A stretch of DNA of 58,913 nucleotides, counting the filler, from Sphacelaria rigidula (taxonomy: Eukaryota), in assembly GCA_964200075.2 (NCBI GenBank). It is 7 parts of 7 records of this genome, joined end to end, with 100 filler letters (N's around TTAATTAATTAA, not from the genome) between each part and the next. Parts side by side here need not be neighbours in the genome. Positions count along the whole stretch, not along the records: positions 1 to 8,332 come from CAXNAA020011498.1; 6 more parts are not named here. The stretch is one strand, 5' to 3'. Positions 1 to 58,913 of this stretch are shown piece by piece. The translations under genes were made by a program, and so were the position numbers. The notes under the pieces are model-generated. The model did not search any database, had not been told where the DNA came from, and was given only the letters and a program-made list of their open reading frames with translations. The first letter of the stretch is position 1. Each line of letters opens with the position of its first letter.

Positions 1-94
1 GGGTGCGTTGTGAGCAGGCGAGGGGGGGGAGCGGGGAGGAGAGGACGCCCCCCCCGCCCTGTCCCCCTGCCGTTGCCTTCCCCCCCCCCCCAAC

Positions 95-628
95 GCGATT
101 TCGAGTGGGGGGCTGGAACCTGCCAGAAAGAAGAATGGAGCATACCAATAGTCAAGTATAGGAGGAAGTAGATGGACAGAAGTGTGGCAAGGAATCAGAG
201 TAGAGCTTATATTGTGGGAGGACTTGAACTGTTTAGGGAGGAACGGGACATGTGGAGGAGATAAGCGAACGAAGCGAATGAGACGTGAAAACATTTGGTA
301 CATTAGATCGTAGCGAGAAAATGATGATTATTCTAGGATATAGATGGTGGCCACAGACGGCGAAACAGGAAGGAAATAAGATAGGTCAAATGTTTTTGTG
401 AAATGTATCGAAGAAACGTCGTGAGCGTCCCAATGTTGGAGGTGTGTCGACTAGGAGTAGGGATAATGCTGCGTCTCGAAGGGGATGCGTGGTCAATGGC
501 CCAATGACTAGGGCAAGACACAAGTGAGCACCTCCCCCCCCCCTCCTTCGCGGTGCTCTGTCTCGAAAGGGATGCGCGGTCAATGGTCAAACGACTAAGG
601 CAAGCAACAAAGGAGTACGCCCCCCCCC
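95..628 (+). mobile_element. Two tandem 5'-truncated copies (95-543, 552-628) of a poly(C)-tailed non-LTR retrotransposon 3' end
   Basis: Degenerate translation CGKESESRAYIVG...FGTLDRSEKMMIILGYRWWPQTAKQEG... resembles the decayed C-terminal zinc-knuckle region of a LINE ORF2. Both copies end in close variants of the family terminus gtctcgaaagggatgcgtggtcaatggtc...gcaagcaacaaatgagtac followed by a C-run. Confidence 0.75.
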
Positions 629-651
629 TTCCCTATTGTATGCACCGACAG

Positions 652-825
652 GAGAAATATGAGTATCATCGCCTCTTGCAATTCGAGGATCTACTTTACG
701 GATTTGGTTTGCCCAAGCTACAAAAGACCACCATGAGGAGGCGACGGGGGCAGTGGTGGGGGGATCCCGTGGAAGACGCCGACGGCTGGTGGGGAGAGCC
801 GACGCTTGGGTGCAACCAGTTGTAA
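652..825 (+). CDS. Probable terminal coding exon of an unknown protein, ending in CNQL*
   Basis: Acceptor gacag| at 649-651; open frame EKYEYHRLLQFEDLLYGFGLPKLQKTTMRRRRGQWWGD...CNQL-stop; upstream exons not identified. Confidence 0.45.
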   Translation, partial: EKYEYHRLLQFEDLLYGFGLPKLQKTTMRRRRGQWWGDPVEDADGWWGEPTLGCNQL

Positions 826-2097
826 CACCCCGCTCGACCGCGGTGCTGGAGTTGAATGACAGCACTGCTGCACTGCACTGTCTTGTCCCGATTTTGGTGC
901 GTCGTTTTATTCCCCGTCCATGAGCACTGCCGTCGTCTTATGGCTGCCTCTTCCTTTTTTTGCTTCTTTTCACTTTTTTTGGGGTGGGGGCGGGCGGGCG
1001 GGGGCGGGGGGGAAGGTGGGGGGGAGTGAGGGGGGGGGGGGGGGGGGCGGAAAAAAAAGGGTGGGGGGGGGGGGGGGGGGAAGGGGGGGCCCCCGGGGGG
1101 TTTTTTTTTTTGCCCGGGTGTTTCATGAGTGACTCAAAGCTTTCAGGATATTTTCCCCCCATTCTGTTGTAATTTGTCTTTTCGAAGGGTATAGGAGGAG
1201 TCTTATTCCGTGTTCGCCGGTGGGGTGACACATTTCAGGCGGCTTGGGCGTACTCATCGTTCATCAAGTGTCGAGGTGCGCTGCCCCAGCGCAGGTGGCC
1301 TGTGGAAGAGTATACCCGTGACTGCGGCAGCGGTGTGGTTATGTTGATGTAGCGAGAGGGCGGGGCACACTAGCTGGGTTGCTCGCTCTCGCTCGGGCAA
1401 CTGTAGTGGAGGAGACTTGGGCCGATCGTGACCCGCACGGATTTTTCTTTTCCATGCGACGGATGGGACGCCGTGTTTAGTTGTTCTCATATTCGCGTGG
1501 TCTACTGAAGAAGGAATTTAGTTGAGGTTACTTGGAGAGGGGCGACAGTTGCACATGGTACGGACGGCGTGCCTGAGAAAACGAACGTGGGAGTGTTTTC
1601 TCCCGTTCTCACACAAGTCGCTGTTTTCATTAAACATTCGGGGGTAGGGGTGGGGGAGGGTTAGGGCGGGGGGTCAGAGTGCTAACCTCTGGAATTGTGA
1701 AGCATGTGTTTGTTTTTTGTAGCGCGTGCAATAGTTGTTGGAGTCTCTGGGAAGACATGGAGAAAGCAACGAACGGCCTTTGCGGTGCCTCTCTTTTGTT
1801 TTGAGTGCTTGTTGGTCTCTTATCTTATTAATAGTGTGTCCGTTGTTTCTCCCGAGATCTTGTCTTGTTCCTTCTCGTTGTGATGGAATTACGCCGAAAT
1901 ACTAGTGCTTGTCAGTAGGTCCATATCTTTTCCCACGGTGTACGGTGTGCGTGGATTGATTCTGTTTTCATGTCGCTCATCTCATCGAAAAAAATGTGGA
2001 AGTGTGCCTATTTGGCACGCTGATATCTTGGACGCGGAGCGGTGGAATAATCGTGTAGCTATATAACAGAATACTCATTTTTTTTGTGATACTACTG

Positions 2098-2463
2098 ACC
2101 GGTCGCCCCGGTGGCTCAGTTGGTAACCTCGAAACCTTCTGACGGTTGGATCGTAGGTTCAAATCTCAGAGCGATACGGGATTTTTTTCTCACACCATGC
2201 CCAACAGTGGAGAGCGACTATGTCGTGGGTACACAAATTCGACTAAACAGTCGACGAGGGAAAGACACTGCTGGACCCCTCTCGTGATGAAAAATGAAGG
2301 CAAGCACCGCAGAAGGAAGGTGAAATATAAAAATACAAATGAAAAAGAAAAAGCTCCTGTGTTGACCTTCCTCCTATGTGACCCCGGCTGATGCGCCCAC
2401 ATATACCGAAAGGTATAGACTGGCGTCCAGAATGGAAGGGACGACAACACACACACAACACAC
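2098..2463 (+). mobile_element. tRNA-derived SINE, full length, (CA)n tail
   Basis: Pol III A box TGGCTCAGTTGG (2112-2123) and B box GGTTCAAATCT (2156-2166); homologous copies at 11777-12133, 32324-33010 and 45075-45400. Confidence 0.85.
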
Positions 2464-4205
2464 GCTGCTGTAGCGTGAGAAATGATTCGTTTGTCTGCAA
2501 ACAAACTCAAATCGGTGTTTGGTCGGTAGCGACTTGATTTTTCTTACCTGCACCTTGCTCCAGAAGACAAGCGAGCTAGAGCTACCCCTTGAATTCTCTT
2601 CCCGGTTTGCGGTTGTTCCGACGATCGTGTTCCTGCAGGACAAGCCCTCGTCCTGCAATCTACGCCACGCAAACGCTCGACTAGACTTGAGAGATCAGCA
2701 GGTGTCTTTAGTATTTGCGTTCTGTGCATCTACGTGTACACCAATGAGGAGTTATCGACACACATCACGTTGATGCCCGAAACATGGAAAACTAGACAGT
2801 TCAACTCTGTGGCCGTGAGGGTAGGCGATCTGATGGTCATGCCTAGCCAAGCGCTTGCACGTTTTGCGACACAATCCCATTTTCGATTCGGTCGTATCCA
2901 TGCATCACCCGATTTATGCCACGATACTGAACGTACAGCCGATGATTCCCTTGTGCGATGTCGATATATTGTCTCGATGGCCCTTATTCTCTTCTGGAGC
3001 ACGCTGTCGTGGTCCTTTTCATTCCCCACATGTATAAATGGCCGACATTGAGTCGCCCACGATTCAATTCGCCGATGTTCCAGACATGCCTCTTCAAGCC
3101 CAATAAACGGCTCCTCTGTTTGTTCGATCCGTTGGTACGTACTCTGCTGGTCAGATGGCATTTCCCAGTGAGAGGTTCCAGCGGCGGAAATTCGAAAATC
3201 CACAAAAAAACAATCTAGACAGTCCCTTCTCGTGCAAACGTCACTGGAGGTGTCCAGGACAACAGTAAATAATTTCGAGGAAAATATATTGGATTTTAGA
3301 GGCGAGAATTCGAAAACACAAGGGGACATCAAGAGAGCCAGATCTTGCGCAAGCGTCACGATGGATGGTCATTAATCGCTTCGAAGCAAACATAAGATAT
3401 ATATTGTACGCCACATGACATGCCTCTCTGTCCAGGGGAACGAATCCAGCTATTTCGTGGTTTGATTGTGGTCGCGCTGGCATCAAAGGAGACGGGAGAG
3501 ATCCACCCCTGACAGTGTCCTCTTCAATCGTCCTGCTCCACCGTTGGGCCGTGGTCGTGCTTCTTCATTTTCATGTCTTTCTTCAACCCTCCACTTACTG
3601 GGCGCGAAACGCTGGAGATCGCCCCCACATCGACCGCTTCACATAGCATAATCAAAAGGCTAGAATAATCTTGCCGAAACGAATTCTACAACACGTTGGA
3701 TGTGAGGAACGCACTTTTGTCCGCCACTCGGGAGTCGGTTGTCCAGAGCATACACGATACGGACAGTGTTGTAGTGCCCCCTCGGAAGCATACTAAAATA
3801 CAGTTTGCCGTATGGTTTTGATCACGCCGTTTGCCTGCAAAGACCTAGTTGTCATTATAGCTTATGTTCAGTGATATGTTTTGACATGTAGGACCCTGGG
3901 AGCCGTACAGTTACGACCAGGTTGTGCCTCGTAACCGCGTACATACGGGAGCAGTCAACAGAGCAGCGGATCCAGGTATCATTTTCGAACCGGCACAATT
4001 TCCGCCGACCCGGCACGAAACCATCACTTTCAAATCCAAAGACTCCGCACCTCGATTTCCCAACAACACAGGGCTTGTATGTTGCATGCTGAATTCTGAG
4101 GACTGCACCGTGCACTCTGAGGCGGTGGTGCTATATGTTCATGTAGAAGTACTCTGATTCCACAGTATGATTTGAAAACACCAGTTCCACAACGGGCATA
4201 TTTGT

Positions 4206-4511
4206 ATGGCAATGCCACCAATCGCAGCGTTGTTCTCGCCGAAGCGGCTCTGTTTTGCAATCGTCACGGCACTCACCTCGTCGTCGTTGACTGCGCACGG
4301 TCAGAGATCAGTAATTTCGCCCTCAGGAGGGTGCGAGCATGTTGCCCCCGTAGCCATAGCTGTGGGGTCTGGCAAAAAACCCCACAAGGCGTCCAAGGTG
4401 CTCGATGCGAATCTCCGGTCAAAGTGGAGCGTTTGGGGGGAGGGAAAATCCATGTGGCTTGAGCTCGCAGCGCCAACGTTTGTCGAAGCGGTGTCTATCG
4501 CGTTCCGCAAG
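4206..4511 (+). CDS. First exon of a secreted protein with an F5/8 type C (discoidin)/CBM32-like domain
   Basis: ATG plus a hydrophobic signal-like segment (RLCFAIVTALTSSSLTAHG), then ASKVLDANLRSKWSVWGEGKSMWLELAAPTFVEAVSIAFRK matching the DGN..TRWS...WI..DL.....V..V.IAF.KG pattern; donor AAG|gtgcgg at 4512. Confidence 0.7.
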
Positions 4512-4745
4512 GTGCGGTGTTGTGCTTCACGTCTAGTAGGTTCCGTATCATCATGTATGTGCGTTTTGCTCGACCTTACCGTCGCGCTTTTCACTTTTGC
4601 CAGCTGCATACTCGACCACTTCTGTATCACTCCACTGGTGCGTGGTGACTTTGATGGTCGGCTTCCGGAAGCCCTCGCGAAACAGAGTTTGGTCACATGA
4701 TGAGGTGATGCGTTACGAGAACATGAAGCGCATGATACCATGTAT

Positions 4746-5346
4746 AAGCTGGGCCAGCTCCAAAGCTGCTATAAGTTGCTCACAACACAGCTTGCCTAAT
4801 TTCCCGAATGAACCCGATGCAAGCATATCACTGTGAAATGCAGACCAACCTTGTGACACACGGCACCGCCGCTGAGTGAAGAAAAAAAAGGGAAAATATG
4901 TACTGCATAATAAATGACCTCAACGACGGACGAGAAAAAAAAAAGCGAATCTGTCGGGATGCGAACTCATGACCTCCGTAATTATAGTCTACAATCACTT
5001 GAATTATACGGGTGCAAAAGCGTCACGCAAGATGTTGCACGCGCGGCCCAATTCGACGACTCTTGACCTGAAAGTTCAGGAAGACCTTCTGCACCCAAGA
5101 AAATGATACATCACGTGAGCAGCTGCAGATTCTCATGATTTCCCTGGACTTATGGCATTATCTTGTTTTTGCTGAAATTTCGAATTCGCATCACTTCCAT
5201 ATTTATTATTGTTTTCTTTCCTGCTCATATGATCTTCTGCATTTCGATCATAAAAAGCTGCTGTTAAAAATTCAGCGTCTAACTCCTAATATCACGCCGT
5301 GTGTCGCCTGAGCGAGATTCACACCTACTCTTGGCTGGCCCAGCTT
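4746..5346. mobile_element. MITE (non-autonomous TIR element)
   Basis: Perfect 13-bp TIR aagctgggccagc / gctggcccagctt; internal blocks tgcagaccaacc and cgaactcatgacct are shared with the copy at 54048-54615. Confidence 0.7.
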
Positions 5347-5535
5347 GCACTTCGAAGTATTTTTGCACGTTACAGCACTGCGTGACTCCGTGCTTGTTGG
5401 AAGCGCTGTATACTGCGCTGCAGTGCAGTATGCGTGGAGTACGGTGCACTCACCTCTACGACATCAATTAAAGTATGTTTAGCGTGCAAACTCAAGCAAC
5501 ATCCGGTTAGTGTAGCAAAAAAGTGGCCCGCCACA

Positions 5536-5710
5536 TGTTCAGGAAGCGAACAGTTTGCTCATTGAACCAGTGAGCGCTCAATGGTTCGTTCAACTGGTAA
5601 ACTGTTCGCTTCCTGAACAAAACATATTCTGTGTGGTCCGCTCCGGCATGACACTTCAGTGATCTTCGGGGCTCCCTGCCCCTGGCAAGCCTCACGGGTT
5701 CAATGGTCAA
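5536..5710. repeat. Interspersed element ending in an 84-nt palindrome
   Basis: Perfect 21-bp stem 5536-5556/5599-5619 centred on gagcgctc; hairpin and flank recur inverted at 30025-30207. Confidence 0.75.
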
Positions 5711-7092
5711 ATGTCGGCTTGTGGAGCAACAGGTCGGGGGTTCGAGTCTCCAGACGATCGAGAAACATCCTTAGCCCCGTAAAAAAGTAGCAACGCGCCG
5801 CGTACGGTATGGACTTTGTTATTATTGTTTCGCGGAGGCTGAACCAATCACATGGCATGGGCAGATAGCATACCGACCGAACTTGAACAGCCAAAAGGAA
5901 GCGCCCATGGATGGAAATAAGCGAGTAAAAAAGTGCCACACAAAATGTTGCAACTGTACCCTACCAGGAAATTATGTCTGCTTCTGGGGTGAACCACTTC
6001 TTGATTATAATCCAGAGCTACTCCACCAACACACCGGGTGCGTCTAGGACCCAGTGTGGGTCATTATTAACGGGGCTGTTTTATTCAGGCTTTTCCGGCT
6101 GTTTCCGGAAAAAAAATCCTCCCCTATAGAAACTGTGACAGGAGATATCTCAACCACGTCAAGGAATAGAACTATTTCAGACTGACTAAATGTTACTCGG
6201 AAAATCAGCTTTGGATTTTTTTTATCACTCGTTTTGGAGACGCGCCGAAATTTTTTCCGCGAAAGTCGAAAGAGTCTTACACATCGCTGCTCCAAAAGCA
6301 TCATGCCACGAGACAAATCTAGCTGTAGGAGGTGGTGTGCGGGCACTTTGCTGTTTGCAGATTCTTCTACCTGCAGGTGGCCGGATCGTCTACACTGCTG
6401 CTCCTTTGCAACCTGTACATATTTTAACATTGTGTGTAACGCCAGAAGTATTGGGTGGGGTTCTCGCCAAACCGGCGCCCCAAATTCAAACCCCACCCGG
6501 CAGCAGAGAACCCTCGGGCAAGGGGGATGCATACTTTGTTCTCCGCAAAATAAGCGTTGGTTGGCAGAGCTCAAATTGGCGCCGCATGCGTCGATTTGAG
6601 TCGAAACGAGCACTCTGGGCGAGTCCTTGGAACCGTGAATCGCGTAGAAACCCGGACATACTGACCCGCACTAAACCCAAAGTAGTTTTCAACTTTGACT
6701 CTGAGGCACCGGCTTTTTGAGAAACCTAATGAAGATACTGCTTTCCGGTGGTTTCCCGAGACGTTGAATATATATATGTATATATTTACATATATGCGGC
6801 AAGCGTCCACGCTCGAACGGACGTTTTGGTCGCTGGTTGGCAGATCACGATCGCTTGAGGATGAATGTCAATGTTTTCTCAAGATAGGAATTTGGAATTT
6901 AGGGCTCGAAACGCGCTTCGAACGATCACAAAATATCAGGTCACACGTTATGGGGGTACAATCTGCGTGTCGTTTTTTTTCTCTCACCACTGTGACACAG
7001 CCCACATCCTCACAGCTCAGAATTCTCGACATACAGCAATGGTTAAAGCAACCCCTCTTTAATCCTTGGGGAGCCGTCCCCTTCCGTCCTCG

Positions 7093-7164
7093 AGCTCCGT
7101 CTCGAAAGGGATGCGTGGTCAATGGTCGAACGACTAAGGCAAGCAACAAATGAGTACGCCCCCC
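7093..7164 (+). mobile_element. 72-bp 5'-truncated insertion of the poly(C)-tailed LINE with 15-bp TSD
   Basis: ccccttccgtcctcg is duplicated at 7078-7092 and 7165-7179; the insert translates APSRKGCVVNGRTTKASNK*. Confidence 0.85.
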
Positions 7165-7844
7165 CCCCTTCCGTCCTCGGGCCAGACGCCTCATACCCTT
7201 GACAAAGGAGAAAATATGGGTGCAGAAAAAGCCGACAACAACCTTTTTTACGGCGGGAGGCCACAACCAAATCCACCAGCATACGTCATGCGTGGACCAA
7301 AAATGTTACCCCGGTGCGGTCGGATTAGTTTTATTCAATGAGGGAACGAAAGGGGTCAAGTGTGTTCAACTTTGTGCACACAGCAAAACCCAGCACCGCG
7401 GCCTATGAATTACATACAACAGAAATCAGCGCCACCTGTATATTTTCTATATACTCTGTCCCGTGCTACACTTGGGCACATTGTTGAACGGGTCCGAAAA
7501 ACAGGCCTTGGACTAACAGTTTTGCGTGAAAGCTGTAAAAAACCAACCATGCGTCGTTGAAAAAAGAGCACCTCGAAATCCACACTTTTCCATCGCCAGT
7601 GCCGAAGGGGTTAAGAGGTGATCCTGAAAAATGGGAACGAGGTTTTCTTATGAGAACGAACAGAGGTCGGAGTTGTTGATGGTATCGAACCTCGTACCCC
7701 CCAAAAGGTTGCCTGTTTCTTGTAAAATGGGTACGAGTCCATCCCACTTGCTTTTCTCAGCTACACGCTCATCGCCAGACAAAAAACTTGAGGCTCGGTT
7801 TGTTAAAAGCTTATATTTTGTTTCTATGTCGGCTACGCGTATCA

Positions 7845-7937
7845 TGTGACCACGGCTGGATCAATTAACGTACAACCGCCAATCAGTAAACGAATGAATG
7901 AATGAATGAATGAATCAACGAATCAACGAATCAATCG
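7845..7937 (+). repeat. Retroelement 3' tail motif tgtgaccacggctggatc followed by (AATG/AATC)n
   Basis: Same motif recurs at about 17374(+), 18620-18685(-), 20545-20605(-), 21227-21295(-), 45528-45585(-), 46829(+) and 51450-51508(-), mostly ending in (AATC)n. Confidence 0.6.
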
Positions 7938-8274
7938 ATCACTTTCCCTCGTTCGATACTCACCCTCATGCAAATGTCAATCTAGTATCCCCTGGTCGGC
8001 GGTAAAAATCCAGTACCATCGCTAAGGTTGATAATACGAGCCCACTCCGACAAGCTTGTACTGCCGTTGCAACGGATTCATTTTTTGACTCAACACCATG
8101 GTACCACTCACACTTCAAAGATGCGACGAAACGGAAGTCTTTCCTATATACGAACCAAATCCGTGTGAGGCGATAAAAAATCGCCGGAACGAAGCCTATT
8201 CCTGCCGCACTTGGCCCGGGAAGCATTGCTCTCCCTCACCACAGACTGATCCTACCATGGGGGGTGGGCGGAAG

Positions 8275-8332
8275 GGGGGTGTACTCATGATCATGCATGC
8301 CATAGTCATAAGACCTTCGACCTCGCATCCCT
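8275..8332 (-). mobile_element. Diverged (type B) terminus of the poly(C)-tailed LINE, cut by the contig end
   Basis: Reverse complement agggatgcgaggtcgaaggtcttatgactatggcatgcatgatcatgagtacaccccc aligns to the type A terminus. Confidence 0.65.
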
Positions 8333-8432
8333 NNNNNNNNNNNNNNNNNNNNNNNNNNNNNNNNNNNNNNNNNNNNTTAATTAATTAANNNNNNNNNNNN
8401 NNNNNNNNNNNNNNNNNNNNNNNNNNNNNNNN
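8333..8432. other. Artificial contig linker N44-TTAATTAATTAA-N44 (stops in all six frames)
   Basis: Exactly 100 nt with TTAATTAATTAA at 8377-8388; the identical structure recurs six times. Confidence 0.98.
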
Positions 8433-8556
8433 GGTGCTCCGTCTCGAAAGGGATGCGTGCTCAATGGTCAAACGACTAAGGCAAGCAACAAATGAGAACG
8501 GCCTCTTCCCCATCGTAGCGACTATGCATGCATGATTATGAGTACACCCCCCCCCA
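8433..8556 (+). mobile_element. Type A LINE terminus directly followed by a type B terminus and C-run
   Basis: ggtgctccgtctcgaaaggg...caaatgagaac, then gactatgcatgcatgattatgagtacacccccccc. Confidence 0.7.
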
Positions 8557-8701
8557 TCGTAGGATGATTCTAAAAGCGTCGACAAAATCAGCAAGAACTA
8601 GAGCGTTTTGAAACCACGCTTTGGCACCACGTACGCCGAATCCTCCCATTTGCGGGGAAGGGATGGAAAGAACACGCGGCGATAATGCATTGTTTCCCTT
8701 G

Positions 8702-11700
8702 CTACACCCCCTGCACCTGAAAACAAGCAAGCACCTGGTTTGCACCGTTTTGATATAACGGAAACGGCGTTATTTATAAATACGTCTGTCGAGTCCAGAA
8801 CAGACCTCGGCAATACTCGGCGAAGAACCCAAGTATCCGAAACAACTGCAAGCAGGTATCCACTTTCATCTTCAATACGACACATATTTCGGCGAAACGT
8901 GCACTTTCACGCAGTACCCCTTCTCCCCTTCCGCCCCCGCGTCCTTCGACAAATACTTGCCCCGATTCGGCGATACCTTATATTTGGCCATTGCTTTAGC
9001 GCAACCTCAGTTTCAACCAACCACGCTCACCTGCCTCCGCATGATGTTGGAAACGTTTTCGAAGCTCGTTTTACCTTCGTCGGCTGCCTCGATCTACAGT
9101 ACGCCACCAGAAACGTGCCCAGCATATACGCGATGCATCGTGTGATATACCGTAGCGTACAGAAGCAGGAGGGGGTGAAGGATTGGTACAAGCGGAACAG
9201 AGTAGACCGGGTGGGGGCAGGGGGGCAGGGGGGTAGGAGGGGAGGACATGAGTGCTGCTACCTTATCATCACACAGCGGGGTGCTGTATTTCATCGTGAG
9301 GTACAAGAGGTGAGGATACAGCTTATCATCAGACAGTACCGAGGACACGATTTTGCCGATATACACCGGAGTTCCACCGGGCTGTGTACCGGGTATACCT
9401 CCTGAACGGTTTACGTTCTGATTTACAGATTCGCTGATTCATTTGCTTTGATTGATTGTTTTTTGCCAGGTGATCCGCTAAGAACCTCACCGTGGTCACC
9501 AGGCAGACGTACGTAACCAAGTAACCAAGATAGATTTTTGTAACACTCGCTCAAGGAGACTAGAGAAAGGCACACGATGAACACGAAAGGAGAGAGCGAG
9601 AGGAGTGACGCGGAGAGATGAATAATTAGGGCTAGGGCTAGGGCTAGGGCTAGGGCTAGGGCTGGGGCTAGGGTTGGGGTTTGCGGCACATGGGCAGGTG
9701 CCAGTGTGCCGTGGCACCTCAGGTGCCACATTGAGACCTTGGCCCATGCCAGTGAGCCGGCTCACTGGCACGTCCCACTACTACCTATACCACCGGTACC
9801 TGTACCAGGAGACGTGCCGGATGCCAATACCATGGGTACCGTGCACAATAATGGAGGGGCTCCGCCACTAGAACAACAATAGCAGTAACATTCCGCGAGA
9901 TATCTGAGATGTGCATGGTCGAAAATGTGGCTTAGTGTCACGCACTCGACCGTGTCTATCTTGCATTCCTTGTGGGTTGATACTGTTGTCTTTGCGCCAG
10001 CGGCGGCGGCTCTCCTACTGGCAGCTCTTAACGCAACAACCTCATCCTCGTGACTGAGATCGGAACCCTGACCCTAACCCCAAGGTGTTCTCCTCGCCAC
10101 GCCTCCCCCAACTCTTCCGCGCCCTTCTCGACCTCCATATGCCATTTTCTCACGTCCTTAGCGGCAGTGACAGATCTTGTGACTCTTTGGCCTCCACAGC
10201 GTAGATAGAGCACTTCCTCCTTACTCCCTTGCGTGAGATAGCCTCTCAGGCGCATACGATTCTCTATTGGGGCGGTCTCTCGAGTGTTTGAAAGGTCGAC
10301 CGGCCTCCTTAGGCCTGTGTTCGGCCAGCCGTCCGAACACGATCCGATTCGGAGCAAGTGCTCCGTCCTGTCGAACAAGGACCCTCACGAACCGAAGTTG
10401 GCGTTTGTGGGCGGTTCTCTCGATACGCTTGCCTTCGGTTATCTCGAGCACAGCTGTATAGAAAGAGTCTTTTGCCCATCGTGATCCCACTCGCGGAAGT
10501 CGACTGCTTGTAGTAAATGCTTGTGGTGGGCAGTGCCCAGGCTCTCGGAGTCTTCTGGGCGCAGCGTCCACGTAGGACAGCCGTACAGCATGTATCCTAC
10601 TACCGCCGCTTTGAGAAGCGGATTTTCAATGATAGCAACTATTATTTATTTATATTGTTTATTTTGTCGCACTTTGAACCCCTCTCCTTCCTCGGGACGA
10701 GTCCATGGTCACGGGAGATCAATTCATCTCTCCCCGGTACACGCCTTGCCTTTTGGTCTCGCGGATTGAATCATGGCCAGCACTCCCGCACCGCGTTTAC
10801 TCCCGTCAAACAAACTCAGTCAACTGCTTTCGGTTTACTCACGTACTCACGCTATCGACAGTGAAAATCAAGGTACTTCGAAGGGAAAATCCAATGCATC
10901 AGGATTCAAACCCTTCTTCTCTCCACCCCAATGACAGCAGTCGGACCATTTTGATGTACACCAGCGGGGCGCGGCGGCAGCAATACACAGCCTTAGTCCT
11001 TTAGGTCGTGGATACCAGGGTGATCAAATAAGCCCTATGAGGCTCTGGTTGTTCATGTCGGTACGCATGGTTTTTTGTCCCCGACAATGTGCAGGACAAG
11101 CGTGTTCGTGCGATGGTACTCCCCTCAATTTGTCGATGGCGAATCGACGGTGAACCAAACCAAGCGTCCCTACACGAAAAATGCACCCTGTGAACGTGAT
11201 TCATCGGGGGAGTTCGCTCGTGACCTCTTGTTTCTGAAGGGCTTGGGGTACAGTGAGTACAATTTCCGGAAAGGTATAATACCTGTAAGGGATACCGTAG
11301 TATGCGAGGAATGATACTTCCGGTGGTCCGTTGAACCTCGAGTTTCTCGCTACTTGAAGCCGCACTACCGGACGCCCTCGTACCTAGAGCGATCTCGACG
11401 AGATCTGCCCCAAAACACTGGTATCAGTACCACCAGCACCGTCATTCTCAACAACCGTTCCAGGTTGGAAGTTTCGTCACTGGAGGATTCTATTGTATAC
11501 CCCGTCGCTCGCGATCCTGCATTTGGTGCAACCCCAATCCGAGATATCATATCAATTTGGTATCTTCATTTGTGACATCGATATTCATCTAGAATACCCT
11601 TCTGGGATATCATATTATGTAAATCCATCTGATATATGGACATCATGGATGAATATTTCAGATTGATATCCTAGAGGAACATCTTAGATCAACGTTTATA

Positions 11701-14700
11701 TCATATCCCACACGGATTTCATATCCCAGGCGGAAGTCGCGGAGGGATTTGATTCCAGGTGGACATCCCAGATGAATGTGTGTGTTGTCGTCCCTTCTAT
11801 TCTGGACGCCGGTCTACACCTTTCGGTATATCTGGGCGCACCAGCCGGGGTCACGCAGGAGGAAGGTCACCACAGGATTTTTTTTCTTCTTTATTTGTTT
11901 TTAGTACCCCACCTTCCTTATGCGGTGCTTGCCTTTTGTTTTTGATCGCGAGAGGGGTTCAGCACACCCTTTCCCTCGTCGACCGTTACGTCGAATTTTG
12001 TGTACCCACGACATAGCCGCTCTTCATTGTTGTGCATGGTGCGTGAAAAAATCCCAAATGACTCCAAGATTTGTACCCACGACCCAACCGTCAGAGGGTT
12101 TCGAGGTTACCAACTGAGCCACCGGGGCGCACCAGCTTGAATGGTCATTAATATTTCAGGTGCATGTCCCAGATTGATTAAACATATCAGCTATACGTTG
12201 TGCGACAAATGATCGTGACAACATACCGGCTATGTTATCATAACCCTTTGTGGCGTGATTATGCAAGGCCCTCCTGTAGTCTACCGTGAGGTTTGTCGGG
12301 TGCCGCAGTGGTGTTCAGAATAGTGCGCCAGTACCTTTGGTTCTGACGCACACCTACGGTGTTCTCGATACCTTCACGGCGATCAACATCCTCCGCATGT
12401 CAGAGTCCCAGTCGAAGTCTCTGGTTCGTATGCGCTGCAGCAATTCATTATCGAGGCTTCTCCTCCGCAAGATGAATGCCTTCATGGCCGCCTTCAACTC
12501 CTCCTTGGCCTGCCATTGAAAACGGTGTAAACACGCGCGCTCTTGATACGACTTTTCGTTGCGTTTTCCGTGTCTATGATGAAACGTTCCTTCGACTTGC
12601 TCAAGCGAAAGTATAGATCCTGCAATGATAGGAGCAGACTGCGAACGAACGACCGTGCCAGCTGTTAGCGGTGGCCTAGTATTTAGGGGGGGGAGGGCAA
12701 GATTGCGTAAAGAAAAACTGATGGTCGCGTGAAAATCATACTTGAACAAACTATGTTCTTCGTGCGTTGACAGGGATGACCCAAAGCCTAGTATAGACGC
12801 CATCATATATCATTAATCGACAAGATCCAACGATAAGCATCACCGGTCACTCAACGTCGAATAAAGTCCGGCGTGTCCAACAAGTGGCTGCAGATACCTT
12901 GAGAAGTATCTCGAGGTTGATAATACAGAAAGCGTCGACGATGTGTTGAAGTTGGCAACGCGCGTATCCGAAGAGCACATTCTTTTACAGAGGCCAACCT
13001 CATCACAACATTCGAATACGCAATATGGACATTGCCAACTCTCATCACAGCGTCGACGTCGGAAGATCCGTCTCCAGGTATTCCGCTCCGTGAGTATGGC
13101 CTATCCGGTACCATTACGGATCAAACGGCTACGGGTACATCTCCGTGGCATTTCGGAACAACTTTGTACCTACAGTAGTGGGCGGTCTAACTATTTAGGG
13201 GTGTTTTGGGGGTTTTCCTCGCGTACGACTCTTTGATAGAACTCGAAATTGCTAGCGTCGGTAGATTTTAGTACAACAAAACAGATCATATTCGAAACAC
13301 AGTGCCCACGTCAGTCTCAGTTGGTGTTATCGGGCGAAACGCGTAAATACCCCCATTCATCAGGAGGGTGTTATCGACCGTGGAACACAGTTTTTCGGTC
13401 CTAGTGCACTGAGTATGGGCAGAATTTCAGAAAAATAAAACTGTACATTTTTTCACAAATATGATCGGGACGGGCTCGATCGATCGAAAATACAGGAGAG
13501 TAAGAATCTGGGCTGAAACGTGGCAGGACCCCCGATGACCGGTCAGCCCGCAAGTCACTCAATATTGAGTGCATATGATTTTTCCTTTTGGAATGTGGAG
13601 CGGATACAAATATCTTGAGATCCCCGATGTGATGAGAGGTGACAGGCGAAAAAAGCCCCCAAAAATAGCCAATTACGGAAAAATCACAAAATGCCACAAA
13701 ATGAATAGTTAGACCGCCCACTACTGCACACACACTTTCGAACGTCGAATGGGCGAGTCTACTGTCGGCGTATTTCACTAGGCCACTACACGGGGAAAAC
13801 TCTCACCGCCGAAGAAATTATAACAGGTGAGTCCGGTGGAGCTCTTCTCGCACTTTTGGGACCAACATGTCCCGTTGGTCGAGGCCCTCGCCGCCCTCCC
13901 GTTGCTGCTGGTGCAGATCTGGAGCACGACCAATTTGTAGCCACAGGAAGCGTTTGCGTTTTGGCAACACGCAAAACTTTGATGTAAAATGGTTGGTGAA
14001 AATAAATGTCAACTTTTGACGTCGAAGTGACTGAGGGAATGATTGCAGGAACAACTGAACTTTGATGCTACATTTAGCTAGCCACCACGGGTGGTCCTAG
14101 TGTACCCCTGAAGGCCGTCGAGTTCGCCCTGCCCCCTCCACACATTCGCATGTTAGCTATCGACGTGAAACCGACAGTCAGCCGTGGTGGCGACACTAAC
14201 TTCCTCCTTCTACTCGCGATGCAATAGGGGGAACATCCGTCGTTCGTAAGTAATCAGTTTGAGTAAAATACCAACTCCGAACCTGGAGGTTAAGGAGCCT
14301 CCGGCAGGGGGTGCCTTGCTTGATGCCGCTAGTCTTGACACACCGTTTTCGTGAATCTCTGATAACCTCAGCGCGGTATTGGGCACCCACAGAGTCTTTC
14401 TCGTCGCGGAGTGCGATGAATGTCCCTGGAAAAGCACATAAGGAAATCATTACGACGCCATTGTCCTCACAAAATAAGGCGAAGTAAAGTGGAAACTGCG
14501 GGTGATCGCTCATATGCGGCACGTGATGGTTTCGACACAGTATCGAGCATGTCATCGTGGAGGTACAGTCAGTCTCTCGTATAACTTTCGTGATGACGTG
14601 CCCGCAACCTATAGAACCCGACCCCCTTCGGGAGGTCCTCGAAGCCAACGCGCGTCGACATTAGATTTTGACCTTGTACCTCGACGCTCGGAGAGCGTTA

Positions 14701-16243
14701 CCATCTGGAAAGGTGGTCGAACTTGTTTTGATTTTGATATGTAGGCATCAAACCGCGGAGGGCTAATGTATCCCCCGCAAGGAGCTGCGCTGACATGAAC
14801 GTGTTGAGGCGAACACCCGCCATCGTGCCTCTGCTGCTGTGCTGAAATCGAAATTGGCGGGAAAAAAGGGGACGAGAATCGTTCTCTCTGATTATTGAAA
14901 AAAAGACAATCTGGTTCCACGCAGAGACGTCGCTATCCTCCACAACTTTGCTCAGCACTTACGCGGAAGAACGCTTTGAACACACCCGTGAGATGCTGAC
15001 GCGACAACGACCGCAGCGGTACGGACCGAACTGGCTGCAACGCACTTCTCCATACCAAACCAAAGACGGATGTGCCTGGCCATGAGTTTAGCCGTTTCTC
15101 CTTGACTTCTGCCGAAAAAGTCGAGTTTCAACTTTTGAAAGTACAGCAGCTACCCGCATATATATTACTACCCATGCTATAGACCATGCCGATGTGGAGC
15201 AAGACGGTGTTTCTCCCGTTCGCATCAACATCGCGAGCTCTAATCAATTTGGTCCTTTAGTGGACACTAGCGTATTCTATGACGCCCTCCGCGATACTTG
15301 TACATTGTTTTCGGGTCAAACTTTGGAGACCACGAAGGGAAACTTCTGTGGTAAATAACCATCAACTTTCCGGGCGGAATCAACTTGCTTGTATTTGTTC
15401 TATTTTGCAAAAACAAATGTATGCGTTTATTCTTCCTCCTTTGACTTTCCTCCTTCCCATCTTTCGGTGTGGCGTATGCGGCCCAAGGACTTTTGGATAA
15501 GACCAACATAACATCATAACGGGCAAATCGCGTACCCTGAGAAGTTTGCGTACTTTTACATTCCATACGGGCCAAGCTTACGACATGCAAAGAGTCGAAG
15601 GGAGTGGAGACATCGCTAACGTAGCTGTGTCGGGGGTACATCTTGCCATGTGCAATTGCCACAATAGTACATGTTTCTATATTGGGATCGGTCCGGCGTA
15701 GAGGCTCGTCAGTGCATTCTGCAAAGATCACTCCTGGCAACGCAAACCCAGCAAAGCATTGGCATTGTCATGTAGAGCGCTGCTGCACACCAAATCGGTT
15801 CACTCACGTAATGCTGGACACGTCCAAGCCAAGGGCTGGGATAGGGAGAACAGATGCGTTGAAAACTATTGCCGGCATCGGGATTGACAAAGTTTTCTCC
15901 TCTCGGCGTCCGGTACTCACCGAAATCCGCCGCCAACAATGCCATCCTTACCTCTTTTCCTCCGGCAGTATCTCCCCCATGTTCAGACACCACCGATCCA
16001 CCACCGCCAAGTCCAACCCCCCCTCCACTACCCCCGCCCCCAGCACCACTGCCATAGCTCCGACCCGCGCTAGGCCTGCTAGCACTGGCGCTACTTCGTT
16101 TTTTGGGTTTACCACCACAACTACTACGCCGTCGCCCGCCGCCGCTTCCCCCGCTTGCGCCGCCATTGTTGCTGTTAGCAAGGGTAGTCGTGAAGGAGCA
16201 TGTCGTGGAAACAGAGGGGCGATTTCGGTGGGCGGCACCTCCA
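8702..16243 (-). CDS. Multi-exon gene of unknown function, 5'-incomplete; exons 16243-15952, 14836-14702, 14425-14283, 13918-13807, 12509-12372, 9093-9031 and tentatively 8716-8702
   Basis: Exons have AG acceptors and GT donors and the phases chain without stops. A Gly/Ser low-complexity region is followed by the helical-looking AKEELKAAMKAFILRRRSLDNELLQRIRTRDFDWDSDMRRMLIAVK/IEAADEGKTSFENVSNIMRRQ/VQGV*. No recognisable domain. Confidence 0.55.
9626..9679 (+). repeat. Telomere-like (CTAGGG)n array
   Basis: ttaggg followed by repeated ctaggg units, degenerating to ctgggg/ttgggg. Confidence 0.85.
10040..10570 (-). mobile_element. RTE-like LINE ORF2 C-terminal remnant (intronic)
   Basis: IERTAHKRQLRFVRVLVRQDGALAPNRIVFGRL...GRPFK and KWHMEVEKGAEELGEAWR resemble the post-RT tail of RTE-clade elements; frameshifted. 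Confidence 0.7.
11777..12133 (-). mobile_element. tRNA-derived SINE copy
   Basis: Reverse-complement match to 2098-2463 including the A box and (CA)n tail. Confidence 0.85.
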
Positions 16244-16763
16244 CTGTGTAGGGGTTGTTGTTGGCGGAGGCAACGTGAAACTCGGCGAAGGTGCTGGTCG
16301 TCTATGCCTCGAAGCTGCAGAGAGGCGAGAGAACGGGTGGAAACGGGGGGAGAGCAGGGGTGACTCACCCAAGGCATTTGTATTCTGCTTCTCCTGTAGT
16401 GGGATTTTGTTACTCTTTCGACAAGTTCTTGATATGGATGCAGAAGAGATAGTTGTATTCACCCAAGACTCTCAAACTATTAGATATAAGCGGACTACCC
16501 GTATGGATGGGCTCTGGTCGAGGGAGTACGAGCAGTACCAAGTACCGCAAATATGCACTAATCCTTGAGGGGTTGGAGCTCAGGGCGACCAAAAGAGATT
16601 CGAACTGATCGATAGGTATTGTTTTCGTTTGCCAATATACTGGAAGCAAGTGTGTTGTTATGGCAGCAGGTTGCGTATTCTCAGCGTCCATGGGGCCATG
16701 CAAAGATGCTTTCATCCCTATTCCCTCTCTCAACCCCCCGTATATCTCCAGATGTTCTTCCTC

Positions 16764-16863
16764 NNNNNNNNNNNNNNNNNNNNNNNNNNNNNNNNNNNNN
16801 NNNNNNNTTAATTAATTAANNNNNNNNNNNNNNNNNNNNNNNNNNNNNNNNNNNNNNNNNNNN
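16764..16863. other. Artificial contig linker
   Basis: N44-TTAATTAATTAA-N44. Confidence 0.98.
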
Positions 16864-17495
16864 CCCCCCCTATCCGCCTCTTCCGGTATTTCTTTCCCTC
16901 TCTTGCCTACGTTCTTTCTCCCTCTTGTTATTATTCTGCATATCGAATATGTTTGAACCTGCTTTGCTGTACCGTGTCCTTGGGCTTCATCACTTCTGGA
17001 GTCTTCTTTTCTAGTACCTCCCCCTCTCTGTGCTCTTTCCTTCTGGTGTATGCAAGTCGCAGTTGGCGCCTCGCTTCCGTAGCGTCGATAGGTCAGAGCT
17101 CATACCCAAAATGGTGCAGCCAAAATATATGAGTCGCAATCTGTCCCCCACGGCTTGTAATTTTTAGCACGATCGGGTATGAAAGCGTGTGCTGTTGCGC
17201 ACGACCTTGTCCACTGGAAGCCATGTCGCAAAGGCCGACCGTTTCGAGTTATTTTTTTGTTTCATTTTTTTTCAGTCTTCGCCCTGTGTCTGTTCCGCCT
17301 TTTTGTTTCTCCACTTGCCTTCAGCGATTGTTTCTGTTTTGTTATACCTCGGGTACGTCCATCACATGGATAATGACCACGACTGGATCATGACTACTGG
17401 AGGATCAGTTGAGGTGCGACTATCAATCGATCGATCGAAAAATCAAACCGTATCCATTTTTTTTTTTTTTTGCATTTCGCTTGCGTCCCGTATAG

Positions 17496-20400
17496 ATCGA
17501 AGCGGTGGGCCACAACTACTTGGGCACGTTCTTCTCCGCGTGTGATGCGCTGCTGGCTCCGGGGGGTGTGTTAGTCATGCAGGCCATCACAACGCCTGAG
17601 AACCGCTACCAGGAGTACATCCGATCTACGGACTTCATCAACAGCATCATCTTTCCGGGTACGACACAATACCAGGCTACCCTTGAATCCTTTGACCGAA
17701 CATACTGATTGGTTCGGCGTCTTGTCCGCCTGGCATCCCAGCGAGATTCTGGAAAGTGTATATTTGCTATATTTTGATGTACACCCAACGGATTTGGACG
17801 GTTATGACGAGTTGCTCGAGAGAATGAACGTTGTGGTCGTACAGGCGATCGGCAGTTTTTTGCCATGGGTGAGGTTGGTGGGTGAGTGTCTCCGACTCAT
17901 TCATCTGCAATATTCTGATGTGTATGATGGCATTTTTGTAAGCGTGTGATCTCATGGTGATGTAGGCGCGATGACCGCTATCGTTTTCTGTACTGAGATG
18001 GCAACCCGCTACGAATGCGGGGCAATAACCTTTCTTATGTGGGCGTGTATTTCCGCTGTAACCAACTGTTCCGAAACTCCCAGTAAAACCGCCCTTTCAG
18101 CGTTCAAATGGTGGCCCTGGGAAGCATGGGATGAAACCCCGACTCTTTCTCGAAAAAAAAAAAAAATGTTCGAAATCTGACCGTTGGTGTTTTTGGCCAT
18201 TCCCACACCATGGACACAGGGGGGAGGAGTCCTTACAAGATCTCAATTTTTCAGTTCCCCTAAAATTTGGATTGGGAGAAAAATGCGTTAAATCCAGTTG
18301 ATTGAGTTGTCCGACGTAGTCAGACCTCTGCTACTGGAATTGGTCCACATGAGGGTACTTCACTAGATTGGGAGCAGAGACACACACTGTTTTCGAGATG
18401 TTGGTACTAGTTGACTTCGGGTCAGAAATATGGAACTGATGTGAAGATGACAAATTTTGAAATCGTTGGGGGACAGTGCCGCACTCAGGATTCGCACCTA
18501 CATTAGATCCCTCCGACAGCTAATGTAAGTGCTTGCAGAGGCCTTCACACTGCTTTGTTGTTTGATGTATCCATGCAAACGGACGTTTTGACAGAGGAAA
18601 GGCTCATTCAGTTTTTTTGTCGATTAGTCGATGGGTTGATTGTCGCACATTAAATGACCCCCCAAGACGCTAGCTGTGATCAGTGAACGGGAGATGGACG
18701 TTAACAGTGTGAATAAAGAACGGAAAGCCTCGCTCAAGGAGGCTCGAGACAGGAGCAGTAGTGGTATAGAGGGGGCGGGGTAAACAGAAGAAAGACAAAT
18801 GAAACGTGACAAAAAATATAAGAAACCGCACGCACTTGAGTAAGAAAAACAGGCCCTACGTTATGGTCATAATCCATTGCTGCTCCGGCATCTCACCTCG
18901 AACGTCCCCCGTTCTCCACGCGTGACCCAAATTGCCGTTGCCACAGGTAGGGGCACATGGTAGGTGATCAGGAATATTTATGTTGACGCGAGCCATCGGC
19001 CCGTCCTACTCGAGCCCTCGTGGTCGATGTTTTAAGATGTCCCACGGGGACTGGATCAGGTGTACGGTTGAGTATTGGTACAGAAGGATACGACGGTAAA
19101 TGTGCCCGTGGTTGCATCTTCAGGTGCTGTGCGAGGGCGTGTGTCCGATCGTTTGGCTCTTGAATCACTGGTTAGTCCGAAAAGGCTAGCTGGCAACATG
19201 GGTCCTAATTTCCGATACGGTACCACGTATCGGCTCTCGATACTTTGATAGTGTCCGCACCAATATCCAGCCGTCATCGGCAGCAGAGCGTTGTCTTGTG
19301 TACCTGTGATGCGTAAAAAACGCCGAGTTTAAATGACGGACTGGCAATGTTTCCTCACCAGGCTTGGAAGAACAAAAAGGAAGAGCATCATGCGACAAAA
19401 GTGCCTTCAGGGAAGAGAAAGGGTAACTCCAAGATACAGAGTACTGCCGTCAATCGCCCGCGCTGTCTTTGGCTATTGCTGATCGTCTGTTAGGTTCGTG
19501 CTGCCCGTCACTGAACGCTCTACTGGAGGCTATGGCGAAGAGCAGCGAGTTCTCCTTGGAAGGACTGGACAACATATGCTTGCACTACGCTCGCACGCTC
19601 AAGGAGTGGCGCCACCGCTTCAACCACAGCGTGAAGCAGGTAGATGTTGGGTATGACTACCGTGTCGTGTTTGCCCCCAGTATTCCTCGAGATGAAAATG
19701 CATGCAGCACTCGGCGGTAAACTAGTAAAGGGGAAGAAAAAAAAAGGTAAATTATTATAGTTACCCAAACAATACGAAACAGTATAAAACGAGTGTGTAT
19801 CCAGTAGAACCCTTCCACACGTCAGACAACTTATGAGCTACCTGAAATGAATAATCGAAGATGACTCTCAGACTCGTTGTCCACCACAAACTACATGGTA
19901 GCAGGGTCCGAGAAGCCAGGGCTTGACGTTTGACACTTTTTACGATAGCCCCCCCCCAAAAAAAAAAAGAAAAAAAAAGGCATGGTTTTGGGAGGCAAAA
20001 ATCTCCACGTAAATCAAAATGGGAAAAGCCGAACACAACGAGCAGATGGAAATTCCCACGCTTGGGTTCGTTCCAGCCATTATCCCCAATATGAGGCGCT
20101 TCATGCAGCCTGAACCCAAACATCAGGCGCTATATGGCACTTTTTTTCGTAACCCTTTTGGGCTGGTGTCGGGGGGGGGGGGGTATCGTAGAAAGTGTCG
20201 TTTACGTTACTCCGCATGCTCGACGTCTAGCGCTGCAGGGGGAAAATAGGAAGAAATGGACCACATGAACCAGCTCATGCGGTACACTGTAAGAAGTTTA
20301 TGTTCGGGTAGCGCATGAGCTGTCGGACGTGCGAATGCTTCGTCTACCATAGGCTGTCATCACCGGATGGCTCAATCGACTTCAGATCGGTATGCACTGA

Positions 20401-22190
20401 GCAGATTGCCCCGCCCAGTACGAATTATTTCTAGGCCGTCGAAATCAGCTGCGGTGCTGTTGAATTTCCTCTGTTCTTTTAATGGAGTAAACGATCTCGG
20501 CCCTGATTTGCTATTATGCCGACCGAATAGAACTGATGTCATGTGTGGGTTGATTATCGCACATTAACTGACCCTTGAGGAGCCATAATCCAGCAGCCGT
20601 GGTCATTATCCACATGATGAACTCACCAAAGGTGAACAAAAATCGGAACGTGGACCGACGTAAATTTGACAAGAAGGGAAATGTAAAAAAAATTGGTCGT
20701 CATTCTGGGATCCCGTCTACGCTCGCGAGATTATACGCAAATAATGTGACGATTGGATTTCACCTTTTCTGCAACAACCTTCGCGCACCGTGGACAAACA
20801 GGAGCTCACATGGTGGGAGCTCGTGTTCCTTTTCCTCGAATTCAACATTTTCTTTTGTTTCATCACAGGCCATTTTTGCCCCGACGTTCGTCTTCTCGTG
20901 GTTTTCGATCCTATTTTTCCCTTGAGCAGTGATTTCTACTCGCGTACGTGTACATGGATTTTGTTCGGCTTAACGTGAACTTGCAGTTTGAAAATTTCCC
21001 AAGTATGACACACGTTTGGAAAGAGAGACGATGATTAGTTTCCCGCAAACAAGTTTTGGTCGAAAATGTAAAGCATCTAGTTGTCCATGGGCAACAGTCG
21101 AATGATGAACCTATTCAACTAGCTTCCTGTCTATTGAAAGAAACCCGAACATACACTCGACGATGAACATTTTCGGTTACAATTATACATACGCTGGAAA
21201 GCCATGATTGGGCTGGGGTGACAATCGATTGATTAATTGATTGATTGTCGCACTTCAAGTGACCCCCCAGGAGTCATGATCCAGCCGTGGTCACATGACA
21301 GACATACCCAAGAAAATCAAAATTGAAACACTCGCTGAAGAAAAAGAAGGAATCGAAAAAAGTCGAACAGAACGACATAGTAGACTAAGACGTGCCGAAA
21401 AAGGAATAAAAAGTTGAGAAGAGCAAAGCGCAGAAAAAAATGGCCGGTCTGAAAAAAGGGGAAAAGCCCAAGGGGTTATAGGGCAGCAACGTAGATACTA
21501 ACACACGCCAGTGCGTACCGCAAAACCACCGACTGACGACACAATCAACAACCGATATGAGCAGACAGGAAAGATGACGTACTCACTTGCCCTATGCTGC
21601 GAACCAAGTTTGGAGTAGCAACCCGGTGCTTGACAGGCATTAACTACTGTTTGTTGACCGCACCCATTATGGGTACTTATCGTTCGAAGTTGTTCGTCCG
21701 GCAACTAGCTTCATGTATACAAATCTTATATGAGAAACCCATCCAGGTGGCTGTCTAACGAACAATCACGCCGCATAACCATTTGATCATTCCACCACCA
21801 GTTCGTGAGGCGTCACTATCGCCGTTGTCGAGGGTGTATATTATCGAAAAGTACTGTGGAAAGCCCAATTTGTTCACCATCACTATTCGCTTCCTCTCAA
21901 TTTTATTCGTAGTTCATTTCGGTCTTCCTTTCGACCCGTTTTTCCTTCTGTCTGTGCTGGTTTCCGTCTTCTGCAATTTTCTCCTTATACGTGGAAAACA
22001 ATCTGCCGTCATCGTCCAGGTGACGGAGCAAGGGTTCGATTCGGAGTTCGTGCGGGTCTTCAATTACTATTTTGCCTACTGTGAGGCCGGCTTCGTCTCT
22101 CGCACGGAGGGGTGTCTAATGCTTACGTTTTCTCGGCCAGGCACGGCGGCGCTAGACCCCAATGCCTTGACATCGGTGCTGACCCGTTGA
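17496..22190 (+). CDS. Cyclopropane-fatty-acyl-phospholipid synthase (SAM-dependent, CMAS family), last three exons 17496-17658, 19494-19639, 22020-22190
   Basis: Spliced product IEAVGHNYLGTFFSACDALLAPGGVLVMQAIT...DFINSIIFPG/SCCPSL...ICLHYARTLKEWRHRF.../GFDSEFVRVFNYYFAYCEAGF carries the hallmark CFA-synthase motifs; canonical splice sites with consistent phases. Confidence 0.93.
19932..20199. mobile_element. MITE with about 20-bp TIRs and 4-bp TSD (gttt)
   Basis: gacactttttacgatagccccc ... ggggtatcgtagaaagtgtc, flanked by gttt on both sides; inverted sister copy at 45672-45936. Confidence 0.8.
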
Positions 22191-24989
22191 TCATTCAGAC
22201 CGTAGATATGTCCGAGTCGAACCAATTGAGACGCGTATCGGGGGTTGGGGGGCGTTCGAGTGACTGCGGCAGAGTCAAGATTCTCAAATCCCCTGGTATG
22301 TTGAAGCGACTCGCCAACGTTAGTTTGAAGAAGGCATCCTTGGATCCGTTTTTCCGCTAGATTTCGTAGCGCCCGTCACCGGTTGCGGGTCGAAGTTGGC
22401 CACGAGATCGTGATGGATTCGCATGTCCTGTTCGTAGTCGGTTTAACTTGTGTTGTCCTGTTGTGTCCATACTTGTGTTGAAGGTCTCTGTTGGTCGTAC
22501 GTCAGTTGGGAGGTGATTACGATAGGTGCCTCGGCAACTGGAAATTAGTCAATAGCCATTGCCTCCTTTTCGTTCCGTAGCCCTTCTGTCTCCTGCCCAC
22601 TCCTCGATTCCCTGGAAAGGGCCTCTCCTCCCATTTAGTGTATCTCCTTGCAGATATAACCACCCACCTCGCTCTCTTGTTTCAGCGCCATTTTCTCACA
22701 GTGTCGGCGACGTGACACATCACGGCCGACTGGCGCACGAAAAAGATATGGAAGCCTCCATTTTCCAGGGCGTGGGATTTGCGCGATACACTGCCGCCGT
22801 CCTTCCCCGACCGTCATCGCGTGGTATTCTGGGCGATTTTTGAGACGAGAAACCTACTCGAATGAAATTCTGTCCTTGCGTTTTGTTTTGTGTGAGAACG
22901 CCTTGGAACTTATCTATTGATAGTCCTTTTGGAGTGTTCCCAGGGCGCGTTGAGGATTTGAACGAATCGGTCTATGCATACTCTCGTGAGTTCCTTGTGT
23001 CAAATCGTTATTGTAGGTCATGAGTTATGTTTTTCCCGTCAAATTTTCCGGTCAGCCTACAACTCATCACCCGAGGGTGGTGGACGTACTGCGGTATAGT
23101 ACAAAAGGTGCAGGTACGGTGCCGAAGAGGGTAACTACTGAGGGAGCTGTTCATGGGGTCATACTCCAACGCACCGGTGATATGTAGCTTGACCGGCGAT
23201 ATGCTGTTGTCGTTTATCTGCTCGCTTCGAGAATTCCACTGTTGATTGCTTTGTCGAGTGCTCTTTGGCGTACTTAGTCAGGGCCTGGCTACCCTCTGTT
23301 GCCCGTGAGAATTGTTGCACACGTCGGACACGACATGATCCGTCTTGAGCAGATCCGGATCGTGATCCGGATGACCCCCCTTTCCCCGTTTGCTCCTTAC
23401 AGCGCTGGACGCTGAGCACGCCGAGTAGTGCCAATGCTGCGCTTTGGTGTCTCTGACTCCGCGGTCACATATTTTGTGTTTTGGGACCAACGGACTCGAT
23501 AGTCTTCTTTGATGAGTTGTTCCAGACAAATCGTGATCCATCCGACGTGTGAAATGTTGTATGCCAAGTAGCTTCTTGATCGGGGCGTTTGCTTGTCGTA
23601 CCGCTGTGGAAGCCTCTTCCACTTTCCATTTTTCATCGGTGGGCCTGTCGACTGCACTATTTTACGCTGTCACGTGAAATGTACTGTAGTGTTTTTTTCG
23701 AGTTTGCGAGTTCCGTCCGTCTGGCCGTGGCTGATGTTTTCGTTGTGAAAGATTGGCGGTCTGACTTTCGGTTCAGCACCGTCCAAATATTTGTCTTCGA
23801 GATTTGTGACCATGTTTATGATTGTATTCCAAGCGTATCTCGAACGTTCATGTTTTTGTGCTTCTTCTGGCTTGGGCGAACGCCATACATCGTAAGTCCC
23901 CCCTCGTGGTCTTCACTCGCCGCCATTGGTCGTGACATCTGTTTCAGTAGTGTACGGGTGAACAGAGACAGGAATTTTCCAGGTAAACTTTCGGATCTGC
24001 AAGTTCCTCGATTGTGTCTATTTGCTGGTTCCTCTCCGTAGGAATAAAGATCGGTGTTCAAGCCTTGTATGACTGCACCATCTGTGAATTCTCCTGTTTG
24101 TTTTAGCTCAAAGTGGTCGTCCCTTACCGTAAGTCGTGAGCGTAACGCACGTGTCCGTCCCGTTTGTTGCTGTTGTGACCCAAGTCGTAAGCGTAAGGCA
24201 AGTGTGCGTCTCGCTTGTTGCTGTTCAGCTGTTGTAGTGTTGACTCCTAGTTTTTTTCAAGATTTGAATGCCATCAAACATGGGGGCGGGGGGCACCTTC
24301 TTCAGGAGCACCCAAACATTGTAAGTCAAATTAAAACTAATCACTGTGGCGGAGATGATTTCCAAGTGATTTACCGTCGCGTTGTAAGGGTGAACGAGAC
24401 TCGGGCACATTTATCACTCCAATTTCACGAAGTGAACTTGGTTTCTGCTGCGAACAGTGTTGAATAGAAGTGTATGATGACCGATATCTGTAGGATGAGA
24501 TTCTGAAAATCAAGAATCCCCATATCTCCCGCAAAACAAAACGACGGTCACCAATTTTCCTTCGGTGCATTTGTGGTACCAGCAACGAGCACGTCACAAA
24601 AAATTGAGAAGATTTGCCTAATTCTCAGGGTCCCAAAGCCAAAACTGTACTTTCGACATATCCGTGCAAACGCGTGTAGGTGGAAATGTCCGAAAACTGT
24701 TTTTTGCCCTAGTATCCTCAATATTTCGTGAAACCCCTAAATTTTCTGCGAAGAACCCGCAGTTGGTATCACGAATGTACCGAAAAATATTGGGGGACTT
24801 CGTTCCGTTTTGCCGAAGATATGGCGATTCCTAATTTTCAGTATCTCATCCTGCAGATATCGTCCATCCTACACTTGTATCTCACACTGTGGGTAAAAGT
24901 TCGACTAACATTTTTTTTGCGACTGGGTAGTGGCAACATTTTTTTGCTGGGTTTTCCCAGGGTACTCCTCGGGAACGGTTTTTGAGGCG

Positions 24990-25194
24990 GTACTAGACGG
25001 GCGGTACCGCAATATGACGGGAATTTTTAGGCGGTGGGCGGTTTCTCGTTCTTTTACGGTAACGCCGAATCCGGCGGTAATTTATTCGGCGGTTCGCAAT
25101 ATGACGGTAGTTTATTCGGCGGGCCGCAATATGACGCTACCGCCTTCGGCGGTTGACGGTACTACAAATTATGACGGTAATTTTTCGGCGGCTC
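24990..25194. repeat. Array of short motifs (cgcaatatgacg x3, ggcggt), probable DNA-transposon subterminal region, cut by the contig end
   Basis: Direct inspection. Confidence 0.5.
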
Positions 25195-25294
25195 NNNNNN
25201 NNNNNNNNNNNNNNNNNNNNNNNNNNNNNNNNNNNNNNTTAATTAATTAANNNNNNNNNNNNNNNNNNNNNNNNNNNNNNNNNNNNNNNNNNNN
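25195..25294. other. Artificial contig linker
   Basis: N44-TTAATTAATTAA-N44. Confidence 0.98.
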
Positions 25295-28210
25295 TCCTTC
25301 CTATTTTGCTTGTATCACTACTACCCTTCGCTCTTTGTAGCTCTATCCATTGTTGGTCAGCTTTCTCGGAGGTCGTGAGCGGTGCTGTGTTTACTTCTTT
25401 TTCCCCAATTTTGAAAACCGATCCAGGATCCAGCCCATTCAACTTTGAATCCTGGGCACTCACTACCAAACCCATGTGTTCCTCCCTGGTTGGGCTTTTG
25501 AAATTTCTCGGCCAAACGCCACTAGCTCCAATGAAGTAAACATCCATGTTTCGAGGGTCTGTGATTTGGGCATCCCCAGAAATATCATTTTCGTTCGGTG
25601 GCTATGGTAGACGCGACAACATATCGGCATTTGCGTTAACACGCCCTGGCTTGTACTCGATTTCGTACGTGTACGCACTGAGGAAGTCGTGCCAACGCTG
25701 AACTCGCGGAACCTTTTCTGCGAGACTCAGTAGATTTCTCAACGGTTGATGATCCGTGTAAATCTCGAACGGCACGCCATAGAAAAGTGGCCTGTTCTTT
25801 TTTATGGCCCATACAATAGCCGCTGCTTCTAGTTCAGACACACTCCAATTCCTTTCGTTGGGGAGTGTTCCTCTACTTAAAAAACCAGAGGACGAACCGT
25901 ATTGTCCTCTTGACGTTGTTCCACCACCGCGCCTAAACCATCCAGTGAAGCATCCGTGGTGAGCATAAATGATCGTTTCCCCGAAACTGCGCCGTCATAA
26001 TTTGGAAATGCTAGAACATTTGTACTTGTCAAGGATGATAACATTGCCTTGACTACAGCTTCATGTTCCTGGGTAAAATCAAAACGAACCCCCTTCTTGA
26101 ACAACTGCGTTAGAGGTTTGAGTCTTGCAGCCATACGCGGAATAAATTTTCGGTAGTACCCCAACCCTCCCAACAATGATCTGAGCTGAGATACATCCTT
26201 TGGCATTGGCATTTTTGTCAGAGTCCGTACCTTCTCCTGATCCGGGGAAATCCCATCAGCCGAGATGTGATGTCCTAAATATTTCGTTTCTCTTGTTCCT
26301 ACGTGTGCCTTGTTCGGTGCTAACTTGAGATTGTACTTGGTAAGTCGTTGAAAAAGACCTTCCAGATCCTCTACATGTTGTCCTCCTGTTCCACTGAACG
26401 TACACACATCGTCAATGTATAGGCGACATCGTGCCAACCCATCACATATTCTTGTCATGATAGACTGGAACCAACCTGGACTTCCGCGACATCCCATAGG
26501 CATGACCAACCATTCATACAGAACACTTTGCGTGCAAATCGCCGTCAGAGGAATGGAGTCCTGGTGTACAGCTACGTGAAGTATCCGGAGGTGATGTCCA
26601 AACATGAAAATATTTTGGCACCCCCCAGTTCATCCAGGAGTTCCTCAATTATTGGAATTGGTGACACCGGAATTATTGTACGATCATTAAGCTTCTTGTA
26701 GTTGCATGTAAGTCGAACGGACCCATCCGCTTTGTTCACCACTACTAGCGGACTACTCCAATTTGAATATGACCTCCTCAAAATGCCTGCAACCAACATG
26801 CGATCGATTTCCACTTGTACTTTCTTTTGGACCGCCGGGTAATTATGCCGATACGGGCGCTGTTTTACAGGCCTCGTTCCCGGTTTGAGTTCAATCCTAA
26901 ACGGATCCACCATGCAATACCCCAAATCCATCTTGTCCTTTGAAAATCTATGTGAATATTTGCACAAGAGTTCCCCCAATTTTTTTGATGTCCTTAACCT
27001 TCCAGTGCGCAGCTTCCAACCCAAACTTCATTTTTCGCAAATGTGTGGGAAGTTTCACCCACATATCTTTAAACGCTTGTTGTTGATCACCGTCCAAGCC
27101 TGCTAAAACTGGAGGTTCTTCTAACTGCTGGTCTACTGCGAATACTTCCTCGGGTTCCGGCTCCGTTGTTTTTGAGATCTTCACTTCCTCCAAAGAGCAT
27201 GGCACTAAAGGTGCTCCAGCGAAACCTAGAGTGGTGTTCGGGGACAACCTCTGTCCTTCCAAACCGGTATATTGGAGAGGGATGATAGAGTCACCTGCGT
27301 CTATAATAATCTCATGGGGAGACCAATCTGGCTCCAGAGTTACATAGTAAGAGCCACTCTCAGACGGTGTTCCATCCATGTAACAGAGTTTGACAGGGAC
27401 CCATGACAATATATCTGGTCGCATCATCTCCTGAGATCCGTTGTAAACTACTGTAACTTGATTGAGCTGCCGACGACTTTGGTTCCACGAAGCCAACAGT
27501 ACTGCGGACTTGTTCCGCAAACGCACGATCAACTGAGTCGATGTTATGTCCTTGCAAGGTCATGATTGTCTCTCGTTGGTTTACATCACGATACGTTCTG
27601 ACCGGGAATAAACCTAGGCCATCACGTCGTACTAAAACGTCATAGTTCATAGTTCCGTCCGGTACTACATGAGCGTAAATTGCCGAACATGCGCGTCCGG
27701 TTTGAACCGATATTTTTGGGTTGAGTCTTCTAGGCCACAATCGAATATTCAACCGCACCTGTGAAGACGTGCACAACGGAACACTATTGAAACCACCCCA
27801 GGATACAGGGTCTATTTCCCGGGTACCTTCAATGGTAGCCGCCCCAACATCAACCATTTTTTCCATATTTTGTAATGAATAAACGTCGCAGGACTCCCCG
27901 TGTCTATCAAAGCTTTTACCTCTAAAGTTCTAGTTGCCTTCCGGCCTGAGAAAATTTGTGCCCGGGTTGAACTTTCTTTACGGTTTAAACTCACTTCTCC
28001 TCCCATCACTTGCTGGATTTCTTCCAAGTAGGGTCCTTTCCTCCCTCGCGCAACCTGGCTAGATAATGTCGCTGGCACGCGTGGCAGAAACTGGTTCTGT
28101 AGGCAAACGACTGCCAGTTTTCGGGTCCAGCCAAGGTCCAGCGCGTAAATACTTTCCCCCGGTGTCCTACTTGGGCCGCTACCATTTTCTACAACTACAC
28201 TACGCACGAC
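25295..28210 (-). mobile_element. Ty3/gypsy LTR retrotransposon pol, frameshifted (protease-RT-RNase H); the integrase region would lie beyond the contig edge
   Basis: ALIDTGS protease; WSSPLVVVNK, CLDITSGY, MPMGCRGSP and YIDD RT motifs; TDASLDGLG, ELEAAAI, YTDHQPL and NADMLSR RNase H motifs; frame breaks near 26575 and 25877. Confidence 0.95.
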
Positions 28211-30024
28211 GCAACACGAAGATTCATCACTATCTTGTCGACATGAAGTATCTTGGGATGCCTTTGTTCATGTGAACAGGTACACTGAGTGAACATGCAC
28301 ACGTGCGGATATAATTACGCGGACGTTCGGGTACTGGTAGTCGAATGTGTGTGACTACAGTATCCCGATCATGGCAGCTGGGTAGCTGCCATGAGCGATC
28401 ACTCTCTCACTCAGCATCTGCTCCCTCAGTCATAGGGTCAACTCAGTCTAGGCACTCTCCAATAATACAAAAGACAAAACTATCTATCCTTCGCCACGGG
28501 CCACGGAATACCTATCGCCCTTGCAATCACTCTCCCAAGCTGACCAAGCTTATCCAGCTCTTCTTCATTTTCCCGGCACTCTGCTTGCAAAAGAGGCTGC
28601 CTTGATTTTGTTCAGCCGAAGTGAAGAGCCCCAAACACCATTTTTGTCTTTGGGCTTTCTGTCTGCTGCAGACGCAAGTGGTTTGACTACCACTGTGCAA
28701 CCTCTGCTATACTACCGGATTGTATAGTTTTCGAGAATAGGACCAAACTCCACGAGCCACAAAATATTTCCAACATGGTTGTAAACTACCTGATCTACGT
28801 GCGGTTACCAACTACTTGAATTAACTTTGGTAATGAACTACTTGATTTTAGTTTACAGTTTGAGCAACATTCATTTGATGATTCCATGGACAAAAGAGCA
28901 AGGCCAAACAGTAACAACACGTGCCTGTCCTTCTACTTAGATGCTAGCGTGGACGTTTGAGGCATGCGAGAAGACGGTTCCCTTGTGATTTTCGGAGGCC
29001 TCTGTAGTCTAAGTAGGTGATGGTGCGGGTGGCGTTTCCAGATAGGGTCTCCAGCTTAGCTTATTTACTATAGTGGACAGTGCACGAAAGTGTTTGGATA
29101 TTGCTCGCGGAGTGAAGTGTACCGTACTGCTGTTGTAGTCTTCCTGCTTTGTCAATCAGCGTCTCCCTACGACTGACACAATTATGCAGCAATTTACACC
29201 AAGGCTCGCAAGCTCCATACCGTTGTCGACGGCGATTACAATATTCGACAGTGACCGTGGGTCAGACAAGAAAATTTCGGTCCGGGTGCGGCAACCACAA
29301 TCTTCACAGTCAGCGCAAGAAGACTGCCACGCAAATGTCGAGAAACATGATTGCTGCTTGCGCCTGCAAAGATGAACAAGAGTGCAAGATGGGTTGCAAC
29401 CACGTGGCACAAGTCCCCAGCAAAAAAAAAACCTACGGCATTCGTCGAAAGTGATCTGGGTCATCAGCAGGATACCCCCCCCCCCACTGCCCACTCCCGT
29501 TTTTTCATCGCGCACATACACTGTTGTACATGTCACTTTCCAATCATTAATGCACGAGGGAGTTTGGCACCTCAAGACCTCGGCTCGAAATCAATTGAAA
29601 AAACCAATTGAAAATAAATTTACTTGTTTTTATTGCAAAAACTCGGGCCCAGAAGGGGGGTTCGTAGGGGGGTGGGGGTAGGTCATTTCTAATCTTGATG
29701 TACCCCTGGGCGAGAGGTATATAAAGCTTCCCCCCAACATAGCGGTTGGGCCGTGTGCCGCCATCGGGTGGTGTCTAACTAGCAGGCGCTGGTCGGGGAG
29801 ATGATGCACAACAAAGGCGATGGTCCGAGGAATCGGGATTTGGGATAATTATTTCTCAAGAATTTAAAGAAGTCAAAACATTGAACACCAGTGTTTCATA
29901 TACTCGTAGTGGCCCCGCGTGTGTATTAGTACAATCCGGGGTAAATCGCTAAGGGGGCAGGGTGTTCAGGAAGCGAAAATATGCGGTTCGAGTCTCGCCG
30001 TGATCGATTGTGAAACGAACGAGT

Positions 30025-30207
30025 TTGACATGTGAACAGTAAGGCTTGCGAGGGGCAAGGGGCCCCGGAGATCACTGATATGTCATGCCGGGACGGAACA
30101 CACGGCGTATATCTTGTGTTCAGGAAGCGAACAGTTACCCATTGAACCAGGGAGCGCTCACCATATACATATCTAGTTCAATGAGTAAACCGTTTGCTTC
30201 CTGAACA
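30025..30207. repeat. Second, inverted copy of the palindrome-ended element
   Basis: Hairpin 30117-30207 (tgttcaggaagcgaacag...gcttcctgaaca) plus a flank homologous to 5620-5710; an extra arm copy starts at 29963. Confidence 0.75.
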
Positions 30208-31858
30208 AAGGGTATACTCCCTTTAATGTACAGTATGCACCACGGATCTGCGAGCTGCTGATGCGACCCTCTGCACAACACACGAGCCTCCGTCACAGCA
30301 GTATGTGTAGCCGTTCGCGTGGAACAGGAGTGGGCAAGGGCAGCAGGTTGAAATCCGACAGCGCAGCGATCACAAACAAAATGACGGCACACCTCCGTGT
30401 TTCCATCAATTACCCCCTTGACACGGAAACGTTTCGGTGCACCAGAACAGTAGTATGAATTAAACCGGGACAAGTACAGTCAGTAGCGAAAATATTGAAA
30501 ATTTCAAAATCGACTGCTGGTCCGGACAGCTCGGTACACCGCAACCAGTACAGTTGCGGAACAATAGAATAGTAGTTGATCACCAGCCGGGGATCACAAC
30601 CATCCCCCATTTAGAAGGGGGGCGTTGATAGAACTGCACCCCCTATGGGACCATAATCGTAGATCGTGCCGTCAGGCTGCACATGGGACTGCAATTCACC
30701 AAGTACTGCACATGACCGACCTCTCTCCGGCAAGGCTGCGCTCTGGGCATTGATCCGAAACTGTTGTGACAAACAACGTCAACAGGTCATCGCCCTCAGT
30801 AATTAACATGTATGAACAAAGCAAGCTTCAGCGTACACGTATGTGTATTCCACACGCGCGCAGACAGCGCAGCACGGAATATGCTGTACCTCTATCGAGA
30901 TCATATAGACACAATGAGATCATGATGAGATGTGCCTTCGCGTTCCTGTTGTCGAGGCGCGATTGTCGCTGCCCGAAAGTCGCTGTGGGGACCGAAAAAG
31001 TGTATACATACAGCACATGCGCCCCGGTGCATGTGTCAAGAGTGTTCTTGTTTGAACAGTCGACGAGAAACATTACTTCTCGTCGGTTGTCCTTCCGCTG
31101 TTATATACTGTACTGCATCTTAAAGAACTCACCTCTGCTCGTAAATAGTTCTGATGGCACCCCTCCGGACACCCGCAAACTATTGCTCCTGATTCTGTCT
31201 GACTGAGCTACCCAAGCCAAGAGAGAAGAAGAAAAGATTTGTACGAGTTGGCGATGTGCGCCCCGGTGCCATTGTTCTTTCCATCGGGTGTTTGAAGGAG
31301 TGCGTGGGTAGACGGGGAATGTAGACGGGGAATATGGCCGAAGACAACCCGCCCGAGAAAAGGGGAGAAAATGAGGAGAAGGAAAGAGTAAATTGAGATT
31401 AGACGCAAAGGATCTGGAAAGGAGCGGGGTGCAGTCAGCATGTATAATAGTTGGATTTGCGGTGTGGCAATCGAGACTGATTATTGTCAGATAATCTGGT
31501 AACCATCTTGCAAGTATATCCGAATTATTCTTGCAGTAAGCTCTTGCATGCTTGACCAGGGAGAGATCGGTTCTTCACTGCACTGTGATATATACAGGAG
31601 CAACTGCATATACGACTTCAGTACCGGCGTGATCATGTGTTGTTGTTGACCCATCTGAGAACATAGTGTGGCGTGGCTGTGTATTACTCAACACACGCGC
31701 AGAGGTTTGCACAAAGGCTGCAAGGCTGCATTGCCTCCGGGCCCAGCACGGGACAACCTTTTCATGGCAAATTAGTTTGATCGCGTGAAAATTGAATGAC
31801 GTAAACCTCCTGTCATTTTCTGGTTCAGAAAGGGTGAAAAAGTAGCACAGTGCCACTA

Positions 31859-32307
31859 CAGATTTTCGGTTCACGGATTGTTTACTTTTGAAACATTTGA
31901 CCCACTTTTTGACCCCCAGACGGGGAAAACCGCCAACCCATGTCTTGGACACTTTGCATCACCCCGCCGAGAGGAGCCTAGCCCACTTTTCAGATTAACT
32001 TGGCCCCGAGGTTTCGAGGGTGGCCGCTGAACAATAATCCGTGTGCAATAAAATTTACGGCGATCTCCACAGATCATTGGGCAAACTGCCGCATGTTGGC
32101 AAGCACAGATTATTGCACACGAATTATTGTTCAGCGGCCAATCTCGAAAACCTCGGAGCGAAGCGAATCTGAAAAGTAGGCTAGGCTGCTTCTGTAGGGT
32201 GATGCAAATTGTCCGAGTTGTGTGTTGGCGGTTTTCTCGGTTTGGGGGTTAAAAAGTGGGTCAAACGTCTCAAAAGAGAACAATCCGTGAGCCAAAAATA
32301 AAATCTG
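31859..32307. mobile_element. Foldback/MITE element with about 190-bp imperfect inverted arms
   Basis: 31859-32051 is the imperfect reverse complement of 32110-32307; a related single arm lies at about 33310-33450. Confidence 0.8.
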
Positions 32308-32323
32308 TTTGCCATATAAATTG

Positions 32324-33010
32324 CCGGTCGCCCCGGTGGCTCAGTTAGGAACCTCTGGACCGTATCTGCCGGTTGGGTCGTGGGTTCAATTCTCGGAGCG
32401 ATCTGGGACTTTTCCCCACACCATGCCCAGCAGTGGAGGGCGACTATGTCGTGGGTACACGAAATTCGACTTCACGGTTGACGAGGGAAAGGGACTGCTG
32501 CACCCCTCTCGCGATAAAAAATAAAGGTAAGCACCGCAGAAGGAAAGTGGGGTACTAAAATAAACAAAAAAAAAGCCCCTGTGTTGACCTTCCTCCAGTA
32601 ACAATGTTCAATGTTCTCGTGAGATTGAGAGTAAAGGATGCGATTGAGAGTGAAAAGCGCTCAAATAGTTGATGAGTAGTTTTAGTTCCGAAATGCCCCT
32701 CCACGAGGCTCGGTATCCTTCCTTCTGTAGTAGCTTGCCACTGAGGCCCTTGATATTCCTGAGTAGGATATCGACGTGTAGCTGTAAGCACCCGCCGGTG
32801 ATCGAGGTGGAGAAGAGGACACATGGAATAAAAAATTGACTGCGTTAGAGCGAATGATCAAAGCCACTCCCAATCATCGCTCCATTGTACTCTTAATCTC
32901 ACGAAAAGGTTTTTCTGTGTGACCCCGGCTGGTGGGCCCATATACACCGGAAGGTGTAGACCCCGGCGCCCAGAATACAGCAGATGGGACGACAATACAC
33001 ACACACACAC
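32324..33010 (+). mobile_element. tRNA-derived SINE split by a nested MITE (about 32597-32914)
   Basis: SINE sequence stops at gaccttcctcc (32596) and resumes at ctgtgtgaccccggctgg (32915); the insert has inverted ends tcgtgagattgagagta / tactcttaatctcacga. Confidence 0.85.
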
Positions 33011-33625
33011 ATGAAAGAGCCAGCATAGCCGAAAGTACGAGTAGTACCCCGAAGCAGCAGTGATGTGGTGCAGAACAAAAATGGGGAGGTATCTCTCGAC
33101 ATACTTCAATAATAGGAGTTCAGGAACGATCCATACCTTAAATCCTCAGTGACGACGTTAAAGATGGAGCAAGTAGGTGCTGTGCAAAGTTTCATTTCAA
33201 TTCCTCTTGGTGGTGGTGATGGTGATATTTTCTTCCCTCTAATATGTGTTTGCCTATTAGGCCGTTTCTTCCGGTTCGTCTTCTGTTTGGCTCGTATTTT
33301 CCACTTTTAGGACATTTGACGAGGTTTTTGACCCCAAAACAGGGAAAATCGCCACCACACGATTTATTTGTACACTTTGTATCACCCCACCGAGAGGAGC
33401 CTGGCCCACTTTTCCGATTCGCTTGGGTCAGAGATTTCAAGAGCGGCCTCTGGACAAAAACACGAGAGAGAAAATATCCACAGGCAGTGCGATATATGTT
33501 TTGTGCAGTTGCTTTCGAATTTTGTCACATTATGCACTCCCGCCCCCAACCCAGCTTGTGGGGGGTGGGTAGGGAAAACCTCATGAATCACCCGTTCAAA
33601 AACAGTGTGACTCCTCACGTATCCG

Positions 33626-33725
33626 NNNNNNNNNNNNNNNNNNNNNNNNNNNNNNNNNNNNNNNNNNNNTTAATTAATTAANNNNNNNNNNNNNNNNNNN
33701 NNNNNNNNNNNNNNNNNNNNNNNNN
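33626..33725. other. Artificial contig linker
   Basis: N44-TTAATTAATTAA-N44. Confidence 0.98.

Positions 33726-33796
<71 letters not shown>
33726..33796. repeat. Compound (CT)n(CA)n microsatellite
   Basis: Direct inspection. Confidence 0.95.
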
Positions 33797-33799
<3 letters not shown>

Positions 33800-34159
33800 C
33801 GTGCGCCTCGAGCTGGAAGGCGTAATTCGAACTTGGCGTCAAGATCTCCCCTTTCAGTTGGAAACTACTGTGCTGCTCTTGGCGTCATTCTTGAGGAATA
33901 TATTCCATGCCCTTTGTTGTGGTGGATAGCCGTAGTCCTGGGTCTAGCGCTGCTGCTGTTGCGCGTCTGCCACCCCGCCCCCCGTCACCCTGTCCTGTAG
34001 GGTGACATTCAAAATTCAAATATGTACTGTTCATTTTTCTCGATGTATTTTTCCCTCAAGGGATTCGACCGAACATGTGCGCTATTTGATCCGCCGTCCC
34101 CCCTGTCCAGCAGCTGGAAGTCAAAGCAAAACAACTACTTTCGTACTTTTTGGTATTAA

Positions 34160-34613
34160 TCCGCGGATACCCATACATTTTTCGCGGATAACCGTATCGG
34201 TTTCACGGATTAATGCGACGGTGCACCGCGGGGAATTGCCGCGGTCTGTGCGGATTGTTCCACGGAGGGGGGCAATCCCCTCCGTGAAAAAATCCATGCC
34301 ACGGATATCCGCTCCGCAATAATCCGTGACATTTTCATTGGCGGGTATCTGCCCCGTAAAAATCCGTGAGTTTTCCCACTGACGGATATCCGCTCCGCTC
34401 CGTACCATATAAGAAAAATCCGCACCGCACCGTGACATTTTCGTTGGCGGATATCCGCTCCGGAAAAATCCGGGACATTTTCAGTGGCGGATATCCGCAC
34501 CGTCATAATCCGTGATTTTGGACACATACGGATATCCGCTCCGCTCCGCTCCGTGAGGTTTCGAAAAAAAGAATGCGCACCGCGGAGCGGATTGTCCTCC
34601 GTACACATCCCTG
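34160..34613. mobile_element. Motif-rich element: five cggatatccgc(t/a)ccg units ending in an hAT-like terminus
   Basis: Units at 34302, 34383, 34448, 34488 and 34529; right end catccctg (reverse complement CAGGGATG, as in Ac/Ds TIRs); left end not resolved. Confidence 0.55.
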
Positions 34614-35004
34614 GAAAATACGAATACCGAACAAGGACAAGGATTGAAAAGTAACAAACGAACACAACAGAGAAAAAAAAGGACAAGCGGGACTGAGAAG
34701 AACTACTGTACTGCAACAGAAAATAACTTAAACTGATGAAATGCCTGGCCCCTGCAGCATGGCTTCTAGTGAAGAAAGGCCGTGCGCACCAAGCGCATGC
34801 TCCCATACACACAACAAAACGAATAGACCGTAGGAGCAGATCGTGGCTAAGCTATTTCGGATCATACTCTTTTGGCATGAGCTCGCACCCATGATCCCTA
34901 TACCGAAGCAAGGTACCAAACTGGTATACTGAGTAACACAGAGAAAAAAGAAATAGCGAGAGACAGAGTAAAAATCGGGACAGGAAGAAATAGAGAACAG
35001 ACAA

Positions 35005-35423
35005 GAACACGGGGTTTTATAAACTGGGGACGGAGTTTTTTCGGGGATGATAACCCAGAGAATTAAAATGTTCGTATCGACACCAAATCTTCGAAATATG
35101 GTTCCATTTCTTCACCTGCTGGTAGCTTTTGACAACTGCTACGCGTTTCGAGAACCGAAATGTCGGGGTTCTAGGTAAATAACTCATTTTGGGGGATTAG
35201 GTGATCCGATCTGACCCCAAAGTTGGTTTTCACCTGGGACCTCGACATTTCGGTTATCGAGATCCAAATTTGTATGGCGTGTAGTAGTTGTCAATAGCTA
35301 CCACGAAGTGAAGAAATGGAACCATGACTCGAAGATTTGGTGTGGATACGAAGATATCGATTTTCCGGGTTCTCATCCCCAACAAAAAAATCCATCCCCT
35401 ATTTGTACAACAATTCCATGTTC
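35005..35423. mobile_element. Foldback element (about 420-bp imperfect palindrome) inside a LINE 3' UTR
   Basis: Arms such as tggttccatttcttcac / gtgaagaaatggaacca and accgaaatgtcg / cgacatttcggt are symmetric about 35205. Confidence 0.8.
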
Positions 35424-35542
35424 AAGGAGGAAAGTAAGGAAGCGATGGAACCCAAGGACACAGTGAAGCATCAATAAAAGCACAACCTAGGGACGACCGA
35501 CAAGACAAGGGAGGATCGGCTCCGTTAATTCAGCTTCCACCA

Positions 35543-37450
35543 TTAATCTCTAGTCGGGTACAAACCTGAACTCTCTCTCGACCATTTCCATAATGGATTC
35601 TTCACGAGCTGTTGCTGTTGTTGTGCCAGGGGTGGCGGCTCTCCGATGGGCAGCTTTCGGTGCAGCAACCTTTCGTTTGCGGCGGAGATTCGATTGAAGT
35701 TAGCCTTCGCGTCGCCATGCTTCCTTGAACTCCTCCGCCCCTCTCTCGACTCCAAGATATATACCATTACTCGCCCATGTAGTTGGCCTCAGTGGTCCAA
35801 TCGTATGTGGCTGTGACCTTCACTCCGTAGGCGAACCATTTCTGTCGCTTATGTAAGTCTCCCTCGTGGTGCACATAGGTTCTCCTGAAGGCGGTCTGCT
35901 CAGTGTTTGGGGCGCCGGCCAACCTCCTTGTATCCTTTTCCGGTTTACCGTCCGAACATAGTGCGCCGTGAAAGATGCATTTCGTCCCGCCGGACTAGCG
36001 CCCCCGAGAAGCGGAGTTACCTCAAGCGGATCGTCGTCTCGATACGATCGCACTTGGCGATCTCGAGCACATTTACGTACGACATGCGTTTGTAGCCTTG
36101 TGGAATCCAACCATTTGCAGCAAAAACTATTACTGACATCCTCCGGACGCGGCGTCCATATAGCACATCCGTGAAGCGTAGATTCCACCACATCCGCTCA
36201 AAGCAGCCGCATTATTAGAGGTAGCCGGGTCTTGGGCCGACCGTATAATTGGGAACTGCGGTTCCGGATGCGTGCCTACGCAGCGCTGATGCGGCGGTTG
36301 GATTCGGTGGAAATATTCACCTTTGCGCTGACAGCGCCAGCAATGTAGACAAACTTGGGCGTCTGTTCATACCGTTGGCCTTTCGCCTCAGGGTGCAGTG
36401 CGGTGCGGAACTGGGAACTGAACACAGGCGTATGGACTCTGCCATACTTTCCGATGCCATAAGTCCGAACTCCTGACATGTCACCACTATCACGACCATC
36501 ATTCTAGCAAGCCCGTCTGGGTCCTCGACATTATGCCTGCGTCATCCACATTTAACATTACCCACAACGCGCGCCGCACGTTCCCCAGTCGCGTCTCTTG
36601 CAGAGGTTTTCACCGTCGTCACCGTTTGGTGCATCATTCAGGAATCCCAAGTCTGAGGCGATAGCTGGGTCTATCGTTAGTCGATGTACGGTCACGTCGA
36701 CAAAGGCTGCATCGAATATGTTGAACAACTACGTACGCTCTAAACGCATCCCTGCCTGCGTCCCTGGCAGACGTGAAACCACGTTGATAATAAACTATGA
36801 TCCAGCTGTACTCGAGCTCGCATGCAATCGTGAATCATACGGACAACCTTGATCATCCGCAGCGGGACTCCCAATCTAGGGAAACTTCCCACAGGGGCGC
36901 GCAATCCACTGAGACGTAGGCCTTTTGCGGGTCGATAAAGTACATGTTTTGTGGGACATTGCTCTCCCGTCGCAACTCCTATGGCCGGCGTACCACGAAG
37001 ATCATGTAGGTGGACGATCGTTGGTGCCGCAATCCACGCCGTTCTTCCGGGAGGATCCTTGCCTCCTCGCAGAAGCTACCGAGCCTGTCGGGTACGATTT
37101 TGGGGAGACTTTTATCGGCGTGTGCCACGAGGGTAATGCCTCCGAACTTACCGCACTCGGTCCTATCCTTCTTCTGTGGAGTAGTGTGATAGTTGCGTCT
37201 TTCCATTCCTGTGGCCCTTCGTAGATGTCCAGATCGCAGCGATGACGCTATGAAACTGGTATAGAAACTCTGAAGGCTACCCTACCAACTTGAGAACGTC
37301 AGCATGTAGACCATCTGGGTCCATCGCTTTGTCGTTAGCCACAGCTCTCAAGGCATCTTTGATTTCAGTTGGGCTTGGTGGGTCTCCGATGATAACACTG
37401 TCGGTCGTTGCGCCATGTTCTCAATGACGGCCCGGTTGATAATTACCTAT
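35543..37450 (-). mobile_element. RTE-like LINE ORF2 (reverse transcriptase) pseudogene
   Basis: KKDRTECGKFGGITLVAHADK...ILPEERRGLRHQRSSTYMIFVVRR (RT N-terminal part), KFVYIAGAVSA...ESNRRISAA and VESTLHGCAIWT; many stops and frameshifts. Confidence 0.9.
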
Positions 37451-37615
37451 ATGGCATTCAAGAAGGCAGAGAAGTGCCGCTCTCATCGCAAGGTGTATAA
37501 AATAGGACAATCGCTAAACAGAAGTCGAGAAAGGCACAAGGCAACGGAAAATATGGAGAGAAGACACAAGTGAAGTGAAAACTGTGAGGAACAGAATACC
37601 AACAGCAGCGTAGGG

Positions 37616-37616
<1 letters not shown>

Positions 37617-37650
<34 letters not shown>

Positions 37651-37671
37651 CAACAACAACAACAACGACAA
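37617..37671. repeat. (CAG)n(CAA)n microsatellite
   Basis: Direct inspection. Confidence 0.95.
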
Positions 37672-37689
37672 CGGAGCTTATACAGTACG

Positions 37690-40110
37690 GCATGGATTTT
37701 GGAAGAGAGTTCCTGGTCATTCTCGGAGGGAAGTCGTCTCGGGTAGCCATAATGCTTGATATAGTGCTGGATAAAGATGTATTTTGTACCAGCCACCGCG
37801 GAATCTCCTGTTGTGACCCCATACATAGCCGCATAGCGGCTAAAACGGTCAATAAGCATTGTGATGGAGGGATTTCCCCGATCGATGACCGGCGAGGGGC
37901 CGAAGTAATCGAAAACGTCAGTTGACCAGGTTCGTTGATAGTGCCGTAAACGCAACAGACTAACACACCGTCTGTCGTAAAGGTTCCCGTGTGTGGCACT
38001 TGAAGCGACCGTGAACCCAGAAACGGGTGGATGCTTTTATGCCGATTTACCCGTACACACACTCGAGCATCTCCCAGGTGCACGTCGGATCCACGTGGCA
38101 GAAGGGACCAGCGTGTCATTGTTTATTTTTTAACGGCGCACCAACCAGGGGGCGTATACGCTTGTGGGCTCATCACCAAGCGAGCGCGCATAGCGGCTGG
38201 CGAGCACAGTGGTTGTTCACCAGGCAGAAGAGTGTCACGACGGACGAGAAACGACTCCCCGGTATCCGCGATAAAAATGGCGCCCTTGTGCACACCTTCG
38301 TACACCTGAGCAACGTCAGGTGCCGGTAGTTCGCGTACCGGAGTCGAAGGATTCGGCAAGAAAAGAGCTAGACAAACTTTGCCTGTCGACATTTTATTGC
38401 TGCACAACATAGGGGCCCCTCTACTGTAGTGGTCCATGAGCCCAATCATAACGAGAAATATTCGCGACAATTTCGCGAAGTTATTCTTCAGCCTACAAAC
38501 TAACTGAAAATGGTGGACCAGGCGGCAGCAGGATAGGTGAGGGGCCACGTATACCGACGTCGATATTTGTCTGGGGATCAGAATCGGGGCTGCCTGTGCT
38601 GCAGTGAAAAGCGAGACGTCTCGGTTGCGCCTTCACTGGAAGCGGTGTTGTTGTTGTGACACGCCGTGATTGCGGCGCACGGCGCGGAGTTCGCGCACCG
38701 GTTGTTGCAACCGGTGTTGAGGGGCGCCCAGCGCTGGAACAAGCTCTTGACGGTGACGATGCGTGTGAGGGGACCATACATGCGGTTAGAGAACAAGTGT
38801 TTTTGAAGATGAGATGTATAGTCGAAGGAGCCACCGTCAGGAAATTCAAGTGGGTATCGAAGGTGCGACATTCGATCAAAATCGGCTGTGGTGGGTGTCA
38901 GTCCATCCAAGACAGCATCATGAGTGAGAGGCGGAACTCCGTTCATGTGTGCATACGTTTTGCGTGACACGGGAGGTCGAGAATGAAAGCGCGCGTGCAG
39001 AAGCAGTGGATAGGGTGTGTGCCAAGCTAGCCGGCCAAGCGGGTCGACACGCCGCTCTCGAATCAGCAGCTACGGAGCTCTAAACAGCGTCGTACGGGAG
39101 GTTGTCTGCGCCAACCTTGGCGACGTGTTGGAGGGGTTCATGACCGGCATCGCCTTCGACAGGTACATAGAACAGATGTGGCCGGAGGCGTATGATCACC
39201 CAAGGGATGACTCCTGCTTCGAACTCAAGGGGACCACAGCTGGATTCGTTAAGTAATATGGCCCAGATAATGTAGAGATCGGATAGACTCGATCCGTCAA
39301 GCTGGGGCTGGCCCAGTACCGTACTGTAGCCCTCAGCGCTTCCGTCCGTGAGTAGCTAGGTAAGACGAGAACCATCTCAGACAGAATGTCAGTCGGGGAA
39401 GCGTAGCACTGACTTTTCCATTGGGAGTTATGCTTGAGTACTCCGCGTACGACGGGCTCCGTGTCCGGGGTGAAGGCAAAGGCCTTACCCTGCTTGAGTG
39501 ACACAGAGGTAGGGCGAAGCGTTTGATTGAAGTCGGGGAGAAACTGCAGTAGTAGTAAAATTCGTCGAAGAGAAGGTGAAACGGAAATATTTTCAGGCAT
39601 TGACATGCCCATCATCGCCGCAAATGTGTCCGTGTTCTGCCCTGACAAGTTGAGGAAGTGAAGCAGCCTGAAACGTATACCGCCGAGGCGGGCTCTGGAC
39701 CACCACAGCTTCAAGTCGAGTGTGCTCAGCCGGGAGAAACATTCTCGCAAGGTGGGTTTGTGTGGAGCTGATCCAAGCTCGTGAGCGATCTTATCGTCGA
39801 GATTCATAATCACGTGTTTGAGTCATTCAGAAACACGATGCATCGAGAGTTGGAAATATTCTGACGAAGGTGTGGTCCCTTGTAGCATGCGCGGCTATTT
39901 GCCGAGCCCGGACGGCGTGCGTAACGATGTGAGTGGGGCAGAATCGAGGTTTATCCCGTTCCGGAATCACCCAAAAAGAAGATCGATGATGATACTGAAT
40001 ATTTTCCTTCCCCTCAAGGTTCGAATGTCCATCGTTGCGTCGTATTGGGACGTTGCCAACAACAATAACTTGATCCGACTCGCTGTAATCATGGCGATTC
40101 ATACCTAACT
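37690..40110 (-). mobile_element. Highly decayed Ty3/gypsy pol (RT-RNase H-integrase); upstream part probably continues at about 41200-41900
   Basis: Integrase-core-like DYFGPSP...MLIDRFSRYAAMY...YIKHYGYPRRLPSEND; RT-like LRECFSRLSTLDLKL and LKQGKAFAFTP. Confidence 0.75.
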
Positions 40111-40140
40111 ATTCTTCTTTGGGGCAATGACCAAAAGGCA

Positions 40141-41160
40141 GGGCCGCTATTGTCACGACTTCAAAAACGTCAAAGATAAACTAAAAAAAAGATAGTGAGG
40201 CGTTGACTAAACCTGAACCCCTACGTTTTCGGTATTCATGGAACCTTCGATGTAAGGATCGACTTTACGTTTTACTTTCAACCTCAAGGAAGACGTTCAA
40301 GTCATTCGATTTGAACGTTGAAATCACATGTCAGGCCTTCACCTTGAACGTTTTGCTTGAAGTTCGTGAAGGTTCAACTCAAAAGCCGAAGCACTACAAA
40401 AACGTATGATTTGAAGATCGAATATCTAAGTTAAGCTTTCAACGTTTAACTTGAACCTTCACCTGACCGTTCAACGTTCACGCTCGACATTTGAGTCGAA
40501 ACTCGAACGTCCAAGGTCAGCCCTCGACCTTCAGATTGAAATTCAACGTTACGGCTTGACTCTCAAGCTGAAACGATCGAAATCACACTCAAATCCGTCC
40601 GTGTGAACCTCATTCATTAAGGTCGACAAGTTGAAAGCCCAGTTCTACTATCGAACGTTCTGGTAGAACTGTTGCTTGCCGCTCAGATCCTGCGAAGTTG
40701 AAACCCTGGCCCGTTCAAGTAAAGTTTCGAGTAAGCGAAAATCCCGCTGAATTGAACGTTGAACTCGTGAAAAACTTGAATGTTCGACTTTTAAACTGAT
40801 CGTTCAACTCAACAATGAAACCTTCGGATGAACGTTCGTTTGGACGTCATTTGTTGGGTTTGAGCGTCGGAGTATCAACGTTTTACTTGAAAGCTGAACG
40901 TTCATGTGAAGGCTCGAGATGATATTTCAAATTTCGACCCACGCATTCAAATTTGACCTTCAAATGGACGTTTATCTGGAGTTTCGACTCGGGAGTTGAA
41001 CCTTCACGAACGTTTTTAAGCTGAATATTGGCGATGAAGATGTAATTTTTATTAGCTGAAGACGCCAACCTTTAACTTGGACCTCCACTTGGACCTTACG
41101 GAAACGTCAGAGATTCAACTTTGTGAGAGTCAAGTGAAGTCTTGGTAACGGCGGTCACCC
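40141..41160. mobile_element. About 1-kb TIR element packed with (t)tgaacgtt/gaacctt motifs, inserted in the gypsy remnant
   Basis: ccgctattgtcacgacttca matches the reverse complement of tgaagtcttggtaacggcgg at 15/20 positions; composition differs sharply from the flanks. Confidence 0.6.
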
Positions 41161-41969
41161 GTCTATAGCGAGGTCCGTAGAGAGGAGAAATGCTCAACCA
41201 AGCCAGCGCCAATTGACGCATGTAGTGTAGCACATAGGTTTCAGCAAGGACTGGGTTTAGCCGATAGGGTCACGCGGGGGTTAAAGAAGTATTGAGTTGA
41301 AACATCGGCTTTAAGGGCGGCGTCTTGCAGTGCCCTAGGCACACCTGTACTGTATCTGGAACGAGTGGTCTTGCTATTCGAGCAAACGTGGCTTAGTTCC
41401 TGCATCACGGCTGGCTCCCAACCGGGTCCAACACAAAGCTGCTCGACGCCGCGTTCAAACGCAGAAACGCATCCCCACACAAAAATAACACTATTTCCAG
41501 GCGGACTCTAGAATATGTGTTTGTGGTCTACCACCGTCCAGTGAAAACACGCGTTGTGCAGGCGTGGTAGCACATGGACTCATCGTGCACGCCACGGGTG
41601 CTGTTAGTGAAAGAGGCAGGATCAACGAGAACTTCGCCATGGACGAGATCACGCTCAAGCCCTTCCGTGATGTAAATAGATCAGCGTCGGCGGGGATAAC
41701 AGTAACGGCAGTCGGCGGATGATCCGCAGGGGGGACGAGGGCATAATCGGCGAGCCTAGTGCTCCCGCGCGTCGCTGGTAGATGTCGTATGAAGATCGGG
41801 CATAGGAAATTTCGGGAATATAGCTGTCTTCGTAAGACAGGGATCGCGATCATCACCGGCTCCGGGCTGCCTGGTGCTTGTGACACAAACAAGGAGGGGC
41901 GGCATACTCTGTGGGAAACATATTCAAATCGTATTTTCCGAGATGCCAGGTAAACCTGTCAAACTCAAA

Positions 41970-42055
41970 GTCTTCATCTTAGGAGATAGATGGTGGCCAG
42001 AGACGGCGAAACAGGACGGGGATAAGATATGTAAAAGGATTTTGTGTAATGTATA
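41970..42055 (+). mobile_element. Internal fragment of the poly(C)-tailed LINE, cut by the contig end
   Basis: Translates FILGDRWWPETAKQDGDKICKRILCNV; homologous to 333-410 and 43776-43850. Confidence 0.7.
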
Positions 42056-42155
42056 NNNNNNNNNNNNNNNNNNNNNNNNNNNNNNNNNNNNNNNNNNNNT
42101 TAATTAATTAANNNNNNNNNNNNNNNNNNNNNNNNNNNNNNNNNNNNNNNNNNNN
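42056..42155. other. Artificial contig linker
   Basis: N44-TTAATTAATTAA-N44. Confidence 0.98.
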
Positions 42156-42492
42156 CGAAAGGGAGCGTGGGGAAGAGGGGAGGGTAGGGGGGGGGGGGGG
42201 GGGGGGGTGGGGGGGGGGCGGCCGGCAACAAGTTGTGTGAAAGGTTTTTGTGTGATCCATGAAATAAACGTAATGAGCGCCCAAATCTTGGAGATGTCTC
42301 CGTTTCGAGTAGAAGTGGTGCTCCGTCTCGTCAAGTACGCCCCTCCCTTCCGCGCCTCCTCTCTCTCCTCGCTCGTGGATGATGACAATACATACGATCA
42401 ATCCAATATACGTGCCTACCTATTTGGATCGACGGTACTGTACATGTAACAACATCCTCGCATGGTTGTGTGCGCGGGTGGATGTGTCATAG

Positions 42493-45400
42493 GCTGGGTG
42501 TCGCGGAGCTGGAGAAACGTTTGCAAGCGAGGCTCTCCTCTATGAAGGGCTTGCTGAAGGAAACCGAGGACATGTGAGCTAAGATGGAATTAAAAAAATA
42601 ATAATACTACACCCCGGATAATGACGAGATACTACATTGGTAAAAAAGTGTACTATGTTCAGTATCGACTATTTCGGGTATTGTAATGTACAACAGATTC
42701 CATACTGCACGCAGCACATTTTTTGTTGATATAGTCTTTTGTCCAGGGTGTCAATTTCACAGTAGTTTGGACGCAACGCCCCCGTTTGTGATCGTCAGGT
42801 ATTTGTTCGACTTGGAAATATATATGTGGAGACCACATATGTATGAGCGTAATGAACCTTTGGGAATACCTTTTCTGTGGTGTGATACTCCCCGCTCGTC
42901 CGGTTGCTCGTTTTGGTCTATAGCGACTTCTACGACCCAGATGATGACGGCTACGAGATCGACCTCGCGTCCGGCGGCGGCGAAGTCGTCGATGGAGATT
43001 CAGGCGGAGGCGAAGGTAATTTTTTCTCGTGTCGAAAGCCTTCTAGCTGTCAATCACGGTGGAGATCAGGTGGAAAAACGAAGAGGGCAAAGGAGGGCGG
43101 CGGTGCTGCATATGCTACGGTGTTTTTTTTAACCGTATATATATATATATATATATTCCCCTTGGAAAGCATGTCGAAACTCGAGGGCAGCGTGATGCAT
43201 CTCTTCCGTCACTCACGTACGTGAGGGAAAATTCGTGGCTTTTACTCGAAACGTTGTTCGTTCCCCCCCCCCCTCCGTCTCGAAAGGAATGCGTGGTCAA
43301 TGGTCAAACGACTAAGGCAAGCAACAAATGAGTACGCCCCCCCCTTCCCCCTCTATCATTGACGCAAAGTGGGCAAACTCGCCGAATTAACGAGCAAATA
43401 CTGTATATGCAGACTGACCATGATGGTGGACATGATGCCGAATTTCTCGCGAATTGGAAGCACATGATTGTCAGCTAATGGACGAGGTCTCAGCCTCCGT
43501 AGATCGGACAGCGTCAGAACGCATGGGCATTGAGTTGGTTGGGAGCACGATGCACGCATGGTTGATGTTTAAAAGGTATTGTTACTGACGGTACTCTGGA
43601 TACGTTCGTCCTTCTCTCCCTGCGGTAAAGCAATAGACAGTATAGCTTATTTCGTGGCAGAATATGAACTATACAAGAAGCAATGGAAAATGTTTGAGGG
43701 GTTATGTGGCAAGCAATTGAAGGTTGCACGTGATCGTCTGATACGCTAGATAGTGGCAATAAGACGATGACTATACTAGGAGATGGATGGTGACCACAGA
43801 CGGCGGAATAGGAAATGGATAATATGTGTAGAAGGTCCTTGTGTAATACATGGAAGAAACGTGATAAGCGCCCAAATGTTGGTGGTGCCTCTATTAGGAC
43901 TAGAAACGGTGTTCCGTCTCGAAAAGGGTGCGTAGTGAGTGGTCGAATGACTAAGGCAAGCAGTAAATGAGTACCCTCGCCCCCCCGTCCGCCCGTTCGA
44001 CCTCACACACGCGCGCTATTTCAACGTGTAGGTGTACCGGAAGAGTTGGGGATGGTGGCGCGTGCTGAGGCTGAGGCCGCTGGCGGTGGGTACCGCATGC
44101 GTGGTCCGAGACCAGCTGCTGCTGCCAGCGGCGAATCGACATCATCCTCACCGCCGACCGCAGGTATTTTAGCTATACTCTGCTTCCTGATTAATGGAAA
44201 GACTACCCCCTTTCCCCCCTCCTGGTCCGGCAAAAACCCGGCGTGCTCTGTCCCGGCGTCGTAGAGATGCAAGGTCAACGGTCTTATGGCTTTGGCATGC
44301 ATGACCATGAGTACAATCCATTTACCCCTCAACCTCTATGGTGGGAGCAAACTAACTGAAAATGTAGAGAGCAATATTTTGTACTGTGCTGGTACTTGTT
44401 TTTTTTTCTTTTCTACTTGCTTCCTCTTTTTTTCCTCAGTCTTGCTCCGTTTGTTTGTCCTATCTTATTTCTTACTTTTCCAATTTATTTTGTCCTTCTA
44501 TTCTATCAGCGTTTCTGTGTTGTTTTGCCTTGGTACGTACGTCTATCGTGTGTCTAACTATGAGCCATGACTTGGCCCCTCAGATCACTTGTGTACAACA
44601 ATCAAGCTTTGCCGTGCCCACTGTTCCAGACGGTGAGCGTATTCTATGCGTGGTTGTCGATCCGTTCGTTGATTGCGTTATTGGTCCGTTGATGTTACGA
44701 TTCGTCAATTGATTCATTTGATTGATTGATCGATTTACTACTTGATGAATGTATGCATCCGTTGGTTTGATTGACTCAGTAATTTATTGATTTGTTGATT
44801 TATTTATTCATTCACTCATTCATCCATTCGTTCATTTTTTTTATTTGATATACTTGATTTTTTGGTTCTCTGATTGATTGCTTCAATTATATGTTGATTT
44901 ATTATTTGATTTACATTCCAATTTGTTTTTGCTCATGATTTGATAACATTCATTCATTCATTCATTCATTCAAGATTGTTTGAGTTGAATGGTTGGTTGT
45001 ATTTTATTTTTTGGACTAGGGAAAGTCAATATATAGGATATACAAAATTCATGAATAAGAATTAATCAAGAGCAACCGGTCGCCCCCGTGGCGCAGTTGG
45101 TAACCTCGAAATCTTCTGACGGTTGCGTCGTGGGTTCAACTCTCGGAGCGATCTGGCAGTCTTTGTTACAACATGCTCAACATTGGAGAGTGACTATGAT
45201 GTGAGGACACAACATTCGACTTAATGATCGACGAGGGAAAGGGAAAGATCAACTTCCTGATGAAAAGTAAAGGGAAGCACCGCAGAAGGACACTGGGGTA
45301 CCAAGAACAAGAAAGAAAGAAAAACTCCGGTGTTGACCCTCCTCCTGTGTCACTCCCGCTGGTGCGCTCACACACACACACACACACACACGCACGCACA

Positions 45401-48400
45401 TACGTACGTGGGCGTTTTTTCGGTTGTAGCGTGATGAAAAGCTTGAAACTCAAGGAATACCACGTGAGTACAAACGTCCAATGCAATTGATTGTTCACCA
45501 GATTGAACAATCGAGTGGTTGGTTCCTTGATCGATTGATTGATGGACTGATTGTCGCACATCAGCTGTTCCCCCAGGGATCCAGTCCTTTTTCGCGTGAT
45601 GGACGTACTCGAGATGGAAGAACAAAACGGAAACACTCGCTGAAGAAAAGTGAAGAGGACAGAAGAGTACTGACACTTTCTACGATAGCCCCCCCTCCCC
45701 CCCCCCTCCAAAAGAAAAAAGCCCAAGACTGTGGCGAAGAAAATGGCCATACAGCGCCTTATGTTTGGCTTCAGGCTACATGAAGCGCCTCATGTGGGCG
45801 GCATTGGCGGAAACGAACCCAAGCGTTGGAATTCGCAGCTGCTAGTTGTGCTCGGCTTCTTTCATTTCGATATATGCGTAGATTCTGCCTTGCCAAACCA
45901 GCCACTTTGTTGGGGGACGCCATCGTAAAAAGTGTCCACTGTGGAACAGACGAGCGCAGTAGACATAAAATATTGTGAGAAGGCACGCCCTAACAACAGC
46001 AAAAGTAATAGCAACAAGAATGGATCATGGCAACAACCATTCACGGTGAAATTGAGTATCGCGTCCAATACGAATTATGTTACTCAGATACACCCTCGCT
46101 GTGTACGTATGCGGCGCTGTTCTTATGCAGCTTCGGACAAAAAAGCCGGTAATAGCGGTGTTTCATCCCCGGGATCTACGAAAGACACCGAGCCCGCCTT
46201 TTCGTCGTCCTCCTCTACACTGGAGAATGACTTGATGTCATCTGGCGTGGCACTTGAAGGCGACGGGATCGGTAGCAAGAAAGGCTCGAAGAAAAAGAAG
46301 AAAGCCGGCGCTGGAGGAGGGACTGGCGAAGACGATAATGGTGCGACGTTGGGAACTGACATTCCTAGGTCGCCCTTGGAAGCTTCGGGCGTCGACGCGT
46401 TTCTCGAGAGGGAGGAGCAGCGGAAGGCCGACCGAGTTCGGGATCGCAAAGGGAATGGCGGTGTCGGTGTAGATGTTGGTGACGTTGGTGCTGCTGAAGG
46501 TGATGCTGCTGCTGATGGAAAGAAGGCGAGGAAGGACAGGGTGAGACGTGAAGCCATGCCGTATTTATATATATATATATACATATTCATTTTGTTCCGA
46601 ATAAAGTATGTCATACTGTACCGCTTTTTCTTCTGTTTGTTTCGTTTTTGTTTAGTTTTGTTTTATTTCTTGTTTACGTCCTGTCACCTGTTTTTGTCAA
46701 GCCATACTCCGTTTGATTACGTAGTCTTTTTCCCTTTTCGTCTATTGTCTTGTGCCTCTCTCGATTTTTCTTGTGGCGACCGTCTTTTTTTCCCGTTTTG
46801 CTTTACCTCGAGTACTGTACGCTTATGTTGTGACCAAGGCTGAATCCATGGGGGATCTGTCAAAATGCGGTACTCAACGGATCAAACCAACTTCACAATA
46901 TCATACACGTCGGAAAATCCATTCATTGACCCTTTTGGAACCCGTTGACGATTCTTGTTTTTGTGAATCGGCATCGTTTTCATGCATTTTCAAGTCAAAA
47001 TGATGCCGAATTCACAAGAAGAAAAATCGTGAACAGGTTTCCGAAGGGTCGACCCAGTCATATTGTACAGAGCATCCAGTGGAAATATCGTAGGTACCGC
47101 TGAGGTATACCGCATACCTCATCGCTGAGTTGTTCGAGGAATGAGCTGGCCCGAGTCAAGGTTAGTTGAGCTTTATCGGAGGTGTGCGATACTCATCGAG
47201 TCGAGGATGGATTAATGCCGTTGTCCTGATCAGGTGATGGAAGATAATAAAGGGGTGGAAAACACTCGGGGAATATTTTGTTCCAACGTACAGTTAGCGC
47301 CACCACTGAAAAAATGTTTGGCGTGAGGCTCGAGTTCTTGTTTCCTCTGTTGGCTATCAACAGCCATCATATACCGGTTTTAGTTCGAACTTATTATCCA
47401 GGGATTACAATCTGTGCTCAAGTTCTCAAATGCCGACTTCTCAGGTGTAGGCGCTACCCGTATGTGTGCATCGGTCTCTTGAAATGCTATCGTTTTATTG
47501 TCATTATCATTTTATTATTATTGTTGTTATTGTTATCGTGAAAATCTCTTCTTTTTCATCAATATGAAAATTATCATCATTTTGTGAATATAACCGATCT
47601 CTCGAAACCGTGGTACCAGACGTGAGCTAGTATTTCCAGTGGATGACATGTTCACAATATTTTGTGCTCAAAAAGTGTGGATCCTGGTCCTGTGCGCCGC
47701 ATGTCATGGTCCACGATCTTGTTTTTGTTTCCATCCACACACAGTTTTTATTGTACCACCGCGTCTGGGTTGATCTCCCGGCTCCCATTTTTTTGTTGAT
47801 CTGATTTCCTTCTGCTTGAATTCTGAGTAGTAGGCCTGTACCCACGGAAGGCGTCCGCAGTAGATGCCTAGTACGGAGGTTGAAGGGTACTGTACTGCGC
47901 AGAGATCGGAGCGGTTTGTAATGTGAAGACAACATAAACAACAACAACAACAACAAAAACAGCAATATCCATCGTGCGAACCCCCGCACTGTACAAGACA
48001 GTACAGATTCCAGCACCCTGCCAGGTGCTGGGCCCGCTACTCTGTATGTGTTCCGAGGACGAGTGAATCTGGTAACAACTCCAAGATACTAACAAGAATG
48101 GCGAGAACAGGCTTGAGATGCAAGAGCTAAGCACAATCTCGCACTGGCAACCCCTCACCTCAGAGCTATGTAACAGTAAGGCTCTCTCAATGGCTGAGCA
48201 TGGTGCTATCCTCAAGCCCATCTTACATCACCCTTTCCTGTTGCGGGTTTCCTCGTTTTTCGTGTTTCCACACGTGGAATAACACCCTTATCGGGACAAG
48301 CTCGTCGATAGCTCCAAGAGATCACTCAACCCCCGCCTATATCTCCTCTGGAGCAGCACTTGCCTTGAACACTAGCGTGTCGAGCATTAATCCCCACAAT

Positions 48401-50095
48401 GCTTCCAGCGGTCTTCGCTTCGTTTGTATGTTTATCGCGCAGTTTTTTAGTGCGTAGCTGATCTCCGAGGGAGCCAGTTGTGGTGACAAATAGACTGAGT
48501 ATGATGTACACACAGTACCCAAAGGTGAAAAATAAGACGGGAAATTAGTTGCTTCTAGAAGGAACCTCGAGAAGGGGAAGACGAAGGAAGAAATGAAGAA
48601 AGTTGAAAAACAAGAAAACAAAAAAAAAGAGAGTCGAGTATGAAGTAATGTGACATGAAAAAAAAACTTTTTTTTTTTTCGAACGATTTGGTCATCGAAT
48701 TGCTTGTGTTGTCGTGTAACGTTTTATGTGTATAATGTGTCTGTGTGTGCATGTATGTGCGTGTTTGCTCGAAGCACAGGCAGAGGTTGAGGTTTCGTAC
48801 GATAGCGTGATCAACATCGAGACCATGCCGGCTCTTGAGCAGCAAGAGCAGGTATCCTTCCGCGACTTGGGGATTAAAAACGACGTTCTGCTGGCTAACG
48901 TCAAGGCTCTCGGCATCAAGACTCCCACAGATGTGAGATTAGATGTGACGTTTTTATTATTAATTTTTTTCACATCACTGTTTACATGTGTTCTTGACCT
49001 CGTGGGAGCTTCGTTCCATGGGCCGCAATGTGACGCTTGGTTGATGAATGAGCAGTTGATTGGATAAACGGTCGGAGTTGTTTGAAAAAAAAAGTATTTT
49101 TTATGTACTTCCCGCGGGTGCCTCGTGTTTTCTTTTGTGGGTATAGCCCAGGAAAATACTCGGTCCGCTCCAAATACAAGAAAAGGATAAAAAAAAAAGG
49201 AAAAAAAAAACACAAGGAAGACAACAAAAAGCTAGAAATGACGTCTTGTTCCTTTTTTTTTAGGTACCACTACATAGAAGACGATCTTTTTTCAAAAGTG
49301 TCCATGGAAGAATCACCTTGTCACATTTCACCTTTACAGATTTCGTTCTACAATGTTTGGCTTGCTTCTGCGCTGCTTGTGTTCAACAACTCACAGGTCC
49401 AAATTTCCGCTATCCAAGGAGTGGTCTCGCAGGACAAGGATGTCATCATCCACGCCTACACGGGCTCGGGGAAGACACTGGCCTACTTGTTGCCCCTGAT
49501 CGATGCCATGGACCCTCAGAGCAACGGCGTGCAGGTGTATCCTTTGGCTGTCTTCTTTGTACGCGTCACGACCGGTTGTTGTCCTTTACGTCTCTCAGGA
49601 TCCGTTGGTGTCTTCTTCGGCTTCCTCGTCGCCTTCTTCGTCGCTGTCACTGTTGTTGTTGTTGCCTTTGTAGCTGTTATTGTTGTCGGTAATATTATTA
49701 CTGATGATCATGATGATCATGATCATGACTTGTTCTTGTAGCTGTTGTAGCTGTTATTGTTGTTAGTATATTGTTATTATTGATGATGATGATGACGACG
49801 ATGATCGTTGTTATGGTCATCATTATCCCGTTGTCATTGTTGATCATTATCATTGTTGCTATTCTTGTTGTCACTGTATACTTTTCGATTGTTTGATTGT
49901 ACCGCCACCAATTTCAACGCACACTCGACAAAAACAAATCAGGCGGTTGTTGTCGCGCCTGGAAGAGAGCTGGCCAGCCAGATATCATCCGTTTGCGATA
50001 AGCTGATCGAGGGGTTGGGAATCAGGAGTGCCATGATTATCGGAGGCGCCAATGCTCAACGACAAGTGGAAAAGGTCAAGAAGGTCAAGCCCCAG
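42493..50095 (+). CDS. DEAD-box RNA helicase (RH47/ISE1-like, probably organellar), partial; exons 42493-42573, 42924-43015, 44032-44163, 46131-46540, 48780-48932, 49397-49534, 49943-50095
   Basis: Q motif (SFRDLGI...GIKTPTD/VQ), motif I AYTGSGKT, motif Ia variant APGRELASQI, and GG doublet IIGGANAQRQVEKVKK. Splice sites are canonical and phase-consistent; the four acidic/Gly-rich upstream exons are less certain. Confidence 0.88.
43273..43343 (+). mobile_element. Short poly(C)-tailed LINE terminus between C-tracts (intronic)
   Basis: Family terminus sequence with a C-run on both sides. Confidence 0.8.
43621..43986 (+). mobile_element. Longer 3' fragment of the poly(C)-tailed LINE
   Basis: CGKAIDSIAYFVAEYELYK...TLDSGNKTMTILGDGW..., then the family terminus and C-run; collinear with 180-543. 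Confidence 0.75.
44221..44315 (+). mobile_element. Type B LINE terminus, preceded by a C-rich tract
   Basis: cctggtccggcaaaaacccggcg...gcatgcatgaccatgagtaca; the 5' part matches 58641-58685. Confidence 0.6.
45075..45400 (+). mobile_element. tRNA-derived SINE copy with shorter 3' part and (CA)n tail
   Basis: A box tggcgcagttgg, B box ggttcaactct, body homologous to 2098-2400. Confidence 0.85.
45672..45936. mobile_element. MITE, inverted sister of 19932-20199
   Basis: TIR gacactttctacgat ... atcgtaaaaagtgtc; flanks tact/cact (3 of 4 match). Confidence 0.8.
46928..47050. repeat. Imperfect about 120-nt hairpin (intronic)
   Basis: gacccttttggaac...ttgtgaatcggcatcgtttt pairs with aaaatgatgccgaattcacaa...tttccgaagggtc. 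Confidence 0.7.
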
Positions 50096-50396
50096 GTACG
50101 GTGGTAACCCATGGCATTTATGGTATTAGTGTGGATTCTATTTTTTTCTATTTGCCTTTCCCATCTGCTCGAGTATTTTGAAAGGTCGTTCATGTGAGGT
50201 ATTTTTTCACTTTTCCGGGCCGGAAATGAGAATATTTCCAGACTCGCAAAGCAAATTCTGGTAAAACAATCCGACGCTAATTTTTCGGAGAAATCTGCAG
50301 TCACTATTGACTTGATCTATTGCCTGACGTTGCGAAGGGATCCGCTCTTCGATTTTTTCAACAAAATTTGTTGTACCCGAAATACTCGAAGACTTT

Positions 50397-50484
50397 GGGG
50401 GGGGGGGCGTACTCATTTGTTGCTTGCCTTAGTCGTTCGACCATTGACCACGCATCCCTTTCGAAACGGACCGCCGTTCCTAGA
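50397..50484 (-). mobile_element. Poly(C)-tailed LINE terminus, cut by the contig end
   Basis: G-run followed by cgtactcatttgttgcttgccttagtcg... Confidence 0.8.
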
Positions 50485-50584
50485 NNNNNNNNNNNNNNNN
50501 NNNNNNNNNNNNNNNNNNNNNNNNNNNNTTAATTAATTAANNNNNNNNNNNNNNNNNNNNNNNNNNNNNNNNNNNNNNNNNNNN
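50485..50584. other. Artificial contig linker
   Basis: N44-TTAATTAATTAA-N44. Confidence 0.98.
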
Positions 50585-50720
50585 CCGGTTTTTTAGGGTT
50601 TGGGGGTAAATGGTTTGTTGACTTTGAACTGCATTATAAAAAATACCCCCCCCCCCCCCCCCCGCCCGAGCCTTCATTTCAACCGTCGTTTTGTTGTTTC
50701 CTGTGATTTTTTTGCTTCAG

Positions 50721-52648
50721 AGGAGTGTACTACTGGCAAAACGCATCTCGGAATGACAAGGCCAAGGTACGCCTCGAAACGTCGGACGACGACTCATTAA
50801 CGGAGCTCTACATCACGGGGGTGAGTCGTTCTTTGTTCGTACGAAGCACGGGTACGTGTTCACACAGATGCAATTGTGGCGGAGCACCGCATGAGATGAT
50901 GCCTGACGCGTGCTGCTTTCACAGGCGGACATTTATCTCCCGCCGGAGGGTACATAAAGGCGCCACATCGTAGAGAGCCTGTAAAGGGTCGCCACAGGGT
51001 TGTAAGAGGGTTCTTGACCTTGTAGAGGGTCGCCGCAGAATCTCTTACTTCGGAAGGTGCTCCGATGTTGTAGCAAAGTGTCTATCTGTGTTCCCACGGA
51101 AGCTCGCAGCGAGAAAGCGTATCAACCGGGTGATATAGAGGAAACCCTGTTCGCTTGAAACAGTAGGCAATTGAAGACTGTGCACAAGTCAGTAAGCGGA
51201 ACTCATGTCGTTTGCATTGATTGCGATCGTATGTAGCTTCGGGTTTGGAACCGAACCAGACGAGTCGTGCTGCTGGTGGCGGTAGTATTGCTGTTGTGCT
51301 AGACATTCGGGTAGAACCAGCGAAATGGGCAAGGAGGCTGGACCACCAGTTGCCCCGTGTTACCTTGACTGTTATTTCTGCACCCCGGTGGTTACCGTAG
51401 TGGATCGACGCTAGTCGGACCAGATTTTATCGGGCCAAATCTACACACTGATTTGATTGAGTAATTGCTGCACTTGAACGGACCCCGCAGGGATCCAGCC
51501 GTGGTCACAAAGAGCACCCCAGCGCGCAACCTAGCTGTAGCCTTCTTTATATTCACGCGTCCTTCTTTTTGGTCTGCTTCGCCTTCTTATTTCACCGGCG
51601 AGCTTTTTCTTCTGTTCCGATTTTTCTTTGGGACGTCTGTCCTGGTTCTTGCCCTGTCTTGTAGTCTCGCGGGGAGGGTGCAGCCTTCCCAGCCCGCGTC
51701 GTGCGCTATCTCTAGTCCGCTTGGTACTTACACGTGCCTCATCTCCATCAACGTGCTTTTCATGACAGTGTCCCAACGCCGGGTAAAATGCTGCAGCTGC
51801 GGGATTCAATTTCGTTCCCTGTCTAGGGTAGAACTCCGGAGCTGCAGGAATGAGCCTGGACGCCCGCACTGTCTGCATGACCCACTACCTAGACTGTGTG
51901 TTGCCTCACGACTGACACGAAACACGGTCGAGCCAGTAGATCAGGTTACTCTACCCTACTCAGTTGGTTGTGTAGTCGATGGGGTTAGCTTACCCCGACA
52001 CAACCAACCCTAGTCGGGTGGCGGTCGGGGGTATAGGGTAGAACGACGGAGTTTGCAGGAGTAGAAGAATTGCGATGAAAACTGAGGGGATGCGTTTGTG
52101 TTGATCCCAATGCTGGATGGTTATATGCAGGACAAGAACGGGGTAGGACGGAGTTGATTAAAAGGGGGGAAAGGGTCCCGTTTGGAGGGAGGCAAGGGGG
52201 GAGTGTTGAAATTGCAAAAAAACAAAATCAAAGAAACCTTTGTACTCTTGACAGTCTCGTGATGATGAATAATCCGCTTGGAATCACCAGGGAGAGGACC
52301 GACATTCCAACAGAAAAATGGGTGGTTTTTCTTGGCTCGCCTGAAACCCACACGCGCGTGACGAACTGGAGCACAGTAGGCACCCGACCTGTTTGAGTGT
52401 GATGCGTCACTGTCTTCACGGGATTTTCGCTTTTCCGCGTGCCCGATCAGGCGGAGGAGGAATTGGATCGCTTGTCGAAGACCATGGGGTATATGGAGAA
52501 GGGCAAAATCCGCGTTAAGGGAATCCTAGAAGGAGAAACCATGCCGCCTCCAGTAGTGGCGCCTGAGGTGGCCGCGGCGGCGCCTGAGGGGATGGGGGTA
52601 GAAGGAGCAGCGGCACAGGCACCAACACCCCAGGAGACGGAAGCATGA
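50721..52648 (+). CDS. CCB1: Cofactor assembly of complex C subunit B CCB1 (cytochrome b6f heme ci attachment), last two exons 50721-50820 and 52451-52648
   Basis: GVYYWQNASRNDKAKVRLETSDDDSLTELYITG/AEEELDRLSKTMGYMEKGKIRVKGILE matches, from recall, the CCB1 C-terminal pattern YYW..ASR.E..KV...EKG...VKGI; canonical splice sites. Confidence 0.8.
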
Positions 52649-53880
52649 TTGTCGTTGGGAATTAAGGTTGTGAACGAAGTTAATACATAGGGTACTCATT
52701 CAGTAAAAATGCTTGCATGTTGCGCCCACCCTGACGTGTAGGCAATGAGGATGTTGATATTGGGCACACAAAGGTGCTTTCGTCTGAGGGATGTACCGTG
52801 AGCAGATGAGGGTCGGCACACCTACCACAGACGATTCAGATGGTTTGCCCCGGAATGTCCGCGAGCAATCGAGCTGTATTGTGAAGTGTGCTAGAGGAGT
52901 TGCGGGCGGCATTTTGGAGCACGCGTGTTTGATGCATTTTGCTTTTGTTCCCATTTCCATTGTCGTTTTCAAGGCTATAGCGGGACCGAATGCAAGGACC
53001 TTTTCGCCAGATTGAATGTGAGCTTTTGATAGCACGACGATGTTTGATGCGCTCCATTAATAGATAGAACACTAGCATGTCTGAATGTCACGTGTAAATG
53101 ATGCCGACACAACAGATCACCGACCCCAGCGGTCAAAGGGCTAGCACTGGTGACGTTCGCGGAACAATTTGAAATCGCAGTCGTTCACCATACGCGTGTT
53201 CATTCGGAACGATGCGTTTTGTAAAATGGACATTTGAAGGGGAAACATGGTGTCAACTATGAGAACATTCCTCTCATTAGTGCGTCGTTGTACATCGAGC
53301 AGGTTTCCATTGTACGTTGCACACAATGCTCTGCATTCTAAGAATGTTTGTTATTACTATTAATGTTGAATGCAAGTGTAAGGTATTGAAATTGCCGCGA
53401 TTCCCAAGACTGCGACGTTGGTGTTTCTTTGATTTCGGATAACATATCCAACGACGAACTCTCCGGAATGGTGAAACTTCGACGGCCAAGGTTCATCGTT
53501 TGGGTTACGCTGTCACTTTTCAAGTACAAAAATGCCGATTACGGGAATCGACACGTTCGTTCGGCGTTTTTTGTCCCCCGTTGTGGAGTCGGCGTTATTT
53601 TCACGTCAAAATGGACTGAAAAGCCCACACTCGATCAAATACTAGACGCTCAACCAGGCGAAATAGTTGTTTTACCCATGTTACTTTCAGTTAGACGTGT
53701 GTCCTCGTGTTACGGGCCTCGGTAATTCATATTTACTAGTCCTGGGAAGAGATGGATTGATCCCTTCGTACCGCGGACTCGTCCCGAGGAAGTGGAGGGG
53801 CCGCAAGTGTGAAGAGGGGGGGGGGGGGGGGGGGGGATATATTTTTTTTTTTCTTAGGTATTTTGAGCAATNNNNNNNNN

Positions 53881-53999
53881 GGGGTGGGGGGGGGGGGGGG
53901 GGGGGGGGGTGGGGGGGGTGGGGGGGGGTTTGGGCTTACTCATTTGTTGCTTGCCTAAGTCATTTGACCATTGACCACGCATCCCTTTCGAGACGGAGC
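53881..53999 (-). mobile_element. Poly(C)-tailed LINE terminus with about 18-bp TSD
   Basis: aagtgtgaagaggggggg is present at 53805-53822 and 54001-54018; the interval includes G-runs and a short N-run. Confidence 0.75.
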
Positions 54000-54047
54000 A
54001 AAGTGTGAAGAGGGGGGGAAATGTCTGCCCTGCTGTCCTCAATACTG

Positions 54048-54615
54048 TATGAGTCAGGTCGGCCAATAAATTCGCCCTCCTTCGGCACATGATAAATTTC
54101 ACCGTTTTCAGTTTCCCGAAACAGCCCGACTTGAGTATATCGCCGTGAACTGCAGACCAACCTGGTGATAGAACGCTCTGCAGGGGGGAAAACATGTACT
54201 GCATGCGAAGTGACCACAACGACGTCGCCACCTCTGCTGAACAAGAAGTGTCTGTCCTGATTCGAACTCATGACCTTCCGCCCCAAAGTCCATGTACCAA
54301 GTGAGGCAATCGGATGCAGCGGTGTCAAACAAAAAGTGGAACAAGTCACCCACTTTTGCGAGTTTTGAGCCAAAAGTTTTCACGGTAAGTAAATGAAAAT
54401 GTTGTCACGGAAGCGGTCGGAGTTTTCGGTTCTTTCATCAACTTTTATGACATTTTTTTTTCCCGGAAATTTCAAGTCGTTTTTCTTCACTGATTTCGCC
54501 ACCTTCTGAAATATGATACCACGAATCTCGAATCAACATCCCAGCTTTTGACTAAAAAAAATGAGCAAGGCAAAAGTAGTCAACCACCAATGTACATTGG
54601 CTGGCCCAGCTTGTA
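54048..54615. mobile_element. MITE, sister of 4746-5346
   Basis: Right end ttggctggcccagcttgta; left end tatgagtcaggtcggccaat differs from the expected TIR only by transitions; TA at both ends. Confidence 0.65.
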
Positions 54616-54862
54616 GGCGACTTGAGCGTTGCGACTTAATGCCAACATGCTCCGTGATTCGACCTGCAGGGTTCCAACCCGCTACAAATGCAGGGTATTG
54701 TATAGAGAAGTTTAGTCTTATCGCTCATACACTCCACAACACAGACCGGGCACTCCGTTCTACTTGAAGCAGAATATAGCCGCATCTCCACTGTATCACA
54801 AGTACGGTGTACGTTTCATTTACGTGACGTTCCAATTTACTGTTGTAGGAAGGGGAAAATCC

Positions 54863-55433
54863 TAGAGTTGTGAACTGGTTTCGCTAATCAGTTAACTGGT
54901 TGCAGAAAATTATAACCAGTTACAGGTACCAGTTAAAACTGAATAACTGGCGGAGTCGCCTAAACGGCCCCCTCCGGCTGATGAGGGGCCCCCGCTGGAG
55001 GCGCCGCCGGAGGCAAGAAAATTATGCCATTTGGCTTCACATCTCTTCAAAATCGCGGTAAATTCTAGCTGCCTAGCACCAGCAATTCGAGCGCGTCATC
55101 AGTGCACAAAAGTAGATATGCATGGGGGAAAAAAATATCTGAGCTTTGCGACGTGACTTCAAAAGGCGACGCGGTGAGACAATAGTGCACCGTACATAGC
55201 GTCTAGGTAGATGCGCTGTGCTGTCATGTCGCCTTTGGAACAGCATCCCCACGGTCGCTGTAATACGACAATACTTCGGAAATATTCATGTGAGTATGAC
55301 ACATATTTACACATAACGCTTTGGAGTATGATACATGTGTCGGGTAAAAAAATTGCTTCAACTGGTTACGGAAGCGATCAGTTAACCAGTTGTACCAGTG
55401 ACCAGTTAAACTGGCAGCCAGTTCACAACTCTA
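54863..55433. mobile_element. hAT-type MITE
   Basis: Perfect 16-bp TIR tagagttgtgaactgg / ccagttcacaactcta; 8-bp flanks gaaaatcc / ggaattcc (6 of 8 match); subterminal aactgg/ccagtt repeats. Confidence 0.85.
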
Positions 55434-55873
55434 GGAATTCCCCTTGATCGGGCGAGCCAGGATTTTCACGTGTTACGCTTCAGAGCATACTTTGTGTATC
55501 TTCCTCTAGAAAGTTGCACACAGAGCTGCACTGAATGGTGTTTATCATGTCCTCTCGTCAACGCTACGGAGAAACTGTACGAGGAGCCCTTCACAGAACA
55601 GCTGAACACATGTCTCATCCACGGCATCATATATGACTCCTCTACCCGATACATCATAAACGGCGCTTCTAGTAAGAATCATGCTGTCCCGTATTGCAAA
55701 TGAAACAGAGCGATTGATTGAGATTAGTCGCGTTTTCTCCAACCCAATATGCATTCCAGTACACAGTAAAAGAGACATCCTTCACAACGCTAACGCTGTC
55801 AGAAATCAGCAACGACATTTATGCCGTCTTGTACATCAGTACACATGCTCCGCGTGAAGAATCAACTCCTGCG

Positions 55874-57036
55874 CTAGTGCTCTCCAGTGTCAACAGCTAT
55901 CTTTTCCCGATTCTTCCTGTCCGCCATCTTGGTCTTGAACATACTCATCGCCTCGGCCCACGCGGATTGATGATTACTGCTGTTTGACCTCCCCTTGATC
56001 GCCGACACGTCGATCTCGGGTTCCCCCTTCAGCAACGATTTCCACCATACCACGGCGTTCGGTATAGGGCAGTGTTTTTTCAGCGTTATCTCGATCCCCC
56101 TGCTACTTGAACTTGACGTCCCGCCATTAGTCCGGCTTCCCGCTTCAATCCCACCTCTCGCGCCGCCAATACCACCACTGACACCGGTAGTTAGCAGCAC
56201 ATCATCAGATTTTTCCCCTTGCCTTTCTGCTTTTACAACTGCCTCTGGCGGTTCGCCTGTGGCCCCCACTTCAAGAAGTTCACGTGCACCAGAACTTCCA
56301 TTCGCTGCTACCGAGGGTCCGGGCCAGTGATGGCAGTTGGACACCCGCGTACCTGGGAAATCCTTTAATTCCCAGTCGACCCCGCCTTCTTCGAGGGCTG
56401 CTTGGAAACGAAGCTCGCCGTCCAACAGCACCAACAAGTCTTCATTTTTTTCCATGTTTCGGCTAGTTGTGGTTGACGGACTAGAGGCGGGCCGGTATTC
56501 TGTTGTGTTTGTGCTCATCTCCAGGCCACACCCACCACCACCACTTCCAGCACCAACACGATATTCGTTGTTGCCTACTGTTGCGCCTGCGCTGATTCCT
56601 TCTCCCGCTATATTCAATTTGCTTTCAACCGTCACGCGGATTAACTCAGCAACACCTATCGCCACCGTATCCTGCTTCGCCCTCATATCAATTCTCACAT
56701 CTGCCGCGCGCGTCCCCGCCGGCGCGGGAATGACCACGACCACCTCGTTCCGAGACTGTCGCCAGACGTATCGCAATCTCCCGTGCTCGGCGGCGGCGCT
56801 CCCGGGGTTACTATGGGCACCATCGTCTTTGCTGTGTGAGAAAATTTCCGCTCCGTTTTCGGCAAGGTCTGCGTCCGTGATCGGTGCCCGTCGTTTTTGC
56901 TGGGATGTCTCACCTGACGGTGGTGCCACTGGTGCTGTTGGTCTTGTGCCTACGCGTTCGTTCGTCGTCGGCGCCACCGTGGCGCCATCTCCTTGTCCTG
57001 TAGCGGCAGCAGGAGCGGCGGCGGTTGCGGCTTCGC
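55874..57036 (-). CDS. NudC/p23-like CS-domain protein, terminal exon
   Basis: YVWRQSRNEVVVVIPAPAGTRAADVRID...LLDGEL...VDWELKD...IEITLKK...WWKSLLKGEPEIDVS; pyrimidine-rich acceptor ...gaccag| at 57037; stop at 55874. Confidence 0.85.
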
Positions 57037-57805
57037 CTGGTCGCCGCGTGAGGAAAGGAGCAAGACGAGTACCACGATTACGAAATGGTGGTAAAGTAAC
57101 TCGTGTAGCAGTAGGTCGTGTTATCCAATATAACCAAGACAAACCTGTACCGTTATACCGCATCCAGACTATTACAGCAGGGCCACGCCTCACTCGAATA
57201 CATCGTACGTTATCTTCCGACCCATGCGTCTGCTTTTTAGATGCCTATGACAGTACAATGCAGCACGATCTCGTACAGCACAGGGCACGGGGATAGATGG
57301 GAACGCTACACGCAAGAACCGCGCAGAGTACACACTGTGGAAACACTCACGTGCAAGGGACCCTTCGCGTGCGGCGAACACGCGGGCGATGGTGTGAAAG
57401 TGTTGCCATACGTCGGTGATTCATCGCGTATCAAATTAGTCCAAAACTATGCCGCAAAAGTCAGCGCCTGGCTCGTGCAGTATTTGAAACTTAAACAGCT
57501 GATCGACTGGGTGGGGGTGTTGTGCAGGATTGGCATCATTTTTACTTGAAAAATGTATGCAGGATCCTTGCGACCCGCCGTGGCGGTCAAACGTCCAAGT
57601 GCCGACATCACCCTGTCGGCCTAGTCAACAAAAATCATGAACGAACATTACCTCTGGGAGTGTGAAAATTCGATTTGTGATATCCACTGCGAGCCCCGCA
57701 TGGGCTTGCCATCACACTGGAGGAGTACTTCTTTCATGCCCTAGTCGAATGTTCGTCGAATACACAGTTCCATATCAGGAGCTGTTGTTTCAACCCCGGA
57801 ATCCG

Positions 57806-57944
57806 TACACTGTAAATACTTCCACTGGTAGTAAAATGATGAGAACGAGATTTTCGAATGAACAAAACTAGCGCTATACACTGTAAATACTTCCACTGGT
57901 AGCAAAATGATGAGAACGAGATTTTCGAATGAATGAAACTAGCG
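57806..57944. repeat. Recent 71-bp tandem duplication
   Basis: tacactgtaaatacttccactggtag...aaactagcg starts at 57806 and 57877 with few mismatches. Confidence 0.92.
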
Positions 57945-58548
57945 TTGAGTTACAGATTATTTGGTAGAGAGTCCGTCTAGAACGATAGCTCGAAGCTCAT
58001 AAAAATAGCTGATGCTGGGCCCGGCACCGCCGCTGAATTTCGGCGCTTCTTGCTACCCAAACCTTCACTTCGAACTTGCGACTGATCGATCGCCATCATA
58101 CCCACGCTACTTCTTGCCATTGCTCCTTCATTTGTCCATCATTTCGCCAGCTGAGGATATGAATTTTGTGTGTGCTACACAGCGAAAGATGTTGGTGTCA
58201 TGCCGTTGAAGATTTGCACTACCCGGTGAATGCAACACCAACCGCTGCATGATAATGTGCGGGATATGTACCCTATATCAGAAAGGGATAAGGACGCCGC
58301 AGTAGTGTTTACCCTCCACTATGGAGCAATGCATCGGTTGATCCTGGCAGTTCTTCTCGTGCTGCAGTGTCCTTCCTTTGCACTACAACTGGTCTAAGTG
58401 AAAGTAGTCAGAGTTGTACAATATTTTGCACGTACCCATCTTAGCTTCTCGCGAGAAGGTTCACCAAGAATTCACCAACCACCTCCCCCACGAGGATGTG
58501 ATTTGAACCCCGGTCCATTTCCCTACCCTCGTACCTACCCTTATCCTC

Positions 58549-58685
58549 GTGCTGCGTCTCGAAAGGGATGCGTGGTCAATGGTCATACGACTAAGGCAAG
58601 CAACAAATGAGTACACCCCCCCTCCCCTCCCCCCCTCATCCCTGGTCCGGCGAGAACCCGGCGTTCTCCGTCCCGGCTTTGTAGG
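58549..58685 (+). mobile_element. Type A LINE terminus plus C-tract, directly followed by a type B fragment
   Basis: AASRKGCVVNGHTTKASNK*, then gtacacccccctcccc..., then cctggtccggcgagaacccggcg. Confidence 0.75.
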
Positions 58686-58913
58686 AGCGGACCCCCGATG
58701 GGGTTGGCGTCGCTTGGCGATGACGCTATAAAACACGCCACTCACTAGGGAAGCTAGGCAACCAGGTTACTGTTTTTTTTCAGCGCGCTTGCGTTTTTTT
58801 TGCGGTAACCATGATGGTAGTAGAGCTAGATTATGTTGTGCGGAGTGGGAAAACCTTAACTCCGCACAGTGGGGATGATCGTACCACGTAGTGTTTAAAT
58901 GGTGAGGCACCCA

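Follow-up and report, generated by a model that had tools for sequence, protein, structure and literature searches.

Positions 7078-7179 of the window very probably contain a copy, strongly truncated at its 5' end, of an autonomous non-LTR retrotransposon whose one long open reading frame (ORF) encodes an AP-endonuclease and a reverse transcriptase (RT). The element would belong to a brown-algal lineage annotated in Ectocarpus as RTE-X, and would target C-runs by target-primed reverse transcription (TPRT). The window, that is, the whole 58,913-nt stretch of Sphacelaria rigidula DNA that was analysed, joins seven contigs of ~8.3 kb each, with N spacers between them. The traits of an APE-type LINE are found as follows: the copies in the window have a common 3' end, variable target-site duplications (TSDs) and neither LTR nor terminal inverted repeats (TIRs), and the RT and AP-type endonuclease are seen in relatives only.

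Copies of the element in the window

Across five of the seven contigs, a census of the window counted 11 copies with a tail, three sister-family copies and a single internal fragment (Table 1). The preliminary description had listed nine copies in five contigs; all nine were recovered by BLAST, but they occupy four contigs, and the figure of five is reached only by adding the copy at 41952-42055. The other two additions made by BLAST are the copy at 42224-42343 and the internal ORF fragment at 16686-16763(-). With up to three mismatches allowed, the 41-nt core of the terminus matches the window six times, and none of 100 shuffles was matched. The sister family (8259-8332(-), 8519-8555 and 44208-44314) ends in CATGAGTACA followed by Cn.

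Table 1. Positions of the focal copy and of the related copies in the window
Feature	Positions	Strand	Remarks
Focal copy, left TSD (ccccttccgtcctcg)	7078..7092	+	exact 15-bp repeat of 7165-7179
Focal copy, 5'-truncated LINE body, 66 nt	7093..7158	+	last 18 codons (PSRKGCVVNGRTTKASNK); tblastn match to the C-terminus of P0008
Focal copy, tail of 6 C outside the TSD	7159..7164	+	C10 at 7159-7168 versus C4 in the left TSD
Focal copy, right TSD	7165..7179	+	last 4 C of the C10 run, then ttccgtcctcg
Old long copy A	96..543	+	last 147 codons of the LINE ORF, decayed, and C10 tail
Short young copy c552 with C9 tail	549..628	+	5-8 nt past the tail of copy A; nested or tandem
Sister-family copy, C6 tail	8259..8332	-	cut by the end of contig 1
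Short copy c8433, degenerate tail	8433..8500	+	starts at the first base of contig 2
Sister-family 28-nt copy (8519-8546) with C tail	8508..8562	+	including exact 11-bp TSD
Internal LINE ORF fragment	16686..16763	-	P0008 aa 1181-1206, 85%; cut by contig end
Copy C (KVFILGDRWWPETAKQDGDKICKRILCNV)	41952..42055	+	cut by the end of contig 5
Copy D, ~50-nt internal deletion, ending AAGTACGCCCC	42224..42343	+	start adjoins G21/G10 runs
Short young copy c43273, body 43274-43336	43263..43344	+	C11 and C8 runs on either side
Old long copy B	43618..43986	+	decayed CCHC-like motif, frameshift, stops, C7 tail
Sister-family copy, ~107 nt	44208..44314	+	without C tail
Young copy c50397, C11 tail, body at least 77 nt	50397..50484	-	cut by the end of contig 6
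Short young copy, body ~53932-54000	53805..54018	-	long interrupted C tail; exact 18-bp TSD
Short young copy, C7 tail, C-rich flank	58549..58635	+	TSD imperfect only

The open reading frame and its full-length relatives

The window copies encode the end of an ORF, ...SRKGCVVNGxTKASNK*, whose reading frame is preserved among copies that are only 70-85% identical in DNA, and the stop stands 5 nt ahead of the C-run. In the focal copy, the stop TGA (7151-7153) is followed by GTACG, a 5-nt 3' UTR that extends to 7158 and forms the spacer between TGA and C10, in agreement with the spacing of about 5 nt reported earlier. Of the relatives, four extend to the 3' end with no frameshift (P0001, P0008, P0009 and P0010), and all four finish in ...ASNK exactly at the point where the window copies have TGA. 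Because these four proteins end like the window copies, the near-absence of a 3' UTR proposed in the preliminary description is confirmed.

We found the enzymatic part of the element in two of these relatives. Both P0008 (1360 aa) and P0009 (1328 aa) carry, within one protein, an Exo_endo_phos (APE) domain at aa 170-392 (E 3e-12 and 8e-15, respectively; Exo_endo_phos_2 was found too) and an RVT_1 domain at aa 740-989 (E 1e-30 and 2e-32), and their best PDB matches are LINE-1 ORF2p (E 7e-21) and R2. An RT ORF had been expected upstream in long copies, and one is present in these long relatives. Copy A aligns (96-524) with the last 147 aa (aa 1214-1360) of P0008 at 51% identity (E 1e-30); its identity to P0009 is 43%. 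The homology of these last ~147 residues supports the link between the window copies and an EN-RT ORF; within the window, no full-length copy, RT or endonuclease of the LINE family was detected. A brown-algal origin is indicated by P0010, which comes from Ectocarpus sp. CCAP 1310/34, and by a host ORF of the window, whose four named homologues are all brown-algal. P0010 is 58% identical to P0002 over 93% of its length, and P0002 shows 58-70% amino-acid identity to P0008-P0010 in all. A protein-cluster search with P0008 returned generic EN/RT clusters only, with taxa mostly unrecorded. The CCHC-like motif (CPCGx7-8Hx4C) was recognised by eye only; Pfam reported no zf-RVT for P0008 and gave nothing useful for the short ENA proteins P0001-P0006. 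Finally, a long copy with an intact ORF in a public contig (L001; CBRFFM010000043.1, 5,259 nt), examined with 400 nt of flank, comprises 139 open codons, TGA, GTACG, C14 and a G-rich non-A flank.

Relation to known elements

C-tailed elements of the RTE-X kind are already catalogued in Ectocarpus, and the window family is a relative of them. It belongs to this known kind, since two entries of the curated TE library of Ectocarpus resemble it, RTEX-1_Ec32 ('single EN-RT ORF; (C)n 3'') and RTEX-2_Ec32 ('(C)n termini/TSD'), each with a TSD described as 'C-rich' (PMC12477816). As far as the library entries describe these elements, the likeness includes the brown-algal host, the long EN-RT ORF, the (C)n 3' end, the C-rich TSD, the high copy number and the many short copies, and a homologous ORF end is present in the Ectocarpus protein P0010. 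The genomes differ, and the families are not identical, with 58-70% amino-acid identity between P0002 and P0008-P0010 and 43-51% between the decayed copy A and P0009/P0008. The comparison is made by described features, with P0010 as the only, and indirect, sequence link; on these shared features, the window family may be equivalent to RTEX-1 or RTEX-2 specifically. The RTE-X clade label is likewise putative, and is taken from the best blastp matches published for the Ectocarpus elements (RTEX-4_NV_pol, RTEX-1_BF_pol). RTEX is a Repbase clade according to PMC5753468, in the relevant passages of which tails are unmentioned. The tail or target of C-tailed RTEX is not discussed in the main-text passages of PMC12477816 that deal with these elements, and the corresponding passages of PMC9942856 and PMC5381506 do not describe a C-tailed LINE. 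In our limited literature search, no paper named a poly(C) tail together with a non-LTR retrotransposon.

RTE clade LINEs resemble the window family in that EN and RT lie in one ORF, the 3' UTR is almost absent and a simple repeat takes the place of the poly(A) tail. Very short 3' UTRs are characteristic of RTE clade LINEs such as Bov-B. The clade differs from the window family by a tail that is a microsatellite and not a C homopolymer, and no C-run TSD is reported for RTE; RTE-1_Ec32 and RTE-2_Ec32 have (CAA)n ends (PMC12477816, library entries).

A short unit with a common 5' end

Variable 5' truncation, as claimed in the preliminary description, holds for the family overall, with bodies of 28, 63-71, ~107, ~120, ~362 and ~438 nt and a 3' end common to all. 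It does not hold for the complete copies of the young subfamily, all five of which start within ~7 nt of each other, around ggtgctccgtctcg; these starts are therefore not the product of random truncation. The 63-71-nt copies, including that at 7093-7164, could instead be full-length copies of a head-less non-autonomous element mobilised in trans by the LINE, as is assumed for RTEX-N1/RTEX-N2 of Ectocarpus. We regard this as a genuine possibility, if a somewhat unlikely one, and it refines the best explanation for the short copies without contradicting it. Besides the common start, it is favoured by the identity of the young copies over the 60-nt core, which is 92-97% among themselves and 75-85% to the old long copies, and by contig 2, which begins exactly at the shared 5' boundary. 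The Ectocarpus partners, RTEX-N1_Ec32 (607 bp) and RTEX-N2_Ec32 (188 bp), are listed as non-autonomous; according to their library entries, only the 3' 60-100 bp are common to the LINE, the TSDs are C-rich and the elements 'can be present in tandem' (PMC12477816), and the short window copies with their common 5' end behave similarly. However, the entries give these partners a 5' head of unknown origin, whereas the window unit, of 63-71 nt and a tail, lacks one altogether.

Several results weigh against a separate element of this sort. The short unit is LINE coding sequence throughout, and does not combine a Pol III-type head with a LINE tail as a SINE does. An Rfam scan of the whole window matched no family and ARAGORN detected no tRNA in it, so the unit is neither a known RNA gene nor a tRNA-derived SINE. 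The RNA fold of 7093-7168 has an energy of -17 kcal/mol (z 0.18), a level also reached by 117 of 200 shuffles; the alignment fold of nine copies, which are too alike for a proper test, gave 18 pairs, none with a compensatory change. Since neither structure beyond that of shuffles nor a covarying pair was found, no 3' recognition hairpin is in evidence. At the G/A variant in 'ggtcRaacgact', the short focal copy c7093 and the longer c50397 agree (98.3-98.6% identity overall; 98.6% for c50397 against 7096-7168) and the other short copies carry A, which suggests more than one source of short copies. Lastly, the tail of L001, a long copy with an intact ORF, is nearly identical to that of the short copies.

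The C tail and the target-site duplications

Two TSDs had been claimed beforehand, a perfect 15-bp repeat starting with cccc at the focal copy and an 18-bp repeat starting with C7 at the copy at 53881-53999, and both proved to be exact (7078-7092/7165-7179 and, for ccccccctcttcacactt, 54001-54018/53805-53822). In the second of these copies (53805-54018), the tail is set apart from the right TSD by a gap of 9 N together with 35 nt of other, unrelated DNA. The third exact TSD, ccccatcgtag, flanks the 28-nt sister copy (8508-8518/8552-8562). The exact TSDs (n=3) thus measure 15, 18 and 11 bp and start with C4, C7 and C4, respectively, and the remaining TSDs are imperfect or consist of C only. CCCC starts at 0.5-0.7% of oriented window positions, and the chance of three perfect TSDs out of three opening with CCCC is p ~1e-7. 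Three further copies (A, c552 and c43273) are flanked by C-runs on both sides, with a C12 run at 80-91 immediately upstream of copy A. The suggested bias of the TSDs to C is upheld by these results, and targeting of C-runs is supported by the three exact TSDs together with the one-word note in the published table.

The C-run abuts the TSD in all three exact-TSD copies; in copy 53921 (53805-54018) the abutting run is C21 at 53816-53836, and the gap lies between C21 and the element's own tail. The right-hand C-run is longer than the run of the left TSD in each case (10 versus 4, at least 21 versus 7, and 9 versus 4), which argues that the C tail is real and more than target sequence. The border drawn between the focal tail and the TSD's own 4 C is arbitrary. 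No copy has a poly(A) or repeat tail beyond its C-run, and on this point, too, the preliminary description is supported. We also considered the absence of an RNA-encoded C tail, in which case the C-run would come from the target alone or from C that the RT adds without a template, and judge it improbable. The C's of tail and TSD are indistinguishable on the right side and the length of the tail varies widely, from C7 to >C24, as would suit this explanation; but the right-hand run exceeds the left TSD run by 5-6 C or more in the three exact cases, GTAC[G/A] is followed by a C-run in L001, the sister family and window copies both old and young, and the Ectocarpus consensus sequences are annotated as (C)n 3' in the library table (PMC12477816). 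Non-templated addition of C at the start of TPRT may nevertheless be compatible with the sequence. By our own assignment, 16 of the 34 C-runs of at least 7 nt on both strands of the window are tails or TSDs of these copies.

Proposed mechanism

The reading that we favour, insertion of a C-tailed LINE at C-runs, can be compared with LINE-1, which likewise has an APE-type endonuclease and an RT, uses TPRT and shows 5' truncation and variable TSDs. L1 nicks at TTTT/A, has a poly(A) tail and leaves a TSD starting with A. The TSD thus opens with the base of the homopolymer tail in both, which fits pairing of the 3' end of the target to the tail. The two differ in that L1 has a real 3' UTR, a poly(A) from polyadenylation and a T-rich nick site, whereas the C tail of the window element must arise from a template or by slippage; the ORF1 of L1 may be a further difference. 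By analogy with L1, the C tail would prime on a G-run. The endonuclease would nick the bottom strand at or within the G-run, and the freed ...GGGG-3'OH would anneal to the RNA at its (C)n end, priming cDNA synthesis, while a staggered nick of the top strand 11-18 bp downstream would give rise to the TSD. With such nicks, the TSD on the element strand would start with the C's of the target and merge with the tail. Slippage on the homopolymer would generate the variable tail length, and each new tail would be a fresh target, which would explain the copies lying in or just after the tails of others, namely c552 after the tail of copy A and the 28-nt sister copy 7 nt after c8433.

A bolder proposal, which we advance tentatively and hold to be doubtful, is that the short unit (last ~18 codons, 5-nt UTR and C tail) is either a minimal retroposon in its own right, lacking a head, or a point at which the mechanism stops, and would mark the smallest RNA module that the RTE-X RT needs. 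The family would then seed its own landing sites, since each insertion leaves a new C-run that is itself a preferred target, and would build tandem or nested arrays of tails and much of the G/C homopolymer content of the genome. If true, this would be a self-reinforcing homopolymer-targeting LINE in which tail pairing is directly testable. A homopolymer tail of C instead of A is in any case a natural experiment on the pairing between target 3' end and RNA tail at the start of TPRT: a C-tailed LINE predicts the G/C-run targeting, the tail-into-tail nesting and the assembly breaks found here, and annotators of brown-algal genomes should expect such elements at C/G homopolymers and contig ends. 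The discovery is a modest one, being that of a relative of a catalogued family, recorded in Ectocarpus, as far as the published entries go, only as notes in a supplementary table.

Contig ends and other C-rich repeats

Five copies of the two families (8259-8332, 8433-8500, 16686-16763, 41952-42055 and 50397-50484) adjoin five contig ends and one further copy adjoins the 9-N gap, and odd G-rich low-complexity stretches occur at 981-1100 and 42177-42221. These observations would be in line with C/G homopolymers that are artefacts of sequencing or assembly and with a contig-end repeat that is a by-product of assembly. We consider this very unlikely, given that copies within contigs have unique flanks and exact TSDs, that the same tail is present in an independent public contig (L001) and that contig breaks are expected at a high-copy repeat; exact run lengths may be unreliable.

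A DNA transposon or MITE whose termini are C-rich, like the TIR element at 19932-20199 or unknown7-N1_Ec32, is highly implausible. It is true that several copies have C-runs on both sides, that the 26-nt TIRs of a true MITE-like element in the window contain C-runs and that one unclassified entry of the Ectocarpus table is noted for 'C-rich termini / insertion sites' (PMC12477816, table entry). However, the LINE copies lack TIRs, have one fixed and one variable end and TSDs of 11, 15 and 18 bp, unlike transposase products, and consist of 3'-terminal sequence from an EN-RT ORF. The 'tacgatag+Cn' sites at 19949, 20183 and 45689, considered as a second C-tailed LINE, were rejected as such and are TIRs of the MITE-like element, to which 4 of the 34 C-runs of at least 7 nt belong.

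Identity of the element and the end of its reading frame

A single reading frame, ...ILGDRWWPQTAKQEGDKI.K.FLCN...RNERPNVGGVS.RSRNGAPSRKGCVVNG.TKASNK*, is kept across copies of the element that share only 70-85% DNA identity. A protein search with the longer copy A, one stop being read as X, matched seven longer proteins, and a second search with the 375-aa relative P0002 returned P0008 (1360 aa), P0009 (1328 aa) and P0010, a gene model of Ectocarpus sp. CCAP 1310/34 in which a gypsy polyprotein is fused to the C-terminal third of a LINE. P0008 and P0009 each contain Exo_endo_phos, an AP-type endonuclease, as well as RVT_1, and their closest solved structures are human LINE-1 ORF2p and R2 proteins. 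Copy A matches the end of P0008 (aa 1214-1360, 51% identity, E 1e-30), an endonuclease-reverse transcriptase protein, which bears out the LINE identity proposed in the preliminary description. A near-absent 3' UTR, with the stop about 5 nt before the C-run, had also been proposed: P0001, P0008, P0009 and P0010 all terminate in ...ASNK at the place of the window stop, so the 5-nt 3' UTR is genuine. The decayed zinc-knuckle-like segment noticed in longer copies corresponds to a CCHC-like motif, CPCGKxxESRxHIVGEC, recognised by eye only upstream of the common part and decayed in the window copies. In a scan of a prokaryote genome collection, one contig matched, evidently algal although labelled as a bacterial MAG. 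Its ORF-intact copy (L001) has 139 uninterrupted codons followed by TGA, GTACG, C14 and a G-rich flank; the tail of L001 is almost identical to that of the young copies in the window. P0003, P0004 and P0007, from other contigs, share a second translated repeat (...RRTPSRHCRDA.VYGHTTTAMHD.EY...) before or after the LINE C-terminus; this arrangement suggests that another element may habitually adjoin these tails.

Copies and their 5' ends

The 41-nt terminus core occurs at six sites in the window at ≤3 mismatches; no match came from any of 100 shuffles. BLAST within the window located 11 tail-bearing copies of the main family and one internal ORF fragment (Table). All nine sites previously described were recovered along with additional ones; those nine sit in four contigs, not five as had been stated, and main and sister families together are present in five of the seven. 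Five copies adjoin five contig ends and one further copy adjoins a 9-N gap, as expected of a high-copy repeat that breaks assemblies.

Table. Features of the window (TSD, target-site duplication)
Feature	Position	Strand	Remarks
Left TSD	7078-7092	+	ccccttccgtcctcg, exact, 15 bp
Element body, 66 nt	7093-7158	+	codes for PSRKGCVVNGRTTKASNK
Stop TGA	7151-7153	+	then GTACG
C10 run	7159-7168	+	
Right TSD	7165-7179	+	identical 15 bases; 4 C in common with C10 run
Exact TSD, 18 bp	54001-54018 / 53805-53822		ccccccctcttcacactt
Exact TSD, 11 bp	8508-8518 / 8552-8562		ccccatcgtag
Main family, copy A	96-543	+	
Main family, short	549-628	+	
Main family, short	7093-7168	+	
Main family	8433-8500	+	
Main family, copy C	41952-42055	+	
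Main family, copy D	42224-42343	+	
Main family, short	43274-43344	+	
Main family, copy B	43618-43986	+	
Main family	50397-50484	-	
Main family, short	53881-54000	-	
Main family, short	58549-58622	+	
Main family, internal ORF fragment	16686-16763	-	
Young-copy 5' ends	549-552, 7093-7096, 43272-43274, 53998-54000, 58548-58549		
Sister family	8259-8332	-	
Sister family	8519-8555	+	
Sister family	44208-44314	+	without C tail
Sister family, partial match	58624-58684		
MITE-like element, ~265 bp	19932-20199		26-nt TIRs GACACTTTTTACGATAG+C9 / G10+TATCGTAGAAAGTGTC, 92% complementary
Related MITE-like copy	45673-45937		decayed ends
Ty3/gypsy-type LTR retrotransposon fragment, RT-RNaseH ORF	25877-26629	-	RVT_1 (E 3e-16), RT_RNaseH_2
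Distant non-LTR RT fragment	36886-37176	-	30% identity to P0008 RT (aa 736-832, E 2e-10)
Host-gene piece, exon-like ORF	49052-49741	+	DEAD-box helicase N-terminus
Host-gene ORF, 456 aa	55874-57244	-	weak CS-domain match; 19 database matches

Variable 5' truncation had been claimed, and truncated copies are indeed present, but all five complete young-subfamily copies (92-97% mutual identity over the core) start within ~7 nt of one another, and the first base of contig 2 falls at the same point. Such clustered starts are not predicted by random 5' truncation; they may go back to a non-autonomous master copy that lacks a head, or to a preferred point of reverse transcriptase stopping or 5' joining. 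A G/A variant that the short 7093 copy has in common with the longer one at 50397-50484 mildly favours recurrent truncation from several sources. Fold tests found no RNA structure explaining the 5' position, nor was a tRNA or Rfam family found that does so. At the two best-resolved cases, 7093 and 53921 (the short minus-strand copy with the 18-bp TSD), the GC of the 5' junction also follows the right TSD, which may be 2-nt microhomology or chance.

The sister family ends in ...GCATGCATGAYCATGAGTACA+Cn, and the terminal CATGAGTACA+Cn is common to both families. The two share only their last ~10 nt (ATGAGTAC) and a 'gtgctcYgtcYcg' block, so the terminal ATGAGTACR motif is conserved across two families.

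Target-site duplications and the C tail

The perfect C-led 15-bp TSD of the feature under study and the 18-bp TSD starting with C7 were both confirmed as exact repeats, and a third, of 11 bp, was found. In all three, a C-run (C4, C7 and C4) opens the left, tail-free TSD copy; since CCCC occurs at only 0.5-0.7% of oriented window positions, three of three has a chance probability of ~1e-7, in line with the proposed C/G-tract target bias. Copies A, 549-628 and 43274-43344 have C-runs on both flanks and only imperfect matches past the C's, and TSD candidates for 58549 and B are weak only. The right-hand run exceeds the left TSD run in each exact case (10 vs 4, at least 21 vs 7, 9 vs 4), so the element supplies C's of its own. 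A poly(A) or microsatellite tail past the C-run is absent from every window copy. In the 53881-54000 copy, a long C tail broken by A's runs into the assembly gap; an unrelated A-rich stretch of 35 nt follows, and only after it come C21 and the right TSD. Variation in tail length suggests slippage. T(T)CC often follows the C-run in the target (549-628, 7093, 43274 and 8259-8332(-)), and the preferred site may therefore be wider and pyrimidine-rich. Beyond its opening C-run, the 15-bp TSD reads ttccgtcctcg, similar to the 5' end of the element (tccgtctcg). Coincidence or a relic of an older junction could account for this likeness, which neither of the remaining exact TSDs shows.

Artefacts at homopolymers may make run lengths inaccurate, but could create neither exact TSDs nor the independent L001 copy. 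By manual reading, LINE copies account, through their tails or TSDs, for 16 of the 34 C-runs of ≥7 on both strands, and the MITE-like element for four; since its TIRs include C/G runs, some window homopolymers are not LINE tails. Three 'tacgatag+Cn' sites considered as another C-tailed LINE proved to be its 26-nt TIRs. That the LINE copies are themselves a DNA transposon is excluded by their lack of TIRs, one-sided truncation, variable TSDs and ORF homology.

A model for insertion

The sequence shows an EN-RT LINE lineage, a stop 5 nt before the end, a C-homopolymer tail, variable C-led TSDs, truncated copies and nesting at tails, and the earlier interpretation is supported on each testable point. 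In the proposed mechanism, the endonuclease would cut the bottom strand where it carries a G-run, and the G-rich 3' end so freed would anneal to the C tail of the RNA and prime cDNA synthesis. A second nick, in the top strand 11-18 bp away, would generate the TSD. The logic is that of LINE-1, with C:G pairing here in place of A:T. Specificity may come from the endonuclease, primer-tail pairing or both. Two copies lie in or just past another copy's tail (549-628 after A, and a 28-nt copy 7 nt after 8433-8500), which would fit self-seeding of targets.

Catalogued relatives in Ectocarpus

In the supplementary annotation table of a curated Ectocarpus TE library (Genome Biol 2025, PMC12477816), RTEX-1_Ec32 is described as 'single EN-RT ORF; (C)n 3'' and RTEX-2_Ec32 is entered with '(C)n termini/TSD', each with a 'C-rich' TSD. 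Two non-autonomous elements, RTEX-N1 of 607 bp ('can be present in tandem') and RTEX-N2 of 188 bp, have only their 3' 60-100 bp in common with the autonomous LINE (PMC12477816). Other curated LINEs there end differently, in (CAA)n for RTE and (CA)n for CRE. RTE-X amounts to 16,418 copies, 3.41% of the genome (main-text Table 1). Neither 'C-rich' nor 'homopolymer' was found in the searched main-text passages, so tail and target appear to be recorded in Ectocarpus but not analysed. We found no other paper describing a C-tailed LINE in open-access text, a scope outside which Repbase lies. The element is a further member of a known group, the RTE-X LINEs of brown algae that bear (C)n tails and have C-rich TSDs; its presumed placement in the RTE-X clade relies on how its Ectocarpus relatives have been annotated in the literature.

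Other features of the window

The seven pieces of the 58,913-nt window, each ~8.33 kb, are joined by N44-TTAATTAATTAA-N44 spacers; the single gap inside a piece is the 9-N one at 53872-53880. A protein encoded in the window is recorded in the database on an 8,329-nt contig, so that the pieces appear to be entire short contigs. GC is 45-54% across the window, and long ORFs are few. Low-complexity G-rich stretches at 981-1100 and 42177-42221 (runs up to G21) and G24 at 53886-53909 may represent tails on the minus strand, target sites or noise from the assembly of homopolymers; copy D begins immediately past G21/G10 (42187-42218). An unclassified dispersed repeat of ~300 bp lies at 45075-45372, 2098-2401, 11833-12129(-) and 32324-32599, the other copies being 76-78% identical to the first. 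The source is taken to be a brown alga or something closely related: four of the 19 matches of the 456-aa ORF carry an organism name, and every one of these is brown-algal, namely Scytosiphon promiscuus, Ectocarpus fasciculatus, Laminaria digitata and Pylaiella littoralis.
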